A stretch of 64,000 nt of DNA from Acidobacteriota bacterium. GTDB lineage: Bacteria; Acidobacteriota; UBA890; WLXD01. Made by a program: the position numbers and the translations under genes. The notes under the pieces are model-generated. The model did not search any database. It was not told the DNA's origin and saw nothing but the letters and a program-made list of their open reading frames with translations. Location: NCBI GenBank assembly GCA_965248695.1, contig CBDFKD010000002.1:5013201-5077200 (forward strand). Reading direction: 5' to 3'. Positions 1 to 64,000 of this stretch are shown here, one piece after another. How positions within the stretch are numbered: position 1 is the first letter of the stretch; every line of letters starts with the position of its first letter.

Positions 1-35
1 CAACAAGATGGCGAGCGCCCAGGCCGCTCGCAAGG

Positions 36-1337
36 CTACAGGCCCCGTCGCATGTAGCGGCTGATGGCGTCGATGGCGCGCTCGATATCCACTTCCGTGT
101 TGTAGAAGTGCGGCGAGAAGCGGATTCCACCCCGGTCCGACCCACCGCGAGACGCGGCAACGATGCCGTCCTCCTCGAGCGCTCCGAGAACTCGTCTGGC
201 ATCGAGATTCCCGGGGCGGAAGGTGACTACCGCTGCACGCAATCGCGGATCTGCCGGGGTCCACATGTGAACGCCGTCGATCGCGTTCAGGCCTTCGATG
301 AGCTGGCTGGCCAATCCTCGGCTCCGTGCCTCGATCTCGTTTTGACCGATCGATTGGAGGAACTCGATCTGCGTGCCGAAGGCCTGCAGCGCGGGGGTGT
401 CGCGCTGACCCATGCCCTCGTGCGTGCGCGACAAGCCCGACCGTCCCGAGTAGGCGCTGTAGCTCGAGGGCCAGAAACGATCTTGGACCCGCGCGTTGAC
501 GTACAGCACTCCGGTCTCCTTCGGGCCGCACGGCCATTTATGAGCGCTGCCCGAATAGAAATCCGGCTGGATATCGGACAAGTCCACGTCCAGCAGGCCG
601 AACGACTGGGCGCCGTCGATCAATGAAATGACGCCGCGTTCTCTGGCCAGGGCACAGAGCTCTTTGGCGGGAAAGAGATCTCCCGCGGTGTTGCTCTGGT
701 GCATGAAGGTCAGGACGCGCGTTTTCGCCGTGATGGCACGCTCGAACGCCGAGATGTAGTACTCGAATCCGGGGTGCGGATTGACTTGCTCCACTTCCCG
801 TACGGTGTAGCCGAAACGTTCCGCCTTGCCCTTCCACGCCTCGTTGTTGCTGGGGTGGTTGTCCGAGAAGATCAGGACCTCGTCGCCCGGCCCCAGGTCG
901 AGCCCGTTCGACACCCAGTTGTTCGCCTCGCTCGTGTTTCTCGTAATGAGGATCTCTTCGGGCGTGACGCGCAGGAATCCGGCGAGCAGCTCGCGCGTAC
1001 GTTCCTTGCCCGCACCGATCTCGCTGCGATAGCTGGGAAACGGGGCACGATCCAGTTGTTCGGTGTGCTTGACGACCGACTCCATTACCAGGGCTGGGGC
1101 AGGGCACAGGTTCGCCGCATTCAGGACCGATACATCGGGTGGCATCAGGAATTGTGACCGAACGTCATCCCAGGCGACCGCGCCCGGGCGAAGAGATCGG
1201 GCCGAGAGCAGCGGAGGTTGAAACCCCGCGAAGCCCGGGTGTCCGAGCAGCGCGGCCGAGCCGCCGGCGGCGAAGAGGCGTGCGAAGTCACGACGGTTCA
1301 AGGGCATGCGGCGCATGGGATCCTCCTGGGTCTGCAC
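36..1337 (-). CDS. Class V aminotransferase (PLP-dependent; cysteine desulfurase / isopenicillin-N epimerase-like) with Tat signal
   Basis: 433-aa ORF. PLP-lysine motif SGSAHKW and class-V fold signatures. N-terminal RRDFARLFAAGGSAALL twin-arginine signal. Confidence 0.75.
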   Translation of the reverse strand: MQTQEDPMRRMPLNRRDFARLFAAGGSAALLGHPGFAGFQPPLLSARSLRPGAVAWDDVRSQFLMPPDVSVLNAANLCPAPALVMESVVKHTEQLDRAPFPSYRSEIGAGKERTRELLAGFLRVTPEEILITRNTSEANNWVSNGLDLGPGDEVLIFSDNHPSNNEAWKGKAERFGYTVREVEQVNPHPGFEYYISAFERAITAKTRVLTFMHQSNTAGDLFPAKELCALARERGVISLIDGAQSFGLLDVDLSDIQPDFYSGSAHKWPCGPKETGVLYVNARVQDRFWPSSYSAYSGRSGLSRTHEGMGQRDTPALQAFGTQIEFLQSIGQNEIEARSRGLASQLIEGLNAIDGVHMWTPADPRLRAAVVTFRPGNLDARRVLGALEEDGIVAASRGGSDRGGIRFSPHFYNTEVDIERAIDAISRYMRRGL

Positions 1338-1523
1338 GGTGATGGAGCCAAACTACTGTTCGTGAGAGCGACCGGCAATACGTTGAGGTTCAGCTCGTCG
1401 CCGCAAGTCTCGCCAGCATGCGATTTGCACCGCCCCGGGACGGACCAGTGCGGTTGGCAGTCCGATCTGATACACACCGGCCAGGGGAGCACCCGAGCAC
1501 CTCCGAACGAGAGAGGCACAGCG

Positions 1524-3320
1524 ATGAAGGCACGGACCCTGCTGATTCTCGTCTTGCTGCTGACGCTTGCGCCCAGGGGGCACGCGCAAGAGGTCATCGC
1601 ACCGCCGGCCGTCGCCACTCGCGCAGTGGCGATGAACCCCATCAACCCGTCCGCAGCGGGTACGACGATCACCCTCACCGGCAAGGACCTCACGATCGAC
1701 GAGGTCGTCGCGGTGGCGCGCCACGGCGCGAAGGTGGAGTACGCTCCCGCGGCTCGGCAGCGCGCTCTCGACGCCTACAACCTCCTGCTCGAGGGCACAC
1801 GCCAGAACGTGCCCATCTATTTCTTCAATCGCGGCGCGGGTTCGGGGCGCGAGATCGCCATCTTCGAAGGGGATGCGCTCCTGCCCGAGAATGAGCAGAT
1901 GCTCCGAGACCGCCAGCTCGCAAGCTTCCGCCGCGGTGCTCGCTCGGGCGTCGGCCCGGTGGTCAGGGACGAGGAAATCGTGCGGGCGATGATGGTCGTT
2001 CGCGCCAACACCATGGTCTACGAGGCGGCCACGCCCGCGCTCACCCAGATGCTCATCGACCTGATCAACGAGAGGGTCACTCCTGTCGTCTGGTCGCGTG
2101 GCTCGCCGGGCGAGGGTGACCTGCCGATGATGTCCAACGTCGCCGGGACGATGGTTGGCGCCGGCGACGCGTACTGGAATGGGGTACGGATGACGGCGGC
2201 GGAGGCCCTGCAAAGGGCCGGTCTGGACGAGCTCGAGCCCTTTGCCGGTGACTCTGCGGCACTAGTGAGCTCGAACGCGTACTCGGCCGGCCAGGCCGCG
2301 CTGTTGCTCCACGAGGCCAGACGCATGCTCGACTGGTCGGACGTGACCTTCACGACAAGCATGCTCGGTCTCAATTCGAGCATCACACCGCTGACCGCCG
2401 TACCACAGAACGCCCGCCCTTTCCCGTACCAGAACATGCAGGCGCGGCGCCTGCTGAACCTCATACGCGGTAGCTACCTCTTCGACTACGAGGTAGACGG
2501 CGGCCGGATCATCCAGGACCCGCTCAGTTTTCGCGACTACAGTCAGCGCAACGGCGCGCTATGGGAGGCCTACGACCGGCTCAAGCGTAACGTCCTGATC
2601 CAGATCAACTCGTCCGACCACAACCCGGCTGTCGTGCCCGGCGCCAAGCCGAGCGACTCCTGGGAGCTCGATACCCCCTGGTTGAAGCGGTACTACATCG
2701 AGCCCGGCCCGTACTCGGAACAAGGCGGCTACATCGTCTCGAACGCGAACTTCGTGGCCCAACCCATGGCCAACGACCTGCAGGCCTTCTCGATGGCCGT
2801 TGCCGAAAGTCTGGCGGGTTCGGTGCAGCGTGTCATGCGCTTCCCGGACACGTTCTTCAGCGTTATCAGGCCGGCCGATGTTCTCTCCGCGGAGGTGCGC
2901 GCCAAGGCGCCCTCGGGGGGCAATGGCTGGGCGACCTCGGACCTCATGGCCGAGCTCCACACTCTGACGAACCCGTTACCGGCGCAGGGGCTTGCCCTCG
3001 TCCGCAACGTCGAGGACATGGAGTCGTATACGCGCCAACGCGTTGGGCGAGCTCGGCAGGCCGTAGACATCGCGCTTCGGATCATCGCGCAGGAGATGCT
3101 CTCAGCGAGCTACTGGGTCGAGGTCCGCAGAGCGCAGAACCCGGCCCGTTCGTTCGGTCGAGTGGCGGAGGATGCGCTGGCCGGCCTTCGCACTGTCCTG
3201 CCGTGGCAGGCGGATGAGCGGCCATCGATACCGGTAGGAGAGATCGTCTATGCGTTCATGCTGAGCAATCCGGCGGCTAATTACATCGGTGCTGAGGAGG
3301 GAAGCAGCGTTCCCCGCTGA
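1524..3320 (+). CDS. Aromatic amino acid ammonia-lyase (HAL/PAL) family protein without the MIO-forming Ala-Ser-Gly triad; Sec signal peptide
   Basis: ATG at 1524 preceded by GAGAGG. Signal MKARTLLILVLLLTLAPRGHAQE. Collinear with HutH, with SDHNPAV matching SDNPLV and NANFVAQPMA matching GGNFHAEPVA. Where GASGDL should be, the sequence is SPGEGDL. Confidence 0.6.
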   Translation: MKARTLLILVLLLTLAPRGHAQEVIAPPAVATRAVAMNPINPSAAGTTITLTGKDLTIDEVVAVARHGAKVEYAPAARQRALDAYNLLLEGTRQNVPIYFFNRGAGSGREIAIFEGDALLPENEQMLRDRQLASFRRGARSGVGPVVRDEEIVRAMMVVRANTMVYEAATPALTQMLIDLINERVTPVVWSRGSPGEGDLPMMSNVAGTMVGAGDAYWNGVRMTAAEALQRAGLDELEPFAGDSAALVSSNAYSAGQAALLLHEARRMLDWSDVTFTTSMLGLNSSITPLTAVPQNARPFPYQNMQARRLLNLIRGSYLFDYEVDGGRIIQDPLSFRDYSQRNGALWEAYDRLKRNVLIQINSSDHNPAVVPGAKPSDSWELDTPWLKRYYIEPGPYSEQGGYIVSNANFVAQPMANDLQAFSMAVAESLAGSVQRVMRFPDTFFSVIRPADVLSAEVRAKAPSGGNGWATSDLMAELHTLTNPLPAQGLALVRNVEDMESYTRQRVGRARQAVDIALRIIAQEMLSASYWVEVRRAQNPARSFGRVAEDALAGLRTVLPWQADERPSIPVGEIVYAFMLSNPAANYIGAEEGSSVPR

Positions 3321-3378
3321 CCGCAGCCCTGGGGGCGGCGATCGAGGGGCCGCGCGCGATGAGCGGTGGAGGTCGAGG

Positions 3379-5133
3379 ATGCAGAGAGTCACAGTGATGG
3401 CAGCTGCTGCGCTGCTGCTCGTGTCGTTCCTGGGCACGGCGGCCGCTCCTCAGGTCTCGAGCCCGGTCGTTGCCGAGGTGATCTATCGCAACGGCAAGAT
3501 CTTCAAGGGTCTCGACGAGAGCTTCGCAGATGCGGTCGCGGTTCGCGACGGCAGGATCGTCGCGGTGGGAGCCGACGAGTCGGTGCTCACGCACCGGGGC
3601 GAAGCGACACGGTTTGTCGATCTCGAAGGCCGCACGATGCTGCCGGGGTTCTTCGACAACCATATTCATCTCGGGCGCGACGGCCCACCGCTGATGGAGT
3701 GGAAGGGCGGTCTGATCGCCGAGGTGCCCGACTGGATCCGCGCCGCCACCGAAGTCACGAGCCTGCAGGACGCCTTGCGCGACAAGGCGGCTGCAACACC
3801 GCAGGGGGAGTGGATTCTAGGGGCTCTGAGCCGTGAGGTCTGGCCGAACCAGAGCCTGCCGACGCGGTGGGACCTGGACGAAGGCGCGTTCGACCACCCG
3901 GTGCTGCTGACCCGGGGCCCGCACACCACGATTCTCAATTCCCGTGCCCTGACCCTGGCGGGAATCAGCAACTCGACGCACTCCGCCGGCGGCGGCGAGA
4001 TCGGCAAAGACGCCGCCGGTGAGCCCGACGGCCGGCTCTACGACGCCGCGCGGCGCCTGGTTGCGGAGGTGGCGCCCTCGAGTGGTGCCGGTGTCATCGA
4101 TGAGCGTCAGGCGATCGAGAACATGCGGCGCAGCCTGCTCCAGCATGCCAGCGGAGGCGTGACGAGCGTAAACATCGCGTCGGTGCGGCCGGGCGAGCTG
4201 CGCACGATCCAGACCCTCTACGAGCGTCATGGCGAAGAGCTTCCGCGAGCCACGGTTCAGCTACGTCTGCGGCCCGGCTATGATGCCTATGACGATCTCG
4301 ACGTGGCGGTTCGCGAGTCCGTCCGGGAGCTGGAATCGATCGGGTTCGTCACCGGCTTCGGCGACGATCGCCTCCGGCTCGGTGCCATCAAGATGAGCAT
4401 TGACGGTGGCTTGAGCGCGCCGGCGTTCTGGTCGCTCGCACCCTATGAGAACCGGCCGGAGTTCCAGGGCGTCGTGCGCATTCCAGCTGCTGCCTTCTAC
4501 CCGGTGGCCCGGCGGGCTCACGAGCTGGGTTGGCAGCTCGGAATCCATACCATCGGCGACGGCGCCGCCGAGATGGTGGTGTCACAGCTGGAGCAGATCC
4601 TCACCGAACTGCCGCGCGAGAATCATCGCCACTACCTGCACCACGTGTCGGTGAAGCCGCCGCAGGAGACCATCGAAACGATGGCGCGCCTCGGCATCGG
4701 CGTTGCCAGCCAGCCGAGCTTCACCGTCGGTCTCGGAGCATTCGCCGTCGAGGCACTGGGCGGGAACCGCGAGGCGACGATGAACCCGACACGATCGCTG
4801 CTCGACGCCGGCATATGGGTGAGCTGGGGCTCGGACGGCGCCCCCTACGGTCCACGCGTCAGCCTGTGGACCGGGATCACGCGGAAGGGTTGGGACGATC
4901 GGGTGTACGGTGCGGCAGAGGCGGTTACGCGCTCGGAGGCCGTCCATCTGCATACGTGGGCACCGGCCTACCAGACCTTCTCGGAGGACGTGAAGGGGAC
5001 CATCGAGGTTGGCAAGCTGGCAGACTTCGTGGTGTTGGGAGCGGACCTGTTCACCATCGACGTGGATCGCATCCGCTACGTCACGATATTGCGGACGATC
5101 GTCGGGGGACGCGAGATCTACACGCGACACTAG
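3379..5133 (+). CDS. Metal-dependent amidohydrolase (amidohydrolase-3 / YtcJ-like) with signal peptide
   Basis: ATG at 3379. Signal MQRVTVMAAAALLLVSFLGTAAA. FFDNHIHLG metal-binding motif. About 585 aa. Confidence 0.7.
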   Translation: MQRVTVMAAAALLLVSFLGTAAAPQVSSPVVAEVIYRNGKIFKGLDESFADAVAVRDGRIVAVGADESVLTHRGEATRFVDLEGRTMLPGFFDNHIHLGRDGPPLMEWKGGLIAEVPDWIRAATEVTSLQDALRDKAAATPQGEWILGALSREVWPNQSLPTRWDLDEGAFDHPVLLTRGPHTTILNSRALTLAGISNSTHSAGGGEIGKDAAGEPDGRLYDAARRLVAEVAPSSGAGVIDERQAIENMRRSLLQHASGGVTSVNIASVRPGELRTIQTLYERHGEELPRATVQLRLRPGYDAYDDLDVAVRESVRELESIGFVTGFGDDRLRLGAIKMSIDGGLSAPAFWSLAPYENRPEFQGVVRIPAAAFYPVARRAHELGWQLGIHTIGDGAAEMVVSQLEQILTELPRENHRHYLHHVSVKPPQETIETMARLGIGVASQPSFTVGLGAFAVEALGGNREATMNPTRSLLDAGIWVSWGSDGAPYGPRVSLWTGITRKGWDDRVYGAAEAVTRSEAVHLHTWAPAYQTFSEDVKGTIEVGKLADFVVLGADLFTIDVDRIRYVTILRTIVGGREIYTRH

Positions 5134-5142
5134 CGTGAATTG

Positions 5143-5763
5143 CTAGCGCGCGATTTCTGCCAGGGCGGGGACCAGATCTCCGTAGCCGGTAAAGCGACGC
5201 TCATACTCGAGGCCCAGAAAGTCTGCCGCTTCGCGCGCCAGCTCGTCCAACTGCGGATCATCCGTCTGGGCGATGTACAGCGCCGTTGTGTAGTTGCCGA
5301 AATACATCTCCAACAATTCCGGATGCCGGTCGAGCCCCAGTGGGCGTTTCAAGAACGCATCGAAGTTACGTGCGAAGAAATCCGTGATGAAGAATGTCGT
5401 CAGGTAGGCACCGTCTGCTTCTTCGAAGGCTTGATTGCCGATGTAGAACGAAAAGCAATGCGGCCCTTCGATGCGTGACACGCCGTGCTTTTCGCATACC
5501 TTGTCCAGCTCGCCGCAGGTGCCGCAATCGGCGTAGCCGACGAATACATGCTCATAGCCGTCAGCACGCGCCTTGTGGATTGCGGCGTCCATGGCCGGGG
5601 CTATTTTTTCCGGATGAAAGTGGTAGTCGGCGGGCAGGCACTTCAGGTCGACGTAGTCGAAACCCAGCTGCTCGTTTACCGCCAGGACTTCACGGGCAAT
5701 CATGCCGCAGGCGATGACGCGGATCTTTCGCTTCTGTGCTGTGCCCGCAGGGTGCGTGATCAT
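5143..5763 (-). CDS. DUF1638-like protein (hypothetical)
   Basis: 206-aa ORF with a conserved Cys pattern (IACG...YADCGTCG). Weak recollection of DUF1638; function unknown. Confidence 0.35.
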   Translation of the reverse strand: MITHPAGTAQKRKIRVIACGMIAREVLAVNEQLGFDYVDLKCLPADYHFHPEKIAPAMDAAIHKARADGYEHVFVGYADCGTCGELDKVCEKHGVSRIEGPHCFSFYIGNQAFEEADGAYLTTFFITDFFARNFDAFLKRPLGLDRHPELLEMYFGNYTTALYIAQTDDPQLDELAREAADFLGLEYERRFTGYGDLVPALAEIAR

Positions 5764-5877
5764 GGCTCAAGCTTACAGGCAGCGATTGCTGCGGCACGAG
5801 CCGCGACAGCTCGTCGAACGCGGGTTTTCGCTGTTCCCTGGCGTTTCGCCCGAGGCACGCACCCGATCCCGGTCAGG

Positions 5878-7092
5878 CTACTTCACCGCCATGATTTGAA
5901 TTTGCACGACCCCACGACCAAGCGGCTGTTCGCCGACCACGGTCCAAGCCGGATAATCCCCCGTGAAGACCTCGCGGTACGCATCAACCATCGCAGGGTA
6001 ATCCCGCGTGTCACTCAGAAGAACCCATGCATCAACGACGTGCCGCCACTCGAAGCCGGCTGCTTTCAACCCACGACCCAGCCTGGCCAGCACCTCCCGC
6101 GTCTGCGCGTTCGCGTCGCCTCTGGTCGCGTCGGTCACGCCCTGGATTCCGCTGCTGAACAAGCGATTGCCAACAACGACCATGGGGCTCGCTGAGGGTG
6201 CGACGTCAGCATTCGGAATGCTGATAATCGTTTTCGGAGCCTCGACGGAGATAGTGGTGATCTCATCAAGGATGGTGCCCATGATGCCGGCCCTGAGGGT
6301 CGCCCGCGCCGGAGGGTCTTTAGGGAAGAAAGCGCGATAGGCCTCGTCCATCTCGTTCGCCAGCGCCTGATCCTGTACATAGACACGCGAGAAGACGACG
6401 TCGGCATGTGACATTCCAGCCGTCGACAACGCCTCCCCGATATCAGTCAGGGTTTGGGTCACATCCTTTCGCATGTCGCCACGTATGTACTGGCCCCCTC
6501 GCTTGTTGCTGGCGACGAGTCCCGAAATCCACAGCGTGTCGCCTGACTTGATTGCCCACGGGTAGGGCAGATTTGACTTCCCCCATTCCGCGGGTTGGAC
6601 GATTGTGCGCTCAGCTCCCTTGCGCAGTGCGATGATCGTGATCTCCACTAGGGCTGCGGATGGTGCCAATAGGTCGCCGGCCATGGTGGTCCGGACCGGG
6701 AGATCCAAATCGTCGCCTCGCGCGGTCTTGTGGGTGGTCTTGGGCCAGCCTGGATAGGCCTTGTACTCCTCGTTCATGGCCCTGAAGTCACCCTTGCTCC
6801 GCAGGTACACGTAACTCGAAACCGCCTGTTCAAGGCTGGTGTCTGCGTCGTGCAGGATCGCGGAGATGTTGTCGAGAGCCCGCCGAGTCTGGGTCTTGAT
6901 GTCGCCGAACCTACCGTCAGGTTCGCGTCCGAACTGTCCGGAGACGTACACGTAGTCGCCGGCGACCACTGCCGCACTTGCCGGCATATCGCGGTCCCCG
7001 CCGGTCATCTTGATGACCCGTTTGCCGCCCTGGCCCAGAGTCGCCACCTGAATCGCTCCGACTAGCAGAATGACGCCACCGATCGCGCGCAC
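5878..7092 (-). CDS. Secreted triple-RidA (YjgF/endoribonuclease L-PSP) domain fusion protein
   Basis: 404 aa with a signal peptide and three ~125-aa repeats. Each carries a RidA-like motif: YVYVSGQ, TLWISGL and RLFSSGI. Confidence 0.6.
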   Translation of the reverse strand: MRAIGGVILLVGAIQVATLGQGGKRVIKMTGGDRDMPASAAVVAGDYVYVSGQFGREPDGRFGDIKTQTRRALDNISAILHDADTSLEQAVSSYVYLRSKGDFRAMNEEYKAYPGWPKTTHKTARGDDLDLPVRTTMAGDLLAPSAALVEITIIALRKGAERTIVQPAEWGKSNLPYPWAIKSGDTLWISGLVASNKRGGQYIRGDMRKDVTQTLTDIGEALSTAGMSHADVVFSRVYVQDQALANEMDEAYRAFFPKDPPARATLRAGIMGTILDEITTISVEAPKTIISIPNADVAPSASPMVVVGNRLFSSGIQGVTDATRGDANAQTREVLARLGRGLKAAGFEWRHVVDAWVLLSDTRDYPAMVDAYREVFTGDYPAWTVVGEQPLGRGVVQIQIMAVK

Positions 7093-7100
7093 GAGCCGCT

Positions 7101-7943
7101 TCAGCTCGTCGGCTTGGTGAACTTCAACAGGTAGCGATCGGTGTCGTGGCGGCCATCATAGGTGCCCTCGTCGAAGCCCGAAGTGCTACGGTCGTCAGCC
7201 GGGTTTGCCAGCATGTCGGAGCGCCCCGAGAGCTCGAAGCCCCCGGCGGTGAACTCGTCGATTACGGTTTGCTCGTTGAGGCGATGCGTCTCCGAGTCCC
7301 ATCCGGGCCTGTTGCTGGCTGCCTCGACGATGCCCACCACTCCGCCTGGCTTCAGGGCTCGGAGCATCTCGGTCACCGCCTCGGGGCGAGAGGGGCCAGG
7401 GACGGTCGCGAGGTCGTGGTAGCTGCGCACCGCGACCATGACGTCGACGCTCCCCGATTTCATATCCGCAAGCTTGTCGAGTAGCTCGACGTTGCTCAGC
7501 CCATGGCCCTGGATACGCTGCTGCAAGCCCTCTCTCGTGGAGTAGTCGGTGTCCAGACCGAAGAAACCCAGGACACTCAGCACGTGCCCGTCCGCGCCCA
7601 TCAGGCGTGACATCAAGTGAGTGTTGTAGCCCTCGGCAGGCCACAGATCCGCAACCGTCATGCCTGGCTGCATGCCCAGCCACTCGTAGACATCGATTGC
7701 TTTGCGGCCAACATCCTCGGTGCGCTCGGCATCGGGGCGCGTCGGGTCATCGAGGACAGAGCGATCCAGCAGCGTCACGGCCGAATCTTGTGGCAAGGCC
7801 GAGGCAGTCTCGTCCGGGGCTAGTGGCTGGGTTTCCGGGCTACAGGCGATCATCGTTACCGCCACTCCCACGAGCAACGAGAGCAAGTGCGTATCTCCGA
7901 CGACGGCGTGATTGGTACGCTTGAACCGATTCGCCTGTCTCAC
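7101..7943 (-). CDS. Class I SAM-dependent methyltransferase, lipoprotein
   Basis: 280 aa. Lipobox-like VTMIACS. Methyltransferase-fold motifs (VADLWPAEGY..., VDVMVAV). Its 5' end is duplicated at 30.9-31.0 kb. Confidence 0.55.
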   Translation of the reverse strand: MRQANRFKRTNHAVVGDTHLLSLLVGVAVTMIACSPETQPLAPDETASALPQDSAVTLLDRSVLDDPTRPDAERTEDVGRKAIDVYEWLGMQPGMTVADLWPAEGYNTHLMSRLMGADGHVLSVLGFFGLDTDYSTREGLQQRIQGHGLSNVELLDKLADMKSGSVDVMVAVRSYHDLATVPGPSRPEAVTEMLRALKPGGVVGIVEAASNRPGWDSETHRLNEQTVIDEFTAGGFELSGRSDMLANPADDRSTSGFDEGTYDGRHDTDRYLLKFTKPTS

Positions 7944-8044
7944 CGTTGATCTCCTTTCACCGGGGCAAAAGACCTGTATCCCGTGGGCTAGGGGGCTGCC
8001 GATTCACTCGACAAGAGCGTCAACGAACTCACGACTCCCGGCTA

Positions 8045-8317
8045 GTGGCCTGTAACAGGGAATTCGATAGTGCCGTGGTGGCGAGATGGGGTCGAATGCA
8101 AGGCGCTCCGACGAGTCGATGTTGGTGCATCTTGGAGGAGGAGCAACGCCGCAGGCGGCCCGATCTCGCCGCCATCCTGCGGACAGATGGGCAGTTGCGG
8201 GCGATATCGGCGTTGCGACTCGTCGACGATGCCCGACGGCATCGCCATCCTCGCCGCGCCTCGATCTCGCCCGCAAATCCCATCTGCGGCACTATCGAAT
8301 TCCCTGTTACAGACCAC
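8045..8317. mobile_element. MITE-like non-autonomous element with 34-bp terminal inverted repeats and TA target duplication
   Basis: TIR GTGGCCTGTAACAGGGAATTCGATAGTGCCG at 8045-8075. Its reverse complement sits at 8285-8317 with 1 mismatch. TA at 8043-8044 and again at 8318-8319. The interior is also palindromic, so both strands encode RHYRIPCYRPL. No transposase. Confidence 0.5.
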
Positions 8318-9240
8318 TAGAAATCTCTCGCATGGACCAAACGGGTATCCATATCCGCTGGCGCGTCCAGGCCGAAGGCTCGCGCGACCGTTGCTGCCGT
8401 GACGGTAACGGCCAGCGAGCCGAGCTTACCGCGCGCGATTCCATCACCCCAGAGAATCCAAGGGACCCTGTTGTTCGAACTGCCCCTACGATCGTGAGAT
8501 CGGCCCTCGCCGCCGTGATCGGCGGTAACGATGACGATAGAGGGACCCGGTAGCGCCCCACTCTCTAGCACGGCAATCAGGCCGCCGAGCAACGCGTCCA
8601 CTCCGCGCAGCGCCAGCGTCTGTTTCTGATGCCCCCACCCGAACTCGTGTCCTGCTCGATCGACGTCCGGCAAGTGCACGAGCATCAGGTTCGGCTGTTC
8701 TTGTATCAGGTACTCGCGCGCCTCTCGGGCAACGATCGCGGCCGGGACATCCCGGACCTCCATTCGATCGATCGCCGGCGACAAGGCGATGTGCAGCAGC
8801 TTGGTCTTGCCGGCGAAGAATGCTGTCTTCAGCCCGGCCTCGTGGGCGACGTCGAAGACCGTTGCCGCCTCGACCAACCCCCGATCCGCCTCGTAGGCGT
8901 TCCACGTTACTCGGTGGATCGGAGGCTCGACGCCCGTCACGATCGAGGTGATCGCCGGCAGTGTAACGCTCGGCTGCACCGTTCGAGCGTCGAGCGTTGC
9001 AGCGCCCTCGCTGATCAGCCGGCTGAGCGTGGGCGCATGTTCCTTGGAGATCAGGTCGGACCGCAACCCATCCAGAATCACGATGATGACGTGACCGTCG
9101 GACCCGATCGGCGCCAGCTGGTAGGGACGCCCTGGCCGCTCGTTCACCGTGGAGCAGGCCACGAGCGTGGCGACGATCGGTGTCGCTGCGGCGAGGCTGA
9201 CGAGGAACCTGAATCGCCGCCGGGAAAAGGCAGGCGTCAT
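8317..9240 (-). CDS. Nucleotide pyrophosphatase/phosphodiesterase (alkaline-phosphatase superfamily) lipoprotein
   Basis: 307 aa. Signal and lipobox (LVACS). VIIVILDGLRSD and TADHGG motifs typical of type I phosphodiesterase/NPP. Confidence 0.65.
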   Translation of the reverse strand: MTPAFSRRRFRFLVSLAAATPIVATLVACSTVNERPGRPYQLAPIGSDGHVIIVILDGLRSDLISKEHAPTLSRLISEGAATLDARTVQPSVTLPAITSIVTGVEPPIHRVTWNAYEADRGLVEAATVFDVAHEAGLKTAFFAGKTKLLHIALSPAIDRMEVRDVPAAIVAREAREYLIQEQPNLMLVHLPDVDRAGHEFGWGHQKQTLALRGVDALLGGLIAVLESGALPGPSIVIVTADHGGEGRSHDRRGSSNNRVPWILWGDGIARGKLGSLAVTVTAATVARAFGLDAPADMDTRLVHARDF

Positions 9241-9396
9241 GTGCCTCTTCTGATAGACGGCTCGGGGTGGCCCAGTCGACTGCCGGGTTCCATTGCGTTT
9301 CCGAGAAGGGGAGCGAACATAGACATACGAAGCCTACCGCGCGATCGTGGGAGGCTCCAAGGGAGCGACAGAGGAGACCCGCATCGGGCGCGCTTG

Positions 9397-10467
9397 CTAG
9401 AAGATTACGGAGCCTTGGCCACGCTCGTCGATCATCTTCTGGATATGCGCTACGAGCAGCTCTCGTCGTTCCAGGAGCGCGCCCATCTGTTCCGAAACGA
9501 GGTAAGCGTCGATCGCCGCGCGGATCTGGTCGTCGGTCACCTGCTGTAGCAGCTCCCACATGCGCGGACTGCACCAGACGATCTCATCGCCGTAGCGCAG
9601 GTCCTTGTGCACCTGGAATGCGCGTGAGTGATCGATCATCCAAAGTGCCCATTCAGTGTCGATAAGGTAGTTGCCGCGGTTCCGGTCGTCGTTGAAGATC
9701 AAGCTGTCGAATATGCGCATCGCCTGGATCTGGCGCTGCCAGTCGGCCGTCACGGGTGGAGGTCCCGCCGCTCCTTGGCCGGCCTCGCCGAGCGTGCGCT
9801 CTATCCAGAGCTGCACGCTTCCATCGATGCCGTTGACCCTGCGGCACACGGTGGGCGGTACGTTGTCGAGCTCGAACAAGCGCGCCATCTGATAGGCGGC
9901 GCACTGGCCCTTGTAGCTATCGTAGTAGCGGCTGAAGCTGCGGCCGTTCATGCGGCGGGCCCGCGAGACTCTGTCGATCTCGTGAAACGCGCCGTGCGCT
10001 CGAACACCGTCACGCTCGAGTACCAGGCGCTTGATCCCAGTGACGCCGATACCGACGTTCTCCGATGACACGACAAGGGCCGTACGCAGGAACTCCGTCG
10101 CCTCGTCGTAGGTCCGAAAGGGTAGCGGCGTACCATTCGGCCCCGGCCACGGGCGGGCAATCTCTGCATCGTCCTGAGATCGATGCACCCAGGCGAGCGT
10201 GCTCGTAGTGAGCGCCGGCGATAGCACCAGAGCCACGGCGGTGGCCGCGAGCAGAACACTCCGGGCCGCCTTCACGCGGCGCGCGGTCGGATGGGTTCTC
10301 TCTTGAGCGCTGATGCCGGGCTCCACGGCGCTATCACAGAGGGGTGGGCGAAGCGCCTGAAGCCTATCGCCAGAGCCGGCGAGATCCAACGGAGACGGCA
10401 GGGTAGACACGACCGGCCTTCGCCGGGGAATACCTGCCCTACTTGTGCTTCTCGCGTCGCTCCCCAT
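9397..10467 (-). CDS. Secreted protein with a PI3/PI4-kinase (type II PI4K-like) catalytic-loop motif
   Basis: Motif IFDSLIFNDDRNRGNYLID resembles the PI4KII loop DYIIRNTDRGNDNWLI. The likely true start is the GTG near 10275, giving the signal-like VKAARSVLLAATAVALVL. The N-terminal extension is uncertain. Confidence 0.4.
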   Translation of the reverse strand: MGSDARSTSRAGIPRRRPVVSTLPSPLDLAGSGDRLQALRPPLCDSAVEPGISAQERTHPTARRVKAARSVLLAATAVALVLSPALTTSTLAWVHRSQDDAEIARPWPGPNGTPLPFRTYDEATEFLRTALVVSSENVGIGVTGIKRLVLERDGVRAHGAFHEIDRVSRARRMNGRSFSRYYDSYKGQCAAYQMARLFELDNVPPTVCRRVNGIDGSVQLWIERTLGEAGQGAAGPPPVTADWQRQIQAMRIFDSLIFNDDRNRGNYLIDTEWALWMIDHSRAFQVHKDLRYGDEIVWCSPRMWELLQQVTDDQIRAAIDAYLVSEQMGALLERRELLVAHIQKMIDERGQGSVIF

Positions 10468-10698
10468 AGCGCGCGCCGCTCAACGAGGCGGAGAGGGTGT
10501 GGTTGCCTTCGTGACACGCATACTCATAGAGGGCCTCGTCGAATCGCGTGAACGGAACCCCGCCTCCCCGCGGGGCCACCTTGGTCCAGTGCCCCTGGAG
10601 ATCCGGGTGGCCGTGCACCGTCCTCGGCAGTTGCCACTCTCCGCGGTCGGGAGCAGCGTTTTGCGCCGCCACGGTCGATCACAGCGTCGCGCCGGAAA

Positions 10699-12255
10699 CT
10701 AGTGAATGAGCAAGAGCTCTTGTTGCGGCGGAGACAAGCGCGCTACTCCACTTGCAGTCGCAATCGCCTGCTCATGGTTCCAGAACACCAAGTACTGGTC
10801 TTCGCCTTCGTCCGCAGGTGACGGCAGATAGAAGAAGTACTCGAGAACGAAGTGGTGGTTGGGCGAGAGCGGTACGTCGAAAACCCAATCCTCGCCATAG
10901 GAGCCCATTCTGGGGCCCAAGCCGGTATCGAACCGCATCTCACGCGCTCCTTTCCCCACCCCGTGAAGGTCGAAGGTAACCCGCGTACTCTCGGGGTCGA
11001 AGTTCTCAGGATAGACGTGAGAACCGCTGTCCCAGCACCCGGCCTCCATATATTGATACTGGCCGAGAATCGGCTTCAGGAAGCACAGGCTCTCGAAGAG
11101 GTTCGGCTGAACCATGGGCAACTGGGGATCTCTGACAATGATGCCGGCGTCGGCAAGCTTCTGCTGGTAGCCCTTCATTATTTCGCGGGGGGTAAGGCCC
11201 GCCCGGACGGTCTCCGACAGGATCTCGGCGATCGTCAGATGTTCCGCCCAGAGCTTCTCGATGTCGGCCGGCGGTGCGCTCTCTCCGTCACGCAACACGT
11301 AGGCGAAGAGTCCCTGGCTCGGTGCTGCAAGAATGTCGCCTCCTTGAACCACGCTGTCTTCCCAGCTTTCGCTCCCTCCCCGTTGCGATGGTTGGGTGCG
11401 CATTCTGCGAAAGATAGTCATGCCCAAATCGCGAGTCTTGGTTGCGCCCGGCACGATGTCGGCCAGAGCGCGCCTCAGGCGTTCGAGCTCTTCCGCGCGC
11501 ATCTTCGTGAGCAGCTCGACTTCGCTCGGCACCGGGCTGATGTTGTAGTCCATGATCAGGTATTCGGACGACACCAGCCTGTCGGCGTACTCCTCACCGA
11601 GCTCCTCAGCTAGCAGGAGGTAGTCCGCGTGCGAAATCCCATCATCTGTTCTGGTGGAGGTCGCCCACGGAGCGAGCTGGTCTCGGTAATTGACCGCGAT
11701 GCGCTCCGGGTCGCGCGCTTCAACGAAGGCTCCGAGGCCCTTGAATCGGTGGTCATACTCCGTCATCGGGCTCGACAAGGGTTCGCCATAGACAACCGGT
11801 TCGCCGACGATGTCGTAGGCTCCGAGCGCTTCCATCGGATCCGAGTAGTCGCTGCGGCTCTTCGCCAGTTCAGTCGACCAGTCCGAAAACACGACACGCT
11901 GTGAAGCTCGCCAGCGACGCCCGATAATCGCCCGCTCGATCCGATCACCACCACGGTCCGTGAAGACGAAGACACCGGAGGTGCTGCCTAGCTCTTCCGC
12001 CCCGAACGGATCGGGGATGGCGGCGCGCATCACATGGACCCACATGTCGATGCCACGGTTCCGCATGATCTTCGGCACGATGAGGTCGAACTTGTCCCGA
12101 CGAATCTGGTTGTTCTCCTCGCCGTAGCGTGAGGAACCTACGGGCTCGTCTTGAGCCACGGCCGCGGCAGCAAACAACGTTGCCAGACCGAATAGCAGCA
12201 ACAGGCTCAGGGCGCTGGCGCAAATCGTCCGGGAACCTGTCGAAGTGCTCTGCAT
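10699..12255 (-). CDS. M24 family metallopeptidase (creatinase/prolidase fold), secreted
   Basis: 518 aa. Signal peptide. Creatinase-N-like region, then a C-terminal M24-like DLHGVGKG ... E segment. Confidence 0.55.
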   Translation of the reverse strand: MQSTSTGSRTICASALSLLLLFGLATLFAAAAVAQDEPVGSSRYGEENNQIRRDKFDLIVPKIMRNRGIDMWVHVMRAAIPDPFGAEELGSTSGVFVFTDRGGDRIERAIIGRRWRASQRVVFSDWSTELAKSRSDYSDPMEALGAYDIVGEPVVYGEPLSSPMTEYDHRFKGLGAFVEARDPERIAVNYRDQLAPWATSTRTDDGISHADYLLLAEELGEEYADRLVSSEYLIMDYNISPVPSEVELLTKMRAEELERLRRALADIVPGATKTRDLGMTIFRRMRTQPSQRGGSESWEDSVVQGGDILAAPSQGLFAYVLRDGESAPPADIEKLWAEHLTIAEILSETVRAGLTPREIMKGYQQKLADAGIIVRDPQLPMVQPNLFESLCFLKPILGQYQYMEAGCWDSGSHVYPENFDPESTRVTFDLHGVGKGAREMRFDTGLGPRMGSYGEDWVFDVPLSPNHHFVLEYFFYLPSPADEGEDQYLVFWNHEQAIATASGVARLSPPQQELLLIH

Positions 12256-12428
12256 GTGCGTCAGACCTGCCTCGGTTGTCGTAGAAGTGCCCGTAGCCTG
12301 CTATGGGTCACTGGTTTCTCGCAAGCGCCGGCGACTTCGTCAGAACAGGCGATAACCAATGGAGAGATCGGCAAGAGTACAAGCGGCATCGGCGAGAGGT
12401 GACCGTCGTAGGCTCAGATCCGCGGGGA

Positions 12429-14357
12429 CTAGCCGTGGCGCATCTGCAAGAGCTCGCCGACGGCGCGGTGAGCCTGATCGATGGCGATCTCGGTCATGGC
12501 CCGTGCGCCGGTGTCGGAGTTGGCGATGGCGATCCGGCCACGAGGATGCCGGGCGGTGACCCAAGGGGCACGCTCGGGCGGCACCTCATCGGGCCTCCAC
12601 GCGATCTGACCCGTCTTCGGATCGAGGCCTTTAGCATAGCCGTGCGGCCAGCGGTTCACCGTGATGGCCTCGATGTCGCGCGCCGGGTCGAAGCCTCCGG
12701 CGGACAGTATCCGGCCGAGCTGGTCCCTGATCTTTCGCTCGAAGGTCGCGAACGTCGTCGCCAGCAGACCATGGCGCGCGGCCTTCCACTGCTCAGCCAC
12801 GGACCGCCCGCGGGCCTCCGGTACGAGGGGAACGCGCCACATGCGCACGACGATGGGCTCCTCGGGCGTACCAGCGTGTCGGTAGTTGCCGATGCTGATG
12901 GGTGGCGGCACATTCACGTTCTCGAAATAACTCCCCGGGCAGCGCACCCTGCTCACACCGAGCCTGGCGAAGGCGGTCCAGTTGCGGATCAGGACGTTGG
13001 TGTAGACAAGGGGCGACTTGAGTGCGTTCGATAGCGCCTGTTTTTGAGTATCCGGCAGCTCCTCGCAGATCAAAGGGATCACGGCGTTGTAACAGGCGAG
13101 CACGCAACGACCGGCGCGAACGCGCCGGGCGTGGCCGTCGCGGACGTAGGTGACCTCGACCTCCTTGGCGGTTCGCCGATCGCCACGGTGAGCTACCCGC
13201 ACCGCTGTGCTCTCCAGACGCACGCGGACAGCCGAGCCTTCCCGATCGAGCTTGCCGTAGTCGAACGGAGCGTCGACGATGTCCTCCATCGTGCTGCCGG
13301 GAGCGACCTCTGGGATCAGCGACCGGACGATCAGACGCGCGATCGACGCGTTGCCATCCGGAAACTGGAAGAAAGCACGCTCCTCGCGGTTATCATCGGC
13401 ACCATCATCGTCGTCGCCGAGCCCCAGCCCGGTGGTCCCAGGCCAGCGGCCGGCGCCGAGCCAGGCGGGGACGCCATCGAGGCCGATAGTCCAACCGCCG
13501 GAGGTCTCGAGGAAGGAGATTGCCTCGCGACCTATCTTGGCCACCTTCAAGAGAAAGTCTTCGTAGCTCGTGTTGCGAAGAAACTCGACCTTTTCCTCCA
13601 AGCTGAGGTGTGCCAGGTAATCGATGTTCGGCTCGTGGAGTCTTACAAGGTCATCACGTGCCGTTTCGGACAGGGGCGCGCGCGCCAGGAACTCGCGCCA
13701 AGAGGGCTCGCCTTCGCCTACCAGCAGCCGATCGGTGCCGAACGTTTCGCGGTCGAAGAAAACCGATCTGCGCAGGCCAAGTGAGCTGTACAGATCGCTA
13801 TCGACGAATTCGGAGTAACGGCTTACGTCGATGCCAATCCCGCGGATCAGGCGCTGGGCTCCTTCACCGTACTCGTTCAGGTTGGAGATAAAAATCGTGC
13901 CGCCATGTGACAGGAACATCCGACCGTCGAGCCGGAACTCGTTGCGCTTGGCATGACCGCCGAAGTCGTCGTGGTTGTCGAGAATCAGGATGCGGGCGTC
14001 GGGAACCGCTTCCTGGTAGAACCACGCCGCTGCGAGGCCGCTGAGGCCACCGCCAACCACGACCAGATCGTAGAGCTCACCCGTCTCCTCCGCGTTGTCC
14101 CAGCGCACGCCTTCGACAAGCTGGTGGGCAACCTCGTAGGAGCCGTCGTGGCTGCCGCGCATGCCGGTACGGATGGGTGGGTACGCGTCGGCGAGGGTCT
14201 GTGAGACCCCTCCCGGAGCCTCAGGGCTCGCCAAGGCGTTCGTCTGCGCCCACGGGAACGTGAGACTGCCGCTTAGCGCAACGCTGACACCGGAGACGAA
14301 GTCGCGACGGTTAATCTCCCGGTGCATCCCGAGATCACGATCATCACTGCTGGACAT
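12429..14357 (-). CDS. FAD-dependent oxidoreductase, Tat-exported (paralogue 1)
   Basis: GxGxxG motif VVVGGGLSGLAAAWFY. Tat motif INRRDFVSGVSVAL. Roughly 75-80% nt identical to 31003..33003. The start was chosen to match the paralogue (MSSSDDRDLGMH). Confidence 0.7.
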   Translation of the reverse strand: MSSSDDRDLGMHREINRRDFVSGVSVALSGSLTFPWAQTNALASPEAPGGVSQTLADAYPPIRTGMRGSHDGSYEVAHQLVEGVRWDNAEETGELYDLVVVGGGLSGLAAAWFYQEAVPDARILILDNHDDFGGHAKRNEFRLDGRMFLSHGGTIFISNLNEYGEGAQRLIRGIGIDVSRYSEFVDSDLYSSLGLRRSVFFDRETFGTDRLLVGEGEPSWREFLARAPLSETARDDLVRLHEPNIDYLAHLSLEEKVEFLRNTSYEDFLLKVAKIGREAISFLETSGGWTIGLDGVPAWLGAGRWPGTTGLGLGDDDDGADDNREERAFFQFPDGNASIARLIVRSLIPEVAPGSTMEDIVDAPFDYGKLDREGSAVRVRLESTAVRVAHRGDRRTAKEVEVTYVRDGHARRVRAGRCVLACYNAVIPLICEELPDTQKQALSNALKSPLVYTNVLIRNWTAFARLGVSRVRCPGSYFENVNVPPPISIGNYRHAGTPEEPIVVRMWRVPLVPEARGRSVAEQWKAARHGLLATTFATFERKIRDQLGRILSAGGFDPARDIEAITVNRWPHGYAKGLDPKTGQIAWRPDEVPPERAPWVTARHPRGRIAIANSDTGARAMTEIAIDQAHRAVGELLQMRHG

Positions 14358-14589
14358 GGGTCCTCCGGATTCTCTGACGCCGTTGCTGCGCGGACCGTCG
14401 GTTCTCGAGTCCCTAGCGATTCCTCTCGTGTCCAAACTCTACCGTTCCGGAGCCTAACGCCCAGTTGGGCTGAGTGCCACGATCGTAGGAGGTGCGCTCG
14501 TTGGCGGGGGTTCCTTGAGTGGAAGCGGCCATGACGGCAACGTCGTGATCGCGATAGGCTCCGACGCCATGATCGCCATACGAACCGAT

Positions 14590-15348
14590 ATGGACTTCAC
14601 CGACAAGCGAGTTCTAGTAACGGGTAGCAGTCGGGGTATCGGGTTTGCGGTTGCCAGAGCCTTTGTCGACGCCGGCGCCCGCGTCGCCATCAATGGCAGA
14701 ACAACGCACTCCGTGAGCGCCGCCATGGAGAGACTGGACGAGGGTGCGCGCCTGGCCGCAGCGCCCGGCGATATCGGAACCGTTCCGGGCTGCGAGTCGG
14801 TAGTGAGCACTGCGAACGACACCTTCGGCGGCCTCGATGTTCTGGTGAACAGCGCCGGTATCGTGTCGGCCAAACCCATCGAGGACAGCGACGAGGGAAT
14901 GTGGGACGCTCAACTCGACGTGAACCTGAAGGGCACCTTCTTCTGCTGCCGCGCGGCATTGTTCGCACTACGCGAGTCCAGCGGCAACATCGTCAACATG
15001 GCCTCGGATGCCGGGCTGATGGGGTTTGCAGGGGTCGCCGTGTACTGCGCATCGAAAGCAGGGGTCGTCAACATGACCCGCGCCATGGCGTTGGAGGTCG
15101 CGCCAGACGTACGCGTCAACTGTGTCTGTCCGGGCTATGTCGATACCGACATGATCCGCCGAGACAACATCGACAAGAAGGATGATCCGGCCGCAGCCGA
15201 GCAGAGGATGATCGACTACGCGCCGATGAAGCGCATCGCAACGCCCGCCGAGATCAGCCAGGCGGTTCTCTATCTGGCTTCATCCGAAGCGCGTTTCGTC
15301 ACGGGTGCGGCGCTAGCGATTGATGGCGGCGTGACCGCTGGCCGTTGA
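14590..15348 (+). CDS. Short-chain dehydrogenase/reductase (SDR)
   Basis: TGSSRGIG Rossmann motif. YCASK catalytic Tyr-x3-Lys. Confidence 0.8.
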   Translation: MDFTDKRVLVTGSSRGIGFAVARAFVDAGARVAINGRTTHSVSAAMERLDEGARLAAAPGDIGTVPGCESVVSTANDTFGGLDVLVNSAGIVSAKPIEDSDEGMWDAQLDVNLKGTFFCCRAALFALRESSGNIVNMASDAGLMGFAGVAVYCASKAGVVNMTRAMALEVAPDVRVNCVCPGYVDTDMIRRDNIDKKDDPAAAEQRMIDYAPMKRIATPAEISQAVLYLASSEARFVTGAALAIDGGVTAGR

Positions 15349-15378
15349 GCTCCGGTCTGGCTCGCCGAAGAGTGTTTC

Positions 15379-16845
15379 TCAGGAGTACCCGATCAAAACG
15401 GCCACGGCCAATGCGATCGAGCCCACGATCCAGATCTTCACCATGAAGGGCAGGATGAATCGCAGCCAGCGGTCGTACGGGATCGCTGCCATGGCCAGGG
15501 CTCCCACCAGGACAGCCTGGGTGGGAACCAGGATGTTGCTGAACCCGTCGCCGAACTGGAAGGCCAGTACCGACACCTGCCGGCTGACGCCCGCGAGGTC
15601 GGCCAAAGGAGCCATGATCGGCATGGTGACGTAGGCCTGACCGGTTCCCGAGGGGATGAAGAAGTTGGCGATGCTCTGAACGAAGAACATTCCGATGGCG
15701 GAGAAGGCTCCTGGAAGCTCTCTCACGGGAAGGCTGATGCCGTAAACCAAGGTGTCCACGATGCCGCCCTCGTTGAGGATCACCGAGATGCCCCGGGCCA
15801 CGCCGATCAGCAGGGCAACGCTCGTGAAGCTCGCTGCGCCGGCGCCGAACTCCACCGCAGTGCGATCGGGCCTCATGCGGGCGATGATGGCAATGATCAC
15901 GGTGAGCGCGACGAAGACCGCCTGCATCTCGATCAGAAACCACTGCCGCTGGCTCAGCCCGTAGACAAGCACGATCTGCGAGATGGCAACGGCGGCCAGG
16001 ACCAACTTGTGTGTCGGGGTCATCGGGAGATGATCGGCGCCGGCGTCTCCGTCTACGCCACTGGTAGTCGACGCCCCAACGGGCGCGCTCACGTCGGCCA
16101 CCAGGCTCGCCGCTGGATCCCGCTTCACCTTCTTGGCATAGGACCAGACGTGGTGGATGCCGATCGGCAGGAAGACGACCATGAGCACAACGCGGTACCA
16201 AAGCCCCGATGCGGGTTGGAGCCCGGCGATGTCCTGGGCGAGAAGTGTGGTGAAGGGGTTGATGAGGGCAGCGCCGAAGCCGACGCCATACCCGATCATG
16301 ATGATCCCCACGGCCGTGACCCTGTCGTATCCGAGGGCGAGAGCGAGCGTGATGAGGACGGGGACAAAGGGGAAATACTCTTCGCCGAATCCGATGGTGC
16401 TCGAACCGAGGGCGAACAAGGTGGTTCCGCCGGCTACCAACCAGAAGGGTCGATCCCCCCATCGGCGGAGGAGAGCTCCTATGACGGCATCCACCGCCCC
16501 CGTGGCGCGTAGAACGGCGACCGCTCCCCCGATGATGAGGAGCAAGAAGATGATCTGGTGCGCGCCGGTCAGCCCCTTGGGAACGGCGGTCAGGCTGGCC
16601 AGTGGCGACAACGCCGGAGCATCGACGGTGAACTCGAAGCTACCGGGAACGACCTGGAGTCGCCCAGCCGCATTCTCCACTCGTTCGAACGACCCGGCGG
16701 GAAGGACGTAGGAGAGGATCTGGCCCAGGATCACCATCGCGAACAGGATGACCAGCGTGTGTGGGACCTTGAGCTTGCTTTTCGTCACGATGGGTGCCTT
16801 CTGCTCACGACCTCGGCATCGAAGAATAAACAACTCGGCCAGCAA
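15379..16845 (-). CDS. YfcC/AbgT-superfamily membrane transporter
   Basis: Polytopic membrane protein. N-terminus KSKLKVPHTLVILFAMVILGQ...PAGSFE is YfcC-like. The true start may be the GTG near 16788. Confidence 0.5.
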   Translation of the reverse strand: MLAELFILRCRGREQKAPIVTKSKLKVPHTLVILFAMVILGQILSYVLPAGSFERVENAAGRLQVVPGSFEFTVDAPALSPLASLTAVPKGLTGAHQIIFLLLIIGGAVAVLRATGAVDAVIGALLRRWGDRPFWLVAGGTTLFALGSSTIGFGEEYFPFVPVLITLALALGYDRVTAVGIIMIGYGVGFGAALINPFTTLLAQDIAGLQPASGLWYRVVLMVVFLPIGIHHVWSYAKKVKRDPAASLVADVSAPVGASTTSGVDGDAGADHLPMTPTHKLVLAAVAISQIVLVYGLSQRQWFLIEMQAVFVALTVIIAIIARMRPDRTAVEFGAGAASFTSVALLIGVARGISVILNEGGIVDTLVYGISLPVRELPGAFSAIGMFFVQSIANFFIPSGTGQAYVTMPIMAPLADLAGVSRQVSVLAFQFGDGFSNILVPTQAVLVGALAMAAIPYDRWLRFILPFMVKIWIVGSIALAVAVLIGYS

Positions 16846-17009
16846 GCGCGGCTTTTCTCACCCCGATGCAGCGGGCCGAGTACACTGACGCCGCGCTCGA
16901 TGCGGTGAACCGGACGATACCGTCTCGCGAAGCCACCGGAGATCGCGGCACTGTTCGCCCCCGGTCGGGACGCCAGAGTCGCCGCCAACCAAGAAGGGGA
17001 ATCGCTCGC

Positions 17010-17771
17010 ATGAGATTGGACGGCATGGTGGGCCTGATCACCGGTGGCACCGCGGGAATCGGCACCGCCACCGCGGTGCGCTTCGCGCGCGAAGGAGCAT
17101 CGGTGGTACTGACGGGGCGCAACTCGGAGCGCGGCGAGGCGGTGGCGCAGTCGATCGCCGACGCCGGCGGCGAGGCAATGTTCATCCGCTCCGACGTGCG
17201 CCTTGCCGAGGATTGCCGGCAGGCCGTAGAGCAGACGCTGGAGCGCTTTGGCCGCATCGACATCCTGTTCAACAACGCCGGGGTGTTTCATCCGAAGACC
17301 GTTCCGGATTGTACCGAGGAGGAGTGGGACGAGACGATCGACTCCAGCCTGAAAGGGGCCTTTCTGATGTCGAAGTACACCATTCCGTCGATGATCGAGA
17401 ACGGTGGCGGCTCGATCATCCACACCAGCTCCGGCTGGGGCATCCTCGGCGGCGACAAGGCGGCGGCCTACTGTGCGGCGAAGGGAGGCCTGATCGTCAT
17501 GGCCAAGGCGATGGCGATCGACCACGGCCCCGACGGCATTCGCGTCAACTGCGTGTGCCCTGGCGACGTCGATACTCCGATGCTCCCCGACGACGCCGCC
17601 AAGCGTGGCCAGTCGTGGGAGGAGTATCTCGCCGGCTGCTCGGAACGGCCGCTGGGCCGCATCGGCACCGCTGACGAGATAGCGGACGCGGTGGTCTTCC
17701 TCGCTTCCGACCAAGCTTCGTTCGTCACCGGCGAGTCTCTGGTCGTAGACGGCGGTGGCGTCGCCGGCTGA
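17010..17771 (+). CDS. Short-chain dehydrogenase/reductase (SDR)
   Basis: ATG at 17010 with RBS AAGAAGGGGA. ITGGTAGIG motif and YCAAK. Confidence 0.8.
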   Translation: MRLDGMVGLITGGTAGIGTATAVRFAREGASVVLTGRNSERGEAVAQSIADAGGEAMFIRSDVRLAEDCRQAVEQTLERFGRIDILFNNAGVFHPKTVPDCTEEEWDETIDSSLKGAFLMSKYTIPSMIENGGGSIIHTSSGWGILGGDKAAAYCAAKGGLIVMAKAMAIDHGPDGIRVNCVCPGDVDTPMLPDDAAKRGQSWEEYLAGCSERPLGRIGTADEIADAVVFLASDQASFVTGESLVVDGGGVAG

Positions 17772-17791
17772 AGCGCCCCAAGGGCCAAGAT

Positions 17792-18331
17792 TCATCGCAT
17801 CGACCTGGAGCCACCGGTTCGCTCTTCAATCGCGGCCCGCTCTTCCGGCGTAATCGGTCGATCCGGTTCCGATGCAATGCGCTCGTGAAGCGCACGGAAT
17901 TGCTCGACCAATTCCGGACTGTCCATGAAGTAGACGACCTTCAGAGGCTCGTCATTGTCCGGGTTCGCGATGCGGTGAAATGTGCTCTGCGGCACGAGGA
18001 TCACGTCACCAGGTTCAATGGTCTCGGTCTGGTCGCCCAGCGTCGCGGTGCCCCGACCTGACACGACATAGAACAGCTCATCGCCCTGGTCGTGAGCGTG
18101 GAGATTCGTCGTGTAGCCTCGCTGGAATGTTTGTTCAACCAGCATCGGGCTCAACGTTCCGGTCTCCGGCGATGCCTTGACGACAATGCCGTTCAGCAGC
18201 GGTTCACCCTCTCCCGACTTGAGAACGAGTCCCATCGTTCCTCCCTCAGTCCGCGTCGCTGACATCGGATCCATCTCGCGCAGAAGCGACAATAGGCTGG
18301 AGATCGTCTGATCTCCCTGACCGACTATCAC
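17792..18331 (-). CDS. Cupin domain protein
   Basis: Cupin-like motifs G(x)5HxH...E and HRIANP. The real start is probably the internal MGLVLKSGE. Confidence 0.5.
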   Translation of the reverse strand: MIVGQGDQTISSLLSLLREMDPMSATRTEGGTMGLVLKSGEGEPLLNGIVVKASPETGTLSPMLVEQTFQRGYTTNLHAHDQGDELFYVVSGRGTATLGDQTETIEPGDVILVPQSTFHRIANPDNDEPLKVVYFMDSPELVEQFRALHERIASEPDRPITPEERAAIEERTGGSRSMR

Positions 18332-18377
18332 GAATCGGCGAGCACTGGCAGTGTGACGATGATCGCCCGTGCGGCCT

Positions 18378-20414
18378 CTAGCCGTCGTCGCCGCTGTGAC
18401 GTTCGAACCAGGCCATAGCGTGGAGCACCTTCGCGATCAGCTGGCTGGGACGCGCGGAGATGTTGTGGGAGGCCCCCGGGATCTGCACCAGCGCGGTCTC
18501 GATACGCCGCAGCTTCAGCGCGTGGTAGAGCTGCTTGGACTCCGACAGCGGCGTGCGCAGGTCGGCCGTGCCCACCATCACCATCGTCGGAGTCGTTATG
18601 TTGGCCACCAGCGACAGCGGCGAGAACTGCCAGTACCCCATGGGGTTTTCCCATGGGGCGCCCGGATAGCGGTAGTGCATGTAGCCGTCGTAGTTGTCGG
18701 CCACCAGGGTCTTGCTGATCCAGTTCACCACAGGTTTGGTGACCACCGCGGCACGGAACCGGTCGGTCTTGCCGACGATCCAGGCGGTCATGATGCCGCC
18801 GGCGCTGCCGCCGGTGACGTAGAGGCGGTCCTCGTCGATGTAACCGCGCGCGACCACGTCGTCGACCACCGACATGAGGTCGTCGTAGTCGTTGCCCGGG
18901 TAGTCGTGATACAGCAGGTTGCCGAACTCCTCGCCGTAGCTCGTGCTGCCGCGTGGGTTCGAATACACCACCACGTAGCCGGCGCTGGCGTAGAGCTGGA
19001 TCTCGGCGGAGAAGCGGTCGCCGTAGTTGGAGATCGGGCCGCCGTGAATCTCCAGTAGCAACGGGTAACGGTGCGCCGGGTCGAAACCGGGCGGGTGGAC
19101 GATCCAGGACTGGATGCGGCGGCCGTCGTGGGAGGACTCCGTCCAGATCGGCTCGGCCGGGGCGATGCTGCGCTGGCTCTTCAGGTCGGCGTTGAGCGCC
19201 GTAAGCAAACGGGGTTCGCCGGCGGGCTCCACCAGCATGACTTCGCTGGGGTCGTCAGAGGTCGAGTGGGTGAAGGCCACGGTGCCGTCGCGCGCTACGG
19301 AGAAATTGCCGCCTCCGTACGGCCGCCCTACCGACGACGTGCCACCGAGCCCCTCGGCGACCGATTCGAAGCGGCCTTCCGGCGTCGTGAACCCCAGCTT
19401 CGTGATCCCTTCGTCGTCGTAGGCGAAGAAGACCCCGCTGCCGTCTGCAGCCCACACCGGCCCATTGACGGAGCGGTCTAGCTCCTCGAGCACGGCGCGA
19501 GGCCTGGAGCCGTCGGCGCCCATGAGGTGCAGGTCGCTGGTCTGGTACGTCTGGATGCGATCGTCGAAGCCGACGTAGGCGACGAGTGAGCCGTTAGGCG
19601 CCGGCGCCGGGCTGCCGTCGGGGCCTCGGCGGTCGGTGAGCTCGGTGATGGCGCCGGTCGCCAGCGACACCGTGTAGATCTCGCTTTCTCGCCGCTCGTA
19701 CTCCCAGTCGCGGCTCCGGTTTCCGGTGAAGAGCAACGAGCTGCCGTCGGCTGTCCACACAGGCCCCTGGTGATGGAAGTCGTCAGTGGTGAGCTGGCGC
19801 GCGGAGCCGCCGTCGGCCGGGATCACGAACACATGGTTGAAGCCTGGCTCGATGAAGCCCCGGCCGTCGGCCTCGTGACGCACCCGTGTCTCCACGCGCG
19901 GCGGATCCGCCCACTCCGCCCCGGCCGGCCGGGGTGGCATCGAGGTTAGCTTCGGCGGCGTGGCGGGTATCAGCATCGAGAACGCGATCTGGCTGCCGTC
20001 CGGCGACCACGCGATGCTGCGCGGCGACCGCTCGAGCTGCGTGAGCCGCGCCGATTGCCCAGTGGCCACCCAGTAAAGGTAGATCTCGGTGCCGTCCTCG
20101 CCCCCGGCCACGTAGGCGATCCGTGACCCGTCCGGGGACCAGCGCGGAGACGACTGTGTGCCCTCGCCGCCTACGAGCGGCCGATTGTCAGTGCCGTCGC
20201 TGCGCACCATCCAGATCCGCCCCTCGCGACGGTCGCGCATGATGCTCATGCCGTTGCGCACGTAAGCCACCCAGTCGCCTTCGGGCGATATCTGCACGTC
20301 GGAGGCATACTCGATCTCGAACACGTCGAGAGCGGAGAACGGCTGCTGCTGGGCAACGACGAGCAACGCCGGCAACAGCGAAAGCGAGCCGGCCAACGCC
20401 AGGTACCTGATCAT
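18378..20414 (-). CDS. S9 family serine peptidase (prolyl oligopeptidase / acylaminoacyl-peptidase-like) with N-terminal beta-propeller; secreted
   Basis: ATG at 20414. Signal MIRYLALAGSLSLLPALLVVA. TolB/WD40-like repeats. GGSAGG nucleophile elbow. Confidence 0.75.
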   Translation of the reverse strand: MIRYLALAGSLSLLPALLVVAQQQPFSALDVFEIEYASDVQISPEGDWVAYVRNGMSIMRDRREGRIWMVRSDGTDNRPLVGGEGTQSSPRWSPDGSRIAYVAGGEDGTEIYLYWVATGQSARLTQLERSPRSIAWSPDGSQIAFSMLIPATPPKLTSMPPRPAGAEWADPPRVETRVRHEADGRGFIEPGFNHVFVIPADGGSARQLTTDDFHHQGPVWTADGSSLLFTGNRSRDWEYERRESEIYTVSLATGAITELTDRRGPDGSPAPAPNGSLVAYVGFDDRIQTYQTSDLHLMGADGSRPRAVLEELDRSVNGPVWAADGSGVFFAYDDEGITKLGFTTPEGRFESVAEGLGGTSSVGRPYGGGNFSVARDGTVAFTHSTSDDPSEVMLVEPAGEPRLLTALNADLKSQRSIAPAEPIWTESSHDGRRIQSWIVHPPGFDPAHRYPLLLEIHGGPISNYGDRFSAEIQLYASAGYVVVYSNPRGSTSYGEEFGNLLYHDYPGNDYDDLMSVVDDVVARGYIDEDRLYVTGGSAGGIMTAWIVGKTDRFRAAVVTKPVVNWISKTLVADNYDGYMHYRYPGAPWENPMGYWQFSPLSLVANITTPTMVMVGTADLRTPLSESKQLYHALKLRRIETALVQIPGASHNISARPSQLIAKVLHAMAWFERHSGDDG

Positions 20415-20425
20415 GGGCTGATCCC

Positions 20426-21031
20426 TCAGAGCAGTTCGACGACGATCTCGGTCGGTCCACCTGGCGCATTGATCGCCCAGCCTGGACCGTCGAGGTCGTA
20501 GGGGCAAGATGAGACGGCGCAGATGAGGTCCATGCGCGCCTTGAGCACTACGTAGCCGCCGGGCTCGACCACGGGCGCGGCCGGCGTATGGAACAGGAAC
20601 CCGTCTTCCACGGTCGTGTTGGTAAAGAAATTCACCGCGAAAGGGGTCACGGCGATCTCGTGGCCCATTTCACGCATTGCCATCTCGAGGTTCTCGGCGC
20701 AGCTCCGGTGATGACCCTCGACGCCGAATTGTTTGTAACGAATCGCGTCGCATGGGGCGATGATCAGATCGTGGATGCCCTCGGCTCCGTCTTCGACAAA
20801 ATCGAGCATCGGCCGCCGGAAGCGACTGAGGAAGGTGTCGCCGACTCGTGGGTGCAACGCGCGTGTCGGCATCCAGGTGTGGGCGGGAGACAGCCACTCG
20901 CCGACATCGTCCGCGCGGAAGGCAAAGAGGTCGGCGGACTGTTGGCCCTTGGGAGTGATGATGCGGAACAGCTGCCCCTCGGCGACCCGAAACGCACGGC
21001 CGTCGCCGGCCGGAACAACCAATGTCTCCAT
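20426..21031 (-). CDS. DUF1989 (urea-carboxylase-associated protein-like) family protein
   Basis: 201 aa with a typical DUF1989 length and sequence pattern. Its start codon directly abuts the E-element stop at 21032. Confidence 0.55.
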   Translation of the reverse strand: METLVVPAGDGRAFRVAEGQLFRIITPKGQQSADLFAFRADDVGEWLSPAHTWMPTRALHPRVGDTFLSRFRRPMLDFVEDGAEGIHDLIIAPCDAIRYKQFGVEGHHRSCAENLEMAMREMGHEIAVTPFAVNFFTNTTVEDGFLFHTPAAPVVEPGGYVVLKARMDLICAVSSCPYDLDGPGWAINAPGGPTEIVVELL

Positions 21032-21085
21032 CTACGGGTCCGTCGGCACGAGTCGCTGCAGCTCCTCGAACCAGTTGGTGATGGC
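21032..21085 (-). repeat. E-element copy 1: conserved ~50-nt element that would encode AITNWFEELQRLVPTDP, in frame after the oxidase TGA
   Basis: Shares ttcgaggagctgcagcgactcgtgccgacggacccgtag with the copies at 30.73 kb and 34.6 kb. Confidence 0.5.
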
Positions 21086-22282
21086 TCAGAAGGTGTCATT
21101 CTTGAGTCTGAACGTATCGGCCAAATCCGGGCTGTGATCGTCACCCACGACACGATGGGCCACGTAGTCGCCCATCATGATGCCGTGCTTGTAGCCGTGG
21201 CCTGAGCCGCCGCCGACGATCCAGACGTTGTCCATCTCCGGGTGGCGGTCGACGATGAAGTGGTCGTCGACGCTGTTTTCCAACTGGCACACCCGCGACT
21301 CGAGCACCGGCTGATCCGCCAGAGCCGGGAAAGCATGCACGACGAATTGGCGCGCCTGCGCGATCTCCTCGGCGGTCACGATCCGCTCGTCGGTGTCCGG
21401 ATCGAACGGGATGCTGTCCAAATAGGGTCGCACCTTCCAGCCGCGCCCCTCGATGCCCGGGAAGCCGTAAGCGCCCTGCATCTCCCACGTCGGACAGTTG
21501 GGGTAGATGAACCGGTTGTCGTCCATCGGTACGCCGTACCAGAAGGTGCTGCCGCGAGGAGTCTGGAGCTTGTTCTTCATCACCGAGGGAAACACTTTCG
21601 GCAGCCACGGGCCGCACGCGAAGACGAACGTATCGGCCGATACCGGCTCGCCGGTCGACAGCTCGATCTCCAGTAGCTTGCCTCCGGCGTGCCGACCGGG
21701 CTTGGCCCTGGCGGTGACCACCGTGCCGCCGGCGCGCTCGAAAGCTCCCGCGACGACGAAACAGGCTCGCCGCGCCATGAGGACACCGGTGCTGGGTACG
21801 TGGAACCCGAATTCGAACTCCTGGTGGTTGAACTGAGGATAGCGCCGAGCCAGCTCGTCGTGAGGCACGACCTCGTTGTCGATCCCGTGTCGATCGAGCA
21901 CCTCCTTGCTAGCCCGCAGATGCTCGGACCATTGGCGCGCCAGCGTCAGCTGACCCGTACGGTAGAAGAGTGGCCGTCCACCCCACTCCCTCTGGCGCGC
22001 GTCCCACCGGTCGAACGCTTGCACGACCCATCGGGTGTAGATCTCGCGCTCGCCGTATTGGGTACGGATCTGCCGACTCTCTCCGCCGGAGGCCGCCCGT
22101 GCGTTGCCGGCGCCGTAGGCGTCGATGAGCGTGACCCGGTGTCCCATTTCTCGCAGATAAAGGGCTGTCCAGCCGCCGAACGCTCCCGCCCCGATGACCG
22201 CTACGTCCGCCGTCGAGACGGCCGCCGGTCCGGACGTCTGAACCGCGTTGGTCGCTGCCCGCGGTTGCTCGTTGCCGCCCAA
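21086..22282 (-). CDS. FAD-dependent oxidoreductase (DAO / sarcosine-oxidase-beta-like)
   Basis: VAVIGAGAFGGWTALYL dinucleotide-binding motif. The start is uncertain: a TTG at 22282 sits just after the upstream stop, and the track ORF extends to 22489, overlapping the NHL gene. Confidence 0.6.
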   Translation of the reverse strand: MGGNEQPRAATNAVQTSGPAAVSTADVAVIGAGAFGGWTALYLREMGHRVTLIDAYGAGNARAASGGESRQIRTQYGEREIYTRWVVQAFDRWDARQREWGGRPLFYRTGQLTLARQWSEHLRASKEVLDRHGIDNEVVPHDELARRYPQFNHQEFEFGFHVPSTGVLMARRACFVVAGAFERAGGTVVTARAKPGRHAGGKLLEIELSTGEPVSADTFVFACGPWLPKVFPSVMKNKLQTPRGSTFWYGVPMDDNRFIYPNCPTWEMQGAYGFPGIEGRGWKVRPYLDSIPFDPDTDERIVTAEEIAQARQFVVHAFPALADQPVLESRVCQLENSVDDHFIVDRHPEMDNVWIVGGGSGHGYKHGIMMGDYVAHRVVGDDHSPDLADTFRLKNDTF

Positions 22283-22284
22283 CG

Positions 22285-23385
22285 TCAGCGCGCCTGCACG
22301 TTCAGCGGCCGGAAAGGTACGTATCTCACCAGGCGCTGCCGGTTGATTTCCCCCGCGTAGATGTTGCCGGCGAAGTCCACGCCAAGGAACTCGAGCCCCG
22401 GCCCGATGTCTGCGTCGTGTTGGGGAACGAAGTGCAGGACCCAAGCCTGCTCCTCTTTCAGGTCGCCGATCCGGATCCCCTTCTCCCACCCGAAGTTGCT
22501 CCGCCAGGTGTCCGGAGGGCCGGTTCTTGGCGTGCCCGAAAGGCCGTCGGCGGCGTAGAGGATATCGTTGCGGTCAATGAAGAGCCCGCTCGGCTTGCCG
22601 TATTGGGTCCAGATGTAGAGGGGCTTGCCGACTGGGTCGAAGACCTGGATCCGGCTGTTGCCGCGGTCGGCGACGTAGACGCGACCGCGGGAGTCGAGCT
22701 TGACGTCGTGGGGGTCGCTGAACCGACCCGGCTCCCTGCTCTCCGAACCGACGCCACCGCCCACTTCGAGAAGGAAGGTGCCGTCACGCGAGAACTTGAC
22801 GAGCCGGTTGTTTCCGCCCCGGTGCCCATCAGTGACCCAGATGTCCCCGTTTCTGGCGATCGCGACGCCGGACGGCCCGTTGAAATGGTGCGGACCGTTT
22901 CCCCAGACCCCGGCTTCGCCGAGCCGCATCACAACCCCTCCTCGCTGGTCGAGCTTCACGACCTGATGACCCAGCCCGAGGCTCTCACCAAGCTTCGCCC
23001 GGGCATCCCCGTGTGAGCCGCCCTCGGTCACCCAGAGAAAGCCCTCGTGATCCAGGTAGAAGCCGTGAGGGAAGCCGAAGATCCCTGCGCCGAAGCTCTC
23101 CACCAGGTTGCCGTCGAGGTCGAACTTGAGGATCGGATCCAAGTCGCTCCCGGCGCACTGATTCCCGCCACACCGGTCGAGCATCCACAGGTGCTGGCCG
23201 TCGGGGTCGGGGAAGGCTCCGCTCATGATCCCCAGCGTTCTTCCTTCGGGGAGTTTCTCCCAATCGAGCGTGACGCGGTACGGATTGATCGTGGAAGTTT
23301 GGGCGTACAGCCACCCGCCCAGCGTCACTGCCAACGCGCTCGAGACGGCCGCAACCGCCGCGCCTATCCGACGGGCATGCCGCAT
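22285..23385 (-). CDS. NHL-repeat (peptidylglycine amidating-lyase-like beta-propeller) secreted protein
   Basis: Signal peptide. Repeated VADRGNSRIQVFD-type NHL motifs. Confidence 0.7.
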   Translation of the reverse strand: MRHARRIGAAVAAVSSALAVTLGGWLYAQTSTINPYRVTLDWEKLPEGRTLGIMSGAFPDPDGQHLWMLDRCGGNQCAGSDLDPILKFDLDGNLVESFGAGIFGFPHGFYLDHEGFLWVTEGGSHGDARAKLGESLGLGHQVVKLDQRGGVVMRLGEAGVWGNGPHHFNGPSGVAIARNGDIWVTDGHRGGNNRLVKFSRDGTFLLEVGGGVGSESREPGRFSDPHDVKLDSRGRVYVADRGNSRIQVFDPVGKPLYIWTQYGKPSGLFIDRNDILYAADGLSGTPRTGPPDTWRSNFGWEKGIRIGDLKEEQAWVLHFVPQHDADIGPGLEFLGVDFAGNIYAGEINRQRLVRYVPFRPLNVQAR

Positions 23386-23490
23386 GCGATCGGGCCTGTT
23401 TTGGTGCCGGGTTCCATGGCCTTATCAAGGAGGCATAGGTGACCGGCTGAGCCTAGCGATGGAGCAAGCGAGGGTCCAGGGTTCGGTTGC

Positions 23491-24666
23491 TCAGCCGGCA
23501 TCCACGGGTCTCCAGACCTGTTCCGCGATGCGGGCAAAGTTGCCTCCCATGATCGCCAGTATTGCGCTGTCGCCATAGCCGATATCAAGTAGTCGTTCGG
23601 TGATCTGGGGGATGGCATCGGGCTGAACGACCTGAGCGAACGGATCTGGGCCCGCCGAAGCGGGGTACTGGCGGGCGGGCCAGTACTTGGGGTCTGCCGG
23701 TGCATCGTCAGTTACCGGTGCATCGTCAGTTATCTGAACCGGTACGCTGTCGAGGCCGATGCCTACATGCTCGGGGCCAACCAGCTGAACCATGTATTCG
23801 ATATGGTCAACGAGGCGACTGACGGTACCGTCCTGCGGCCCGAGATACAGACTCACACCATTTATTGCGATTACGCCGCCCGTGGCAGCGCATGCCTCGA
23901 TGAGGTCGTCGGTGATGTTGCGCTCGTGATCCTGGAGGTTGCGGGCGTTCGAATGCGAGAAGATGACCGGCGAATCGGAGGCATCCATCGCCTCGAGGGC
24001 AGTTCGGTAGCCAGTGTGTGAACAGTCGACCAGCATTCCGACCCGATTCATTTCACGAATGACTGAGCGGCCGAACAGCGTCAGGCCGGTGTCGTCGTCG
24101 TGGCAACCGCCACCTGCCAGGTTGTTGAGATTGTAGGCGATGAGCATTTGGCGCACTCCGAGCCGGTAATAGAAGTCGACCATACCGACGTCACCGTTCA
24201 GGGCGCCCATACCCTCCAGGTCGAAACTGACCGCCAACTTGTTGTCGCGCCTGGCCTTCTGCACATCCTGAAAGGTCTCGACCTGAACGAAACGGTCGCT
24301 GTGCTTGCGAATCCAGTGCCGGTATTGCGACACCGCCTGGATAGCCAGTGTCCACGGGGTGGCGTCATAGCCGATGTTTACCGAGAGGAAGTCCGCGCCG
24401 GCGGCACTCCACAGCGCCAGCCACTGGAGATCTTCGGCCTTGTTGAAGCCCCAGCCGGCGTGATCGTCCCAAACCAGGGCTGAAGCGTGCAGGGCCGCCG
24501 CACGTTCCGAGACGCCCCAAGCTTGTACTTCGTCGATCAAAGCAGCGTGCGCATCGGCTGCCGCGGGTGGCGAGTGTGACCGGGCGACAAGAGCGGAAAG
24601 CGGCGTTCCTGCCAGAAACACGGGGCCGAGGAAACTGCCCAGAAACCGACGTCTTTGGATGCTCAT
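23491..24666 (-). CDS. M19 membrane dipeptidase family protein, Tat signal
   Basis: RRRFLGS Tat motif. DLEG and VDCSHTG M19 motifs. Carries an in-frame 18-bp tandem duplication (VTDDAP x2). Confidence 0.75.
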   Translation of the reverse strand: MSIQRRRFLGSFLGPVFLAGTPLSALVARSHSPPAAADAHAALIDEVQAWGVSERAAALHASALVWDDHAGWGFNKAEDLQWLALWSAAGADFLSVNIGYDATPWTLAIQAVSQYRHWIRKHSDRFVQVETFQDVQKARRDNKLAVSFDLEGMGALNGDVGMVDFYYRLGVRQMLIAYNLNNLAGGGCHDDDTGLTLFGRSVIREMNRVGMLVDCSHTGYRTALEAMDASDSPVIFSHSNARNLQDHERNITDDLIEACAATGGVIAINGVSLYLGPQDGTVSRLVDHIEYMVQLVGPEHVGIGLDSVPVQITDDAPVTDDAPADPKYWPARQYPASAGPDPFAQVVQPDAIPQITERLLDIGYGDSAILAIMGGNFARIAEQVWRPVDAG

Positions 24667-24948
24667 TCAGACCACTACCCCTATCAATCAACCCGACAAG
24701 CCAGGTAGTCGATATCCTGCAACCTCCGCGCCGCCCGATGGTCCGGACCAATCCGACGAGCAGACCCGAGCCAGGCTCGTTGTCGGATCAGGGTACCTGA
24801 GACCTCCTCGGCGCGCGGCAAAAGCCCCTGATTGCGTCGCAAGCGGCATGAGATACGACGCTGAAGGAAGGAGATCGGGGACGAGTGCACGGCGCCCGGG
24901 CATCAGATAGGCTCTGGAGCCTTCCGCGCTAGGCTCCCCACGCCATAC

Positions 24949-26564
24949 TTGCGCGCCGCCGATGTCTTCCAACTCCTCCGCGCCGAGATGAACCTCCGCG
25001 ACCGCGACACTAATCCGGTACAGCCGACGGGCTTGGATTACTCACGAAAGCCAATAGAGGACTACGTCGACCTGATCGATGCGGCGGTCGTCTATGAGGT
25101 GGCGACGAGGACCCCGCTCGAGCTCGCCGGTAACCTGTCGGCGCGACTCGGCAACCGGATCCTGCTGAAGCGCGAGGACCTACAGCCGATCTTCTCGTTC
25201 AAGCTCCGCGGTGCATACAACAAGATCGCATCGCTCTCGCAGCAGGCGCTGGGCGCTGGGGTCATATGCAGCTCGGCCGGTAACCACGCGCAGGGCGTGG
25301 CACTCGCCGCGCGGCGGAAAGGCACGCGGGCGGTAATCGTCATGCCGGTCACGACACCGAGCATCAAGATCGATGCCGTCAGGGGGCTGGGAGGCGAGGT
25401 GATTTTGCATGGCGACACCTACGACGACGCCTACGGCAGGGCACGGGAGCTCGAGAAGATCGACGGTCTGACGTTCTCCATCCATTCGACGATCCCGCGG
25501 TTATCGCCGGCCAGGGCACCATCGGCAAGGAGATCCTCGAGCAGGCGGACGAAGCCGTGAGCGCCGTCTTTGTTCCCATCGGCGGTGGTGGGCTCATCTC
25601 GGGAATCGCAGCCTATATCAAGGCGAAACGGCCAGAAATCCGCATGATCGGCGTCGAGCCGGAGGATTCGGCGGCGATGGGAGACTCGGTCGCCGCCGGT
25701 GAGCGCGTCACCCTGGAGCATGTCGGCAGCTTTGCCGACGGCGTCGCCGTCAAGCAGGTGGGCGAGGAGACCTTTCGACTCTGCCGGGAGCTGGTCGACG
25801 ATTTCGTCACCGTCGATACGGATCAGATCTGTGCCGCCATTCGCGACATATTCGAGGACACGCGCTCGGTCGTAGAGCCTGCCGGAGCGCTGGCGACCGC
25901 CGGCGCGAAGCAATATCTCGCCGAACACGCAGCGCGGGACGAGACGGTCGTGGTGATCAACTGCGGCGCCAACGTCAACTTCGACCGGCTAGGCCACATC
26001 GCCGAGCGCGCCGCCGTCGGTGACCAGCAGGAGATGTTGCTGGCCGTCGAGATCCCGGAGAAGCGCGGCAGCTTCAAAGCATTCTCCGAAGCCGTCGGCC
26101 GGCGCGGCGTTACCGAATTCAACTACCGCTACAGCGACCCGAAGATCGCGCACATCTTCGTCGGCATCGAACTGCGTCGTGGACCGCGGGAACGAGCGGA
26201 GCTGATCGAGACGCTGCGGGGGCTCGGGTATCCGCTCGTCGACCTGAGCGATGACGAGTTGGCGAAGCTCCACATCAGGCACATGGTCGGCGGCAGGGCA
26301 GCGAACCTCGAGAACGAACGGCTGTTCCGCTTCGAGTTTCCGGAACGTCCCGGTGCCCTACTTGACTTCCTGACCGCGATCGGCGCGAACTGGAACGTTA
26401 GCCTCTTCCACTACGGGAACCACGGCTCCGACCACGGTCGGGTCCTCGCCGGCATCCAGGTGCCCAAAGAGGACTCGGACAAACTCGAGGCACACTTCAC
26501 CGAGCTGGGCTATCCGTACTGGGAGGAGAGCGACAATCCGGCCTACGCGATGTTCCTGGCTTGA
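24949..26564 (+). CDS. ilvA: Threonine dehydratase (biosynthetic IlvA) interrupted by a -1 frameshift near 25483
   Basis: N-terminal ORF carries the PLP-Lys [10 protein letters not shown] and SAGNHAQG. The second frame continues [22 protein letters not shown]...VPIGGGGL, then the ACT-like C-terminal domains. One base is missing in atccatcc. Confidence 0.7.
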
Positions 26565-26648
26565 TGGCAAACTCGTGCTTTCACATCGGGGGCGACGTCA
26601 GGTCTCGGCGCGCGCGTGTGTCGAAAACCAGCCAAGGAAGATCGAACG

Positions 26649-28259
26649 ATGAGAAGTCTCGCTGCCGTCACCCTTGCGGGTGTTTTGTTGTCGGCCTGCG
26701 CCACCAGCCGGGGTGCCGACAATCGATCCGTGGTCGCGGCGCCGGGCACTAGCGGCACGCCCGAGTTTCTCCAGCCGATCGATCTGATTCGGTCCGCTCT
26801 CGGACCCTTCTCCTGGACGATCAGCACCAGCAAGCCACGAGCCCAGGAATACTTCGACCAGGGGATGCAGCTCCGGTATGCCTACAATGTGACGGAGGCA
26901 GCTCGCTCGATGGCCGAGGCGAGGCGCCTGGATCCCCAGTGCGCGATGTGCTTCTGGGGCGAGGCCTTCGCCCTGGGCTCGTTTCTCAACGGCGGCATGA
27001 GCGTCGATCGATCACTGCGGGCGCACGCGGCGATCGAGGAAGCAGTCGCTCTTTCAAGCAGCGCGACAGCCGTCGAGCGCGACCTGATTCTGGCGGCGCG
27101 AGATCGCTACCCCGCGAACTACGACCCTGAACAACGGCGCCCAGTCGACGAATCGTTCGCCGAGGAAATGGCGAAGGTGTACGAGAAGTACCCGGACCAT
27201 CAGGAGGTAGCCGTCGTATATGCGGTGGCTCTGTTCCTGCTCGAGGAGAGACTCGGTCACCGAGATGTCGAGGACCCCGATCTGATTCGACTTCACGGAG
27301 TGCTGACCGGCGTCCTGGAGGACAACATCGAGCATCCCGGCGCATGCCACCTCTACGTACACGCAACGGAGTCGAGCCAGCACCCGGAGTTGGCGCTCGA
27401 GTGTGCCGAACATCTCGGTCGGGCGGTGAAGGTCGCCAGCCACGTCCAGCACATGCCCTCGCATACCTGGAACGAGGTCGGTCTGTGGGGGCGGTCGGTC
27501 CAGGCCAACACTGCGGCCTGGCACTCGGACCAGAAAGCGGCGAAGAAACTCGGCTTCTCCTACGGGAGGACACACAACCTGCACATGCTGCTGTTCGCCG
27601 CCTCGATGGACGGACAGGGCGCGATCGCGACGCAGGCGGGCAAGGATTTCGCGAAAGTCGGTGGCAACACGATGCATCAGGTGTTGACCCTTCTGCGCTT
27701 CGGTCGTTTCGACGAGATCCTCCAAGTCAAGAAGCGCCCCTCGACTGAGATCGCTGGCGGCTTCTGGGAGTTCGCCCAAGGCTATGCCGAGCTACGGACC
27801 GGCGACGCAGCGGCTGCGGGCGAGCATCTGGCGCGGGTTCAGGACCTGGCGGAGCATTCCGAGGCAATGCTCCGGTTCCACGAAGGCAAACAGCTGATGG
27901 GCCTCGCAGCGGCGATCCTCGAAGGTGAGATCCTCCGCGCCCAGGGCGACCTCCAAGCCGCGATCGACGCGTTCGAGCGCGCTGCCGCCTTCGACGACCA
28001 GCAGCGCTACGACGAGCCCGAGCCGATCCCGTTCGCAGCCCGCCACTGGCTTGGCGCGGCACTCCTCGAGGCCGGGCGCCCGGCCGAAGCGGAGGACGTG
28101 TACCGAACCGAGCTCGCGGACCATCCGCACAACGTGTGGTCGCTCCACGGTCTGAGAGTCGCATTGGAGGCCCAAGGCAAGGCCGACCCAGAGGTGGAGC
28201 GAGACTTCGCCCAGAGCACTGCCAGAAGTGACACCTGGATCACTGCCTCCAGGTTCTAG
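26649..28259 (+). CDS. TPR-repeat lipoprotein (hypothetical)
   Basis: Lipobox LLSAC after MRSLAAVTLAGV. Helical TPR-like repeats throughout. Confidence 0.45.
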   Translation: MRSLAAVTLAGVLLSACATSRGADNRSVVAAPGTSGTPEFLQPIDLIRSALGPFSWTISTSKPRAQEYFDQGMQLRYAYNVTEAARSMAEARRLDPQCAMCFWGEAFALGSFLNGGMSVDRSLRAHAAIEEAVALSSSATAVERDLILAARDRYPANYDPEQRRPVDESFAEEMAKVYEKYPDHQEVAVVYAVALFLLEERLGHRDVEDPDLIRLHGVLTGVLEDNIEHPGACHLYVHATESSQHPELALECAEHLGRAVKVASHVQHMPSHTWNEVGLWGRSVQANTAAWHSDQKAAKKLGFSYGRTHNLHMLLFAASMDGQGAIATQAGKDFAKVGGNTMHQVLTLLRFGRFDEILQVKKRPSTEIAGGFWEFAQGYAELRTGDAAAAGEHLARVQDLAEHSEAMLRFHEGKQLMGLAAAILEGEILRAQGDLQAAIDAFERAAAFDDQQRYDEPEPIPFAARHWLGAALLEAGRPAEAEDVYRTELADHPHNVWSLHGLRVALEAQGKADPEVERDFAQSTARSDTWITASRF

Positions 28260-28304
28260 CGCGAACCAGCGGACCTCAACTCTTCCCCAAACCCGCGGAC
28301 CGGA

Positions 28305-28721
28305 TCAGATCCAACGCTTGCTTTCGGTCCGCTTCGAATACCAGATCATGAACGCTGCCACTACCGACGACATTAGAGTCCCGACCCAGACCTCGATTGG
28401 AACGTCGGCTGCGCCGAGGAAGGGGAACATCTGCACAACGACGCCAAGTAGCGACGCGATGAACAGGTAGTACGCAGCCGACTTCCTGAGCAGAAGCAGG
28501 AGGCAGCCAAGCGCGCCGCCGAAGACGCCGAGCGCAAAAGCTCCGGTAGCCCATACGGGCCGGCTTTCGATGATCGCCCGGTACGACTCGGACGTGGAAG
28601 CGAGCACGTCCGCATCCATCTGCGAGAAGAAGTTCATGATGCCCAACACATTCCAGATCAGCGCCACAGCGCCGATCGCCCAGAAACTCCACGGAACACT
28701 TCCAGCCGACTTGTCGCTCAT
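28305..28721 (-). CDS. Small integral membrane protein (hypothetical)
   Basis: Four predicted TM helices. ATG at 28721 (MSDKSAGSVPW...). Confidence 0.4.
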   Translation of the reverse strand: MSDKSAGSVPWSFWAIGAVALIWNVLGIMNFFSQMDADVLASTSESYRAIIESRPVWATGAFALGVFGGALGCLLLLLRKSAAYYLFIASLLGVVVQMFPFLGAADVPIEVWVGTLMSSVVAAFMIWYSKRTESKRWI

Positions 28722-28772
28722 CGCATCCCCCGAGTCCCTGCTGTCTATCGCCCGGTAACGGGCGAGCGCCGC

Positions 28773-28804
28773 AAGCGTATCGTCAGCGCCGCCGAGTTCC
28801 AACG
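28773..28804. repeat. R-core repeat copy a (aagcgtatcgtcagcgccgccgagttccaacg)
   Basis: 30/32 identical to the copies at 30569, 33115 and 40345. Lies 50-80 bp upstream of the minus-strand gene 28305..28721. Confidence 0.6.
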
Positions 28805-28968
28805 AGTCATTGCCAACTCACAAGCGCTCACGTATTTTGCCGCAGTCGCTCGGCTAGTGCCCGGCTGCTGCCTCGATCTGGCAGCGCGATGGCGTGGCGG
28901 CAGATCGTGGGCTGGTACCTACACGAGGACATGGAGCGGCTTCGACCTGTTGGCGCCATGGCCAGCGC

Positions 28969-29619
28969 CTAATCGGATGCGATCAAGCTCATCGCGAGGC
29001 CGCCGTTCGCGTCTGCCCGCACCTGCACCTCGCGCTGGAGGATGCGGTCACCCGCAACTCCCCACGCTGTTAGCAGGTACGACTGCTTCGGGATGTCCTC
29101 GACGCGAAAGCTCCCCTGATCATTAGCGATCGCCGCATATGGGTGCGAGACCACGAGGATGAGCGCCATCATCCCCGGGTGCATGTCGCAGCTGACGCTA
29201 TAGGGGCCGTTCTGCTCGAACCGGTGCTCGATCTCGTCGTCTTGCCTCAGGTCAACGTTGATGACCACGGCCTGTGTCTGCGCCTGTGTCACGCGCACGT
29301 TGTGCTCGGTGTCGTCGCCGTTGCCGAACCGCACCTGCTGACCTCTCGCGGCGATCGCCATCCGCGGAGCGAAGGTGCGGCCGAACTGCTCGATCGCGAT
29401 CGCCGTTGCCGGTGCCTCGCGTTCCGGTGCAACCGACGCTGCCTCTGCGAGAGGCTCCAACGACACGACCGCCGGGCCGAGCCCATCGGGGAGCGTCGCG
29501 AGCAGCGTTGCCGCCGCCGCGTCGGGATCAGCCGAGCTGTCGGGCTCGGGAGCGGCCGATCGCGAGCCGCCGGGAGCACACGACACCAGCACGAGCGTGA
29601 TGACCGTCGACCCCACCAT
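28969..29619 (-). CDS. Cupredoxin (blue-copper) domain lipoprotein
   Basis: Lipobox LVSCA. Cu-ligand pattern H..C..H..M (HNV...SCDMHPGMM). Confidence 0.5.
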   Translation of the reverse strand: MVGSTVITLVLVSCAPGGSRSAAPEPDSSADPDAAAATLLATLPDGLGPAVVSLEPLAEAASVAPEREAPATAIAIEQFGRTFAPRMAIAARGQQVRFGNGDDTEHNVRVTQAQTQAVVINVDLRQDDEIEHRFEQNGPYSVSCDMHPGMMALILVVSHPYAAIANDQGSFRVEDIPKQSYLLTAWGVAGDRILQREVQVRADANGGLAMSLIASD

Positions 29620-29699
29620 CGGTCGCCGTTCCCGGGGGGCACGTCGCGAGTTCATGCCGCGAAGTCTAACGAACTGTCGGTCCTCCAGTCAGCGGGCAC

Positions 29700-29800
29700 G
29701 GCGGTGATGAAGCTACCGAGCTCCGATGCTAGTAGCCCCAATGGCGAAGATGTTGAACACCACGCAGAGTTCGTGGCGCGGCTCGCGAAGGCGGGGTAGG
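29700..29800. repeat. Repeat copy d: diverged tRNA-Glu 3'-end/trailer-like segment (tagtagccccaatggcgaagatgttgaacacc)
   Basis: Homologous to 33190-33219 and to the 3' end plus trailer of tRNA-Glu at 38487. Same orientation as both. Confidence 0.5.
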
Positions 29801-29843
29801 CGCTACTGACGTTCGCGCGACCCCAGGCGTTGCATGTTGCGGT

Positions 29844-30431
29844 TCAGCGAGCCGGTCGCAACATCGGCACGAACGGTGGTGACGTTCCCACTTGGACCTC
29901 GCCGAGCACCTCGAAGCCGTGGCGCTGATAGAGGGAGACGTTTCTCGGGTTCGTCGATTCCAGATATGCCGGCGTCTGATCATGGTCGCATTGCTGCGCG
30001 GCATACTTCATGAGCGCGCCCCCGATCCCCTTTCCCCGATACGCCGGGTCAACCCCGATGAGCGGCAGATACCAGTGCGGCTCGGCAGGGTGGTATCCAG
30101 CCAGCTGCTCGAACACTGCGTAGAGGTCGGTGCGGACCGACTCCGAGACGGTACTCTCAATGACCTCGCCCAGAGCTTCCTCATCAGGGTGCACATCGGG
30201 CGGCAGCCAGAGGGCGGTGCCGGCGCATTCCCCGGTGCAGTGGGCACTACCGTGGGCGAAGGAGCTGCCGGCAAACGCACGCGCGAACCGAGGCATGTTC
30301 GTCAGATACTGATGCGGATCCGGATAGCACCATCTCGCCACCGGATCGGCGACGAACGCCAGTACGATCGCATCGATTGCCGGACTCTCGTCGGCCTGAG
30401 TCGTCGTTCTGATCTCAGGGATCTCCATGGC
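29844..30431 (-). CDS. GNAT family N-acetyltransferase
   Basis: Acetyl-CoA-binding motif RGKGIGGALM. Conserved YLESTNPRNVSLYQRHGF tail. Confidence 0.7.
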   Translation of the reverse strand, partial: AMEIPEIRTTTQADESPAIDAIVLAFVADPVARWCYPDPHQYLTNMPRFARAFAGSSFAHGSAHCTGECAGTALWLPPDVHPDEEALGEVIESTVSESVRTDLYAVFEQLAGYHPAEPHWYLPLIGVDPAYRGKGIGGALMKYAAQQCDHDQTPAYLESTNPRNVSLYQRHGFEVLGEVQVGTSPPFVPMLRPAR

Positions 30432-30560
30432 TTCCTCCGGAGGCTGATCTGGTTCCCGTGTCCGCGATCGCGCGGATCGCGCTCCAGCTTGTCTAGTGGT
30501 CTCTCGCACTGACTGGCGCGAACAACGCAGCCGTGAAAGACCTACGAAGCAGGACGATGG

Positions 30561-30795
30561 GCGCCCAGAAGCGTATCGTCAGCGCCGGCGAGATCCAACG
30601 CCAGGTGTAGAGAGGCTATCGGGCGGCAGTTGAATTGAGGTAGTAGGCCCAATCACCCCGAGTTGGAACCGGATCTAGGAAGAGCTCCGAGGGCTGGATC
30701 GGCTACTTGCCTGATTCGGAGGGCTGAGCGCGTTACGGGGCCGTTGGCACGAGCCGCTTCACCTCCTCGAACCGGGTGGTGACGAGCGTCACGCA
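30561..30795. repeat. Composite repeat copy b: R-core, tRNA-3'-like segment, spacer and E-element copy 2
   Basis: R-core at 30569-30600. tagtaggcccaatcaccccgagttggaacc at 30641-30670. The 110-nt stretch 30680-30795 is about 75% identical to 34536-34640 and includes the FEEVKRLVPTAP-encoding core. Confidence 0.55.
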
Positions 30796-30899
30796 ATGGC
30801 TACTGGCCCGCATCTGCGCGCGGCTTTCGCACTCCTTCAGTTCCTAATACTCGAAGGACTTGCCGAGGAGTCGCGGGCCTGACTTCTACTGTCCAGGCA

Positions 30900-31010
30900 T
30901 AGACGGGCCGAGCCACACGAACCGGTACTCCCACGAGCAGCGAGAGCAGCTACGTATCTCCGACGACGGTGTGCTGGGTCCGCTTGAACCGATTCGCTTG
31001 TCTTACCGTA
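30900..31010 (-). pseudogene. Duplicated 5' fragment of the 7101..7943 methyltransferase gene, with an in-frame stop
   Basis: ~90 nt near-identical to 7860-7945. Would encode RQANRFKRTQHTVVGDT*, versus MRQANRFKRTNHAVVGDTHLL in the intact gene. It supplies the last codons of the oxidase paralogue. Confidence 0.6.
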
Positions 31011-33003
31011 TCTCGCTCGTACTGGAGGCTCTTCGCCGGGCGCGGCTTCGAACAAGCAGCTGCTCCCGCACCGCTCGATGTGCCTCGTCGATAGCCGAGT
31101 CGGTGTGTGTCGAGGCAGCGGCATCGGAGTTGGCGATGGAAATCCGACCGAATCGCCGGCTCCCGACTACGCACGGCCGATCGTCGGGTGTGAACAGCGC
31201 CCACTCGATGGGATCGTCCAGGGTGTTGTAGCTGTATGCATAGCCGTGCGGCCAGCGATTCACCGTGATCGCTTCGATGTCGCGAGCCGGGTCGAAGCCC
31301 CCACCCTCCAGCATTCGACCGAGCTGGTCGCGGATGTTGCGCTCGAATGTCTCGAAGCTCGTGGCCAACAGATTCTCTCGCCCGATGCGGTGCTGCTGCT
31401 TCTTCGGGTGTCCAGGAGCGCAGGGCGTTCTGGACATGTGCAGAATCATCGGGTCCTCGGGTGACCTGGAGGGTTGGTACTCACCGAACTGCACGGAGCG
31501 GCCAAGGCTGACCCCGCTGTGGTACATCCCCGGCGCGGTCACCCGTGAGACTCCGAGGTTCTTGAAGGCCTTCCAATCTCGGGTAAGGACGTTGGTGGAG
31601 ACGAGCGGCATCTTGACACCATACTTGAGCGCCACCTTCTGCTCGTCGGACATCTCTGGGCACAGGTGTGGGATGACCCCGTTCCAGCAGCCCATCACAC
31701 AGTGACGCGCCCGTACCTTCTCGGCCTTGCCAGCGCGTAGATAGGTAATCTCGACTTCGCGGGCCACATCGGGATCGCCCAGGTGCCGGACGGAGACGCC
31801 CATGCTGTTGAGGCGAATCCTGGCGTCGGAACCCTCGCGGTCTAGGCGGTCGTACCTGAGTCGCGACGTCATCGAGTCGTCCAGCGAGGTGCCGGGAAGC
31901 GCGTCGGGAATCATGGCGCGAACCAGCAACCGTGCCAGCGTCGCGTTGCCGTCTGGAAAGTGGATGTCCGGTCGATCGTCCCACTCGTTCTCGCGACCGT
32001 GTTGCCCGCCGCCGATGTGGGCAAGGGGGCCCACCAGGGGAAGGGTCTCGAGGTTCATCCCCTGGAAGCCGGGATAGCCCTGGGCCCATGCGTAGAGTGC
32101 CGGATGGGCGTCGATGCCAACGCAGAAGCTACCCTTCGGGCGGTCATCGAAGAACGGGATCACATCCGAGTGAACCTTGGCCAGATCGAGCAGAAAGTCC
32201 CGGTAGCTGATGCGTGCCAGGCGCTCCTTCTTGTCCGCATCCGACAGTCCGGGCATGGTGTCCGGGTTCGCATCGTCGTCGTAGAGCCGCGCGATGTCCC
32301 TCTGCGCCTCCGGAGACATCGGGGTCTTTGCGAGCCACTCGGCCCATGCACCCGATTGCCCGCCGCGTCCCATCACCAGCCGATCCTCGCCGAACACCTC
32401 CTTGCTGAAGAACGTGGCGTTGCCCAGGCCCAGCGATCCGTAGAACCTCCTACCCGCGGCGCTGGTGGCATAGGCGCTGTCGATGTCGATGCCGACCGCA
32501 GCGAGAAGCGTCCTGCAGACGGCGCTGTAGTGGCCCACAGACTCGAGGTACGACGTACCGCCGGGCAGCATCAGCGTACGGCCTCGATAGGTCATCTCGT
32601 TGCGCTTGGCATGGCCGCCAAAGTCGTCGTGATTGTCGAGGACAAGGACACGCGCACCGCGGCCAGCCGAGGTCAGGAAGAAATAGGCTGCCGAAAGCCC
32701 GCTCAGCCCCCCACCGACCACCACGCAATCGTAGCGCTCACCGGTATCGGCGGCATCGGTCCAAGAGTTGCCGTCGCGAAGCGCATGGCCGGCCTCGAAG
32801 GAACCGGGGTGGCTGCCGCGCATTCCGGTCAGGGCCGGGGGGTAGTAGTCCTGCGCGAGTGGCGCATAGGGCTTGCCCTCGCGTGCCGACGACCAGCCCG
32901 GTGCGATGAGCGCCCCCCCGATCGCAACCCCCACGCCGTTAACGAAGTCGCGCCGGGTGATATCACGGTGCATCCCTAGATCACGATCCTCACTTGTGGG
33001 CAT
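31003..33003 (-). CDS. FAD-dependent oxidoreductase, Tat-exported (paralogue 2)
   Basis: MPTSEDRDLGMHRDITRRDFV Tat signal and a GGGLSG FAD motif. Paralogue of 12429..14357. Its C-terminus is altered by fusion with the methyltransferase fragment. Confidence 0.7.
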   Translation of the reverse strand: MPTSEDRDLGMHRDITRRDFVNGVGVAIGGALIAPGWSSAREGKPYAPLAQDYYPPALTGMRGSHPGSFEAGHALRDGNSWTDAADTGERYDCVVVGGGLSGLSAAYFFLTSAGRGARVLVLDNHDDFGGHAKRNEMTYRGRTLMLPGGTSYLESVGHYSAVCRTLLAAVGIDIDSAYATSAAGRRFYGSLGLGNATFFSKEVFGEDRLVMGRGGQSGAWAEWLAKTPMSPEAQRDIARLYDDDANPDTMPGLSDADKKERLARISYRDFLLDLAKVHSDVIPFFDDRPKGSFCVGIDAHPALYAWAQGYPGFQGMNLETLPLVGPLAHIGGGQHGRENEWDDRPDIHFPDGNATLARLLVRAMIPDALPGTSLDDSMTSRLRYDRLDREGSDARIRLNSMGVSVRHLGDPDVAREVEITYLRAGKAEKVRARHCVMGCWNGVIPHLCPEMSDEQKVALKYGVKMPLVSTNVLTRDWKAFKNLGVSRVTAPGMYHSGVSLGRSVQFGEYQPSRSPEDPMILHMSRTPCAPGHPKKQQHRIGRENLLATSFETFERNIRDQLGRMLEGGGFDPARDIEAITVNRWPHGYAYSYNTLDDPIEWALFTPDDRPCVVGSRRFGRISIANSDAAASTHTDSAIDEAHRAVREQLLVRSRARRRASSTSEIR

Positions 33004-33114
33004 AGCCTAGCCGCTCCAGGTTCTCAAACGCGGGAAGCGTGCGAAACGTCGACTCGTTACCAGGCTCGACCGAAGTGCAAATCGCATCCAGACTCTGACG
33101 TCGGCGAGCAAGGG

Positions 33115-33219
33115 AAGCGTATCGTCAGAGCTTGCGAGATCCAACGGAGGGAGTAGGAAGAGGCTGCGGGCAACGGCGAAACGGAGGTGGTAGCCCCAAC
33201 GGCCAGGATGTTGAACCAC
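33115..33219. repeat. Repeat copy c: R-core plus a diverged copy of the tRNA-Glu 3' end and trailer
   Basis: aagcgtatcgtcagagcttgcgagatccaacg followed by ...caacggcgaaacggaggtggtagccccaacggccaggatgttgaacc. Compare the tRNA region ...caacggcgaaatagagggagtagccccaacgggatttgaacc. Confidence 0.6.
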
Positions 33220-33408
33220 ATATCCAGTACGTAGCGCGCCCCACCCGCTTGTCGAGGATCTCGGTCAGGATGTCGCGATAATCGATCGTGATCTCTAGAT
33301 CCCTGCACCGTCCGCATGAAAGGCTGTACCGGCCAGCGAGGCGCGTCATCTCGACCCGTCGCGGCCGTCAAGCGGAGCGGCCTGCCTGTCCATTGTAGGC
33401 TGTGTCTG

Positions 33409-33837
33409 ATGCAGATCCACCGGGAGACGCTGGAGCGCGAGACCGCGCCCGATACCGACATTCATGACCTCACCGACGAGGTGCGGGCCGTCATCGAGCG
33501 CTCGCGTGTGAAGCAAGGCCAAGTGCTCGTCTTCACGCCAGGCTCGACCGCCGGCGTCACCGTCATCGAGTACGAGAGCGGCGCCGTGGCCGATCTAAGG
33601 CGGGCGATCGACCGGCTGGCGCCCACCGGCGAGCCCTACGATCACGACGCCCGCTGGGGCGACGGCAACGGTTACTCGCACGTGCGCGCCGCGCTGCTCG
33701 GCCCCTCGATCACCGCGCCGATCGTCGACGGTAGGGCGGTTCTAGGCACCTGGCAGCAGATAATTCTGTGCGATTTTGACAACCGGCCGCGAACCCGGAA
33801 AATCGTCGTGCAGGTGATGGGCGTCGTGGTTCCGTAG
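33409..33837 (+). CDS. YjbQ/UPF0047 family protein (secondary thiamine-phosphate synthase-like)
   Basis: Conserved HTSAG-like, GNGYSHVRAALLGPS and LGTWQQI motifs. Confidence 0.6.
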   Translation: MQIHRETLERETAPDTDIHDLTDEVRAVIERSRVKQGQVLVFTPGSTAGVTVIEYESGAVADLRRAIDRLAPTGEPYDHDARWGDGNGYSHVRAALLGPSITAPIVDGRAVLGTWQQIILCDFDNRPRTRKIVVQVMGVVVP

Positions 33838-34045
33838 CCTTGCCGGCCGCTTAGTCAACCCCCTCTCTCACCACCCGCCCGCAAAGCTAAAGCTAACGAA
33901 CGAGCTGGGCGGGCGGAGGTAGTCGATTCAGCAGGGTAGGTGTAATTGCGCGGCAGTCCGTTGTTCGGGATGACGCCGGATGGCATCACCTAAGCCGCTG
34001 TGTTCCATGCCTTGTCATTGGTTGCCCGGGTAATCTCCAGGAATT

Positions 34046-34441
34046 TCAGCTTTCGGCATCGTCCGGGAGAGCGTATCCACCCGATTCGTCGTTAACTTCG
34101 TCGCCAACCAGCGGCGGGTTGAAAATAGCAATGGCGCGCACTTCGGTATCCAGGTTGTAGCGGTGACGCTCATGTTTGTCGAAAGCATAGAAGACTCCCG
34201 GCTCCAGTCTATAAACGTCCCCGGTCTCGATGATCTCGACAGTGCCGGTTCCCTCGAGAACGTAAACGGCCTCGATGTGGTTCTTGTGCTCGACCTCGAG
34301 GTCGATGCCTGCCGAGCCGACGGCCTCGGTTACGGTGAAGCCCAAGTTGTCGGACGCGACCGCCAGGCGGGCGCTCACGAAACCATCCGCTTCGACGAAA
34401 TTCGGCGTCCCCTTCAATTGTGCAAATGTACGAAGAATCAT
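34046..34441 (-). CDS. ectC: L-ectoine synthase
   Basis: 131 aa. MILRTFAQLKGT N-terminus, HKNHIEAVYVLEGTG cupin core and FNPPLVGDE. No ectA or ectB nearby. Confidence 0.75.
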   Translation of the reverse strand: MILRTFAQLKGTPNFVEADGFVSARLAVASDNLGFTVTEAVGSAGIDLEVEHKNHIEAVYVLEGTGTVEIIETGDVYRLEPGVFYAFDKHERHRYNLDTEVRAIAIFNPPLVGDEVNDESGGYALPDDAES

Positions 34442-34535
34442 CCTGAGGTTCCCTTTGCTGGTTTGATATTCGTAGCTGGCACTATCGCTGGCGAAGTCTT
34501 CCGGCAGCACGTTGATCGAGACATCACGATCGAGA

Positions 34536-34640
34536 GTGGAACTCCGGGGGCTGCATCGGCTGCTTGCATGATTCGGTGAGGCCGGCTGAGCGCGCTACTT
34601 GTCTGTCGGCGCGAGCCGGTTCAGCTCGTCGAAGAAGTTA
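34536..34640. repeat. E-element copy 3 plus extension, abutting the stop codon of the NHL gene
   Basis: Would encode DWFSRTNFFDELNRLAPTDK* in the +1 frame relative to the NHL stop TAA. The extension is homologous to 30680-30730. Confidence 0.5.
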
Positions 34641-35765
34641 GTTCGTGAGAACCAATCCTCGGCCGACGAGCTTTATGGGATCGGCTCCGGGCTTCGGAAC
34701 GAACTTGCTCAACCATCCGCCGTCCCAGCTGGCGACATAGACGTTGCCGTCCTGGTCCACGTCCATCTGGTGTGGACGCCCGAGGCCACCAGGAAAGCCG
34801 CCCCGCGTCCCGCCGAACGCACCCCAGTGGTACTGGAGGACCCCGTCCAGGTTGTACCTGAGGATCCGGTTCACTGCCGCAGAAATCACCCAGACCGCGT
34901 CATTCTCGTCGATGAAGATTCCGACGGGATCGGTGACGTCGGGCCACTCCTCGATGAACTCGCCGTCTTCCGTAAAGACTTGGATGCGGTTATTGGTCCG
35001 GTCGCCGACGTAGATGCGGTGATCGCGGTCCACGGCAACGCCGTGGATGAGGTCGAACTGTCCGGGGCCGCTCCCGACCGAGCCGAACTCCGACACGAGC
35101 TCGCCGGCCGCGTTGTACCTGGCGATACGACCGTTCTGGTAACCGTCCCCGAGCAGAAAGTCGCCGTCCGGGAGGAAGGTCATCACCGAGGCCTGGCCGA
35201 AGTCGAGCGGTCCCGGGTTCTTGTTCGCCCGTGCCTTCTCCCCGCTCTGGCGCGGGTTGGGGTCGAGGAGCCGCATCACGATCTGTTTGCCGTCGTTGGT
35301 GAACTTGATGACCTGCTCGTGGATGTCCCTGGTTCCTCCGCCGCGCTCGACGAGCCAGATGTGGCGCTCCGGGTCGTAGGGGCTGATGTAGACCTGGTGG
35401 GGAGTGTTGAGCATGGTGTCCCACTGGGTCCAACGCTCGACGATGTCCCCGTTCCCATCGACGACCACCATGTAGTTGGAGCTGTTCGGCCGCTCTTCGC
35501 CTTCGGCGTTCCGGTCGCCCCACACTGCAACGATAATCCGGTTCGGATTGTCAGCCGCCACACCAGAGACCTGACCCCAGGTCCACTCCTCGTCGTGGTC
35601 TGGCGCCGGCTTCCACCAGCCTGCCACCGGATCGTATCCTCCGGTACGGTCGTCCCCGCCCTTGATGACCGCCTCCGGTGCGGCCTGGTCCTCACCAGCG
35701 CAGGCTGGGAGTAGCGCCAGCCCAACGGCGAGGAAGAGGGCCACGTCCATGCGCTTTAGTTTCAT
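34638..35765 (-). CDS. NHL-repeat lipoprotein (paralogue of 22285..23385)
   Basis: MKLKRMDVALFLAVGLALLPACAGE signal and lipobox. VGDRTNNRIQVF NHL repeats. Confidence 0.65.
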   Translation of the reverse strand: MKLKRMDVALFLAVGLALLPACAGEDQAAPEAVIKGGDDRTGGYDPVAGWWKPAPDHDEEWTWGQVSGVAADNPNRIIVAVWGDRNAEGEERPNSSNYMVVVDGNGDIVERWTQWDTMLNTPHQVYISPYDPERHIWLVERGGGTRDIHEQVIKFTNDGKQIVMRLLDPNPRQSGEKARANKNPGPLDFGQASVMTFLPDGDFLLGDGYQNGRIARYNAAGELVSEFGSVGSGPGQFDLIHGVAVDRDHRIYVGDRTNNRIQVFTEDGEFIEEWPDVTDPVGIFIDENDAVWVISAAVNRILRYNLDGVLQYHWGAFGGTRGGFPGGLGRPHQMDVDQDGNVYVASWDGGWLSKFVPKPGADPIKLVGRGLVLTN

Positions 35766-35809
35766 CGTCAAATCCACTCCCGAAAAGGCTTTCATAGACG
35801 CCGTGGAGT

Positions 35810-36790
35810 TGACCCGCTTCCGTGGACACCTTATGGCTAACGCCAAAGGAGTCTGCGATGCGAAGAACACGACCGCCTTATCCGCCGGAGTTTCGCCGGC
35901 AGATCGTCGAGCTAGCGCGGGCAGGACGCAGCGTGCAGGAGCTCGCCGAGGAGTTCGAGCCCTCGTACTGGACGATCCGTACATGGATCAAGCAGGCGGA
36001 TCGAGATGACGGGCTTAGCGCGGCTGGCCTGAGTAGCCAGGACAAGGAAGAACTACGGCGGCTACGCCGGGAAAACCGCCAGTTGAAGACGGAGCGGGAG
36101 ATCCTGGCAAAAGCCGCGGCCTGGTTCGCTCGGGAGACCGGCGCAGTACCCAAGAAGTCTTCGGGTTCGTGAGAGCTCACCAGGCCTGCTATCCGATCGC
36201 CACGATGTGCCGAGTGCTGGAGGTCTCCACCAGCGGCTACTACGCGTGGCGACAACGCCCTAGCAGTATGCGAGCACGACAGGATGCACAGCTGCGTGAG
36301 CAGATCGAGACGATCCATCGACTTAGCCGTGCGACCTATGGCGTGCCTCGGGTACACGCGGAACTGGCCGCCGACGGCGTTCGGGTGGGGCGCAAACGCG
36401 TGGCACGGCTGATGAGCCAGGCGGGGCTGGAGGGTGTCAGCCGCCGCCGTCGGCTGCGCACGACGCGCCGCGGTACTGACGCGCAGCCGGTGCCCGATCT
36501 GGTGAAACGTGACTTCGCGGTCGGTGCACCCGATCGCCTGTGGGTTGCCGACATCACGTACGTCTCTACGTGGTCGGGGTTCTTGTACCTGGCGGTGGTG
36601 ATGGATGCCTTCAGCCGGCGGGTGGTGGGCTGGTCGATGGCCAACCACCTGCGTACCGAACTGGTGCTTGAGGCGCTCAACATGGCGATCTGGCAACGCC
36701 GACCTGAGAGCGTGATCCACCACTCTGATCAGGGCACGCAATACACCTCGATCGCCTTCGGCCACCGCTGCAAGCAGCTCGGTGTACGTC
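35810..36790 (+). mobile_element. IS3-family insertion sequence, 3'-truncated (IS#1)
   Basis: OrfA (HTH, leucine zipper) and OrfB (DDE integrase core, 209 aa, lacking its C-terminus) in a -1 overlap. The candidate IRL TGACCCGCTTCC begins near 35810. The right end is replaced by IS#2. Confidence 0.55.
35858..36172 (+). CDS. IS3-family transposase OrfA
   Basis: MRRTRPPYPPEFRRQIVELARAG...ENRQLKTEREILAKAAAWFA. Confidence 0.8.
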   Translation: MRRTRPPYPPEFRRQIVELARAGRSVQELAEEFEPSYWTIRTWIKQADRDDGLSAAGLSSQDKEELRRLRRENRQLKTEREILAKAAAWFARETGAVPKKSSGS

Positions 36791-36798
36791 TGACCTGA
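36169..36798 (+). CDS. IS3-family transposase OrfB (truncated)
   Basis: DDE domain motifs LWVADITYV and HSDQGTQYTS. It ends early where IS#2 is inserted. Confidence 0.75.
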   Translation: MRAHQACYPIATMCRVLEVSTSGYYAWRQRPSSMRARQDAQLREQIETIHRLSRATYGVPRVHAELAADGVRVGRKRVARLMSQAGLEGVSRRRRLRTTRRGTDAQPVPDLVKRDFAVGAPDRLWVADITYVSTWSGFLYLAVVMDAFSRRVVGWSMANHLRTELVLEALNMAIWQRRPESVIHHSDQGTQYTSIAFGHRCKQLGVRLT

Positions 36799-36856
36799 CC
36801 CCCGAAAACGGATCCGGATGTAATCTCACGATCTGGGTCAAGAACGGGAGGTCAGA

Positions 36857-37135
36857 ATGCCGAGTAAGAGGCACAGCGCCGAGCAGATCGTACGCAAGCT
36901 CCGGGAGGCTGAGGTGGAGCTGGCTCGAGGGGCGACGGTCAAGGATGCCTGCCGCAAGCTAGCAATCACCGAGCACACCTACTACCGGTGGCGGCGAGAG
37001 TACGGCGGACTGAAGCTCAACCAGGCCAGAAAGCTCAAGCAACTGGAGAAGGAGAATGCCCGGCTCAAGAGGCTGGTGGCGGAAAAGGAACTCGACCTGT
37101 CGATCCTGAAGGAAGTGGCGGAGGGAAACTTCTGA
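36857..37135 (+). CDS. IS3-family transposase OrfA
   Basis: MPSKRHSAEQIVRKLREAEV...ENARLKRLVAEKELDLSILKE. Confidence 0.8.
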   Translation: MPSKRHSAEQIVRKLREAEVELARGATVKDACRKLAITEHTYYRWRREYGGLKLNQARKLKQLEKENARLKRLVAEKELDLSILKEVAEGNF

Positions 37136-38016
37136 GCCCAGCTCGGCGGCGAGAGGCGGTGGCACATGTACGGGGGCGGCTGGGCGTCTCGGAGAGGCGG
37201 GCGTGTCGGGTACTGAAACAACCACGCACGACACACCGGTACGTGCCAAGAGAGCCGCAACAGGAGCAGATTTTGACGGAGCGGATCGTGGATTTAGCCC
37301 GACAGTACGGGCGCTACGGATATCGGAGGGTGACAGCGTTGCTGCGCATGGAGGGCTGGTCCGTGAACCACAAACGAGTGCAGCGTATCTGGCGGCGCGA
37401 AGGGCTGAAAGTACCGAGAAAACAGCCCAAACGAGCACGGCTGTGGCTGAGCGATGGCTCCTGCATCCGGCTGCGCCCACAGCACCGGGATCATGTCTGG
37501 GCGTATGACTTCCTGCACCACCGGACGCACGACGGTCGGGCTATGAGGCTGCTGACGATCGTCGATGAGTACACACGAGAAAGCCTGGCGATCCATGTAG
37601 CACGGAAGCTCAACTCTGAGGACGTGCTGGAGCAGCTCGGGAGGTTGTTCGTACACCGGGGCATACCTGAGCACATCCGGTCGGATAACGGACCAGAGTT
37701 CACCGCCGAGGCGGTTCGCGACTGGCTGGGCCGGTTGGGCGTGGGGACGCTGTTCATCGAGCCGGGCTCGCCGTGGGAGAACGGTTACGTGGAGAGCTTC
37801 AACGGCAAGCTACGCGACGAGCTGCTGGATGGAGAGATCTTCTACACGCTCAAGGAGGCAAAGGTTCTGATCGAGAGATGGCGTCAGCACTACAACCGCA
37901 TGCGACCGCACAGCTCGCTGAGCTATCGGCCGCCCGCACCCGAAGCGACGTTGTTGAAGCCGGCTGCGCTCCGCTTCGCCGGCCTCAACAACCTCTTGTC
38001 AGCACCGAGTTACTGA
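37132..38016 (+). CDS. IS3-family transposase OrfB (via -1 frameshift from OrfA)
   Basis: DDE motifs VWAYDFLH, IRSDNGPEFT and PWENGYVESFNGKLRDE. This frame is open from 36988. Confidence 0.75.
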   Translation: MSPARRREAVAHVRGRLGVSERRACRVLKQPRTTHRYVPREPQQEQILTERIVDLARQYGRYGYRRVTALLRMEGWSVNHKRVQRIWRREGLKVPRKQPKRARLWLSDGSCIRLRPQHRDHVWAYDFLHHRTHDGRAMRLLTIVDEYTRESLAIHVARKLNSEDVLEQLGRLFVHRGIPEHIRSDNGPEFTAEAVRDWLGRLGVGTLFIEPGSPWENGYVESFNGKLRDELLDGEIFYTLKEAKVLIERWRQHYNRMRPHSSLSYRPPAPEATLLKPAALRFAGLNNLLSAPSY

Positions 38017-38400
38017 GATAAGACATGGTACTAACCGCGGGGTCAGGTCAAGGGCGGGACGGGAGACGCGGACACGCGCACACTTCGGGAGCGACAGGGC
38101 TAGCCGGGACATTCGTTCTCTCTTGGCTTTGTGCCAGGGCTAGCCCACATCCTTGGCGGACGACCGAGGTCACCTGGTTAGCAGCTCTAGGGGCGCTTGA
38201 CCAAGAAAGCTTCGGTGCGGCGGATAGCCGCAAAGTAGCCGATCCTCAGAACACCCGTCGGAGGGCGCATAGTGTAGTTGATTGCCGGGCGGGGGATGAG
38301 CGAGCGAAGGGCGGTTTCGGCATACCCAGTGGGGTCGAGGATCTTGTCGCAGCTGTGTCGAGTTCCGGGTTCGATGGCACTGCCGGGCGGAGGTGGAAAT

Positions 38401-38486
38401 GCGCCCGAGATCCATCGCCAGCGGAGGCGAGATCCAGCCGGTGGGGCAGGGGATGCACCGGAGGACAACGGCGAAATAGAGGGAGT
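38401..38486. repeat. Repeat copy f: partial R-core plus trailer immediately 3' of tRNA-Glu
   Basis: gcgcccgagatcca / ggcgagatccagccgg, then the trailer caacggcgaaatagagggag that is shared with copy c. Confidence 0.5.
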
Positions 38487-38560
38487 AGCCCCAACGGGAT
38501 TTGAACCCGTGCCGCCGGCTTGAAAGGCCGGTGTCCTAACCTGGCTAGACGATGGGGCCA
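38487..38560 (-). tRNA. tRNA-Glu (anticodon UUC)
   Basis: Reverse complement GGCCCCATCGTCTAGCCAGGTTAGGACACCGGCCTTTCAAGCCGGCGGCACGGGTTCAAATCCCGTTGGGGCTA. Cloverleaf with anticodon loop CTTTCAA. CCA not encoded. Confidence 0.8.
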
Positions 38561-38606
38561 CCCTGGAAAACCGCTGTGGCGAGGCCGGGTCACTAGGTAG
38601 AAGTGT

Positions 38607-38679
38607 GGGCCGTCAGGGGATCGAACCCTGGACACCCGGCTTAAAAGGCCGGTGCTCTGCCAACTGAGCTAACGGCCCG
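38607..38679 (-). tRNA. tRNA-Lys (anticodon UUU)
   Basis: Reverse complement GGGCCGTTAGCTCAGTTGGCAGAGCACCGGCCTTTTAAGCCGGGTGTCCAGGGTTCGATCCCCTGACGGCCCA. Anticodon loop CTTTTAA. Confidence 0.85.
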
Positions 38680-38717
38680 GACGGAGTATAAACCGGGTCG
38701 TAGGGTGGCATGCTCGT

Positions 38718-40313
38718 CTATTGCACGATCACGATTGCGTCGTTCGACGCAATCGCATCGCCGCAGCTGTTGCGGGCGATGATCCGAACGTAGTACGTGC
38801 CCGGACCGACCCCCGTCGCCATGAAACTGGTGTTCGGGCTGCTGAGATCTCGACCTGGAATGAGGTCGGATGCGCCGTCTCCTGACCCCGCCTGCAAGAT
38901 GTAGGTGGTGGGCGCGTTGGCACCGCCCTGGCTGCTCCATGTCAGGGTCACGGTTGTTCCGCTGACGCCGGAGGAAACTGTCACCGCGCTCGGCGGGCCG
39001 GTACACGATCCTCCTGCTGGCCCTCCGACATCCAATTCCACCTCATTCGATGGGCCGCTCGTGTCCACGAGATTGGTGGCATGAACACGTAGGAAGTAGG
39101 TTCGACTCCCGACGTTGTGGGTGACCAAGCTCGTCACATTGCCGACTCTCGAGATGACGATGTCACTGCCACCGGACGACGATCCGACGTGCAAAATGTA
39201 CTCGGTTGGAGCGCCACCCGAGCCCGGTGGGCTCCATGAGATCGTTACGGTCGAGCCGTCTGCGGACGCCGTCAGATTCGACGGAGCGCCTGGAGCGCTT
39301 TCTTCACCGCCACCGGTACCGTTCCCCGATCGGTAGTTCGCCACGATCCCGGCAGTCTCCTCGATGACGCGAGCGTTGTTAGAGATGCCTCCAACGCCTA
39401 TCGGGCCCGCCTCCGGCCCGCTGTAGGAAATGTTCGGATTCGAGAAGACAAGGAGCTCCAAGCACACCCGACGGAACCGGTCCACGCACTGGTCCACATA
39501 CGACATGACCGTTTGCCACGACTTGTTTGCCGACGGCCCGATGTGGACATGCCCGTGTCCGTCGCTGGAGTAGGCGCTGCCCTGCACGTACGGGTCGTGC
39601 CCCGGTCCCCATGTTGTGGCCGATCTCGTGAGCGAACGTATAGTTGGACACGCAAAAGAATGACGTCACGCTGAACGCCCATTCCGGGAACCCTGGCGAG
39701 ACCCAAGCGACCCCGCAGAAGTCGATTCCGTAGGTGAGCATGGCGACGAGGTCTGCCGCGTACCGTTCCCTGAGGGCGCCGACCGACTCCGACTTCCTGA
39801 GCCATGACAAGTCGTTGCTCATGGAGGACGATTCCGTGTAGGCGATCTCCTGCGTGTTGGCCAGGGTCAACCGAGCTCCTGAGCCACTGTTGCTGAAGGC
39901 GCCGTTCGTCTGCGCAACCCCCAGAAACGCCAGATTCTGAATGGCTGTCGTCCCACCGGCGCGCTGGCGCGCCTGCGGCGTGTACAGCACGAGGATCCTG
40001 ATGTCGCCGGCGCCATCCTTGGTCGTGGGGGTCGAGGTCTTTGTCTCCGGCTTCGCTGTGTCGCTCGGACGAGCGGGGAGGTGCTCCGGCGGAAGCAGCG
40101 CGCGGTCAATCTCCAGAACCCGATGGGTGCCGGCCCGTCCGGGTCTGACGCTGAAGGCCCGTTGACCGTCGCTGATCTCTGCTGTCAGCACTCCTTGGTG
40201 AACGACGAGGATGGCCTCCTGGTACGGTCGCCCTGGCTGGCAGAAACGAGCAGCAGCGCGAGCGTGATGGTCGGCACCGTTGTAGGGGACCGAAGTAGAT
40301 TGCCCAGGTCCAT
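38718..40313 (-). pseudogene. Secreted zinc metalloprotease (HEIGHNMG zincin, reprolysin/M12B-like) with two C-terminal FN3-like domains, broken by two frameshifts
   Basis: Signal peptide MDLGNLLRSPTTVPTITLALLLVSASQG in one frame. The catalytic domain with TFAHEIGHNMG is in a second frame, with the shift near 40226. FN3 repeats are in a third frame, with the shift near 39600 (atggggAccgggg). RBS GGGAG precedes the ATG at 40313. Confidence 0.6.
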
Positions 40314-40344
40314 GACGCTCCCTGAGGCCAGGTAGTTGACAACT

Positions 40345-40377
40345 GAAGCGTAGCGCCGGAGCAGTTCAGATCCAACG
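40345..40377. repeat. R-core repeat copy e
   Basis: gaagcgtagcgccggagcagttcagatccaacgg, lying ~35 bp upstream of the metalloprotease start. Confidence 0.5.
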
Positions 40378-40502
40378 GCAGGAGCGAGGCGAGAGCGCAG
40401 TGCGGACTGCGGAAGATGCGCCGGTGAACGTCGGCGTTTGCAACCAGTGTTCTACCCTGGGCGCCCGAACAGTGGATCAGGTCGCGGCGAAAGGAGACAT
40501 TC

Positions 40503-41538
40503 ATGGAGTATCGAGCCCTCGGCAGGACTGGCTTGCAGGTTTCCTGTATCGCCTTCGGAACCGACAACTTCCTCGACCCGACGCCGGAGGACGAGTCTCG
40601 GCGCATGCTCGACCGGGCGCTTGATGCGGGGGTGAACTTTCTGGACACGGGCGACGTGTACGCCGGCGGCGAAGCCGAGAAGATGATCGGCCGTGCGCTC
40701 AAGGACAGCGGCCCGGCGGCATGAGGTATTGCTGTCGACGAAGGTCGACCACTGCATGAGCATTCCGGGCCAATCGCTCGACGAGCACAGCCCGACGTCT
40801 GAGCCGAACCGACACGGTCTCTCGAAGTACAACGTCATCCGCGCCTGCGAGAACTCGCTGCGCAGCTTCCAGACCGACACCATCGACGTTTACTACGCTC
40901 ATAGGCACTCTCCCGAGATCCCACTCGACGAGACTCTTTCGGCGCTCGACTACCTGGTGCGCTCCGGCAAGGTCCGCTATGTCGGCACCTCGACGCATCC
41001 GGCGTGGGTGCTAATGGAGACGCTGGCGATCGCCAAGGAGCTCGGATACCAGCGAATCGTCACCGAGCAGCCGCCCTACAACCTGCTGGATCGGCGCATC
41101 GAGAACGAATTGATCCCGATGGCGCAGAAGCACGGCATCGGACTGATTACCTGGGCGCCGATGGGAATGGGAGTGCTGGCTGGCCGCTACGACGACGCCG
41201 ACGATCTACCTCAGGACTCTCGCGCCGTCTACAGGGGCGGCTTCTACCGCGACCGCGTCACGCCACGCGGCGTGGAGGTGGGGAAGCGCTTCGGTGCTAT
41301 CGCACGCGATCTGGGTTTGACATCGGCACAGCTGGCGCTTCTGTGGACCAAGGACCAGCTCGGGGTGACTGCGCCGCTGATGGGACCGCGAACGATGCAG
41401 CATCTCGAGGACGCCCTGCCGGTGGCCGACATGACGCTCGACGACGAGACGCGCGCCGCCTGTGACGCCCTCGTGCCTCCGGGCTCCGCCGTGGCGGACT
41501 TCCACAACACGTCGGGTTGGATGCGGATGTCGGTCTGA
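40503..41538 (+). CDS. Aldo/keto reductase interrupted by a frameshift near 40720
   Basis: N-terminus MEYRALGRTGLQVSCIAFGT...GRALKDSG, then a frame change, then RRHEVLLSTKV...YYAHRHSP...GTSTHPAW...ITWAPMGMGVLAGRY. Confidence 0.65.
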
Positions 41539-41559
41539 GGCCCGTAGACGCCAGCGTGC

Positions 41560-41696
41560 TCCTCGGTTACCCCACATGACCGCTCCTGACTAAGAAATGT
41601 GCAGGATGCTTTCTTCTTGCTTTAAGGTATCTAAAAGAAGTAATTAATCACTTATAGAACTCAATTCTGACTTCTAATAACTACTCCGTGAAGTGA
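41560..41696 (+). promoter_or_regulatory. AT-rich (~30% GC) leader/promoter region upstream of the REC-GGDEF-EAL gene
   Basis: ttcttcttgctttaaggtatctaaaagaagtaattaatcacttatagaactcaattctgacttctaataactac sits in a genome that is otherwise ~67% GC. Confidence 0.4.
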
Positions 41697-42150
41697 ATGA
41701 GCAAGTCGAGTTCCAAGAAGTCCAGGGGCCGTCAGGTCGACGTGAGCCAGGGAGAAGAAAGCCCGATCATTCTCGTGGCCGACGACGACCCGATGATCCG
41801 CCTCACCGCGCGGACGACCCTGGAGAAGTGGGGCATGCGGGTAGCGGAGGCCGACGACGGGCCGGCCGCGCTCGCCGCACTTGACGATCACTACCCGTGG
41901 CTCGTGCTCCTCGATGTGATGATGCCCGGTATGGATGGTTTCGAGGTCTGCCGTCGGTTGCGGGAGTCCGAGGATCACTCACGCATTCCGGTCATGATGC
42001 TGACAGGGCTGGATGATACCGAGTCGATCCGGCGTGCCTATGACGCAGGCGCCACCGATTTCTTCACCAAGCCGGTGAATTGGATGATTCTCGCGGAGCG
42101 GGTGCGGTACATGCTGCGCGCCGCGTATGACAGCGGCCGTCTGGAACTGT
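41697..42150 (+). CDS. Response-regulator receiver (REC) domain: the N-terminal part of a REC-PAS-GGDEF-EAL gene split by IS256 insertion
   Basis: CheY-like IILVADDDP...D(52)VMMPGMDGF...K. The reading frame is interrupted at ...GRLELW by the IS. Confidence 0.7.
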
Positions 42151-43514
42151 GGATCCGGCCCGAGTCCTGTGGAAATAAAGATGGCGTAACCTCCGAGTAG
42201 GAAAAACACAAAGCCGCCACGAGCGGCAGGAGGCTACGCCGTGAAGCAGGTTAGCACGGAGGGAACCGGGCTCGTCGAGTTCCGGCAGGACGTACAGGCG
42301 CTGTTGCGCACCAGGATCCGCGAGGCGATCCAGATGACGCTTGACGAGGAGCTCACCGAGGCGCTGGGTTGCGACCGATACGAGCGCAACGGGCAGCGGC
42401 GAGGCTACCGCAACGGCAGCCAAAGGCGTCGGGTGACGACAGCCCAAGGGCTCCAGGAGCTGGACATACCGCGGGGGCGCATCGTGGGGCAAGACGGCAG
42501 CACCCGAGAGTTCCGCAGCGCGATCCTGCCACGGTACGCACGGCGAGCCCGGCAGGTGGACGAGGCGATCCTGGGAGCATACCTGGCGGGAGCCAACACC
42601 CGGCGGATCCGCAAGGCGCTCTCTCCGCTGCTGGGCAAGGCGCACCTGACCAAGAGCACGATCTCCAGGGTGGTGGGGCGCCTGAAGGCGTACTTCGAGC
42701 GCTGGAGACAGCGAGATGTGTCAGGCGAGCGGTACTGGATCCTGTATTTGGACGGGTTCCATCTGAAGGTCAGGCTGGCGAGGCGGGTCGTGTCGGCGCC
42801 GGTACTGGCGGTGCTCGGGGTCCAGCCCGACGGCCAGAAGGTGTTGGTAGCGTTGCAGTTGGCGGTCTCGGAGGCAGCGGTGCACTGGCAAGGACTGATC
42901 GAGTCGCTGGTGAGACGAGGGCTGCAGGCGCCGGAGGTGCTGATCGCCGACGGCCACAAGGGCCTGGCCAAGGCGATCGAGGTATGGCCCGATGTGTCGG
43001 TGCAGCGGTGCACACAACACAAGTGGAGCAACTTACGCGACCACTGCCCGGTTCATGCACGTGCGGAGATGAAGCGGGACTGGGATGCGATCGTCCGGGC
43101 CGATGACGGCAACCAGGCCAGAGCCGCCTACGCCGCCTTCGTACGCAAGTGGTCGACCCTCGTGCCCGCCGTGGCCCGGAGCCTGCAGGAGGCCGGCTTG
43201 AACCTGCTGACTTTCTACCAGTTCCCGAAGCCGATGTGGAAGACGCTGCGCACCACCAACGCCCTCGAGAACCTGAACCGGGAGTTCCGTCGTCGTACCA
43301 AGACGCAGGGCTCGTTCTCGACCGAGGCCGCTGGGGTGACGTTGCTGTGGAGCCTGGTCGCCTTCGGCCAGATCCGCATGCGACGCATCGATGGCCACCG
43401 GTTCTTGGCTCAGCTCACGTGCGGCCCCGACAAACAGGCCGCCTAACCGATAGGATCATCCGTCGTCGCGGAGGAGACGCTCATCCAATTTCCACGACAT
43501 TCGGGGCACATCCC
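42151..43514 (+). mobile_element. IS256-family insertion sequence with an 8-bp target-site duplication GGAACTGT
   Basis: Imperfect terminal IRs ggatccggcccgagtcctgtggaaataaagatggcg / gggatgtgccccgaatgtcgtggaaattggatgagcg. TSD copies at 42143-42150 and 43515-43522. 1364 bp. Confidence 0.8.
42241..43446 (+). CDS. IS256-family (Mutator-type) transposase
   Basis: 401 aa. YLDGFHLKVR, IADGHKGL, QRCTQHKWSNL and TTNALENLNREFRRRTK motifs. Confidence 0.9.
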   Translation: MKQVSTEGTGLVEFRQDVQALLRTRIREAIQMTLDEELTEALGCDRYERNGQRRGYRNGSQRRRVTTAQGLQELDIPRGRIVGQDGSTREFRSAILPRYARRARQVDEAILGAYLAGANTRRIRKALSPLLGKAHLTKSTISRVVGRLKAYFERWRQRDVSGERYWILYLDGFHLKVRLARRVVSAPVLAVLGVQPDGQKVLVALQLAVSEAAVHWQGLIESLVRRGLQAPEVLIADGHKGLAKAIEVWPDVSVQRCTQHKWSNLRDHCPVHARAEMKRDWDAIVRADDGNQARAAYAAFVRKWSTLVPAVARSLQEAGLNLLTFYQFPKPMWKTLRTTNALENLNREFRRRTKTQGSFSTEAAGVTLLWSLVAFGQIRMRRIDGHRFLAQLTCGPDKQAA

Positions 43515-45240
43515 GGAACTGTACGAGCGGATGCTCGAAGACGCCGGCCTCGCCCACTGGGAGTCGCCCGACGCGACCGAGAAGGTGATGGACTTCTCTC
43601 AGCGTTCCAAGGAGCTTCTGAGGCTCCCCTGGGCGACGAGCAGATGCGCCGAGCGCGAGTTCATGGAGCGGGTGCTTGCCAGCGATCGCGGAGAGTTAGA
43701 AGCGGTGCGCACGAAGGCCCGGGAGTTTGGCCGCGCATACACCATCGAGTATCAACTCTACGATCGCAACGATGACACGCTGTTCGTCATAGAGCGTGGC
43801 GAGATGCTCCGGGACGACCGCGACCGCGAGCCGAAGCTGGTCGCCACATGTCAGGACATCACTGCCCGTCGCAAGAGCGAGGAGCGGATCGAACGGCTGG
43901 CGAACTCCGATGCGCTCACCGGGCTACCGAATCGGCGTCTGCTCGACGACCGTTTCCAGCAAGCACTTCACCGGGCCGGCCGCCAAGAGCGACCGCTAGC
44001 GTGTCTGTTCCTGGATCTGGATCGTTTCAAGCAGGTCAACGACAGTCTCGGGCACTCGGCCGGCGACGAGTTGCTCGCCGAGGCGGCGAAGCGCCTACTA
44101 GGCTGCGTACGCGACGTCGACACCGTGGCCAGGTTCAGTGCGGAGATCGAGCCGACGGTGGCGCGCTTCGGGGGCGACGAGTTCGTCATCCTGCTCGAGG
44201 CGATGCGCAACGAAGACGACGCAGAATTGGTGGCTCGGCGCATCCAAGAGCTGTTTGCTTTCCCATTCTCCATCGGCGGCTACGATGATCTCCGAGTAAC
44301 ACCGAGTGTCGGGATCTCTCTGTTCCCGCGCGACGGTACGGACTCCGAGACGTTGCTCAAGCACGCCGACGCGGCGATGTATGAGGCCAAGGAGCGTGGC
44401 GGCAAGGACTACAGCTTCTTCAGCCAGGAGATCGACGACAAAGCGCAACGCCGGCTTTCCATCGAACAGGCGTTGCACCGTGCGCTCGACAACAACGAGT
44501 TCTTTCTCCACTACCAGCCGCTGTTCTCGGCCGCTGACGGGAGCCTCACTGGAGTCGAGGCGCTGCTGAGGTGGACCGGTCCGGAACACGGCATGGTCTC
44601 GCCTGCGGAGTTCCTGCCGATCGCTGAAGACACCACCCTGATCCTGGCCATCGGCGATTGGGTGTTGGAGCGGTCCTGCGCCGATTGGCGGGCTCTCTTC
44701 GACGCGGGGGTTCCACCGCTGCGAGTAGCGGTCAATATCTCGGCGCTGCAGCTGCGGCGTGGTGACCTCGTGGCGCGCATTCGATCCGTACTCGGCAGCA
44801 CCGGCTTCCCGGCGCAGTGCCTCGAGCTCGAGCTTACCGAGAGCCTTCTCATTGGCGACGCTTTCCACGTCCACGACGCGCTGGACAAGCTCAAGGAGTT
44901 GGATGTCAACATCGCCCTCGACGACTTCGGCACCGGCTACTCATCGCTGAGCGTCCTCAAGCAGTTTCCTATCGATCGAATCAAGATCGACCGCTCGTTT
45001 ATCAGGAACCTGACCGTCCACCCCGAAAACGAGAGCATTGTCAGCGCCATCATCGCGATGGCCGCCGGGTTGCGGATGCAGGTGAGCGCCGAGGGCGTCG
45101 AGCTCGACGAGCAGCTGAGCTTTCTCCGTAAGCGCGGCTGCGATGAAGTCCAGGGGTATCTGCTGGGGCACCCGCTGCCACTGGAGGAGCTGGTAGAGCA
45201 GCTCTTCGATCCTGACATTCGCTTGCCGGTGGCCTCCTGA
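43515..45240 (+). CDS. PAS-GGDEF-EAL diguanylate cyclase/phosphodiesterase: the C-terminal part of the IS-disrupted gene
   Basis: The frame continues in phase across the TSD (...ELYERMLEDAGLAHWE). GGDEF motif intact (RFGGDEF). EAL motif (EALLRW) and DDFGTGYSS. Confidence 0.8.
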
Positions 45241-45388
45241 CTCCTGGACGTACCATCGGCTGGTTGCGCTTTGCGCCGACCTACCTCGCGTACCGTCCGA
45301 GGTTGCCCACAAGACGGTTGCCTCGCGTCGAAGGGCGGGTGATGCTTCGCGCTCGAGATCGCTCGCTTGTCAGGAGCGCACCACATCG

Positions 45389-45625
45389 ATGAACGGTATG
45401 ACCGCCAAACGGGTTCGCGAGCTACGCGGTACGGACACCGGCGCTGCGTTCGGTGAGCGAGTCCGGCTCGAGCTGGCCGACCTGCTCGCGGTACCCCTCA
45501 GCAACATTCCTAAGGTGAGCTATACACAGGTCTCGCGTTGGGAGAGTCGTGGCCTCGATCCGAGCACCGGGAAGATCTCGACGCTGGTCTACCTGGCGGC
45601 GCTACGGCGCTTGCGTCGGCGATAG
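45389..45625 (+). CDS. Small HTH (XRE-like) DNA-binding protein
   Basis: 78 aa. Helix-turn-helix-like MTAKRVRELRGTDTGAAFGERV...SYTQVSRWE. Confidence 0.4.
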   Translation: MNGMTAKRVRELRGTDTGAAFGERVRLELADLLAVPLSNIPKVSYTQVSRWESRGLDPSTGKISTLVYLAALRRLRRR

Positions 45626-45685
45626 ACGGACGTCGGTGGCGAAGCGCAAGAGCTTCGTAGGTCCACCTTCACTTCCGCGACGGCG

Positions 45686-47104
<1,419 letters not shown>

Positions 47105-47248
47105 TCAACCCGAGGATCGTAGCAAGAGCCCAACGGGTCAACAAGCAGCCGGTATGCTACGCATCTGCCGCCAACTCGGCGGCCGGTCCCGGGCGCGACG
47201 GTCGTTGCCGTGCGCTCATTTGATCTTGCCCCGCCTGCTCGACAACCG

Positions 47249-47452
47249 ATGAATCTTGACTGGAAGCTCATCTGGATCGCCTTCGGCCTCGTGCTCATCA
47301 TCGAGGGGCTGCCGTACTTCCTCTTCCCGGAACGGGCCGTTGCGCTGCTGCGCCAGCTGGAGGACGCCGGGCCTGGACCGTTGCGGCTGTTCGGCTTTCT
47401 GGCAATGATGGCCGGGGTAGTGTTCCTTCTTGTCGGGCGCTGGCTTGCGTGA
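47249..47452 (+). CDS. DUF2065-like small membrane protein
   Basis: Two TM helices (MNLDWKLIWIAFGLVLIIEGLPYF...). Typical DUF2065 size. Confidence 0.45.
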   Translation: MNLDWKLIWIAFGLVLIIEGLPYFLFPERAVALLRQLEDAGPGPLRLFGFLAMMAGVVFLLVGRWLA

Positions 47453-47470
47453 CGGACTAGCGATGGAGCG

Positions 47471-48976
47471 ATGGTGATCGAGATCGATGGTCTCAACCTG
47501 CGGTTGGCCGAGGTGGAACGCGTGGCGAGATCGGCCGGGCCCGCGGTCCAGCTCGCCGCGGCCGCGCGTGAGGCCATGGATCGTACGCGAGAGCACGTCG
47601 ACGCCATCGTGGAGTCGGGTGAGCCAGCCTATGGCGTGAACACCGGCTTCGGGCACTTCGCCGAAGTCAGCGTGCCGCCCGACCGGGTGCGTGAGCTACA
47701 GCTGAACCTGGTGCGATCGCATGCCGTGGGCACGGGCGAGCCCCTGCCGCCAGAGGCAGTGAGGGCGCTGCTGCTGTTGCGCGCCAACGTCATGGCGCGA
47801 GGTGCTTCGGGAGTGCGACCCGCAGTAGCGGATCAGATGCTCGGCCTGCTGCGAGCCGACGCGCTTCCGGTGGTGCCTCGTCAGGGCTCGGTCGGCGCGT
47901 CGGGCGACCTCGCGCCGCTGGGGCACCTGGCTTTGGTCCTCATTGGTGAGGGCGACGCCACGATCGATGGCGAGCGCGTGTCGGGCGCTGACGCGCTGCG
48001 CCATGCCGGGCTGGAGCCGCTGGAGCTTCTGGCTAAGGAAGGACTGGCGTTGCTGAACGGCACGCAGGTGATGACTGCCCTTGGTGTGCTTGCCAGCGCC
48101 GAGCTGTTGCGGCTCTGCAGCATTGCCAACGTCGCCGGTGCTCTGAGTCTGGAGGCGCTGCGCGGCAAGACAGGGCCGTTCGATCCCGTAGTGGCAGAGC
48201 TGCGACGTCACCCCGGACAGGCGGTGTGCGCCGATGAGCTACGCCACCTGCTACACGAGAGCGAGCTGGCGAACAGCGATGCGACACGGGTGCAGGACTG
48301 CTACTCGCTGCGCTGTATGCCGCAGGTGCACGGTGCCGCGGTCGATGCTTGCGAGGCCGTACGGCGGGTGCTCCGAATAGAAGTGAACTCGGCGACCGAC
48401 AACCCGCTCGTGCTCGCGGATGGCCGCCTGCTCAGCTGTGGCAATTTTCACGGGCAGCCAGTAGCCCAGGCGCTCGACTGGTTGGCGATGGCGGCCGCCG
48501 ACCTAGCGTCAATCTGTGAGCGCCGCATCAACCGGCTATTGAACCCCAACCTGTCTGGTCTGCCGGCGTTCCTGGTGCGCGACGGCGGAGTGCGGTCCGG
48601 ATATCTGCTGGTGCAGACCGCCGCCGCGTCGCTGGTATCCGAGACACGAACGCTGGCAGCGCCCGCCAGCATCGACAGCATCCCGACCTCGGCCGATCAG
48701 GAAGATCATGTGTCGATGGGCGTCTGGAGCGGCTGGAAGGCGATGCTGGCGGTGGTGAACTGCCGCCGGGTGGTGGCCATGGAGTTACTTTGCGCTGCGG
48801 AGGCAGTGAGCTTCCATTCCCCCGCGGTTCCGGCTCCGAGGCTGGGAGAAGCGCACGCCTGGGTACGGCAGGAGGCGGCAGCCCTCGACGCCGACCGCTC
48901 GCTCGCGGCGGATATCGAGAATCTGGCGAATCGCCTGGTCGATGACACGCTGCTCGCCCGGGTCGCGCTACGGTGA
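47471..48976 (+). CDS. hutH: Histidine ammonia-lyase family (MIO-dependent) enzyme
   Basis: GSVGASGDLAPLGH MIO triad. SDNPLV. GGNFHGQPVA. 501 aa. No hutU, hutI or hutG adjacent. Confidence 0.8.
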   Translation: MVIEIDGLNLRLAEVERVARSAGPAVQLAAAAREAMDRTREHVDAIVESGEPAYGVNTGFGHFAEVSVPPDRVRELQLNLVRSHAVGTGEPLPPEAVRALLLLRANVMARGASGVRPAVADQMLGLLRADALPVVPRQGSVGASGDLAPLGHLALVLIGEGDATIDGERVSGADALRHAGLEPLELLAKEGLALLNGTQVMTALGVLASAELLRLCSIANVAGALSLEALRGKTGPFDPVVAELRRHPGQAVCADELRHLLHESELANSDATRVQDCYSLRCMPQVHGAAVDACEAVRRVLRIEVNSATDNPLVLADGRLLSCGNFHGQPVAQALDWLAMAAADLASICERRINRLLNPNLSGLPAFLVRDGGVRSGYLLVQTAAASLVSETRTLAAPASIDSIPTSADQEDHVSMGVWSGWKAMLAVVNCRRVVAMELLCAAEAVSFHSPAVPAPRLGEAHAWVRQEAAALDADRSLAADIENLANRLVDDTLLARVALR

Positions 48977-49725
48977 GCCGTACGGTGCCGAACGTCTGCC
49001 GTATCGGAGGCGTGTCCGTGGGGCTGCTGGCGGTGCTCGCCTGCGGAGCCGAATCGGTTGCGGCGCAGCGGACTTACGAGATCATCGACGACCTCGCAGC
49101 GCATGACTTCGGCGCGGCGTCGAGCCGTTATCGGATGTACGAGTCGGAGGTGTTGTCGCTCGAGGCGGCGCCGGTCTGGCGACGGGCGCTGGCGCACGAA
49201 GATGCCACCGTACGGGAATGGGCAGTAGACGCCCTGTCACGTGCCGGCGCCGCCGAGGACGTGGCTCGCATCACCGAGGTGCTCGACGACAGCTCGCGGG
49301 GCGTGCGACAGCAAGCCCTCGACGGGTTGATCCGCCTGGATCCGAGCGCCGCAGATCAGGCGTTCCGCGAGCGGCTCGACCGGTCGGCGCCCGAGCAAGT
49401 GGCACTGGCGGCGCAGGGTCTGGCGCAGCTCGGCGCGCAGGGAGCAGCCGTAGCGATTCTGAGGCGCGCCTTCGACGAGGAGTTGCCGGCGAGCACTCGC
49501 GGCGCGCTGATGCAGCCGCTGGCGGCTCTCGGCGACGCCGCAGTGGTGGGAGATCTGGTCGATCTGGCGCTCGACAGCGATGCGGATGTGCAGTTGCGGC
49601 GTCTGGCGGCCGAGGCTGTCGTCGCCATCGAGACGGCTGATCCCAGGGTTGCGCTGCGACGGCTGGCGACGGCGAACGACGAGTACATCCAGGCGCTCGG
49701 CGAGCGGGGGCTCGAACTCCAGTAG
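48973..49725 (+). CDS. HEAT/PBS-lyase-repeat lipoprotein
   Basis: Lipobox LAVLACG. Repeated A..ALG.IGD..A...L HEAT-like units. Start overlaps the hutH stop by 4 bp. Confidence 0.45.
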   Translation: MSRTVPNVCRIGGVSVGLLAVLACGAESVAAQRTYEIIDDLAAHDFGAASSRYRMYESEVLSLEAAPVWRRALAHEDATVREWAVDALSRAGAAEDVARITEVLDDSSRGVRQQALDGLIRLDPSAADQAFRERLDRSAPEQVALAAQGLAQLGAQGAAVAILRRAFDEELPASTRGALMQPLAALGDAAVVGDLVDLALDSDADVQLRRLAAEAVVAIETADPRVALRRLATANDEYIQALGERGLELQ

Positions 49726-49752
49726 ATCAGGGAGTCGCGGGCGAGGCGGAAC

Positions 49753-50712
49753 CTATTTGCCTGCCACGGGCAGCGGCAGGCGCGACTGGATTGCCGTCAC
49801 TGCTGCTGCGGCGGCGGCGTGATGATTGTCCAGCAGAGCCCATAGCCAGCTGCCGCCGGTGTCGTCGTGGACATCACATACGTGGAGCCCGGAGCGACTG
49901 GCAACGCGCGCCGGCGAATCGATGATCTCACCATCGGCGTCGGTGGTGTCCACCAGGATTCCACCACTACGGAGCGTATCCCGCAGCTCATCGGCCGCCA
50001 CCCCACGAAGGTAGATGCTGGCCGCAGTACCGTGGAATACGGAAGCCCTCAGTGCCGTGAGAGCCGGCGCCGGAACTCCCAGGGCGGCGAGCTGCTGACG
50101 GATCGCTTCGGCGGCGCCCGCCGGCGGCGTGGCGTCGGGCCAGGTATCGAATGCGAGGCGGCGCCCGAAGGTCTCGTCCGTGCCGTCCCCGAAGTTGAGC
50201 ATTGCCGTGGCCTGCTTGGCCAGCTCCTCGGTGCCGGGGTCGGACAGCTCGGAGGCCGGAAGCATCAGGATTGCGACGCCGTTTGCGAGGCGCGCGCCGA
50301 TGCCGACCGACAGGGTGGCGAGCAGAAGCGTCCCAGCGTGCGGCACGGCGAGGAATCCGGTCGCTGCTGGACTGCCGGCCGCATCGATCAGCGTGACGTC
50401 TGCGGCGGAGGCGTGGGCACCGGTGCAATCGATGACCGTGCCACCAGCGGCGACCACCACGGGCGCGAACCGCTGCGTGGCTCCTGGATCACCACAGAAA
50501 CACACCAGCCCATGCTGGCGTAGGGAGTCCTCGCCGGCCTCCAGAACGACGCGGGCCTCGTTGCTGTACTTGGTTACCAGGCCGATCTGGTCTTCTAGAT
50601 CGAGGAGCTCGATGGCGCCGCCCGGGTAGCCGACCTGGGCGAGCATGTCCTTCAGGTCGCCGCCAAGGACGCTCGAGGAGCCTACCAAGGCCAGCGTTGC
50701 AGATGCACTCAT
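49753..50712 (-). CDS. Semialdehyde dehydrogenase (Asd/ArgC-like) family protein
   Basis: N-terminal ALVGSSSVLGG NAD-binding-like segment and a C-terminal dimerisation-like region. Weak assignment. Confidence 0.4.
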   Translation of the reverse strand: MSASATLALVGSSSVLGGDLKDMLAQVGYPGGAIELLDLEDQIGLVTKYSNEARVVLEAGEDSLRQHGLVCFCGDPGATQRFAPVVVAAGGTVIDCTGAHASAADVTLIDAAGSPAATGFLAVPHAGTLLLATLSVGIGARLANGVAILMLPASELSDPGTEELAKQATAMLNFGDGTDETFGRRLAFDTWPDATPPAGAAEAIRQQLAALGVPAPALTALRASVFHGTAASIYLRGVAADELRDTLRSGGILVDTTDADGEIIDSPARVASRSGLHVCDVHDDTGGSWLWALLDNHHAAAAAAVTAIQSRLPLPVAGK

Positions 50713-50745
50713 GCCTTGGTGAGCAGCCTTGTCGAGATCAGGACG

Positions 50746-50982
50746 TCAGTGTCCGATCTTGGCGAACTCCGTGTCGCGCGCCAACAGCGCCATGCGATCT
50801 TTGACCAGGAGCTTGCGCTTCTTGACGACGCTTTCTTCGAACCAATCCTGCTGGGTAAAAGGTCTTCGGTTGGCAATCTGCTCGAGTTGTTGCTCATACT
50901 GTCGATGCTCTTCATCCAAGCGCCTGAGTTCGTCGTCAGAGTTCGTCAGGCAGGCCCGGTGTTCGGTCTCGAGCAGCTCCAT
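50746..50982 (-). CDS. DUF465 (YdcH-like) family protein
   Basis: 78 aa. HRQYEQQLEQI...KRKLLVKDRMALL pattern. Confidence 0.5.
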   Translation of the reverse strand: MELLETEHRACLTNSDDELRRLDEEHRQYEQQLEQIANRRPFTQQDWFEESVVKKRKLLVKDRMALLARDTEFAKIGH

Positions 50983-51047
50983 ACCTATCCTCCTTGTTGC
51001 AGGTTGGAAGGCTGAGTCGCGCTATCGTACCACGCAGCCAGCCGGCC

Positions 51048-51800
51048 TCAATTCGAGTCTCGTGCCGTCGCATCGCTCTCCCGCCGCGCGGCAGTCTCGG
51101 CCATCTCGCGTAAGGGTGAGGGGCCGGGCACTGCGTCAGCTGGACGGATGTAAAAAGGCGCCAGGGCCGGCAGGCTGGCTGCGGCAGCGCGGGCTGCCAG
51201 CGTTGCAACGGCGATCGCCAGGGGCGCAGTATCCACCGGCCGCGTAGCCCCCACGAGGCGATCGTCGATCCGCGCACCGCTGCCCGCCGACACCGGTCGA
51301 ATGTCCTCGATCCGGGCGATCAGCTCGGGGGGCGTCACTAGCGCAGGGCCCCACTCGAAAGACATCCCGGCGGCCGGGAGGCTTTCGGCTGCGCTCAGTG
51401 CCGCGTAGAGCTGGCCGCGCCGCGCGTCGACCACCGCCAGCACCTGACCGGCGGCAGACTCGGCTGCCATGCCGGTCGCCTCGACCAAGGCCTCGAGCGT
51501 CGTAACGCCGACGGTGGCGGCGCCGATGCCCCTGGCCAGCCCAGCCGCCGTAGCGATGCCGACGCGAATTCCCGTGAAGGTCCCCGGGCCGATGCTGGAG
51601 GCAATGCGGTCGAGCTGTGCCAACGACAACCCAGCGGTCTCGAGGACGGATTCGATGCCATCGAGGATCCACGCGTCCGTCTGCGGCCCGAAGGGCCCGG
51701 TGGTGCTGGCGAGCACCTCACCACCGCGCACCAAGGCGACGCTGGCCGGTGGTGTGGCCGCGTCCAGGCCGAGGACGACAGGGCTCGACGATTCGGTCAT
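51048..51800 (-). CDS. tsaB: tRNA threonylcarbamoyladenosine biosynthesis protein TsaB (YeaZ)
   Basis: VLGLDAATPPASVALVRGGEVL...IGPGTFTGIRVGIATAAGLA. The upstream part of the track ORF is antisense to mutS. Confidence 0.7.
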   Translation of the reverse strand: MTESSSPVVLGLDAATPPASVALVRGGEVLASTTGPFGPQTDAWILDGIESVLETAGLSLAQLDRIASSIGPGTFTGIRVGIATAAGLARGIGAATVGVTTLEALVEATGMAAESAAGQVLAVVDARRGQLYAALSAAESLPAAGMSFEWGPALVTPPELIARIEDIRPVSAGSGARIDDRLVGATRPVDTAPLAIAVATLAARAAAASLPALAPFYIRPADAVPGPSPLREMAETAARRESDATARDSN

Positions 51801-51911
51801 CGTGCTCGGACCCGGACGACGGGCGCGGCGGTGGTTTGCGGCATGCGTGGTAACCTTCCGCTCCCGCTGCGATGCCGGCTCGGGCGCCCCGCCGCTACTG
51901 CATAAAGGATC

Positions 51912-54542
51912 ATGGCCGAAGCGTCGTCTCCGATGATGCGGCAGTACCATCGCATCAAAGCATCTCATCCCGATGCCATTCTGTTTTTCCGGCTCGGCGA
52001 TTTCTACGAGATGTTCTTCGATGATGCCGAGCTTGCCAGCGGGGTCCTGGATATTACCTTGACCGCTCGCGGCCGCGGTACGGCCAACGAAGCACCGATG
52101 TGCGGCGTCCCTCACCACAGCGCCGACGGCTACCTGGCGCGGTTGCTCGAAGCCGGTCACAAGGTCGCCATCGCCGAGCAGGTGGAAGAGGCGGCAAAGG
52201 CCAAAGGCATGGTGCGTCGCGAGGTCGTGCGTGTGCTGACGCCTGGCACCGTGGTCGAAGAAGATCTGCTCGACAGTCGCCGCAACAACTACGTGATCGC
52301 GGTGAGCGAACCCGGCGATAGGGTGGGCGTCGCGGCTCTGGACGTCTCCACCGGGGAGTTCATCGTTGCCGAGTTCGACGGCGAGAACCGCTTCATGCGC
52401 GCCCGCGAGGAGATCGGGCGCTGGGCACCGAGCGAGATCTGCCACGCCGAGTCGGACAATCCAGCCGCCTGGCTGGTACCCGAGGATCCGAGCCTGCCGA
52501 CGGTGCAGGGAATCCGCACCTGGAGCCCGTTAGCAGACTGGAATTTCGATACGGAGCGCGCTCGAGTAGGGCTGTGTGAGCACTTCGCCGTTGCGACGCT
52601 CGACGGGTTCGACCTCGGCGACTGCGATGCCGGTGTGGCGGCTGCTGGCGCCCTGCTGCGGTACGCCTCGGAGGAGAGTCACAAGGCGCCGTTGGGCCAT
52701 GTTCGATCGATGCGCCGCTATCGCGGTCGCGACGTGCTGCAGCTCGACGATGTCACGCGGCGATCGCTCGAGCTCACCGCGTCGTGGCAGCAGGGCGGGC
52801 GTGAGGGCTCGCTGTTGGCAGTGCTCGATCGGTCGGCGACCGCGATGGGTGGACGCCGGCTGCGACAGTGGCTGCTGCGGCCACTGCGCGATCCACAGTT
52901 GATCGATGCGCGCCTCGAAGTAGTGGACCGTCTGGTGTCAGCCGTGCGATTACGTGACGGTATTCGTGACGCGCTGCGGGCGGTGCATGACCTCGAACGC
53001 CTCACGACGCGGATCACGATCGGCTCGGCCACTCCACGCGACCTGTATGCGCTGCGAACCTCGCTCGAGGCGCTGCCCGCGGTCGTGGACGGGCTCGGTG
53101 AGCTGACAGGCGCGCGGCTAGGCAATGAGTTGGCCGGGCGGCTCGATCGGTGCGAAGACATCGCCCACACCGTGGCCGCCCGTCTGGTGGACGAGCCGCC
53201 TGTCAGCCTCGGCGCTGGCGAGGTGATGCGCGAAGGCTGTGACGCGCAGCTGGATGTGCTGCGGCGCTCGCGGGCGGAGGGCAAAGGGTTCATCGCCTCG
53301 CTCGAGGCGACGGAGCGCGAGCGCACCGGCATCGCGTCGCTCAAGGTGCGTTTCAACAAAGTGTTCGGCTACTTCATCGAGGTGTCCAAGGCGAATCTCG
53401 CCAAGGTTCCGGACAACTACCATCGCAAGCAGACGCTCACCAACGCCGAGCGCTTCATTACTCCGGAGCTCAAGGAATTCGAGGAGACCGTGCTCGGTGC
53501 CGAGGACAAGATTGCGGCACTTGAGCTGGAGCTATTCGGCGCACTGCGACAGGAGATCGGCGCTGAGGCGGAAAGGCTACGGCGCACGGCCGACGTGCTC
53601 GCCAGCCTCGACGCGCTGGCGGCGCTGGCGGATGGTGCCGCGCGAGCCGGATGGGTGCGGCCAGTAGTTGACGATGGGCTCGTCCTGGAGGTTCACGGCG
53701 GGCGGCATCCTGTGGTCGAGGCGTTACAACCCGACGTGCGCTTCACGCCGAACGACGCCTATCTGGACGGCGCCGAGCATCGCATCAAGCTGGTCACCGG
53801 ACCCAACATGGGCGGCAAGTCGACGTACTTGCGCCAGGTTGCGTTGATCGTGATTCTGGCGCAGATGGGGAGCTTCGTCCCGGCCGAGGCGGCTCGTGTC
53901 GGTGTCGTTGATCGAGTGTTCACGCGTGTCGGGGCGAGCGACAATCTGGCACGGGGCGCCTCGACGTTCCTGGTGGAGATGCAGGAAACTGCCAACATCC
54001 TGAACAACGCCACGCCGCGCAGCCTTATCCTGCTCGACGAGGTGGGGCGAGGCACGAGCACCTACGATGGCCTGTCGATTGCGTGGGCGGTGATAGAGCA
54101 TTTGCACGACACTGCCGAGCTCGCCTCACGCACCTTGTTTGCGACTCACTATCACGAGCTGACGGAGCTGGAGGAGCGTCTGGGCGGGCTTACCAACCTG
54201 AGTGTTGCCGTACATGAGTCCGGCGCCGGGGTGGTCTTCTTGCATCGAGTCGAGTCGGGGGCCGCGGACCGATCGTACGGTATCCATGTGGGGCGACTCG
54301 CGGGGCTGCCGTTACCCGTGGTGGCGCGGGCTGAAGAGATTCTCGCGCAGCTCGAAGGACACGAGAAAGGGGTGCCGGAACCTCGGGAAAGCGGGCGTAG
54401 CGCGCCGCAGATGAGCCTCTTCGCGCCGCAGCACCCGCTGACCGACGCGCTGGCCCAGCTGCAGCCGGAATCGATGACGCCGTTGGAGGCGCTGCAACTG
54501 CTGAGTCGCTGGAAGCAGAAGTACGGCGCCGAACCGGATTGA
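51912..54542 (+). CDS. mutS: DNA mismatch repair protein MutS
   Basis: 876 aa. Mismatch-binding N-terminus (RLGDFYE). Walker A GPNMGGKST. Walker B LILLDEVGRGTSTYDG. C-terminal HTH. Confidence 0.95.
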   Translation: MAEASSPMMRQYHRIKASHPDAILFFRLGDFYEMFFDDAELASGVLDITLTARGRGTANEAPMCGVPHHSADGYLARLLEAGHKVAIAEQVEEAAKAKGMVRREVVRVLTPGTVVEEDLLDSRRNNYVIAVSEPGDRVGVAALDVSTGEFIVAEFDGENRFMRAREEIGRWAPSEICHAESDNPAAWLVPEDPSLPTVQGIRTWSPLADWNFDTERARVGLCEHFAVATLDGFDLGDCDAGVAAAGALLRYASEESHKAPLGHVRSMRRYRGRDVLQLDDVTRRSLELTASWQQGGREGSLLAVLDRSATAMGGRRLRQWLLRPLRDPQLIDARLEVVDRLVSAVRLRDGIRDALRAVHDLERLTTRITIGSATPRDLYALRTSLEALPAVVDGLGELTGARLGNELAGRLDRCEDIAHTVAARLVDEPPVSLGAGEVMREGCDAQLDVLRRSRAEGKGFIASLEATERERTGIASLKVRFNKVFGYFIEVSKANLAKVPDNYHRKQTLTNAERFITPELKEFEETVLGAEDKIAALELELFGALRQEIGAEAERLRRTADVLASLDALAALADGAARAGWVRPVVDDGLVLEVHGGRHPVVEALQPDVRFTPNDAYLDGAEHRIKLVTGPNMGGKSTYLRQVALIVILAQMGSFVPAEAARVGVVDRVFTRVGASDNLARGASTFLVEMQETANILNNATPRSLILLDEVGRGTSTYDGLSIAWAVIEHLHDTAELASRTLFATHYHELTELEERLGGLTNLSVAVHESGAGVVFLHRVESGAADRSYGIHVGRLAGLPLPVVARAEEILAQLEGHEKGVPEPRESGRSAPQMSLFAPQHPLTDALAQLQPESMTPLEALQLLSRWKQKYGAEPD

Positions 54543-55681
54543 CGATGAATCTGGCGCTCGGGCTGATATCGGGGACTTCGATGGACGGCATCGACGTGGC
54601 ACTCATCGGCTGCGATGGCGGTGCCGCGGCGTTGCCGACGCTTGCCGGCTTCCGAACGCAGCCGTACGAGCCGGGATTGAGCGCCGAGCTGCGCCTGTGC
54701 CAGGAACACGGTGACATCGCCCACCTGGCGCGATTGAACGTCGCCGTCGGTGAGGCCTTCGCCGACGCTGCGCTCGCTCTGCTCGATGAGCTCTCAGTGA
54801 GTGCCGAAGAGGTGTGCTGCATCGGCTCCCACGGCCAGACTCTGGTGCACCTTCCGGAGGCAGTCGAGGTCGGCGGCCAGGTGGTGCGCGCGACGCTGCA
54901 GATCGGCGACGCTGCGGTTATCGCGGCACGCACCGGCATTCCGACGGTGGCGGATTTCCGCTCGATGGACATGGCTCTGGGTGGAGAGGGAGCCCCGCTG
55001 GTGCCATTGCTCGACTGGCGCCTGTATCGCCACGCCAGCCGTGGGCGCGTGCTGTTGAACATCGGCGGGGTAGCGAACGTCACCGGGCTGTCGCCAGACG
55101 CGCCGCTCGAGTCGGTGATCGCCTTCGATACCGGGCCCGGCAATGCGCTGCTCGACGCGGTCGCGCGACAGCGGGACCTACCCGGCGGCATGGACGTCGA
55201 CGGGTCGCTGGCGGTATCCGGGCAGGTCGTCCCTGATCTGTTGGAAGTGCTGCTGGCCGACGGCTACTACGCCCGTACGCCGCCTAAGTCAGCCGACGCC
55301 AGACAGTTCGTGTCCCGCCTCGACGACGACACGGTCTCGCAGCTCGCCACTGCCGACGTCCTCGCCACGCTGGCGGAACTGACGGTAACCTCCGTGGCGG
55401 AAGCGGTGGATCGATGGCTTGCGCCCCACCAGCCGATCGACGAGGTGCTCGTGGCAGGCGGGGGATGCCACAATCGGGCCCTCATGCAGGGTCTCCGGGA
55501 GCGCTTCTCCAGCGTCGAACCGCTGCCAGCCGAAGACGGGATTGCGCCCGACGCGAAGGAAGCGGCAGCCTTCGCCGTGCTGGCGCTGGAGACACTCGCC
55601 GGGCGCCCGGGAAATGTTCCGAGCGCCACCGGTGCGTCGAAGGCGGCGGTGCTCGGAACGGTCACTAGGCCACCCGGATAG
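54539..55681 (+). CDS. anmK: Anhydro-N-acetylmuramic acid kinase
   Basis: GLISGTSMDGIDVAL N-terminus. ASKHA-fold motifs. 380 aa. Confidence 0.8.
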   Translation: MTMNLALGLISGTSMDGIDVALIGCDGGAAALPTLAGFRTQPYEPGLSAELRLCQEHGDIAHLARLNVAVGEAFADAALALLDELSVSAEEVCCIGSHGQTLVHLPEAVEVGGQVVRATLQIGDAAVIAARTGIPTVADFRSMDMALGGEGAPLVPLLDWRLYRHASRGRVLLNIGGVANVTGLSPDAPLESVIAFDTGPGNALLDAVARQRDLPGGMDVDGSLAVSGQVVPDLLEVLLADGYYARTPPKSADARQFVSRLDDDTVSQLATADVLATLAELTVTSVAEAVDRWLAPHQPIDEVLVAGGGCHNRALMQGLRERFSSVEPLPAEDGIAPDAKEAAAFAVLALETLAGRPGNVPSATGASKAAVLGTVTRPPG

Positions 55682-55766
55682 CGGCGTATCGAGGCGGATT
55701 TCGTGGCCAGAGCCAACCTGGGGTGCGTGGTACCATCGAGGCTTCCGCAGCCCCAGGAGGTGGGCG

Positions 55767-56747
55767 ATGCCTGCTCTCGAGCCAACGCCGTACATGTGGC
55801 ACAACGGCAAGCTGATCCCGTGGGCCGAAGCGACGGTTCACGTCGGTACCCACGCGCTGCACTACGGCTCTTCGGTATTCGAAGGAATCCGCTGCTACAA
55901 GACCGAGCGCGGCCCGGCGGTCTTCCGCCTGCCGGAGCACGCCCGCCGTCTGGTTGACTCGGCGCGCATCTATAGGATGGATCTCGACTACGACGCCGAG
56001 CAGCTGGCCGAGGCCTGTCTGGAGACCATCCGTGCCAACGAGATGGAGCACTGCTACATCCGCCCGATCACGTTTCGCGGCTACCATTCGCTCGGCGTCG
56101 ACCCGCTCCCGTGCCCGCTCGAGACGTACATCATGGTGTGGGAGTGGGGCGCCTATCTCGGGGAGGAAGCGCTCGAGTCGGGCGCCGATCTGAAGGTGTC
56201 GTCGTGGAATCGGATGGCTCCCAACACGCTGCCCTTCATGGCCAAGGCCGGCGCCAATTACATGAACTCGCAGCTCGTGAAGATGGAGGCGCTTTCGGAG
56301 GGCTTCGCCGAGGCGATCGCGCTGACTCCCGATGGGTTGGTGTCGGAAGGCAGCGGCGAGAACGTCTTCATCGTTCGCGACGAGATCGTTCACACTCCCA
56401 GCACGGCGGCGTCGATTCTCCCCGGGATCACCCGTGATTGCGTCATCACGCTCGCCCGCGACCTCGGCTTCGAGGTGCGCGAAACTGCCATCCCCCGCGA
56501 GATGCTGTACGTCGCTGACGAAGTCTTCATGAGCGGGACGGCCGCCGAGATCACGCCGGTCCGATCGATCGATCGCATCCAGATCGGGGCTGGCCAGCGC
56601 GGTCCGGTGACGGCTCAGATCCAGCGGCACTTCTTCGAAATCGTTCAGGGGCGAACGGACGATCTGTACGGCTGGCTGACGGCAGTGTACCCGGATGCTG
56701 GCGATCCACGCGCGGAGGCAATGGCGGGCGAGAGCTCGGTGGCCTGA
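55767..56747 (+). CDS. ilvE: Branched-chain amino acid aminotransferase
   Basis: ATG at 55767 with RBS AGGAGG. HALHYGSSVFEGIRCY. EGSGENVFIV. PGITRD. Confidence 0.85.
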   Translation: MPALEPTPYMWHNGKLIPWAEATVHVGTHALHYGSSVFEGIRCYKTERGPAVFRLPEHARRLVDSARIYRMDLDYDAEQLAEACLETIRANEMEHCYIRPITFRGYHSLGVDPLPCPLETYIMVWEWGAYLGEEALESGADLKVSSWNRMAPNTLPFMAKAGANYMNSQLVKMEALSEGFAEAIALTPDGLVSEGSGENVFIVRDEIVHTPSTAASILPGITRDCVITLARDLGFEVRETAIPREMLYVADEVFMSGTAAEITPVRSIDRIQIGAGQRGPVTAQIQRHFFEIVQGRTDDLYGWLTAVYPDAGDPRAEAMAGESSVA

Positions 56748-56757
56748 GGACAGCGAC

Positions 56758-57879
56758 ATGGATCTCGATACCCTTCTCTGGGAGGCTGTTGATCGTGGTG
56801 CCTCCGATCTCCACCTGCGAGCCGGTAGTCCACCGATGCTCCGTGTCGACGGCGAGATCGAGCCGGTAGACGAAGAGCAGGCGCTGACGTCGGCAGATAC
56901 CGCCGCCGTGGCGAAGGAAATCCTCAAGGACCACCACGTCAACCTGGAGGCCATGCGGGAGGTCGACGTCGGCTACGCGGTTCGGGAGTTGGGCCGCTTT
57001 CGCGTCAACTTGTTCACCAACAGCGGCCAGGTCGGCATCGTGCTGCGGATCATGCCGCCGGAACCGCTCGGACTGGACGAGCTCAACCTGCCCCCGGTAC
57101 TGGCCAAGGTCGCCAGCGAAAACCGCGGGCTCGTGCTGGTAACCGGCGTAACCGGCAGCGGTAAGTCGACCACCCTGGCCGCGATGATCGACCATATCAA
57201 TCGCAATCGGTGCCGCCACATCATCACGATCGAGGATCCGATCGAGTACGTTCACATCGACAGAAACAGTCTGATCACACAACGTCAGCTCGGACTCGAC
57301 ACCAACTCGTTTGCCGACGCGTTGCGCGCAGCGCTGCGGCAGGATCCGGACGTGATCCTCATCGGTGAGATGCGCGACCGCGAGACCATCGATGCGGCGG
57401 TGCTCGCCGCCGAGACCGGCCACCTGGTGTTCTCGACACTGCACACGGTCGACGCGCCGGAAACCCTCAACCGCATCCTGTCGACATACCCGCCGTACCA
57501 GCAGGAGCAGGTACGTACCCAGCTGGCGGATGTCCTCCGGTCCGTCATCTCACAGCGGCTCTTGACGCGTATCGACGGCGAGGGGCTAGTGCCGGCGGTC
57601 GAGGTGTTGATCAACTCGAAGTTCGTTTCCGAGTGCATCCGCGACGTCAAGCGAGCGCAGAAGATCCGCGACGCGATGAGCGAGGGAGGGGAGCGATACG
57701 GGATGCAGACGTTCGATCAGTCGATCCTCTCGCTTTGTCAACGCGAGCTCATCTCCGAGGAGGTCGCCGTGGCCGCCGCTACGGTGCCGAGCGATCTGAA
57801 GTTGCAGCTGCGCGGCATCGTTTCGGGGATCGACCCCGGACGCGGTGGTCAGGGGAGCGGCTCGACACGGTCCGGTTGA
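56758..57879 (+). CDS. pilT: Type IV pilus twitching-motility ATPase PilT
   Basis: Walker A GVTGSGKSTTLAAM. IITIEDPIEY. ILIGEMRD. AHLVFSTLHT-like motif. Confidence 0.85.
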   Translation: MDLDTLLWEAVDRGASDLHLRAGSPPMLRVDGEIEPVDEEQALTSADTAAVAKEILKDHHVNLEAMREVDVGYAVRELGRFRVNLFTNSGQVGIVLRIMPPEPLGLDELNLPPVLAKVASENRGLVLVTGVTGSGKSTTLAAMIDHINRNRCRHIITIEDPIEYVHIDRNSLITQRQLGLDTNSFADALRAALRQDPDVILIGEMRDRETIDAAVLAAETGHLVFSTLHTVDAPETLNRILSTYPPYQQEQVRTQLADVLRSVISQRLLTRIDGEGLVPAVEVLINSKFVSECIRDVKRAQKIRDAMSEGGERYGMQTFDQSILSLCQRELISEEVAVAAATVPSDLKLQLRGIVSGIDPGRGGQGSGSTRSG

Positions 57880-58358
57880 GCCCCAAGCACAAGCGCACGG
57901 CGTTTGCCGACGCACTGCGGATCATCGGCCTTCGCGATCTGTCGCAGCGTCGACTCCGAGAGAAGCTGTTGGCGCGCGACTACGCCCCGGACGAGGTCGA
58001 TGCCGCGGTGGCGCGTTGTGTCGAGCTCGGCTATGTCAACGATCACTCGTTCGGAGTCGACCGTGCAGGTGCGGTTCTCCGGCGGCGGCCGTGCGGTCGG
58101 TTGGGGCTACAGCGTGACTTGCAGCGACAGGGTCTGCCTCGGACAATGATCAACCGGGTGGTCGATGAGGCCTACGAAGAGGCTGGTGGTGAGCATGCCG
58201 TGCTTGCCGATGCCGTGCGTCGGTGGATAGAGCGTAACGGCGACCCGGTCGATTGGCCGGCCATCCGTCGGTGCTCGACTCACCTTGGGCGGCGTGGTTT
58301 CGCGGGGGGCGACGTCCAAGCGGCGCTTTCCCATTGGTTAGCGGCCTGTAGCAGATGA
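57876..58358 (+). CDS. recX: Regulatory protein RecX
   Basis: ~160 aa of RecX-like tri-helical repeats (ALRIIGLRDLSQRRLREKLLARDY...). Putative TTG start overlaps the pilT stop; the track ORF is longer. Confidence 0.55.
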   Translation: MSPKHKRTAFADALRIIGLRDLSQRRLREKLLARDYAPDEVDAAVARCVELGYVNDHSFGVDRAGAVLRRRPCGRLGLQRDLQRQGLPRTMINRVVDEAYEEAGGEHAVLADAVRRWIERNGDPVDWPAIRRCSTHLGRRGFAGGDVQAALSHWLAACSR

Positions 58359-58382
58359 TGTGACCACCGGAGGGCAGCTTCC

Positions 58383-61034
58383 GTGAGCAACCGTAGCGAC
58401 GACATTCGGCAGAAGTTCATCGATTACTTCGCCGAGCGCGGCCACACGCACGTGTCGAGTAGCAGCCTGGTGCCGGCCGACGACCCGACGTTGCTGTTCA
58501 CCAACGCCGGTATGAACCAGTTCAAGGCTACCTTTCTGGGCGAGTCGAGCCGTCCGTACCAGCGCGCGGTGACGTCACAGAAGTGCATGCGGGTATCCGG
58601 CAAGCACAACGATCTCGAAACCGTCGGCCCGTCGCTGTCTCACCACACCTTCTTCGAGATGCTCGGCAACTTCTCGTTCGGGGACTACTTCAAGGCCGAG
58701 GCGATCGTTATGGCCTGGGAGTTGATGACTGAGCATTTCGCGCTGCCCAAGGAGCGCCTTTGGGCGACCGTGTTCGAGGAAGATGACGAAGCCGAGGAGC
58801 TCTGGCTGCGGGAGACCGACATTCAGCCCGGGCGCGTTCTCCGGCTCGGCAAGGAGGACAACTACTGGTCGATGGGCGACACCGGACCTTGTGGCCCGTG
58901 CTCCGAGCTGCACTACGACTACGAGCTCGATGAGCTGGGTGAGCCAGAGACGCCGGTCGACCTTGACTCCGATCGCTTCGTCGAGCTGTGGAACCTGGTG
59001 TTCATGCAGTTCAACGCCAACGCTGACGGCAGCGTCGAGCCGCTGCCGAATCCCAACATCGATACCGGTGCCGGCCTGGAGAGGCTGACGGCGGTCCTGC
59101 AGGGAACGCGCTCGAACTACGACACCGACCTGTTCCGGCCCATCATCGAGGCCGTCGCCGACAAGGCCGGTTGTGCCTACGGCGATGCCGCGGAGACCGA
59201 TGTGGCGCTGCGGGTGATCGGCGATCACAGCCGCGCGCTGGCGTTTCTGCTCGCCGATGGGGTCATGCCGGCAAACGAGGGGCGCGGTTACGTGCTCAGA
59301 AGGCTGCTGCGGCGCGCCATGCGCTTCGGCATGAAGTTGGGGCTCGATCAGCCGTTCCTGCGTGCCTCCGCCATGACGGTTGTCGACAGGATGGGTGCGA
59401 CCTTTGCCGAGCTGCAGGAGCACCGGGATCTGATCGCGCGCGTCGTGCACAGCGAGGAGGAGCGCTTCTTGCAGACGCTCGCGGCAGGCTCACAGATGTT
59501 CAACGAGCTCGCCGCCGGCCTGAAGGCAGCTTCGGAGTCGACGATCCCGGGTGGCGACGCGTTTCGTCTCTACGACACCTTCGGCCTGCCAATCGAGTTG
59601 ACCCGCGAGTTCGCCACGGCGGAGGGACTGGCCATCGACGAAGCGGGCTTTACCCGCGCGCTCGAGGCACAGCGCGCCCGCGCGCGATCGGCCTGGAAGG
59701 GCGCCGACGATGAGCCGCTGCGCCAGCTGGTACGGAAGCTAACGGTCGACAGCGAGCCGACGGAGTTTCTCGCCTACGCGGCTACCGCCGTCGATTCAGC
59801 GCGTGTCGTTGCGCTGGTGCGCGACGGGGGATCGGTCGACAAGCTCGGTGCCGGCGACAGCGGTGGCCTGCTGGCGGACCGAACGCCTTTTTACGCCGAG
59901 TCGGGCGGGCAGGTGGCCGACGTGGGCGAGGTGTGCTGGGACGCCGGATCCGGGTTGATTACCGACGTCCAGAGGCCCGTGGCGGGCGTCATCGTGCACT
60001 TCGTCGACGTCCAAGAGGGCGAGTTGGCGGTCGAGCAGGAGATCTCCCTTCAGGTCGACGCCGTGCGGCGCCACAGCATCCGACGCAACCACACCGCCAC
60101 CCATCTGTTGCACGCGGCGTTGCGTCGGCAGCTCGGCGAGCACGTGCGGCAGGCGGGCTCGCTGGTGGACGATGGTCGTTTGCGGTTCGATTTCACCCAC
60201 TTCGAATCGCTGGAGGCTGGCCGCCTCGAGAGCCTGGAGGCGGAGGTCAACGCTGCCATTCGGGATGATCTGGCCCTTGACGTCGAGGAGACCGACTACG
60301 ACGACGCCATCGAGCGAGGGGCGCTGGCTTTCTTCGGCGAGAAGTACGGTGATCGGGTGCGGATGGTGAACATACCCGGGGTGTCCACCGAGCTTTGCGG
60401 CGGCACGCACGTCGGCCGCACGGGCGAGATCGGTGGGCTCGCGATCCAGCGCGAAGAGAGCGTTGGAGCCGGAGTTCGACGGATCGAGGCTGTCACCGGC
60501 GATTCGGCCGTGCGTACGCTGCAGCACTATCGCGGTTTGGTGCGCGATGCAGCGGTACGAATGCGAATCCCCGAGGACGCCTTGGTCGACAGCGTTGGCA
60601 AGTTGGTGCAACGCGCCCAGGAGGCCGAGCGCGAGCTCGAGCGCCTGCGCCTGCGCCTGGCCTCGCAGCAGGCCGGAAGCGATGTCGACACTGATGCGGT
60701 CGAAGTCGAAGGCGTGCGCGTCTTGCGGCGCGAAGTCGATGGATTGGACGCGTCGGGAATGCGCAACCTGGTCGACGAGCTCAAGTCGAAGATCGGGTCC
60801 GGCGTGATCGTGCTGGGGATGCGGACGAAGGGGAAGGCGGCGCTGGTGGTGGGTGTCACCGCAGACCTGACCGCCCGCATCGGCGCCGACGCGGTGATCG
60901 GCGCGGTGGCGCCAATTATCGGGGGTGGTGGCGGCGGGCACCGTGAGCTGGCGCAAGCAGGCGGTCCCGAAGCAGGAAAAGTCACTGAAGCACTAGAGAG
61001 GGCTCCGGAACTGATTGCTGAACTGCTACAGTAA
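58383..61034 (+). CDS. alaS: Alanine--tRNA ligase
   Basis: 883 aa. Class II aaRS motifs. FTNAGMNQFK. HTxxH-like editing site HTATHLLH. C-terminal DHHA1 GGGGGH. Confidence 0.95.
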   Translation: MSNRSDDIRQKFIDYFAERGHTHVSSSSLVPADDPTLLFTNAGMNQFKATFLGESSRPYQRAVTSQKCMRVSGKHNDLETVGPSLSHHTFFEMLGNFSFGDYFKAEAIVMAWELMTEHFALPKERLWATVFEEDDEAEELWLRETDIQPGRVLRLGKEDNYWSMGDTGPCGPCSELHYDYELDELGEPETPVDLDSDRFVELWNLVFMQFNANADGSVEPLPNPNIDTGAGLERLTAVLQGTRSNYDTDLFRPIIEAVADKAGCAYGDAAETDVALRVIGDHSRALAFLLADGVMPANEGRGYVLRRLLRRAMRFGMKLGLDQPFLRASAMTVVDRMGATFAELQEHRDLIARVVHSEEERFLQTLAAGSQMFNELAAGLKAASESTIPGGDAFRLYDTFGLPIELTREFATAEGLAIDEAGFTRALEAQRARARSAWKGADDEPLRQLVRKLTVDSEPTEFLAYAATAVDSARVVALVRDGGSVDKLGAGDSGGLLADRTPFYAESGGQVADVGEVCWDAGSGLITDVQRPVAGVIVHFVDVQEGELAVEQEISLQVDAVRRHSIRRNHTATHLLHAALRRQLGEHVRQAGSLVDDGRLRFDFTHFESLEAGRLESLEAEVNAAIRDDLALDVEETDYDDAIERGALAFFGEKYGDRVRMVNIPGVSTELCGGTHVGRTGEIGGLAIQREESVGAGVRRIEAVTGDSAVRTLQHYRGLVRDAAVRMRIPEDALVDSVGKLVQRAQEAERELERLRLRLASQQAGSDVDTDAVEVEGVRVLRREVDGLDASGMRNLVDELKSKIGSGVIVLGMRTKGKAALVVGVTADLTARIGADAVIGAVAPIIGGGGGGHRELAQAGGPEAGKVTEALERAPELIAELLQ

Positions 61035-61130
61035 AGTGTCTGGATCGCACGCGCCGTTGACTGTTTGCGGAACGCGAGCGATGGAGTACGGGGTCTGCGC
61101 TACCGCTTGGGGGCAAGCAGGAGGGCTGTC

Positions 61131-61748
61131 ATGGCCGTTGCGCGGCGGCATGGCGTATTCAAGGCTGGGCTGGTAGGGGCCACGGTGCTCGTGCTGGTGC
61201 TGTTCGATGCGTCCCCGGCGAGCGCCCAGATCTGGGTGGTAACCGATCCTGACGGCTCGCAGCGCTTCACCAGTTCGCCGGAACCCGGAGCAGAGCTCTT
61301 CATGCGCACCCTCCACGGACTCCGTGCGCGGCGAGCGCGGAGCGTGGCGTCGGTGGCGCCGCGCTACCAGGACGAGATCGCGCGCGCGTCGGAGCGCACC
61401 GGGCTGGCTCCGGAGTTGATCACCGCCGTGATTGCAGCGGAATCCAATTTCAACCCCAACGCCGTGTCATCAAAGGGGGCGCAGGGACTGATGCAGCTGA
61501 TGCCGGCGACCGCGGCTTCGCTGGGCGTACGCGACGTGTGGGATCCGCGCCAGAATATTCGCGGCGGATCCGATCACCTGGCGCGGCTGTACGCCAAGTA
61601 CGACGATTTGAGCCTCGCGCTGGCTGCGTACAATGCTGGAGAGGGACGCGTGACGCAGTACGGAGGAGTTCCGCCGTTCCGTGAAACGCGAACCTATGTT
61701 CGGCGTGTTCTGAGTTACTACGAGCGCTATCGGGGAAGTGCACCGTAG
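61131..61748 (+). CDS. Lytic transglycosylase (SLT domain) with signal peptide
   Basis: AESNFNPNAVSSKGAQGLMQLMPATA catalytic motif. ATG at 61131 with RBS GGAGGG. Confidence 0.7.
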   Translation: MAVARRHGVFKAGLVGATVLVLVLFDASPASAQIWVVTDPDGSQRFTSSPEPGAELFMRTLHGLRARRARSVASVAPRYQDEIARASERTGLAPELITAVIAAESNFNPNAVSSKGAQGLMQLMPATAASLGVRDVWDPRQNIRGGSDHLARLYAKYDDLSLALAAYNAGEGRVTQYGGVPPFRETRTYVRRVLSYYERYRGSAP

Positions 61749-61910
61749 GTTTTCGCCCTGGAGCTATGTTTCTCTGGTTAAGACTGGCTACCAGTAGCTA
61801 GTCAAGGGACATTCGGGGCCCTGTTGCAGTAAGAGCGCTTTTCGTCATATACTTGACGTGATTGCTGATCACTGGGGCGGAAGTCAGGGAGAGGCTGCGT
61901 AAAGGGTGGC

Positions 61911-63773
61911 ATGGCTCGGAGTTTTGCCATGGCCATCAAGCGGACCCTGTTCTGTGTTGTCATAGGTTTGCTTGGGATCGCCCTTACGGCGAGCCCGAGC
62001 ATCGGCGAGGGAGTCGAAGCCGGCGGGCTGTTCGAACGCGCTGAGACTCTCTACCGACAGCTGCGCACCGTCGACCCGGAATGCGCCGACGACGCCTCCT
62101 GGAACCGTCTGCTGTCGGCCTTCGGCCGCATCCCGGTAGAATTTCCGGCTAACCCGCTGGCCGGCGATGCTCTCTGGCGCATCGGCGACATCCACTCACG
62201 GCGAATCGCCGCCGGCGATGCGGATGCCGCAATTGCCGCACATGCGGCCTACGACTCGCTGACTAGACGCTACCCGAGCAACGTCTACGCGCCCGAGGCA
62301 TACCTGCGTATGGGCGACCTGGCCCGTCCGGCAGAGGCGTCGGGATACTACTTCCGCTTGCTGGAGATCTACCCGGGTACGCCGCAAGCCGAGGAGGCGA
62401 GTCGGCGGATCACCGGACGCGGCACGCCATCGGCGACCGCGACCGTGGTCGCGGACAGCTCGCTTGCGAGCCCAGCCGCTCCCGAGCCGTTCAACGAGCC
62501 TACGTCAACCGTCGAGAAACAGCCGCCCGTCGAGGAGCTGGAGGCGATGCCCACCCCCGCCTCCGGTCCCTCGGCAGGGCGCGTTCCGTCGACACCCGTC
62601 ATGCCCGTGGCCGCGCCAGTCGAAATGAGCGGTACGCCCGAGACATTCGAGGCCACCGAGGCGGCGGAATCGGCCTCCCCACCGGCGATCACGGGTCGCG
62701 TGCTGAGCGTGCGCCATTTCTCCGATCGCAAACATACTCGCGTTGTCTTCGATCTAGACAACCCGGTCGACCACCGGGTTGGTGAGGCGCTATCCCCGCC
62801 GCGGGTGTTCATCGACTTGATCGGTGCCGATCTGGCGCGCAACCTACCGCGCAACCTGGCCGTCAATGGCGCCGGTGTGAGACAGATCCGCATGGCCGTC
62901 AACCGTCCGGGCGTCGTCCGCGCCGTCCTTGATCTGACCGGGTCACCGAAGTACAGCGTCTTCACGCTCGCGAGCCCACCGCGACTGGTTCTGGATGTTC
63001 CCAGCGCCTCCATGGCGAAGCAGCTCAACAGCGCCCGCAGACCAGATCCGCCGGCGGGCGGCTCCGAGGCACGTCAGTTGGGCTTCGGCGTGCGGCGTAT
63101 CGTCATCGACCCTGGTCACGGTGGTACGGCACCCGGGGCCATTGGCCGGTCCGGCGCGACGGAGAAGGATCTCACGCTCGACATTTCACGCCGCGTGGCA
63201 GGCAACCTGCGCAGCAGCAACTACGAGGTCATGCTGACGCGGGCCGATGACACTACGGTCGATCTGGAAGACAGGGCGGACTTTGCCACCGACAGCGGCG
63301 CCGATCTGTTCGTATCCATCCACGTGAACTCGAGCACGAACCGCAAGCTATCGGGCTTCGAGACCTACTACCTCGACCTGGCCACGGACCCGACGGCGGC
63401 CGAGACCGCCGCGCGGGAGAACTCCGGTGCCCGAGGTGGGGTCGGTGGCCTCAACGAAGTGCTCGACGAGATCGTCAGGAACGCCAACAAGCGCGAGTCA
63501 CGTGATCTCGCCAAGTCGATCCAGGACAGCCTGGTCATGCAGATGAGCAAAGAATACGGCGACGTCCGCGACCTGGGCGTCAAGCACGCCCCGTTCGTCG
63601 TGTTGGTCGGCGCCGAGATGCCAGCGGTGCTGATAGAAGTGTCGTTCCTCAGTAATCCGACCGAAGAGACGAGGCTGAACGAGGACGCTTACCGGCAACA
63701 GGTTGCCGACGCGATCCATATCGGCATCGAGAACTTCGTCGAGCAACGGCGCATGGTCACGACGGCCGAGTGA
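61911..63773 (+). CDS. N-acetylmuramoyl-L-alanine amidase (AmiC-like; AMIN and Amidase_3 domains)
   Basis: Signal peptide. Central AMIN-like domain (RVVFDLDNP...). C-terminal Amidase_3 region (IDPGHGG...IHVNS...). Confidence 0.75.
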   Translation: MARSFAMAIKRTLFCVVIGLLGIALTASPSIGEGVEAGGLFERAETLYRQLRTVDPECADDASWNRLLSAFGRIPVEFPANPLAGDALWRIGDIHSRRIAAGDADAAIAAHAAYDSLTRRYPSNVYAPEAYLRMGDLARPAEASGYYFRLLEIYPGTPQAEEASRRITGRGTPSATATVVADSSLASPAAPEPFNEPTSTVEKQPPVEELEAMPTPASGPSAGRVPSTPVMPVAAPVEMSGTPETFEATEAAESASPPAITGRVLSVRHFSDRKHTRVVFDLDNPVDHRVGEALSPPRVFIDLIGADLARNLPRNLAVNGAGVRQIRMAVNRPGVVRAVLDLTGSPKYSVFTLASPPRLVLDVPSASMAKQLNSARRPDPPAGGSEARQLGFGVRRIVIDPGHGGTAPGAIGRSGATEKDLTLDISRRVAGNLRSSNYEVMLTRADDTTVDLEDRADFATDSGADLFVSIHVNSSTNRKLSGFETYYLDLATDPTAAETAARENSGARGGVGGLNEVLDEIVRNANKRESRDLAKSIQDSLVMQMSKEYGDVRDLGVKHAPFVVLVGAEMPAVLIEVSFLSNPTEETRLNEDAYRQQVADAIHIGIENFVEQRRMVTTAE

Positions 63774-64000
63774 TCACGGGTCGATACGTGGCGCTGAACC
63801 CGACGGCTTCGCCGACGGTCAGCTCGACCAGCCCGTTGTCGGGCAGCTCGCTGGCGACCAAATGCGCCAGATGCCTGGCGACCTCTTCGGCCGTCGGATT
63901 GAGGACGTCGAACGGTGGCAGCTCGTTGATGCACCGGCCGCGATGCCGTCGGGTCCACTCGCCGATCACCGCCCGTGCCTGTTGCGCGCTGGCCAGCGGA
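63757..64000 (-). CDS. queD: 6-carboxy-tetrahydropterin synthase (QueD/PTPS) family, 3' part only; the gene runs off the window
   Basis: C-terminal INELPPFDVLNPTAEEVARHLAHLVASELP...LVELTVGEAVGFSATYR matches the PTPS/QueD tail. Confidence 0.5.
   Translation of the reverse strand, partial: PLASAQQARAVIGEWTRRHRGRCINELPPFDVLNPTAEEVARHLAHLVASELPDNGLVELTVGEAVGFSATYRPVITRPS

Follow-up and report, generated by a model that had tools for sequence, protein, structure and literature searches.

A putative exported, MIO-independent betaine lyase in a soil clade of the histidine ammonia-lyase fold

What does a secreted relative of histidine ammonia-lyase (HAL) do once the triad that forms the MIO electrophile is gone, and do the genes beside it belong to the same pathway? 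These questions are raised by a divergent cluster of three genes at positions 36 to 5,133 of the 64,000-nucleotide stretch of acidobacterial DNA analysed here (the window). The initial annotation had read the cluster as one periplasmic module built from normally cytoplasmic enzymes, and had offered two options for the HAL-like protein, a non-catalytic binding subunit or an enzyme with different chemistry. All three genes are where that annotation had placed them, and they encode a class-V PLP enzyme with a Tat signal, a HAL-like (PF00221) protein with a Sec signal and a signal-bearing Amidohydro_3 protein.

Three exported proteins at one locus

The central gene (1524..3320, plus strand) encodes a MIO-less PF00221 protein of 598 amino acids (Pfam Lyase_aromatic, E = 1.1e-92) that we describe as a putative trimethylammonia (betaine) lyase. 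Its start is preceded by the ribosome-binding site GAGAGG, and sequence features as well as conservation across the family predict a Sec-type signal peptide, MKARTLLILVLLLTLAPRGHA (1524..1586, plus strand), cleaved before QE. By a crude hydrophobicity measure that leaves cytoplasmic HutH under the cut-off, a hydrophobic segment lies at the N-terminus of 109 of 111 full-length homologues. A true start further downstream, which would turn the signal peptide into a false prediction, was not borne out: in more distant homologues A-Y-N-P-I stands at the mature end, without a methionine there, and hence these proteins must start upstream.

The lyase is separated by an intergenic region of 207 bp (1317..1523, read directly from the sequence), in which a scan found no sigma-70-like promoter, from the divergently oriented aminotransferase gene (36..1316, minus strand). 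The product of this gene is a Tat-exported, PvdN/SufS-like PLP enzyme of class-V fold with 426 amino acids (Pfam PF00266, Aminotran_5, E = 1.5e-49). Its N-terminus, MRRMPLNRRDFARLFAAGGSAALLG, carries the twin-arginine motif NRRDFARLF of the signal peptide (1272..1298, minus strand), which 117 of 120 homologues keep in the form [SND]RR[DET]F[AT]RLF; of the remaining three, at least one is a sequence shortened at its N-terminus. The 120 homologues share at least 71% identity and nearly all have about 426 amino acids. The family extends over Acidobacteriota, Gemmatimonadota and Planctomycetota, and the Tat motif is kept across these phyla. The PLP lysine is retained as SAHKW. The PDB matches are 6wci, SufS and PvdN (5i90), with E-values of 1e-29 to 1e-32, and in NCBIfam the SufS subfamily and PvdN match, PvdN second-best, both under their cut-offs. 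A SufS/IscS cysteine desulfurase was rejected for this gene: the catalytic persulfide cysteine of the C-terminal loop is missing (in the alignment to the PDB the cysteine of the desulfurase 6wci pairs with an aspartate) and every NCBIfam desulfurase model stays below its cut-off. The class-V fold, the twin-arginine signal and the PLP lysine are common to PvdN and PtaA, the periplasmic enzymes of pyoverdine tailoring. However, the protein falls far under the PvdN equivalog model (124 bits, cut-off 650), and unlike in the PvdN context no pyoverdine genes are found in the window or in the homologous aminotransferase loci. Export by Tat is known for the PLP enzymes PvdN and PtaA, and it has been documented together with bound PLP (PMC6206403). 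To find a PLP enzyme in the periplasm is therefore not the oddity it had been taken for, all the more as the Tat motif is a family trait.

The third gene (3379..5133, plus strand) starts 58 nt past the lyase stop codon. A terminator scan of this gap found no terminator-like site, and the two genes may be co-transcribed. The gene encodes an exported YtcJ-like Amidohydro_3 metallo-hydrolase of 584 amino acids (Pfam PF07969, E = 5.7e-82) with the N-terminus MQRVTVMAAAALLLVSFLGTAAA; a signal-like or lipobox N-terminus is found in 115 of 118 homologues. Its PDB match is 3icj, an uncharacterised hydrolase (E = 4e-20). Each of the three proteins thus belongs to a family in which export is the norm, and the label of normally cytoplasmic enzymes has to be given up. 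The window overall is rich in exported hydrolases.

Loss of the MIO triad and placement of the lyase

The window also encodes a genuine cytoplasmic HutH (47471..48976, plus strand) with an intact GASGDL, which served as comparator (NCBIfam hutH 624 bits, cut-off 539). As had been noticed before, the lyase aligns with it throughout (515 columns, 27% identity, E = 4e-33). At the MIO site GSVGASGDLAP of HutH stands against SRGSPG-EGDLP, so that in the alignments SPGEGDL (2103..2123, plus strand) replaces the MIO-forming G-A-S-G-D-L. Conservation was read from 73 aligned family members, 72 of them genome-derived, and G196, E197 and D199 are invariant in all 73. GSPGEGDL occurs in 110 of 120 database homologues, and the loss of the triad is invariant in more than 190. 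No shifted Ala-Ser-Gly triad appears in any of the alignments. Hence, the protein cannot form MIO, as the initial annotation had concluded, and the loss is not the decay of a paralogue.

With HutH and the Pseudomonas putida HAL (1b8f) the lyase shares the fold, the catalytic tyrosine and the Gln/Arg/Asn set, and equivalents of Phe329 and Glu414 are present; unlike HutH it is exported and lacks Ala-Ser-Gly, Tyr280 and His83. Tyr99 (1818..1820, plus strand) corresponds to the tyrosine that abstracts the beta-proton (Tyr53 in HAL, the tyrosine of VYGLNRG in ergothionase) and is found in 71 of 73 members, the other two being gapped. Gln331, Arg337 and Asn362 are invariant among the 72 genome-derived members; the carboxylate-binding roles of these residues were assigned in the preprint literature on trimethylammonia-lyases (bioRxiv 10.1101/2025.08.13.670108; 10.64898/2026.04.22.720169). 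Glu497 (3012..3014, plus strand), the counterpart of HAL Glu414 and of the glutamate in the ergothionase motif IEDH, is kept in 71 of 73. The motif QDPLSFR (2514..2534, plus strand) is the same as in ergothionase, where HAL has QD(C/A)YSLR; the position of HAL Tyr280 is taken by Leu334 in the subgroup of the window and by Glu in a larger subgroup of the clade. The absence of both the triad and Tyr280 could be taken to mean that the protein is a ligand-binding or structural paralogue that lost catalysis together with MIO. We regard this as very improbable, because the catalytic tyrosine, the carboxylate binders and the glutamate are under strong purifying conservation across three phyla, and because ergothionase and histidine betaine lyase, which are demonstrably active, show identical losses. 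Thus, of the two options in the initial annotation, different chemistry is favoured and the binding subunit is not.

The closest known structure points in the same direction. Ergothionase from Treponema denticola (6s7j/6s7q) is the best PDB match of the lyase by sequence (6s7j, phmmer, E = 5e-36). It is also the best Foldseek match (6s7j, E = 1.4e-22, TM 0.80) of an AF2 model of moderate confidence (pLDDT 73.7, active-site loops below 50), ahead of every MIO enzyme (HAL, TAL, PAL and TAM, E = 1e-17 to 1e-19). An hhalign comparison with an alignment of ergothionase-like proteins gives a probability of 100% and E = 8e-96. Ergothionase has the PF00221 fold, likewise lacks Ala-Ser-Gly and reads SIGEGDI at its own MIO site. 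Both proteins, but not HutH, carry Y-x-x-N-R-G in the loop of the catalytic tyrosine, S-x-G-E-G-D and Q-D-P-L-S-F-R, and they have the conserved Asn, Phe and Glu in common. They differ in that identity is about 26%, the lyase is some 100 residues longer with its N-terminal signal peptide, and ergothionase is cytoplasmic whereas the lyase is predicted to be exported. In a neighbour-joining tree without support values the clade groups with MIO-less proteins; by alignment and in this tree the same group includes P0259, a likely SO_3299-type representative. A MIO-dependent ammonia-lyase or aminomutase (HAL, PAL, TAL, TAM, PAM) was rejected: the PF00221 fold is there, but the triad and Tyr280 are missing, and the lyase stays under the cut-offs of all eight curated equivalog models (hutH, PAL, TAM and others; the best is hutH with 171 against 539 bits). 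Taken together, this favours the MIO-independent trimethylammonia-lyase branch of ergothionase and histidine betaine lyase.

Substrate recognition and genomic context of the clade

MIO-less PF00221 enzymes remove trimethylamine, and the periplasmic Shewanella enzymes Swoo_3913 (histidine betaine lyase), SO_3057 (ergothionase) and SO_3299 (N-pi-methyl-histidine-betaine lyase) were characterised in 2025-26 (bioRxiv 10.1101/2025.08.13.670108; 10.64898/2026.04.22.720169). Like the lyase, these PF00221 proteins are exported and have no MIO triad, and their action on betaines takes place outside the cytoplasm. We think it fairly likely that the protein described here is an exported, catalytically active, MIO-independent lyase of this branch. 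By homology, the carboxylate of an alpha-N,N,N-trimethyl amino acid (a betaine) would be bound by Gln331, Arg337 and Asn362, Tyr99 would take the beta-proton, and trimethylamine, as the presumed leaving group, would depart directly. In this proposed mechanism an electrophilic cofactor would not be needed, because a quaternary ammonium is a good leaving group. The products would be an alpha,beta-unsaturated acid and trimethylamine.

The residues that read the side chain are different. The position of the imidazole-binding histidine of HAL and ergothionase (Td His83-84, Swoo His117) is occupied by Ala139-Arg140 (1938..1943, plus strand) within a clade-specific inserted loop, F-R-R-G-A-R-S; the histidine is missing in the hhalign and MAFFT alignments alike, its counterpart His83 falling on Ala139 by hhalign and on Arg140 by MAFFT, and position 140 varies in the family (R, L, Q, S). 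The thiolate-binding Lys384, specific to ergothionase, is likewise missing, and both alignments place Trp469 (2928..2930, plus strand) there; among the 73 aligned members this position is Y in 59, F in 5, W in 4 and I in 4. The missing histidine bears on substrate specificity and not on elimination chemistry. Since catalytic and carboxylate-binding residues are kept while the His for imidazole and the Lys for the thiolate are missing, we place the lyase in a separate soil clade. This clade is common among uncultured soil Acidobacteriota, Thermoleophilia and Steroidobacteraceae, and all genomes carrying it come from soil habitats. Because the positions that recognise imidazole and thione are replaced, the clade probably either turns over a different betaine from ergothioneine and hercynine or has its own way of binding one of the two.

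Ergothioneine and hercynine are abundant products of soil fungi and actinobacteria. The occurrence of hercynine is discussed, and Lys384 is reported to be needed for ergothionase activity, in the preprint literature on trimethylammonia-lyases (bioRxiv 10.1101/2025.08.13.670108; 10.64898/2026.04.22.720169). An exported ergothionase or hercynine (histidine betaine) lyase that handles the same substrates with other residues, for example Arg140 and Tyr/Trp469, would agree with ergothionase being the best match by structure and sequence, and with the conservation of Glu497, which binds an imidazole nitrogen in HAL and ergothionase. We nevertheless find it unlikely. Throughout the ergothionase-like set, imidazole N-tau is bound by an invariant histidine (H83 in A3), which the Shewanella enzymes also keep but the clade lacks, and the essential Lys384 is Tyr or Trp. 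Moreover, no urocanase-like, thiourocanate-hydratase-like or urocanate-reductase flavocytochrome gene is found among the recurrent neighbours of the lyase.

What recurs instead in part of the loci is a trimethylamine dehydrogenase orthologue, located 1-6 genes from the lyase in 17 of 75 genome loci, in two phyla and in varied orientations (Actinomycetota 12/39, Proteobacteria 5/31). The link is not found in the other 58, nor is the gene nearby in any of the four acidobacterial loci or in the window. Among the linked loci are members of the window's own signature subgroup (61-68% identity). The dehydrogenases match PDB 1djn over the full length (E = 2e-228 and 6e-266), far above histamine dehydrogenase, though sequence does not separate them from dimethylamine dehydrogenase. 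ETF genes are also present in most linked actinobacterial loci. Other recurrent neighbours are ETF alpha/beta, an Fe-S CCG protein, GcvT-like proteins and APC and ProP-like permeases, and in some loci TonB-dependent receptors flank tandem lyase paralogues. A dehydrogenase with ETF beside the lyase would fit an oxidation of the released trimethylamine. The Shewanella operons, in contrast, contain flavocytochrome c or urocanate reductase and serve anaerobic respiration, while the clade, where its context is informative, has trimethylamine dehydrogenase/ETF, permeases or TonB-dependent receptors. We tentatively suggest, as a possibility somewhat short of even, that the clade is a hitherto unrecognised class of betaine lyases secreted by soil bacteria, with specificity for an alpha-trimethyl amino acid that has no imidazole. 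The substrate could be a plant or fungal betaine such as hypaphorine, or tyrosine/phenylalanine betaine, or one whose side chain is read by the variable residue 140 and the aromatic residue 469.

The neighbouring genes and the meaning of the clade

Do the PLP enzyme, the lyase and the amidohydrolase work in a single periplasmic pathway, in which the amidohydrolase might hydrolyse the lyase product and the PLP enzyme process a side group? Across genomes, the trio occurs only in the window and at L004 and L086, three closely related acidobacterial genomes, where it is kept although window/L004 and L086 have different flanking genes. This conservation speaks for a common pathway, as do the short lyase-amidohydrolase gap and the locus L074, where a distant Amidohydro_3 paralogue (29% identity) adjoins a second lyase paralogue. 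Ergothioneine catabolism in the Burkholderia pathway includes an amidohydrolase-superfamily step. In L003, the next relative, the lyase has 84% identity over its full length and the same active-site signature, yet the trio is not there, nor is it at about 70 other lyase loci. The aminotransferase family is much wider and more conserved than the lyase clade and adjoins peptidases and beta-lactamase-fold genes in other genomes; homologues of the amidohydrolase reside in DUF1611, MR_MLE and peptidase clusters; and exported hydrolases are dense in the window anyway. A single pathway is therefore improbable, and support for the module proposed initially is weak. The aminotransferase and the amidohydrolase are ordinary members of independent exported families, and their adjacency to the lyase is lineage-specific. 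The three exported neighbours are thus no unusual assembly of cytoplasmic enzymes.

For annotation, a PF00221 protein with S-x-G-E-G-D and QDP(L/E)S-x-R should not be called a histidine ammonia-lyase. The JGI-annotated homologues of the lyase among the matches listed carry that name.

If the clade acts as proposed, it would provide an aerobic route in soil by which trimethylamine is made extracellularly and then oxidised by trimethylamine dehydrogenase/ETF, and the tandem paralogues behind TonB-dependent receptors would serve as a "betaine utilisation locus" of several specificities. Among carbon and nitrogen intermediates trimethylamine is an important one, with relevance to climate and health. 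To our knowledge few biological sources of it exist: choline (CutC), carnitine (CntAB) and TMAO, the reduction of glycine betaine, ergothionase and, as a very recent addition, the histidine-betaine lyases. If its members are betaine lyases, the clade would extend these sources by a new class of substrate and a new habitat.

Identity of the lyase that lacks an MIO triad

The cluster consists of a class-V-fold PLP enzyme of 426 aa (36-1316, minus strand; Pfam Aminotran_5, E 1.5e-49), an aromatic amino-acid lyase family member of 598 aa (1524-3320, plus strand; PF00221, E 1.1e-92) and an Amidohydro_3 protein of 584 aa (3379-5133, plus strand; E 5.7e-82). The genuine histidine ammonia-lyase HutH (47471-48976, plus strand) scores 624 bits with the NCBIfam hutH model, against a cut-off of 539, and contains GSVGASGDLAP. 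The initial annotation had described these three genes and held that the lyase aligns with HutH and has no usable Ala-Ser-Gly triad, from which HAL/PAL-family enzymes form the electrophilic MIO cofactor. This was correct down to the letters of the motif: the two proteins align over 515 columns with 27% identity (E 4e-33), the lyase has SRGSPG-EGDLP at the GSVGASGDLAP site, and a shifted but intact triad was absent from the BLAST, MAFFT and hhalign alignments.

Loss of the triad is no private decay of the window protein. Of the 120 best homologues in the database, 110 have GSPGEGDL and another 8 GTPGEGDL, and G196, E197 and D199 are invariant across 72 genome-derived relatives. Most of the JGI-sourced entries among the 120 database homologues listed (about 50 of the 120; e.g. 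proteins P0007, P0010 and P0013) are named 'histidine ammonia-lyase'. This name is a systematic mis-annotation, none of them being able to form MIO. The best solved relative of the lyase is not a HAL, it is the ergothionase of Treponema denticola (6s7j/6s7q; phmmer E 5e-36), while the best MIO enzymes reach only 1e-19 to 1e-20. An AlphaFold2 model (pLDDT 73.7, pTM 0.77) retrieved 6s7j first in Foldseek (E 1.4e-22, TM 0.80), above all HAL, TAL, PAL and TAM structures, and profile-profile comparison with 18 ergothionase-like sequences gave a probability of 100% (E 8e-96, 525 columns). The motifs follow the same pattern. At the MIO site ergothionase has SIGEGDI and the window lyase SPGEGDL, in contrast to GASGDL in HutH; around the catalytic tyrosine the sequences are VYGLNRG, IYFFNRG and YGVNTG, respectively; and QDPLSFR is identical in ergothionase and the window lyase, whereas HutH has QDCYSLR.

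A non-catalytic binding subunit or a different chemistry had been proposed for this protein. The evidence favours the second proposal, because MIO-less PF00221 proteins are trimethylammonia-lyases with characterised periplasmic examples, and the chemistry is already known in outline (Bertsova et al., bioRxiv 10.1101/2025.08.13.670108 and 10.64898/2026.04.22.720169). According to these preprints, a quaternary ammonium group leaves readily and an electrophilic cofactor is thus unnecessary; three periplasmic enzymes, Swoo_3913 (histidine betaine lyase), SO_3057 (ergothionase) and SO_3299 (N-pi-methyl-histidine-betaine lyase), were characterised as purified proteins. From its sequence, the HAL paralogue appears to belong to this MIO-independent trimethylammonia-lyase branch. 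The kind of enzyme has been known since the ergothionase work, and its periplasmic existence was shown in 2025-26.

Active site and distinctness of the clade

We took the residue roles of ergothionase-type enzymes from the two preprints of Bertsova et al. The catalytic Tyr99, the carboxylate binders Gln331, Arg337 and Asn362, Phe or Trp at position 410 and Glu497 are invariant or nearly so in the lyase family. Since catalytic and carboxylate-binding residues are conserved, a non-catalytic role is argued against. The residues that recognise the substrate in known trimethylammonia-lyases are a different matter, as both the His and the Lys are missing from the window clade. The imidazole-binding His, invariant in the ergothionase-like alignment, is missing from the window lyase; a clade-specific inserted loop, F-R-R-G-A-R-S, sits at its position, and the equivalent residue is Ala139 by hhalign and Arg140 by MAFFT. 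Paralogues differ at position 140 (R, L, Q or S). To bind the thiolate, ergothionase requires Lys384, which is replaced by Asn or Gln in the two histidine-betaine-type lyases (Bertsova et al.); its equivalent is Trp in the window lyase, while most of the family has Tyr there.

Identity between the lyase and ergothionase is about 26%, and a library of 1.84 billion representatives yielded 192 proteins at E <= 1e-30 to the lyase. In a neighbour-joining tree without support values the family occupies a separate long branch within the MIO-less group. We conclude that the window lyase family is a clade of its own within the trimethylammonia-lyase branch, and its substrate is probably a betaine different from those of the characterised enzymes.

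Two further features divide the family. Residues 334 and 410 covary in two subtypes, QDP-L-SFR with Phe410 (16 sequences, the window lyase and ergothionase among them) and, in 57 sequences, QDP-E-SLR with Trp410; at locus L005 the two subtypes occur in tandem, adjoining a trimethylamine dehydrogenase. Most homologues outside the close group of the window protein, many of these homologues probably being from Thermoleophilia or Gammaproteobacteria, carry an Arg/Lys-rich C-terminal tail of 30-60 residues (e.g. ...RRxxLRRQA...), which is missing from the window protein and its acidobacterial relatives. The tail bearers in the family alignments A1 and A2 include proteins P0017, P0035, P0061, P0083 and P0098, and the tail might be an envelope anchor.

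Export signals and the three-gene cluster

The three enzymes had been regarded as normally cytoplasmic, which fails for these particular families. Signal peptides were called from sequence features and family conservation, with a crude hydropathy measure. The ATG of the lyase at 1524 is preceded by GAGAGG, and the N-terminus reads MKARTLLILVLLLTLAPRGHA followed by QE; the predicted mature protein spans residues 22-598. All full-length homologues have an N-terminal basic and then hydrophobic segment with an Ala-rich site after it, and 109 of 111 pass the crude hydropathy test that the cytoplasmic HutH fails. Wrongly placed starts had been named as a possible source of false signal peptides. For the lyase, a signal-less downstream start was rejected because the mature end of more distant homologues, A-Y-N-P-I, lacks a Met; for the aminotransferase it was rejected with all candidate starts lying upstream of the RR motif. 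The aminotransferase motif is NRRDFARLF; 117 of 120 homologues match [SND]RR[DET]F[AT]RLF, and of the remaining three at least one is N-terminally shortened. A signal peptide or lipobox is present in 115 of 118 amidohydrolase family members. Export thus appears to be the rule in all three families, since the N-terminal signals are conserved across homologues.

The aminotransferase keeps the PLP lysine (SAHKW), and Asp aligns with the persulfide Cys of SufS-type desulfurases. It stays below all NCBIfam cut-offs, the best models being SufS and PvdN. A periplasmic PLP enzyme had been called unusual. It is indeed uncommon, but it has precedent, because Tat export to the periplasm with PLP on board is documented for PvdN, a periplasmic pyoverdine-tailoring enzyme, and for PtaA (PMC6206403). 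A class-V aminotransferase near the lyase in Thermoleophilaceae (neighbour cluster c17) had no detectable homology to the window Tat enzyme (tblastn, E <= 1e-5).

That the three enzymes share one pathway, as the proposed periplasmic processing module implied, seems to us unlikely. The order aminotransferase(-), lyase(+), amidohydrolase(+) is repeated at locus L004 (about 89-90% identity) and, with different flanking genes, at L086 (81-85%), and the lyase and amidohydrolase may lie on one transcript because their gap of 58 nt has no terminator-like site. In the divergent region between the aminotransferase and lyase genes, a sigma-70 promoter scan found nothing. However, the trio is confined to the window, L004 and L086. 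L003 has a lyase of 84% identity that shares the active-site signature in full but has neither partner, and in none of the other approximately 70 lyase loci were the partners found. The aminotransferase family is far wider spread and more conserved than the lyase clade (at least 71% identity across Acidobacteriota, Gemmatimonadota and Planctomycetota), and its members adjoin Peptidase_S15, beta-lactamase-fold and other hydrolase genes, never a lyase. Amidohydrolase homologues (65-68% identity; L083-L085) lie in a conserved cluster of DUF1611, MR_MLE (dipeptide-epimerase-like), an unknown 370-aa protein, the amidohydrolase, a second amidohydrolase and a peptidase M14-M20-M28, which suggests processing of D-amino-acid peptides, peptides or acyl-amino acids. 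Moreover, the window overall is dense with exported enzymes. The evidence against the module is stronger than that for it, and it is not supported as a conserved system.

Other genes of the window deserve mention. The next gene after the amidohydrolase, encoded on the other strand, is for a DUF1638 protein without signal peptide (5143-5763, minus strand), conserved in L004 and not in L086. An apparently exported 404-aa protein (5878-7092, minus strand) has a hydrophobic N-terminus and contains the RidA/YjgF (Ribonuc_L-PSP) domain three times in tandem; its conservation in L004 is 94.5%. The usual task of RidA proteins is to quench the reactive compounds that PLP enzymes produce, and an exported enamine/imine deaminase near a Tat-exported PLP enzyme is therefore curious. 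Two paralogues (about 667 aa; 12429-14435 and 31003-33003, both minus strand) share an NAD_binding_8 domain and have N-termini of the type DRDLGMHR(E/D), continued in the second copy by ITRRDF, which resembles a twin-arginine motif; in L078-L080 a similar NAD_binding_8/Thi4 gene (662-671 aa) is found close to the homologue of the aminotransferase. The N-termini of ORFs at 36169-38016 (plus strand) and 38485-38678 (minus strand) resemble IS3-family transposase OrfA/OrfB; they adjoin tRNA-Glu(ttc) and tRNA-Lys(ttt), could mark an insertion site, and between 38.0 and 40.7 kb these two tRNAs are the only genes called.

Genomic context of the lyase clade

Scanning 185,579 species genomes we found 75 lyase loci, all in uncultured soil-type MAGs of Acidobacteriota (84-89% identical to the window), Thermoleophilia/Solirubrobacterales, Steroidobacteraceae and other Gammaproteobacteria, and one alphaproteobacterium. 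Neighbour genes were called by GC3 and then clustered. The commonest recurrent neighbour is a protein of about 735 aa, a full-length orthologue of trimethylamine dehydrogenase (PDB 1djn; a Steroidobacteraceae copy reaches E 2e-228 and one from Thermoleophilia 6e-266, with histamine dehydrogenase at only about 1e-150). Its distance from the lyase is 1-6 genes at 17 of the 75 loci (12/39 in Actinomycetota, 5/31 in Proteobacteria), with gene order and orientation differing between loci. Trimethylamine dehydrogenase is a rare gene, and by our own estimate, not a computed value, well under 1% of loci would have it within about 16 genes by chance. Members of the signature subgroup to which the window belongs (YRQ[AP]RSPGEGDQLRNF[YW]E; 61-68% identity) are among the linked loci. 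ETF alpha/beta and an Fe-S CCG oxidoreductase accompany the dehydrogenase in most actinobacterial cases; these genes occur in 12/39 Actinomycetota loci versus only 2/31 in Proteobacteria. Further recurrent neighbours are GcvT-like or DAO-GcvT proteins, APC permeases and ProP-like MFS transporters. Clusters c14-c31 (MdoG/MdoH, CopD, multicopper oxidase, PPK2, DDAH, desaturase) were rejected as functional partners and attributed to lineage synteny.

Neighbours of the trimethylamine dehydrogenase type are absent at the four acidobacterial loci and in the window, where tblastn with the relatives' trimethylamine dehydrogenase, ETF, GcvT-like and permease genes gave no match; by Pfam, the genes at 8-23 kb of the window are unrelated and encode exported hydrolases, SDRs and a DcuC transporter. 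Tandem MIO-less lyase paralogues, two or three per locus, are found between TonB-dependent receptors in Steroidobacteraceae; they differ at positions 131, 140 and 469, which may set specificity. Such tandems occur at L036 (6077-11516), L059, L052 and L077, and in L036, L059 and L052 both TonB-dependent receptors and TPR proteins flank them. This arrangement looks like an uptake-and-cleavage locus for utilisation with several specificities.

What is new here is that an uncharacterised clade lacks the His and Lys on which the known specificities depend, occurs solely in soil lineages without cultured members and is repeatedly linked to trimethylamine dehydrogenase, not to urocanate-type reductases. 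Taken together, the contexts favour trimethylamine release as the common reaction of the clade.

Follow-up and report, generated by a model that had tools for sequence, protein, structure and literature searches.

Orphan C-terminal tails of a Ser/Thr-kinase and PD40 propeller family, probable pseudogene relics at gene junctions of an Acidobacteriota bacterium

The window, meaning the whole stretch of 64,000 nucleotides of an Acidobacteriota bacterium that was analysed, contains a short repeat beside several unrelated genes, among them those of a DAO-family oxidoreductase, a DUF1989 protein and an NHL lipoprotein (the neighbours of the copies are named by their Pfam domains). The first-pass annotation had described it as three near-identical cores abutting the stop codons of three genes. 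The 39-mer given there has a single exact match in the window (21032-21070, minus strand), and a relaxed 20-mer core with at most three mismatches has five sites, against 0.05 expected by chance, all of them on the minus strand. The dispersed repeat is thus real, with a strand and two degenerate copies that had been missed, and it comprises three clear copies (c1 to c3) and the degenerate c4 and c5. The cores are less uniform than had been claimed, since the pairwise matches over 45 nt number 37 for c1/c2, 35 for c1/c3 and 31 for c2/c3. The copies and the other gene fragments accompanying them, called relics in anticipation of the reading developed below, are the following:

5792-5818, minus strand: c4, a degenerate tail relic (AFDELSRLVPQQ) whose stop codon is gone, between the RidA-like gene and the DUF1638 gene
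About 7085-7120, minus strand: c5, a degenerate tail relic (..TCACCAAG-CC-GACGAGCTGAAGCGGCTCGTGCG)
9243-9296, minus strand: kinase-start relic (MEPGSRLGHPEPSIRRGT and a stop; MEPGSRLGHPE..), whose TGA forms an ATGA overlap with the start codon of the phosphodiesterase gene (8317-9240)
21032-21085, minus strand: c1, a tail relic of 17 codons plus TAG (AITNWFEELQRLVPTDP and a stop), with the DAO TGA and the DUF1989 ATG on either side
23391-23417, minus strand: kinase-start relic (CCATGGAACCCGGCACCAAAACAGGCCCG; MEPGTKTGP..), with a 27/31 nt match to an intact kinase start in L081
30685-30732, minus strand: post-stop sequence of c2 that is common to c3, namely a spacer followed by the opening bases of the family (kinase) gene that comes next
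30733-30816, minus strand: c2, a tail relic of about 27 codons (QMRASSHCVTLVTTRFEEVKRLVPTAP and a stop, ending ..SSHCVTLVTTRFEEVKRLVPTAP and a stop), with tblastn matches to the C-termini of L083 and L039
30890-31009, minus strand: 5'-end relic of a methyltransferase paralogue, 88% identical to 7864-7946
34464-34594, minus strand: 25-nt spacer and kinase 5'-end relic (MQAADAAPGV.. then ..LDRDVSINVLPEDFASD), with 72% identity to the L103 kinase relic (E = 2e-7)
34595-34642, minus strand: c3, a tail relic (TNFFDELNRLAPTDK and a stop) in the +1 frame, overlapping the TAA of the NHL lipoprotein gene (34638-34640)

The relation of the copies to their neighbours varies. As originally described, c1 stands in frame directly behind the TGA of the oxidoreductase gene (21086-21088), its TAG is in contact with the DUF1989 ATG (21029-21031), and the copy beside the NHL gene, c3, is in the +1 frame. 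The statement that the repeat abuts the stop codons of three genes holds for c1 and c3 and fails for c2, which lies in the 494-nt gap between a FAD-oxidoreductase gene and a GNAT gene, about 190 nt past the oxidoreductase stop (31003). Out of frame, c5 provides the last codons and the TGA of a methyltransferase gene (7101-7943), and the GTG with which the next gene (5878-7092) starts falls inside it as well. Relative to the upstream gene, the frames are 0 for c1, +1 for c3 and -1 for c5. The 5' limits of the clear copies differ as well (17, about 27 and 16 codons), and c1 is preceded by the in-frame TGA and has no start codon of its own. Direct contact between stop and start is found in c1 only, c2 and c3 lying 150-225 nt from the next start codon. 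The additional homology noticed earlier between c2 and c3 is genuine (a 92-nt alignment with 79% identity), and it extends for about 45 bases past the stop codon.

The origin of the repeat becomes apparent from other genomes. When each species is represented by one genome, a degenerate 29-nt pattern occurs at 89 loci, mostly from Vicinamibacterales and other Acidobacteriota, with a minority from Gemmatimonadota, Rokubacteria, Chloroflexota and others. At nearly all of these loci the motif xVVLNWFEELKRLVPTx ends a long open reading frame (up to about 1000 aa), with the stop codon 11-15 codons past the Trp. The proteins extracted from them are Ser/Thr kinases whose C-terminal part is a PD40/TolB-like beta-propeller, taken to be periplasmic, or consist of the propeller alone, and a search with one member retrieves at least 4449 relatives, annotated in their sources as serine/threonine-protein kinase, Tol biopolymer transport component or PD40 protein. 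The C-terminus of the family consists of a disordered linker, a beta-strand (xVVLN), a short helix (WFEELKRLVPT), one to four residues and the stop codon. The AlphaFold model of one family protein (mean pLDDT 92) predicts the same order, in which the propeller is followed by a low-confidence linker, the final strand (302-305, VTLV) and the short helix (308-315, WFEELKRL). In a 54-sequence family alignment the Trp of the tail is invariant and the next Phe and the Leu are at least 90% conserved, and the last 45 or so bases are the best-conserved DNA of the family genes. The tail itself lies outside every Pfam and NCBIfam model, and a literature search on the tail motif and on the kinase/PD40 family yielded nothing relevant.

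Over 45 nt, the copies match the tails of other genomes at 43 (c1), 39 (c2) and 37 (c3) positions, and their tblastn matches fall on family C-termini. The repeat encodes the extreme C-terminus (..VVLNWFEELKRLVPTx and a stop) of a very large Ser/Thr-kinase and PD40/TolB family of Acidobacteriota and neighbouring phyla. Since the supposed peptide is the conserved C-terminus of a huge family, the copies are decayed coding fragments. In many genomes, family genes stand in tandem, and the stop codon of one overlaps or abuts the ATG of the next (TGATG, TGAATG). As the tail stop thus lies at the next family ATG, a succession of tail, spacer and kinase start is the natural junction of a tandem array; this succession is present at c3, and c2 retains its beginning.

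With the tails of the kinase/PD40 genes, c1 to c3 share the sequence and the position of the stop codon, and c2 and c3 also the sequence after it; from the genes themselves they differ in having no propeller or kinase body and in the loss of conserved residues, which makes them fragments rather than members of the family. No propeller or kinase homology is detected upstream of the copies by tblastn with 12 family proteins, and what lies there is an entire DAO gene, an entire NHL gene or some other sequence; an intact family gene bearing the tail was found nowhere in the window. In c2 the invariant Asn-Trp has become Thr-Arg, and in c3 Trp has become Phe, Lys has become Asn and Val has become Ala. 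An indel is carried by c5, both c4 and c5 are fragmentary, and only c1 keeps the invariant Trp and the conserved Phe and Leu of the tail helix intact. Because the copies are nearer to the consensus of the gene family than to each other, they diverged independently from gene sequence and are not duplicates of one another.

The neighbouring genes do not own the tail. When the DAO and NHL proteins were searched with the tail appended against 5.8 billion proteins, none of the 120 DAO matches listed (of 7987) carried it, coverage being 93-98%, nor did any of the 120 NHL matches listed (of 1812), with coverage of at most 96%; in both cases the alignments end before the tail. Together with the frames that vary between copies, this bears out the earlier opinion that neither the oxidase nor the NHL protein is extended at its C-terminus by the peptide. 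Native NHL proteins (68-96% identity) end in ..GRGLVLTN, ..LVLE or ..LVLAN. The possibility that the LVLTN ending is a part of the tail split off by a frameshift was considered and rejected, as distant NHL homologues end alike. The stop codon of NHL homologues is natively TAG and is TAA at the c3 junction, where the join falls in an AACTA microhomology.

Close relatives have other DNA at the same sites. Five of them, with DAO genes 86-92% identical, have an unrelated gene of about 420 aa after DAO that is absent from the window, and homology to the window ends 2-5 nt past the TGA. At the other side of c1, all 39 of 39 metagenome DUF1989 loci (up to 91% identity) have their own Shine-Dalgarno leader and no tail. 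The NHL gene is followed by three different contexts among close relatives, each beginning right after the stop codon, and two of the contexts in relatives differ from that of the window. Since other DNA follows immediately after the same stop codons in close relatives, the copies stand at lineage-specific junctions. In the NHL relative L099, a 5' kinase relic (MEPGTRLGEYEILDRLGAGG) lies downstream of NHL, where the window has the tail; the simplest reading of this start relic against the tail of the window is that one ancestral family gene behind NHL was deleted differently in two lineages. No relative with an intact ancestral gene was found for any of the three sites.

Relics of the beginning of the family genes accompany those of their end. 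The one at 34.5 kb is joined to the 45-nt leader that natively belongs to an EctC-like gene (34046-34441), and that at 23.4 kb forms a 17-codon upstream ORF overlapping the start of NHL-1 (22285-23385). Two blocks, NHL-1 with DAO and the phosphodiesterase with the methyltransferase, each have a start relic on one side and a tail relic on the other. All relics have the orientation of the neighbouring genes, and for about 7/9 of the start relics a co-oriented gene begins no more than 100 nt downstream. The relatives' loci, 150 kb in all, partly overlapping and not chosen for carrying the tail, yield about 6-8 relics, nearly every one directly ahead of a gene in the same orientation, and not a single intact family gene; in all the sequence examined from this lineage (about 210 kb) intact family genes number zero and are outnumbered by relics. 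Among the 89 tail-selected loci, most cases of a short frame turn out to be genes of full length that carry frameshifts in MAGs from long reads. True orphan tails are nevertheless present in other genomes (L076, L081, L086, L024 and L061), as are internally deleted mini-genes (L090) and junction relics (L086, L066). The methyltransferase relic at 30890-31009, which has a mutated start codon and an in-frame TAG, sits between the FAD-oxidoreductase stop and c2. The window further contains a relic of the 334-aa gene found next to DAO in relatives, a DAO gene whose N-terminus is clipped, with its first codons replaced and its TAT signal lost, a split ilvA gene and an IS3 fragment. Its tRNA genes are two, for Glu and Lys only. 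The region thus amounts to a mosaic of rearranged, decaying pieces beside the two tRNA genes.

The reading that accounts best for these observations, with a probability of about 0.8, is that the copies are pseudogene relics, that is, the decayed 3' ends of one very large paralogous family left at deletion or rearrangement junctions. The family origin, the missing gene body, the decay of invariant residues and the lineage-specific breaks in synteny are established. The family genes, numerous and individually dispensable, would have absorbed the end points of deletions and rearrangements; their bodies would have been lost in this lineage, only the extreme ends staying behind at the junctions, with tails just downstream of unrelated genes (c1, c3 and c5) and kinase-start relics just upstream of others (23.4 kb, 9.3 kb and 34.5 kb). 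The order of these events can be proposed only tentatively, and the joining at c3 may have proceeded by microhomology. The relics are most likely inactive as peptide or as RNA. Their ends may nonetheless persist as promoter and start signals, or as signals of stop-start coupling, for the gene that follows; the hints are c1, where TAG touches ATG, position 9240, with its ATGA overlap, and NHL-1, whose start is overlapped by an upstream ORF. What speaks against decay is the precision of the borders of c1, which begins 2-5 nt after the DAO stop, ends 0 nt before the DUF1989 ATG and is in the DAO frame; borders so precise make two random break points unlikely unless selection or later trimming intervened. 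The excess of relics over intact genes is not obviously predicted by the simple decay of a family of moderate size either, and the co-orientation and the two bracketed blocks could be the mark of an orderly process instead of random decay. The repeat exists, and it is of an ordinary nature, being a new example of pseudogene debris from a known kind of gene.

A 3' regulatory RNA had been proposed from the sequence, and a functional cis-acting RNA or DNA element (a terminator, a stabiliser or a protein-binding site) used on several genes would agree with a dispersed repeat close to gene ends; c3 also folds somewhat better than shuffled sequence (z = -2.3). The folds of the other five, however, are no better than shuffles, the z-scores of the six copies and relatives being -0.4, -0.2, -2.3, +0.8, +0.7 and -0.4. 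Across 84 loci, pairing between tail and post-stop sequence gives a mean duplex of -17.2 vs -16.8 kcal/mol in same-locus controls (p = 0.69), so the tail/post-stop hairpin of c3 does not generalise. Intrinsic terminators combine a GC-rich hairpin with a U tract; neither a terminator-like nor a promoter-like site is found at any copy, and Rfam at gathering thresholds recovers two tRNAs only, with nothing near c1 even at E <= 10. Conservation, moreover, tracks codons and ends at the stop codon, and the copies are missing at the orthologous sites of relatives, which together render such an element highly improbable. Programmed recoding, in which TGA read-through after DAO and a +1 frameshift after NHL would add the tail to a fraction of the protein, draws on the open 17-codon frame by which c1 continues past the TGA and on the tail being a real protein module elsewhere. 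Against it stand the frames 0, +1 and -1 of c1, c3 and c5; no listed DAO or NHL homologue has the tail, no recoding structure is found, c3 is without the invariant Trp, and the DAO protein that would be extended has its N-terminus clipped and its TAT signal lost; it is almost certainly not the explanation. A bacterial SECIS is a stem-loop just downstream of the UGA, and at c1 there is no Rfam match to one (E <= 10), the fold has a z-score of -0.4 and no listed DAO homologue is extended. Selenocysteine insertion or read-through was therefore rejected, since no SECIS is present and the tRNAs of the window are those for Glu and Lys.

The other suggestion, a recombination site or a small mobile repeat, fares somewhat differently in the window and elsewhere. 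REP and MITE repeats have defined common ends and terminal inverted repeats or a palindrome; the copies have no palindrome and no common ends, and each is nearer to the gene consensus than to the others. An attC site carries imperfect inverted repeats, forms a hairpin as single-stranded DNA, has RYYYAAC/GTTRRRY cores and lies near an integron integrase; in the copies no significant fold is seen and the sequences CACCAAC/GTTCGAG are unlike those cores. No tyrosine recombinase or integrase occurs among the window ORFs scanned (at least those outside about 36.9-63.8 kb), and a model of an integron or integrative island was rejected, with no integrase among the scanned ORFs and no intact tail-bearing gene in the window. 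The part of the suggestion that survives concerns other genomes, where IS110-family elements sit in the tail, and it has been asked whether the copies are footprints or targets of an IS110-family bridge recombinase, whose insertion, excision and IS-mediated deletion made the orphan tails. Such an element lies exactly in the family tail in L052, L072 and L084, leaving a displaced orphan tail, its 5' non-coding end holds the reverse complement of the target, c1 has the target sequence intact, and IS110 elements, guided by RNA, are directed to repeated sequences by way of a CT core (PMC11208160). The window, however, has neither an IS110 transposase nor an IS110 end sequence, its junctions join unrelated genes and not IS ends, and in c1, c2 and c3 the family sequence continues for 10 nt or more to the left of CTGG, and none of them therefore starts at an IS junction. 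With no such IS in the window and with copies that do not start at the CT core, the IS110 process did not make c1 to c3 directly, and this origin is very unlikely. A quite unlikely alternative takes the family ends as portable homology arms or punctuation of translationally coupled arrays, with recombination swapping unrelated gene blocks in between a start and a tail in an ordered, cassette-like process, the ends being kept as expression leaders, linkers and functional coupling uORFs. It would explain the two co-oriented blocks bracketed by an upstream start relic and a downstream tail relic, the uORF stops that overlap or abut downstream starts (ATGA at 9240, the TAG next to ATG at 21031), the frequent overlap of the tail stop with the next ATG in other genomes and the nearness of most start relics (about 7/9 at 100 nt or less) to a co-oriented gene. 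Yet stop and start touch at c1 alone among the clear copies, c1 has no start codon and lies behind an in-frame TGA, the decay of invariant residues and of frame indicates that the peptide is not maintained, fragments of unrelated genes litter the same region, and the 5' relics are accounted for just as well by a simple deletion sparing the operon promoter. A broader conjecture, itself unlikely, would have the two family ends (the kinase start, ATGGAACCCGGCACC.., and the tail, ..AACTGGTTCGAGGAGCTGAAGCG..) act, instead of being passive debris, as recurrent break-and-join points for genome rearrangement in these Acidobacteriota, serving as multi-copy microhomology or homology arms and, in some genomes, as a programmed IS110 bridge-RNA target whose IS brings a replacement tail, inserted blocks of unrelated genes being expressed via the retained start and coupling signals.

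As pseudogene relics, the copies can be compared with known bacterial systems. In Rickettsia and Mycobacterium leprae, gene fragments are left by deletion. The window relics resemble such remnants in being short nonfunctional coding pieces, recognised by the most conserved part of the parent, that carry disabling substitutions and lie at intergenic or junction sites; they differ from them in representing only the extreme 3' ends, and the matching 5' ends, of one family at high density, in being co-oriented with their neighbours and in often touching stop or start codons. The pilS loci of Neisseria are promoter-less, 5'-truncated copies whose long variable regions serve gene conversion. They too are truncated at the 5' side with a conserved 3' end, whereas the window relics extend over 8-30 codons and hold no variable information. 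Rickettsia palindromic elements are mobile, peptide-coding and inserted in frame in genes; they are likewise short dispersed repeats that can be read as peptide by or in genes, but the copies of the window have no palindrome and no common ends and originate from a true protein C-terminus. For annotation, a false lead is removed, as the repeat is neither a new 3' RNA element nor a recoded extension of the oxidase or the NHL protein, and gene callers and motif hunters should expect many orphan tails and kinase-start mini-ORFs in Acidobacteriota. From the perspective of evolution, an expanded family of sensor kinases and propellers would once have stood among the metabolic genes and have been largely purged in this lineage, its remains marking the break points of synteny.

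The IS110-family elements of L052, L072 and L084 constitute an observation of their own. In each, the element is located exactly at AA/CT/GGTTCGAGGAG of a family gene tail. At the right junction (..GATTTTCGACC/CT/GGTTCGAGGAG..), the IS right end is joined at the CT core to GGTTCGAGG beside a DEDD transposase with the Pfam domains DEDD_Tnp_IS110 and Transposase_20, and a displaced orphan tail (WFEELKRLVPTN and a stop) stands at that end. Bridge RNAs of IS110/IS1111 elements recognise repeat targets, such as REP sequences and integron attC sites, with a CT core (PMC11208160), and the insertions into the tail agree with RNA-guided targeting of repeats by IS110 elements through that core (PMC11208160). 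The tail resembles these targets in being a conserved multi-copy site that is used site-specifically with a CT core in the three genomes; it differs in being protein-coding and not extragenic and in that the IS appears to bring a replacement tail, and the window differs in having no such IS and no copy that is an IS junction. On the left side stands a complete family gene ending in NW-LEELKRLVPIP, NW-HEELKRLVPVK or NW-FTELQQRVPTR before the stop codon, an ending interpreted from sequence as a putative surrogate tail borne by the IS. If confirmed, this would be a natural example of the choice of a protein-coding motif as a bridge-RNA target, with an IS that seemingly carries a surrogate C-terminus. 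The 5' non-coding end of the IS, which is conserved and matches no Rfam model, contains CGAACCAGT, the reverse complement of the target ACTGGTTCG.

The conserved tail of the Ser/Thr-kinase and PD40/TolB beta-propeller proteins is interrupted in three MAGs by an IS110-family element, inserted in each case in the tail-coding sequence of the kinase/PD40 gene:

L052, 4486-6110, minus strand: IS110-family element
L072, 5403-6800, minus strand: IS110-family element
L084, about 1450-2600, plus strand: IS110-family element

The element encodes a DEDD transposase of 440 aa, and its insertion point in all three is AA|CT|GG in the tail DNA. The native tail is found displaced at the right end of the element in these loci, and the left end apparently contributes a surrogate tail and stop codon. 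Within the 5' non-coding region of the element is the sequence CGAACCAGT, a candidate bridge-RNA guide that is complementary to the target ACTGGTTCG. A further sequence, AGTCGGCAAGGRTATTTCTATCGGC, is common to two unrelated MAGs (L023 and L084), where it lies 40-90 nt 3' of the tail, and may represent the terminus of a second type of IS with the tail as its target. The L023 tail has lost its stop codon; further along L023, about 5 kb away, lies a gene for a distantly related IS110-like transposase (27% identity).

Decay of the same kind as in the window is also present in other genomes. At about 5700-5870 of locus L090, an internal deletion has produced a 'mini-gene' in which the kinase N-terminus is joined straight to the tail (MTLAAGTHFGTYEIVSGAGGMGEVYRA..NVVLNWFEELKRLVPTK*), and at about 2780-2960 of locus L066 the tail forms an in-frame fusion with the kinase start of the next gene. 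Within the window, two mini-ORFs derive from kinase gene starts, and these may act as coupling leaders:

23391-23417, minus strand: MEPGTKTGPIACGMPVG*, overlapping the NHL gene start codon
9243-9296, minus strand: MEPGSRLGHPEPSIRRGT*, in ATGA overlap with the phosphodiesterase gene start codon

The oxidase gene upstream of one tail copy (DAO) lacks its native start and TAT signal (window 22285-22489, minus strand). Its N-terminal region reads MSRHDRRTFLKLTGAGAL in relatives versus ..GEIRTFPAAERAGAL in the window, with no nearby ATG, and the stop codon of the upstream gene, NHL-1, falls within this altered start region; the oxidase may be N-terminally damaged. A 334-aa gene lies directly upstream of DAO in relatives, and its relic in the window lies about 11 kb from DAO:

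10442-10630, minus strand: relic with an internal deletion, retaining residues 31-47 and 293-334 (64-76% identity)

A separate repeat of ~33-43 nt, reading CGTTGGATCTCGCCGGCKCTGACGATACGCTTC on the minus strand, occurs four times in the window:

10359-10394, minus strand: repeat copy just within a predicted ORF
28772-28814, minus strand: repeat copy upstream of a start
30568-30610, minus strand: repeat copy upstream of a start
33114-33156, minus strand: repeat copy upstream of a start

All four copies lie roughly 30-110 nt from predicted starts of minus-strand genes (a 356-aa ORF, a 165-aa ORF, a GNAT gene and an FAD oxidoreductase gene), and the repeat may be a regulatory site or a further relic.

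The window also carries a split ilvA, which is either a frameshift pseudogene or the product of a sequencing indel, together with transposase genes and tRNAs:

24949-26564, plus strand: ilvA (threonine dehydratase) as two overlapping ORFs, one with the PALP N-terminal half, the other with the PALP C-terminal half and regulatory domain
36169-36798, plus strand: truncated IS3-family transposase fragment (HTH_21 and rve), upstream of the NHL gene
42241-43446, plus strand: IS256/Mutator-family transposase gene, flanked by genes for a response regulator and a GGDEF/EAL protein
38485-38678: tRNA-Glu and tRNA-Lys

Follow-up and report, generated by a model that had tools for sequence, protein, structure and literature searches.

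A tRNA-Glu locus of an Acidobacteriota bacterium in which an upstream module and tRNA 3'-end copies probably form two overlapping repeat systems

Results

The window, by which we mean the whole 64-kb stretch of DNA analyzed, carries on its minus strand an intact tRNA-Glu(UUC) gene (38485..38559; ARAGORN, Rfam 66.9 bits and alignment) with a tRNA-Lys(UUU) gene directly 5' of it (38605..38678, minus strand; same tRNA searches). Also on the minus strand are genes for a FAD/NAD-binding oxidase, named 'spermidine dehydrogenase' in some sources (31003..33003; Pfam and homologues), a GNAT acetyltransferase with a likely start at 30431 (29844..30509; Pfam and homologue search), and a cupredoxin-like secreted protein (28969..29655), whose Pfam match is weak and under the Pfam cut-off. 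The region's other genes are UPF0047/yjbQ, ectC, an NHL protein gene, two IS3-family elements, and a frameshifted reprolysin/FN3 gene, the degraded metalloprotease of an earlier note on this DNA, so that apart from the weak cupredoxin the cargo listed there was recovered. The oxidase, described there as duplicated, does have a paralogue (46% identical), but this lies outside the region, at 12429-14435. Oxidase homologues in unrelated contexts share 85–88% nucleotide identity, and the GNAT gene is strain-specific, its nearest homologue outside the source genome being 82% identical.

The earlier note saw in this region six combined copies of one signature, a repeated R-core joined to the 3' end of tRNA-Glu. 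The repeats are real and non-random, yet made up of two elements, the R-core and tRNA-Glu 3'-end copies, rather than of one signature. Of the six copies, the three at 30.6, 33.1, and 38.4 kb alone join the two, at a constant spacing of 45–47 nt from R-core to tRNA-like part; the 28.78 and 40.35 kb copies consist of R only, and the 29.73 kb copy of the tRNA-like part only.

Read on the minus strand, the R-core is CGTTGGATCTCG-N-GCNCTGRCGATASGCTT, with two conserved blocks, TTGGAT and TA(C/G)GCT, separated by 17 nt. A leader with an inverted repeat (GGCGCTC...GAGCGCC) lies 3' of it, followed in many copies by the start ATGGAACCCGGCACC (MEPGT...). The window holds seven copies, all in a single orientation, as had been proposed, and two of them (10.36 and 23.45 kb) lie beyond the range first described. 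Those at 28773-28804, 30569-30600, and 33115-33146 have at most three mismatches each, where shuffled sequence is expected to give 0 matches, while those at 38408-38439 and 40346-40377 are degenerate. In the 40.35 and 23.45 kb copies the spacer has diverged, yet both blocks and their spacing are kept. The copy at 28773..28804 (minus strand) is 49 nt 5' of a small membrane protein gene (28305-28724), and that at 10360..10391 (minus strand) is 34 nt 5' of a secreted-protein gene starting VEPG.... The copy at 40346..40377 (minus strand; R search and sequence reading) leads into the frameshifted reprolysin/FN3 gene (38718-40313), to which a kinase-like start (ATG at 40313) is fused; the copy is located upstream of the tRNAs, not downstream as an attR copy was said to be. 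At 23400..23480 (minus strand; nhmmer E 0.057 and sequence), a degenerate R-core (23449-23480) and a kinase 5' stub, ATGGAACCCGGCACCAAA (23400-23417), are placed upstream of an NHL paralogue.

Related Acidobacteriota MAG loci contain about one R-core per 9 kb, and nhmmer returned 35 R matches in the 298 kb of DNA searched. A genome-collection scan gave nine R loci across three Acidobacteriota MAGs, one near tRNAs and eight away from any tRNA, a distribution at odds with the R-core being an att signature. It is positioned 30–140 nt 5' of genes in its own orientation, most often those of Ser/Thr kinases (STK); MEPGTKLGPYEI...GAGGMGEVY kinase starts follow many copies, and in loci with database-called genes a co-oriented called gene lies directly downstream of seven of eight. 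The R-core is the conserved core of a promoter/leader-like module common across this Acidobacteriota lineage, an upstream module and no part of an att signature. The module belongs to the lineage's expanded STK gene family and also fronts unrelated genes. R would act as a promoter for the neighboring gene at lower window coordinates. Its hexamers match the sigma-70 consensus, that of E. coli, at 6 of 12 positions, and were not flagged in a generic scan. Because the conservation of the spacer and flanks exceeds the need of a plain promoter, R may in addition serve as an operator or leader element.

The tRNA-Glu 3'-end copies at 33.19, 30.64, and 29.73 kb have a non-tRNA arm in common and look like integration scars. 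Their junctions, here c33, c30, and c29, share with loci L010 and L012 a pseudo-T-arm of 27 nt (the real one has 22 nt). All parts of the three junctions read on the minus strand. Junction c33 (33115..33238; self-BLAST, anchored and three-way alignments) comprises the arm, whose pseudo-T-arm exceeds the real one by 5 nt (33203-33238), the core (33190-33202), a native 'CACCTCC' trailer with CCA encoded (33147-33189), and the R-core (33115-33146). Junction c30 (30569..30678; R search, self-BLAST and alignment) has a short arm that includes a pseudo-T-arm (30656-30678), a core that has diverged, ATTGGGCCTAC (30643-30655), a trailer (30601-30642), and an R-core without mismatches (30569-30600). 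In c29 (29732..29795; self-BLAST, anchored alignment and comparison with L010), the arm with pseudo-T-arm (29745-29795) and core, CCATTGGGGCTAC (29732-29744), are followed by neither a recognizable trailer nor R.

Self-BLAST of the region aligned 30568-30652 with 33114-33199 (76% over 87 nt, E 6e-9), 33168-33202 with the tRNA 3' end and trailer at 38463-38497 (86%, E 4e-4), and 29732-29758 with 33190-33216 (89%, E 0.02). The earlier note had allowed that the tRNA similarity might prove to be chance. An anchored alignment of 33190-33260 with the 29.7 kb copy scored 40, above the highest null score of 27 in 2880 trials, but the tRNA-like part of c30 by itself scored 15 against a null mean of 14.6, which is not significant; the support for c30 comes from its trailer, R and register.

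In the closest relative found, at about 93% nucleotide identity (MAG CBDAMQ01 contig_22, locus L016), the 3' half of the tRNA is directly joined to the 33.1-kb trailer, R and the FAD oxidase gene, which is 96% identical to the window copy and the gene directly 3' of the tRNA. The intervening 5.3 kb is absent, and 33203-38484 is therefore an indel. Its limits are exactly a 13-nt core, CCGTTGGGGCTAC, which on the attL side is the last 13 nt of tRNA-Glu (38485-38497, minus strand; alignment). This unit, E1 (33203..38484, minus strand; blastn of L016 against the window, three-way alignment and Pfam), contains yjbQ (33409-33837, plus strand), ectC (34046-34441), a kinase 3' stub, X34 (34539-34633), the NHL protein gene (34638-35765), and a truncated (35822-36798) and a complete (36857-38016) IS3-family element. 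Next to the tRNA is an element-derived left arm (38361..38484, minus strand throughout; trailer comparison, nhmmer R match E 4.5e-12, and a stub visible in the sequence) made up of a 'TCCCTCT' trailer (38440-38484), a decayed R-core (38408-38439), and an STK 5' stub whose ATG has turned to ATC (38361-38375). The tRNA-proximal trailer (TCCCTCT...) is of the type that follows the real tRNA-Glu in metagenome loci L010 and L011, unlike L016, whereas the distal one (CACCTCC...) is the native type of L016. On this comparison the proximal trailer appears to be of a foreign type and the 33.19-kb copy to be the displaced original 3' end of tRNA-Glu. The E1 site has an attL/attR pattern with an empty-site variant, L016 being the empty tRNA-Glu site for which the earlier note had proposed to look; integration at the tRNA 3' end is thereby supported for 33.19 kb but not for the R-core, and the 28.78 and 40.35 kb copies are not integration scars. 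The empty site is seen in two assemblies, L016 and L017, of a single relative lineage, in which the tRNA is a Lys/Glu chimera. GC content barely deviates from the surroundings.

The same arm occurs at tRNA-Glu in another organism. In L010, an unrelated metagenome contig, a real tRNA-Glu is followed by 2.27 kb with one amidohydrolase gene and then by the same arm and core, with an encoded CCA. Its distal junction is 78% identical to c29 over 64 nt (E 2.7e-8), and past the T-loop part its arm agrees with c33 in 16 of 22 positions. As the earlier note had said of this region, no integrase is present; the 64-kb window, L010 and L012 yielded neither an integrase nor a site-specific recombinase of another kind.

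Junctions c30 and c29 lie past the oxidase gene and a stub of gene G, both of which are native flank in L016. Two stubs occupy 30682..31002 (minus strand; blastn and translations): the 5' stub of G, the next native gene, with an in-frame stop (30936-31002, minus strand; matched by L016 12010-12077 at window 31002-30936), and X30, the stub of a kinase 3' end, ...RFEEVKRLVPTAP* (30682-30792, minus strand; L016 387-433 matches window 30792-30746). The array is not a simple accretion, and with two scars beyond the native flank, serial integration at tRNA-Glu is insufficient without added rearrangement. The att-type arm shared by the 30.64 and 29.73 kb scars speaks for the serial integration originally proposed and their place distal to the native-flank oxidase against it; such an origin for them is uncertain.

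Discussion

The observed repeat homologies, empty site, arm shared with another organism, and distribution of R are probably the outcome of two unrelated, overlapping repeat systems, an R upstream module and recombination scars of tRNA-Glu. The model first put forward, in which all six copies, R-core included, are att sites and serial site-specific tRNA-Glu integrations built the whole 28.8–40.4 kb mosaic of single-gene units, would account for the common orientation, the constant spacing in three copies, and the small accessory-gene units between copies. It is nevertheless very improbable, being contradicted for the R-core by the distribution of R, frequent in relatives, mostly off tRNAs and before kinase genes; R also recurs at 10.36 and 23.45 kb, the 40.35-kb copy is upstream of the tRNAs, a tRNA part is missing from the 28.78-kb copy, and the oxidase between copies is native flank in L016. 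Still harder to credit is that the tRNA-like similarity is chance or coding, the 29.7 and 33.2 kb pieces being C-terminal fragments of a membrane protein (...VFNIFAIGAT and ...WFNILAVGAT). Each can be read in one frame as a hydrophobic peptide, but the alignment score exceeds the null maximum, the homology is continuous with the tRNA 3' end and trailer, the orthologous position in the relative is the tRNA itself, the reading frames around the pieces do not look like protein, and no bias to third codon positions is seen in the differences.

A more serious alternative, though an unlikely one, dispenses with site-specific recombination and invokes IS activity as well as homologous and illegitimate recombination among dispersed repeats (R modules, conserved 5' and 3' ends of kinase genes, and tRNA genes); on this reading the tRNA-like pieces would be copies of one old kinase-tRNA-kinase spacer spread by these rearrangements. 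Kinase 5' stubs after R and 3' stubs (X) do frame unrelated cargo off tRNAs: from 23.45 to 21.03 kb, the NHL paralogue and a DAO gene lie between kinase stubs, the second of which, X21 (AITNWFEELQRLVPTDP*; 21032..21082, minus strand; comparison with relative), separates the DAO gene from a DUF1989 gene, and in the relative an intact 903-aa kinase ends at the X21 position, immediately before the same DUF1989 gene. A kinase 3' stub X also precedes the arm in c30 and L010, rearrangement is heavy between genomes 93% identical, the DNA carries an IS256-type transposase besides the two IS3-family elements, and an integrase is absent. Against this, the E1 breakpoints lie within a core of 13 identical nucleotides, a length insufficient for exchange of the RecA type, and the trailer type changes right after the core; the flanking repeats are only 67–86% identical; and the same arm, core and trailer bracket a different single-gene insertion at the real tRNA-Glu of L010. 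We infer that the mechanism at tRNA-Glu was site-specific rather than homologous.

Several known systems resemble parts of this arrangement. In the Dehalococcoides ssrA islands (PMC3146451), as here, an intact RNA gene (there that of tmRNA) stands at one end with diverged 3'-end direct repeats downstream, several small islands lie in tandem, and a conserved motif just 5' of each repeat, which cannot be aligned to the RNA gene, marks the element side; some islands have no integration module and are regarded as either fixed or mobile through accretion. Sixteen of those islands have serine recombinases (DsiB; PMC3146451), whereas here no recombinase was seen, the target is tRNA-Glu, the units measure 0.9–5.3 kb, and a promoter-like module accompanies the repeat. 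Like CIMEs and the accretion of integrative elements (PMC5704250), att-type repeats bound segments at a tRNA 3' end that encode neither integration nor transfer functions, but mobilization by a related helper element is only putative here, with no intact helper in view, and the repeats are diverged (core 10–13 of 13 positions). Prochlorococcus tycheposons (bioRxiv 10.1101/2020.12.28.424599), in another phylum, likewise form tRNA-proximal islands by repeated integration and tandem accretion, with scattered partial tRNAs and adaptive-gene cargo, but their defining tyrosine recombinase and replication modules are absent here. R recalls putative mobile promoters (PMC3488235, PMC3575422) in its length of at least 50 nt, its identity of about 80% or more, its place before non-homologous genes, and its spread over one genome and related genomes; unlike them, it is far more numerous than typical families and tied to one paralogous kinase family, and several copies bring a start codon and the first 4–12 kinase codons into the new gene. 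The likeness to integron cassette arrays, with one-gene units in a row, in one orientation and with a repeated site between them, is superficial: intI, attI and a common Pc promoter are lacking, the repeats are not imperfect palindromes as attC is, and each unit has its own promoter-like module.

If two systems overlap here, R would owe its place beside the scars solely to the R-type promoters that the inner end of the element and the native neighbor downstream of the tRNA each carry. The 30.64 and 29.73 kb junctions, with the same element-type arm, would be older scars of the same element family, moved to their present place by later rearrangement, and the elements, which here lack a recombinase of their own, would be decayed or reliant on one encoded elsewhere. 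The insertion of small pieces of DNA at the 3' ends of tRNA genes is a known route of bacterial gene gain. We suggest that at least one segment, E1, recombined with the tRNA-Glu gene within the 13-nt core, so that the gene would have received a new 3' end and trailer from the incoming DNA, and its original 3' end, CCA, trailer, R promoter and the oxidase gene would have been displaced by 5.3 kb.

The repeats beside tRNA-Glu

Two tRNA genes on the minus strand, tRNA-Glu(UUC) at 38485-38559 and tRNA-Lys at 38605-38678, are called by both ARAGORN and Rfam; the tRNA-Glu gene is intact and forms one boundary of E1, a 5.3-kb indel at 33203-38484. The R-core (R), a repeat with TTGGAT and TA(C/G)GCT blocks that reads CGTTGGATCTCGCCGGCGCTGACGATACGCTT on the minus strand, occurs with at most three mismatches at 28773, 30569 and 33115 and, outside the range of the earlier note, at 10360; chance would give 0 matches. 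Two further copies, at 38408 and 40346, are degenerate, and a seventh, at 23449, is weak. Self-BLAST pairs 30568-30652 with 33114-33199 (E 6e-9), the 35 nt at 33168-33202 with the tRNA-Glu 3' end and its trailer, the sequence that follows it (86% identity, E 4e-4), and 29732-29758 with 33190-33216 (E 0.02), while 33190-33260, in an anchored alignment with the 29.7-kb copy, reaches a score of 40 where the null never exceeds 27. Taken together, the R counts, the E-values and the alignment score show that the repeats are real. The earlier note had described every repeat between 28.8 and 40.4 kb as an R-core combined with a diverged tRNA-Glu end; the repeats do exceed chance, but the two parts occur together only at 30.6, 33.1 and 38.4 kb. 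Its reading of the gene content agrees largely with the Pfam assignments.

A probable 5.3-kb unit and its empty site

A homologue search with the FAD oxidase of the window (31003-33003) led to a close relative, MAG CBDAMQ01 contig_22 (L016, with a second assembly, L017), at ~93% DNA identity. In both assemblies the 3' half of the tRNA is joined directly to the trailer, R and oxidase found at the 33.1-kb copy of the window, and the 5.3 kb at 33203-38484 are absent, with breakpoints at the repeat in the case of E1 only. The empty-site variant that had been named beforehand as a check was thus found for E1, in a single relative lineage. The tRNA of that lineage is a Lys/Glu chimera, one gene (L016 9742-9817, L017 7764-7839) with a tRNA-Lys 5' half and a tRNA-Glu 3' half in place of the two genes of the window, and ARAGORN calls it Gly-tcc. 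The two tRNAs have CACCGGCCTTT in common in the anticodon arm, and the chimera is either a real deletion or a low-coverage assembly error.

The sequence at 33190-33202 is identical to the last 13 nt of tRNA-Glu (13/13), which we call the core. In a three-way alignment, the distal trailer of the window (CACCTCC..., with encoded CCA) is the native trailer of the relative, whereas the tRNA-proximal trailer (TCCCTCT...) is of the type that follows the real tRNA-Glu in the metagenome loci L010 and L011, and the change from one type to the other falls directly after the core CCGTTGGGGCTAC. On its left, the distal core of the window adjoins sequence other than the tRNA: on this element side stand an arm, CGCGCTACGTACT..ATG.TG, and a pseudo-T-arm that exceeds the real one by 5 nt. 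Read from the sequence, this layout is the one expected for attL and attR, and E1 is probably a discrete unit that was gained or lost by recombination inside the 13-nt core. The loss of the encoded CCA of tRNA-Glu, where the element end replaced the native end, is directly visible. The GC content over 28-40 kb is 0.59-0.66, compared with 0.64 for the window, with only a small dip, at ectC.

A recurring arm at other junctions

The arm, the lengthened pseudo-T-arm and the core make up a junction motif, its arm/core part written as TTCAAMATYNNNGSYCRTTGGGGCTAC, that recurs elsewhere. The 27-nt form of the pseudo-T-arm is also present at the minus-strand junctions at 29.73 and 30.64 kb. In one comparison locus (L012) the arm is followed by trailer, R and a kinase stub, and in L010 it lies 2.27 kb downstream of the real tRNA-Glu, with one amidohydrolase gene between them and a distal core followed by an encoded CCA. 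The L010 arm matches the 29.7-kb copy at 78% identity over 64 nt (E 2.7e-8). Two further candidates, a degenerate junction (34442-34538) after the kinase 3' stub X34 and an arm 5' of the 28.78-kb R, were set aside as too weakly similar to claim.

We tentatively read the 30.6- and 29.7-kb junctions as scars of the same element family, at somewhat less than even confidence. In the relative, the oxidase belongs to the native flank and gene G comes next. In the window, what comes after the oxidase is a 67-nt stub of G with a stop codon, then the kinase 3' stub X30 and then the 30.64-kb junction, so the two scars cannot be taken simply for earlier accretion layers at this tRNA. A rearrangement has probably brought them to their present place. 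The remainder of G is 18.7 kb away, at 12204; an attempt to reduce this difference from the relative (L016) to a single event failed.

R as a predicted promoter-plus-leader module

All copies of R in the window sit 5' of a minus-strand start, at 33-49 nt for those at 10.36, 23.45, 28.78, 38.4 and 40.35 kb, 60-138 nt for the GNAT gene and 112 nt for the oxidase. The spacing of TTGGAT and TA(C/G)GCT is constant at 17 nt, also in the 40.35- and 23.45-kb copies with their diverged spacers. The strict R pattern, searched for in a genome collection with a single genome for each species, turned up at 9 loci, which belong to three Acidobacteriota MAGs; just one of the nine carries tRNAs. The metagenome scan used a tRNA-plus-R pattern. 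A profile built from the R copies gave 35 matches across 298 kb of compared DNA and none in the loci where other lineages have this oxidase. Conservation continues 3' of R (CAGGCGCTCACC...GGGAGCGCCATGGAACCCGGCACC), corresponding to the start of Ser/Thr kinases with the N-terminus MEPGTKLGPYEI, and at loci with database gene calls a co-oriented gene lies directly 3' of R in seven of eight copies. From its distribution, the kinase starts and the gene co-orientation, R is therefore predicted to be a promoter-plus-leader module that belongs to an expanded family of kinases and serves other genes as well. It is a conserved stretch of at least 50 nt, 5' of and co-oriented with non-homologous genes, as putative mobile promoters are, and our reading agrees with the published notion of propagated promoters (PMC3488235).

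There are three caveats to this reading: TTGGAT-17-TA(C/G)GCT agrees with the classical -35/-10 consensus at only 6 of 12 positions, with TTG and TAnnnT kept; a generic promoter scan did not flag these hexamers; and the alignment of copies shows a spacer conserved to an unusual degree. By inspection, a sigma-54 promoter was set aside since GG and GC stand one base too near to each other, and an ECF-type promoter since the spacing is too short. R is not a MITE or REP-type repeat: the alignments are without terminal inverted repeats, and the position and orientation of R relative to start codons are fixed. Nor is it a known RNA family, as only the two tRNAs in the window reach the Rfam gathering score. 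A scan of a viral collection for R and for the arm motif gave no match to either.

The R leader (e.g., window 10327-10359) contains a conserved inverted repeat, GGCGCTC...GAGCGCC, which overlaps the GGGAG ribosome-binding region before the ATG; on inspection of the R alignment it shows G-U changes only and no double compensatory changes, which leaves the leader hairpin putative. The codons with which the kinases open, MEPGTKLG or VEPG, are also fused in frame to the signal peptides of unrelated proteins, namely a periplasmic binding protein (L018 3904-3962, minus strand, gene 2531-3910) and a secreted protein (window 10312-10326). These fusions indicate that the R module can bring its own start codon into other genes.

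Kinase stubs frame the cargo

On the 5' side of the cargo stand R and 4-12 kinase codons, and on the 3' side the last 13-20 codons of a kinase (...NWFDELKRLVPTDP*), with unrelated genes between. This framing is seen from 38.4 to 34.5 kb and from 33.1 to 30.7 kb. In both L010 and the 30.64-kb junction, a kinase 3' stub stands right before the arm, and the recurrence of such stubs suggests a kinase gene beside a tRNA-Glu site as the ancestor of the element family. The NHL gene of the window ends differently from its orthologues (..GRGLVLTN* at 34633-34640, versus ..GQPLLLE*) and leads, with a change of frame, into the tail of the kinase (FFDELNRLAPTDK*), which places the NHL/kinase 3'-end junction within the last few NHL codons.

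Part of the patchwork may instead have arisen by recombination alone, without site-specific integration, and we keep this explanation alive since kinase stubs also frame cargo away from any tRNA, from 23.45 to 21.03 kb. There, at 21032-23480 on the minus strand and directly upstream of a DUF1989 gene, lie R, a kinase 5' stub, an NHL paralogue, a DAO gene and a kinase 3' stub (X21). In the relative (L002/L016), an intact 903-aa Ser/Thr kinase ends right before the same DUF1989 gene, so that in the window, from this comparison, two other genes seem to have taken the place of the kinase interior. Near this locus, an S9 peptidase block (18322-20415) differs in position between the window and the relative.

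As to site-specific integration, no integrase had been noticed at 28.8-40.4 kb, and Pfam bears this out: no site-specific recombinase was found in the ORFs judged to be real genes (26-43 kb plus most of the rest), nor in the ORFs of L010 and L012, where, as in the window, rve-type and Mutator-type transposases were the only recombination-type genes found. The units may be decayed, or may depend on a recombinase encoded elsewhere; an integrase-bearing helper element was looked for in the DNA compared and none was found. On balance we lean towards the combined account, in which E1 is a unit and the 30.6- and 29.7-kb junctions are scars of the same family. Tandem islands and scars that adjoin tRNA or tmRNA genes at their 3' end are a kind already known. 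The ssrA islands of Dehalococcoides were likewise marked by a conserved motif, foreign to the RNA gene, that flanks every repeat on its element side (PMC3146451), as the arm does here. Cis-mobilizable elements (CIMEs) are flanked by att sites and lack recombination and transfer genes (PMC5704250), as do E1 and the L010 unit; E2 and E3 fit this description less cleanly. The locus is not an integron, since no tyrosine recombinase was found and the junctions gave no attC-like palindromes in an inverted-repeat search.

A more far-reaching and rather unlikely reading is a cassette-like system of gene capture at tRNA-Glu in this lineage, with integrase-less units of 0.9-5.3 kb and one to three genes each that would be moved by a recombinase encoded elsewhere. 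The circular junction would run from kinase 3' end through arm, 13-nt core, trailer and R promoter to kinase 5' end; each unit would be a former single kinase-gene cassette whose interior was exchanged for other cargo, and would supply its own promoter and start codon. If true, the kinase frame would also permit cargo exchange at many kinase loci genome-wide.

Neighboring loci

The FAD oxidase shows 85-88% DNA identity in quite different neighborhoods (L018-L031), some without R, which suggests frequent horizontal transfer; its orthologues in six other contexts among these loci have no tRNA-Glu junctions. A 46%-identical paralogue lies at 12429-14435, where the relative has the tRNA and oxidase. 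A homologue search with the GNAT protein returned none close enough for context.

In another MAG (L005 4100-4410), several tRNA fragments, including an inverted tRNA-Thr 3' half (~4104-4143) and the 3' ends of two other tRNAs, lie beside tRNA-Lys, tRNA-Glu and tRNA-Thr, suggesting a recombination hot spot. On the other side of the window tRNAs, an aldo/keto reductase gene (40503-41538) is frameshifted (N-terminus 40503-40724, remainder 40693-41538) and an intact Mutator/IS256-type transposase gene lies nearby at 42241-43446, so the zone of decay reaches beyond the tRNAs. The threonine dehydratase (PALP plus C-terminal regulatory domain) at 24949-26564 is called as two ORFs with a 4-nt overlap, possibly a frameshift or a split gene.

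A scan of the viral collection for the tRNA-Glu 3' end matched one contig (L015, IMG/VR UViG_3300037258_000245), whose tRNA-Glu(ttc) is identical to that of the window over its last 23 nt. The match lies inside an array of 17 tRNA genes (1-7154) and has no connection to this case.

Significance

What is new here is the lineage, the junction motif, the small size of the integrase-less units and their coincidence with a very abundant promoter module. The regulatory repeat can now be told apart from the recombination scars, which the sequence-only reading had merged, and an insertion/empty-site pair at tRNA-Glu is documented in a poorly studied, mostly uncultured lineage of Acidobacteriota. The junction motif can be used as a search key for the recombinase and for further units, and the abundance of R makes it a practical handle on predicted promoters in these organisms. 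That R brings the first codons of a kinase before genes of other kinds is a hint as to how genes gained recently come to be expressed there.

Follow-up and report, generated by a model that had tools for sequence, protein, structure and literature searches.

Truncated copies of an acidobacterial kinase 5' module lie before unrelated genes and form a plausible shared start signal

Copies of the repeat in the window

The window, by which is meant the whole 64-kb stretch of DNA analysed here, carries a short repeat, termed R, upstream of minus-strand genes that include a phosphodiesterase, two oxidase paralogues, a GNAT protein and a metalloprotease. The original prediction had placed the core of this repeat before at least four such genes. 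A search with a 32-nt string gave four minus-strand matches, at 30569-30600 (no mismatches), 28773-28804 (two), 33115-33146 (two) and 10360-10391 (three), as against none in 100 dinucleotide shuffles, which confirms that the repeat is real. The window total was eight clear copies and one degenerate one; they lie between 9.2 and 40.4 kb and share the minus strand, to which the eight nhmmer matches (E<=1.6e-6) were likewise confined. All four predicted copies are real, the one at 40346-40377 being diverged, but the count was too low, the copies at 9261-9357, 10311-10392, 23388-23478 and 38341-38436 and the degenerate pair at 14449-14481 having been missed. The copies and their neighbours are as follows.

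R1, 9261..9357, minus strand: diverged CTTGGAGCC...GGTAGGCTTC with leader and kinase stub ATGGAACCCGGCAGTCGACTGGGCC (MEPGSRLGH...); nhmmer E=6.5e-9; the ATG of the phosphodiesterase (9240) lies 90 nt downstream
R2, 10311..10392, minus strand: best-preserved copy, with core, leader and GTGGAGCCCGGC; E=3e-19
P1, 14449..14481, minus strand: degenerate pair of boxes, CGTGGCAC and GCGTTAGGCTCC, 13 nt apart; oxidase paralogue 1 follows after about 95 nt
R3, 23388..23478, minus strand: variant B CTGGACCCT...CGCTAGGCT with leader and stub ATGGAACCCGGCACCAAAACAGGCCC; nhmmer E=3e-13; upstream of an NHL-repeat gene (22285-23385)
R4, 28756..28804, minus strand: core CGTTGGAACTCGGCGGCGCTGACGATACGCTT; upstream of a small membrane-type ORF (28276-28692)
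R5, 30552..30600, minus strand: exact core, leader lost; upstream of the GNAT gene (29844-30509) and a cupredoxin-like gene (28969-29655)
R6, 33083..33147, minus strand: core with two mismatches; upstream of FAD oxidase paralogue 2 (31003-33003)
R7, 38341..38436, minus strand: decayed, -10-like box reading TGGATC, decayed kinase stub; nhmmer E=8e-10; 48 nt past tRNA-Glu (38485-38559) and followed by an IS3 transposase on the opposite strand
R8, 40283..40378, minus strand: diverged, boxes kept, spacer GAACTG, stub ATGGACCTGGGCAATCTACTT..CCCCTAC; nhmmer E=5e-10; upstream of a reprolysin-like ORF (metalloprotease) with its start at 40191

Measured from the end of the core, the next start lies 51 nt away at R4 (ATG), 60 nt (GTG) or 140 nt (ATG) at R5, 111 nt at R6 (ATG) and 154 nt at R8, near to the predicted range of 35-130 bp. 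The R8 core (40346-40377) has 7/31 mismatches to the family consensus, with TTGGAT-17 nt-TACGCT still readable.

Every R copy in the window is a truncated kinase 5' end and none heads an intact kinase. The stubs keep the core, sometimes the leader and sometimes the first codons (MEPG...), in line with the earlier suggestion that the element had spread with its regulatory context; at R4-R6 the core was retained and the leader was not. An ORF of 308 aa and unassigned family (9397-10323) is read in frame from the start codon of the R2 module. R6 joins the oxidase's own 5' region about 15-20 nt past the core, and a supposed kinase stub at this point (GAGCCTGG) proved to belong to that region, which is common with paralogue 1. 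Searches by tblastn at high E-value were noisy and of use only in locating R1 and the kinase 3' tails.

Origin and anatomy of the repeat

Genes of a large protein-kinase family begin with this repeat, which is made up of a promoter-like box, a short leader and five initial codons. Its native hosts are Ser/Thr kinase paralogues (Pkinase+PD40; N-terminus MEPGTKLGPYEI) in a narrow, uncultured clade of Acidobacteriota, and it is not peculiar to the four genes first listed. Across several metagenome contigs and four MAGs of Acidobacteriota, the block usually precedes the kinase ATG by ~32 nt. The module spans ~80 nt in all and has the following order.

Box 1: GT(T)GGAYCT
Spacer: ~6-8 nt between box 1 and box 2, variable in sequence
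Box 2: C.CYGRCGATA(G/C)GCTTCA, containing CGATA(G/C)GCTTCA
Leader: ~30 nt after box 2
First codons: ATGGAACCCGGCACC (MEPGT), after the leader

The conserved unit comprises ~64 nt of noncoding and 15 nt of coding DNA, and not the 30 nt originally given. Conservation over box 2 and the leader goes well past the needs of a -10 element, which tells against the promoter reading.

A pattern scan gave 37 exact matches in 34 loci, every one from the four Acidobacteriota MAGs, and more copies were present in metagenome contigs. A ATGGAACCCGGCAC-like start was found 28-38 nt (mode 32) past the core in 31 of 52 copies, most of these starts running on as MEPGTKLGPYEI..GAGGMGEVY, and a full-length kinase example downstream of R had the domains Pkinase+PD40. 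Conservation has a sharp 5' edge at CC/GTTGGA, with nothing conserved further upstream. At the 3' end the breakpoints range between 0 and about +130 nt and favour no site, and many kinase 5' stubs have therefore been left before unrelated genes. Variants A and B are offset by a 1-nt register shift. The copies in L046 and at position 2933 of L005 retain box 2, leader and ATG without box 1, while in-frame continuation of the module into a non-kinase ORF was seen at R2 and at L007:3238-3319.

Conservation and position of the module

Four results favour a start module, namely noncoding identity, box conservation, absence from operon-internal kinases and orientation. Among 15 kinase paralogues, identity was 0.74 in the core, 0.71 in the leader and 0.475 in the upstream 80 nt, and third codon positions gave 0.67 over codons 1-25 and 0.44 over later codons. 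The noncoding identity of R is accordingly above that of synonymous sites, which bears out the predicted conservation above neutral sites. Gene conversion among paralogues is another possible cause of raised noncoding identity.

As the boxes were fixed in the pattern used to scan the genomes, the family-level conservation profile is in part circular. In the metagenome scan the pattern set box 2 and the leader and left box 1 free; box 1 was nonetheless retained in 10 of the 11 real distinct copies recovered, with a variable spacer. Comparison of oxidase paralogues 1 and 2 (P1 vs R6) gave 16/20 identical positions in the boxes as against 3/13 in the spacer (Fisher p=0.003). The TA(G/C)GCT hexamer is whole in 8/8 gene-facing window copies and broken only in R7, which faces the IS.

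R is carried by 21 kinases preceded by intergenic DNA and is absent from four operon-internal kinases, the starts of which overlap the upstream stop. With respect to the next gene, 43 copies were co-directional, 11 convergent and 3 off the locus end, as against 50/50 for random intergenic points, and by hand count ~27 of the 36 non-kinase copies have an ORF of >=100 aa that begins within 260 nt and runs in the same direction. The orientation bias in this wider motif search upholds the idea of a cis-module lying upstream of, and facing, gene starts.

Interpretation

The original interpretation holds in part. Since R is a kinase 5' end with cut-off copies before unrelated genes, it is a plausible shared start signal for genes of the window. 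The best explanation of these data, and a fairly probable one, is that R forms the upstream half of a kinase-heading module, conserved and with a two-box promoter, copies of which are stranded before other genes. Box 1 and box 2 would then be the -35-like and -10-like elements of a sigma-70-family promoter, perhaps recognised by a dedicated sigma factor or including an operator. The transcript would begin a few nt past TA(G/C)GCT, and the leader and first codons would serve as the translation-initiation region. Rearrangements have stranded truncated kinase 5' ends (eight, or nine with P1) before other genes, where they are placed to give their neighbours a promoter and, in the case of R2, a start codon also.

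The proposed -35/-10 pair, TTGGAT-17-TA(C/G)GCT, was found in seven window copies and TAnnnT was retained in every gene-facing one; conserved boxes, a free spacer sequence and spacing within 1 nt agree with a sigma-70-type layout. Note, however, that the hexamers match the E. coli TTGACA/TATAAT consensus at only 3/6 + 3/6 positions (6/12) and that a sigma-70 scan called no copy. The box pair was searched for upstream of other window genes and not found, and is therefore not a general promoter type. The 6/12 match, the ~16-nt box 2 and the restriction, within the window, to the kinase family together suggest a dedicated sigma factor or an operator rather than the housekeeping type. The data establish the origin in the kinase family, the anatomy, the pattern of conservation and the orientation, whereas a promoter function, a recognising factor and joint regulation of the genes are what we infer from the sequence. 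The upstream regions of tRNA genes gave no usable housekeeping promoter consensus for comparison. By eye, the spacing was wrong both for an ECF-type promoter (GGAAC-N16-17-CGT), GGAWC to CGAT being 13 nt, and for a sigma-54 promoter (GG-N10-GC), the -12 position of which falls in the variable hexamer.

It could be that the copies are inert, left as decaying 5' ends when kinase paralogues were disrupted and without present function for their neighbours, and that their apparent conservation stems from recent duplication or gene conversion. The scattered 3' breakpoints, the visible decay of R7 and R8, the poor match to a consensus promoter and the plasticity of the region (IS3, a MITE-like hairpin, a segmental duplication and 3' tail stubs) would all fit. 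However, the spacer, leader and stub decay whereas the boxes persist, the one copy of the window in which the -10-like box is broken (R7) has no gene downstream, non-kinase copies are biased to co-directional gene starts, and noncoding identity is above synonymous-site identity, all of which make this alternative unlikely, if still one to be reckoned with.

Doubtful to a greater degree is the possibility that the block acts mainly at the RNA level, as a 5'-UTR that controls translation by hiding the start codon in a hairpin (UUCAGGCGCUC / GAGCGCC-AUGGAA), with the promoter further upstream. The bases could pair in 86% of cells, MFE folding of canonical copies yields the hairpin, the first five codons move with the block, and the two copies without box 1 keep box 2, leader and ATG. 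Against this, the observed helices were no better than shuffles and lacked covariation, RNAalifold gave only 3 pairs and folding z-scores ran from -1.2 to 0, so that conserved secondary structure of the block had neither covariation nor stability support. In Rfam searches the gathering score was reached in the window by two tRNAs only, and at two loci bearing canonical copies no family matched at E<=1. This lack of structure and of an Rfam family also counts against the transcription/translation start module. The abrupt onset of conservation at box 1 would be odd were the promoter upstream, and R4-R6 have the core without the leader. Two candidate structures were rejected: a core-flanking stem (CGCCGG/CnGGCG) in six window copies, with apparent compensatory changes at R6 and R8, was gone when more than 40 relatives were aligned, and a leader hairpin with an AUG-sequestering extension had no covariation and no stability signal.

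Further features of the window are as follows.

21035..21082, minus strand: kinase/PD40 3' tail stub ITNWFEELQRLVPTDP (then stop), intergenic, after the DAO gene
30734-30782, 5786-5829 and 34596-34644: similar 3' tail stubs
30642..30672, minus strand: tRNA-Glu-like T-arm and acceptor 3' fragment, preceding R5
33189..33219, minus strand: tRNA-Glu-like T-arm and acceptor 3' fragment, preceding R6

A speculative extension, to which we give a low probability, is that the 5' module (R with the MEPGT codons) and the 3' tail (NWFEELxRLVPT, then stop) are portable homology arms and the kinase genes recombinase-free 'expression slots'. Three brackets of 5' stub, genes and 3' stub in the window fit such a layout (R3-21035, R6-30734 and R1/R2-5786). 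If this were true, a foreign gene replacing the kinase body would inherit promoter and leader and enter a kinase-type regulon, and slot-plus-cargo units would move between paralogous sites or genomes by homologous recombination.

Least likely is that R serves as a site of recombination or mobility (attC-like, tRNA-Glu island att, or MITE/IS end) marking cassette boundaries: the array-like layout of same-strand copies spaced by 1-5 genes, the match by eye of GTTGGAT to the attC core GTTRRRY, and the position of R7 after tRNA-Glu and of tRNA-Glu 3' fragments before R5 and R6 speak for it, but the 3' boundary is not fixed, the copies differ mutually, unlike fresh att duplications, and kinase genes follow most of them. 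Pfam scans of 28 window ORFs gave no Phage_integrase domain and only an IS3-type rve, the IS3 transposase being the only mobility gene among them, and a scan of viral contigs for R gave 0 matches. The attC reading was dropped, as no inverted-repeat partner of the attC type (R''-L''...L'-R'), hairpin or significant folding was found at R. The tRNA-island reading was dropped likewise, the fragments being diverged from tRNA-Glu with no integrase between them, and the composite of tRNA fragment and R occurring also in L031 and L003 with no adjoining tRNA-Glu gene. A MITE/REP-type repeat does not fit an element that is one-ended, with scattered 3' breakpoints, no palindrome and a strong orientation bias.

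Acidobacteriota are mostly uncultured and, to our knowledge, their promoters and regulons are almost uncharacterised. R is a sharply defined two-box motif before dozens of sensor kinases, and thus a candidate lineage-specific promoter/operator and a lead to a candidate kinase regulon. Its truncated copies before secreted or membrane enzymes suggest a possible route by which new genes are wired into a regulon. For annotation, R may mark true start codons, for example GTG at 10326-10328 for the 308-aa ORF in place of a longer reading frame with its start at 10467.

Comparison with known systems

Like the members of integron attC arrays, R copies are same-orientation repeats between short gene units and contain a GTTRRRY-like heptamer; unlike them, R has no R''/L''-L'/R' hairpin and, among the ORFs scanned, no integrase, and lies at the 5' end of a native gene, with a fixed distance to the ATG and a variable 3' edge. 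Correia elements of Neisseria, REP/BIME sequences and MITEs are short, multi-copy, intergenic and able to affect the expression of neighbours. R is likewise short, multi-copy and intergenic and may influence neighbour expression, but it lacks terminal inverted repeats, a palindrome, a target duplication and a defined length, and is one-ended and bound to one gene family.

With sigma-70-family promoters (16-18 nt spacer) R shares two conserved boxes separated by a variable spacer of ~17 nt, the TAnnnT motif, a fixed place upstream of the start codon and absence from operon-internal genes; it differs in the conservation of box 2 over ~16 nt and in a pattern that is family-restricted within the window. 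An expanded Ser/Thr kinase paralogue family has been described in Ca. Solibacter usitatus (Acidobacteria; PMC3174227), the text of which contains neither 'upstream' nor 'promoter'. The hosts of R are similarly a large kinase paralogue family of the same phylum.

R also resembles the upstream homology box (UHB) of Borrelia burgdorferi. The UHB is a conserved 5' block of the ospE/ospF/elp (erp) genes that takes in the promoter, the ribosome-binding region and the opening codons and is common to many paralogous loci and to otherwise unrelated coding sequences. Its hosts are prophage-plasmid lipoproteins, its spread is attributed to recombination, and its promoter/operator function has reportedly been shown experimentally. 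Among the references given in PMC10016077 is a study of this element (Marconi et al. 1996, J Bacteriol 178:5615). R differs from the UHB in having no sequence relation to it, in belonging to another phylum, in being hosted by chromosomal membrane Ser/Thr kinases and in a promoter function that is deduced from sequence and not from experiment. Like the UHB, however, the R block joins noncoding upstream DNA to first codons, is common to paralogues and unrelated downstream genes and has probably spread by recombination, and it is on these grounds similar to a known kind of element rather than a new one.

Copies of R in the window

The repeated R-core of the original prediction, read there as a possible promoter/operator common to at least four minus-strand genes, proved to be real: its 32-nt string was matched four times in the window, all on the minus strand, as against no matches across 100 dinucleotide-preserving shuffles. 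The arrangement TTGGAT, 17 nt, TACGCT was confirmed as given. With a shorter probe and a repeat finder, diverged copies were also picked up at 40346-40377 and 38401-38458, and profile searches then returned eight clear copies (R1-R8), every one on the minus strand. The copies first named stand, as only part of this family.

Copies of R in the window

R1: 9261-9357, minus; profile search; 8-12 recognisable kinase codons kept, then phosphodiesterase gene
R2: 10311-10392, minus; profile search; 32-nt string at 10360-10391 (minus, 3 mismatches); core, leader and GTGGAGCCCGGC kept, in frame into a 308-aa ORF
R3: 23388-23478, minus; profile search; 8-12 recognisable kinase codons kept, then NHL-repeat protein gene
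R4: 28756-28804, minus; profile search; 32-nt string at 28773-28804 (minus, 2 mismatches); little kept beyond core
R5: 30552-30600, minus; profile search; 32-nt string at 30569-30600 (minus, exact); little kept beyond core
R6: 33083-33147, minus; profile search; 32-nt string at 33115-33146 (minus, 2 mismatches); little kept beyond core
R7: 38341-38436, minus; decayed copy 48 nt after tRNA-Glu, facing IS3 transposase
R8: 40283-40378, minus; profile search; 8-12 recognisable kinase codons kept, then reprolysin-like protease gene
Degenerate box pair: 14449-14481; upstream of oxidase paralogue 1

None of the window copies has an intact kinase downstream, and the 308-aa ORF that follows R2 has no Pfam match. 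For the four genes originally assigned to the element, the core lies 51, 60 or 140, 111 and 154 nt from the next minus-strand start.

R is the upstream half of a kinase 5′ region

A genome scan with a degenerate core pattern, covering one genome per species, gave 37 R matches in 34 loci, all from four Acidobacteriota MAGs, and a viral scan for R gave no matches. A metagenome scan, whose pattern was drawn from the downstream part of the block and constrained box 2 and the leader only, added 12 loci with real copies together with four chance matches in coding DNA. When the copies were aligned, conservation set in abruptly between CC and GTTGGATCT, the preceding 80-100 nt being unrelated; box 1 occurs in two variants, GTTGGATCT and GTGGACCCT. 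A ATGGAACCCGGCAC-like start is present 28-38 nt (mode 32) past the core in 31 of 52 copies, and most of these run on as ATGGAACCCGGCACCAAACTAGGCCCCTACGAGATC...GGTGCAGGCGGCATGGGCGAGGTGTAC, encoding MEPGTKLGPYEI..LGAGGMGEVY. A full-length example (L014:4666-7344, at a related locus outside the window) continues as Pkinase and then PD40 beta-propeller repeats. This kinase-type start and its Pkinase/PD40 continuation show that an expanded Ser/Thr kinase family has a conserved 5′ region, of which R forms the upstream half.

The other copies are kinase 5′ stubs: they retain the sharp 5′ edge, but their breakpoints are dispersed between the end of the core and a position ~ 130 nt further on, and what follows is unrelated sequence. 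The earlier suggestion that a shared regulatory module had spread with the element was partly right, with the chief correction that this module is a kinase-family feature, its copies in the window being truncated derivatives.

Conservation and placement of the block

Pairwise identity among 15 kinase paralogues was 0.74 for the core, 0.71 for the leader and 0.475 for the upstream 80 nt, and third codon positions gave 0.67 over the first 25 codons and 0.44 later. Silent sites are thus less conserved than the noncoding block. This conservation resolves into two boxes, although the genome-scan profile is partly circular, the boxes having been fixed by the scan pattern. In the metagenome set, where the pattern left box 1 free, 10 of the 11 distinct real copies nevertheless retained it, and the spacer was variable. 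The box pair also lies ~ 95-110 nt upstream of the start in both oxidase paralogues, which match each other at 16/20 box positions as against 3/13 in the spacer (Fisher P = 0.003). All eight gene-facing window copies have an intact TA(G/C)GCT; R7 alone has lost it.

R is present on 21 kinases with an intergenic upstream region and absent from four whose start overlaps the preceding gene's stop, which begin MIGKTLGHYEI instead of MEPGT. Such a distribution is the pattern expected of a transcription/translation start module. Judged from crude gene calls, 43 copies are co-directional with a gene, 11 are convergent and three run off the locus end, where random intergenic points split 50/50; by hand count, about 27 of 36 non-kinase copies are followed within 260 nt by the start of an ORF that runs in the same direction and is 100 aa or longer.

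The MIGKTLGHYEI kinases form a second subfamily without R, translationally coupled to an upstream kinase by a TGATGA overlap (L004:3119-5695; L014:7344-8000; L002 about 7200).

Possible functions of R

Promoter function is the best-supported mechanism for R, a probable but inferred one. Against the E. coli consensus the hexamers score only 3/6 and 3/6, and a consensus scan called none of the copies. The box pair was not seen upstream of other window genes and is not the promoter type in general use. The housekeeping sigma factor is an equally likely alternative to a dedicated sigma factor or to an operator that overlaps box 2. Judged by eye, the spacings misfit both ECF and sigma-54 promoters.

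At the RNA level, pairing of the leader into a hairpin able to sequester the AUG was possible in 86% of cells, with no covariation beyond shuffles. RNAalifold gave three pairs, folding z-scores were -1.2 to 0, and R had no Rfam family match.

It is improbable that the kinase genes serve as recombination-accessible expression slots between conserved 5′ and 3′ arms. Short intergenic stubs of the conserved kinase/PD40 C-terminal tail (NWFEELxRLVPTxP*) are present in the window:

21035-21082, minus
30734-30782, minus
5786-5829, minus
34596-34644, minus

Blocks of unrelated co-directional genes are bracketed by these 3′ tail stubs and R stubs.

Readings of R as an attC, att site or MITE fail on their defining features, since R has neither an inverted-repeat partner nor a fixed 3′ end and the ORFs scanned included no integrase.

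Plasticity of the region

The window region is plastic in several ways besides the R stubs, the 3′ tail stubs listed above being one of them. A segmental duplication of ~ 80-87% identity (12429-14435 with 31003-33003; 7858-7946 with 30921-31009) takes in a Tat-signal FAD oxidoreductase, at ~ 80% identity, together with part of the 5′ end of a methyltransferase gene; the genes lying between the two pieces in the first copy are missing from the second. Two diverged tRNA-Glu-like fragments (T-arm and acceptor 3′ strand) each precede an R copy by ~ 45-50 nt:

33189-33219, minus; before R6
30642-30672, minus; before R5

The same composite occurs in relatives without an adjoining tRNA-Glu gene (L031 about 2498-2530; L003 about 5190-5220), and so duplication has extended to the whole unit of tRNA fragment, spacer and R.

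A near-perfect hairpin (~ 290 nt; MFE -181 kcal/mol, z = -14) separates the methyltransferase gene from the phosphodiesterase gene at 8030-8330; its terminal inverted repeats are long (CTAGTGGCCTGTAACAGGGAATTCGATAGTGCCG...), and it looks MITE-like. An IS3-family transposase (36169-38016, plus), whose insertion lies just downstream of R7, the decayed kinase stub adjoining tRNA-Glu, comprises two ORFs (HTH_21 and rve, then rve/rve_3), presumably joined by programmed frameshift. The reprolysin-like metalloprotease and fn3-domain ORFs (38718-39587 and 39379-40191, minus) overlap by ~ 200 nt in different frames and are probably one gene, with a frameshift that marks a pseudogene or comes from a sequencing error. 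Outside the window, R is interrupted 7-9 nt past the core at L032:7165-7260 and L033:5600-5701 by one common sequence (GGTACTGTCAAGTTAA...) that looks like an IS end, and another common insertion lies at the glycine-loop codons in L018:5449-5560 and L033:2650-2764. Insertion into kinase 5′ regions may be frequent.

Comparison with known systems

Of the systems known to us, the Borrelia upstream homology box (Marconi et al. 1996, a reference listed in PMC10016077) comes nearest to R. That box is reportedly a conserved block of promoter, leader and first codons common to the ospE/ospF/elp loci. For Acidobacteria, expansion of kinase paralogues is documented (PMC3174227), in a paper where a term search met neither 'upstream' nor 'promoter'. 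R is classed here as an upstream box that is specific to one lineage, heads a paralogue family and has been reused by other genes.
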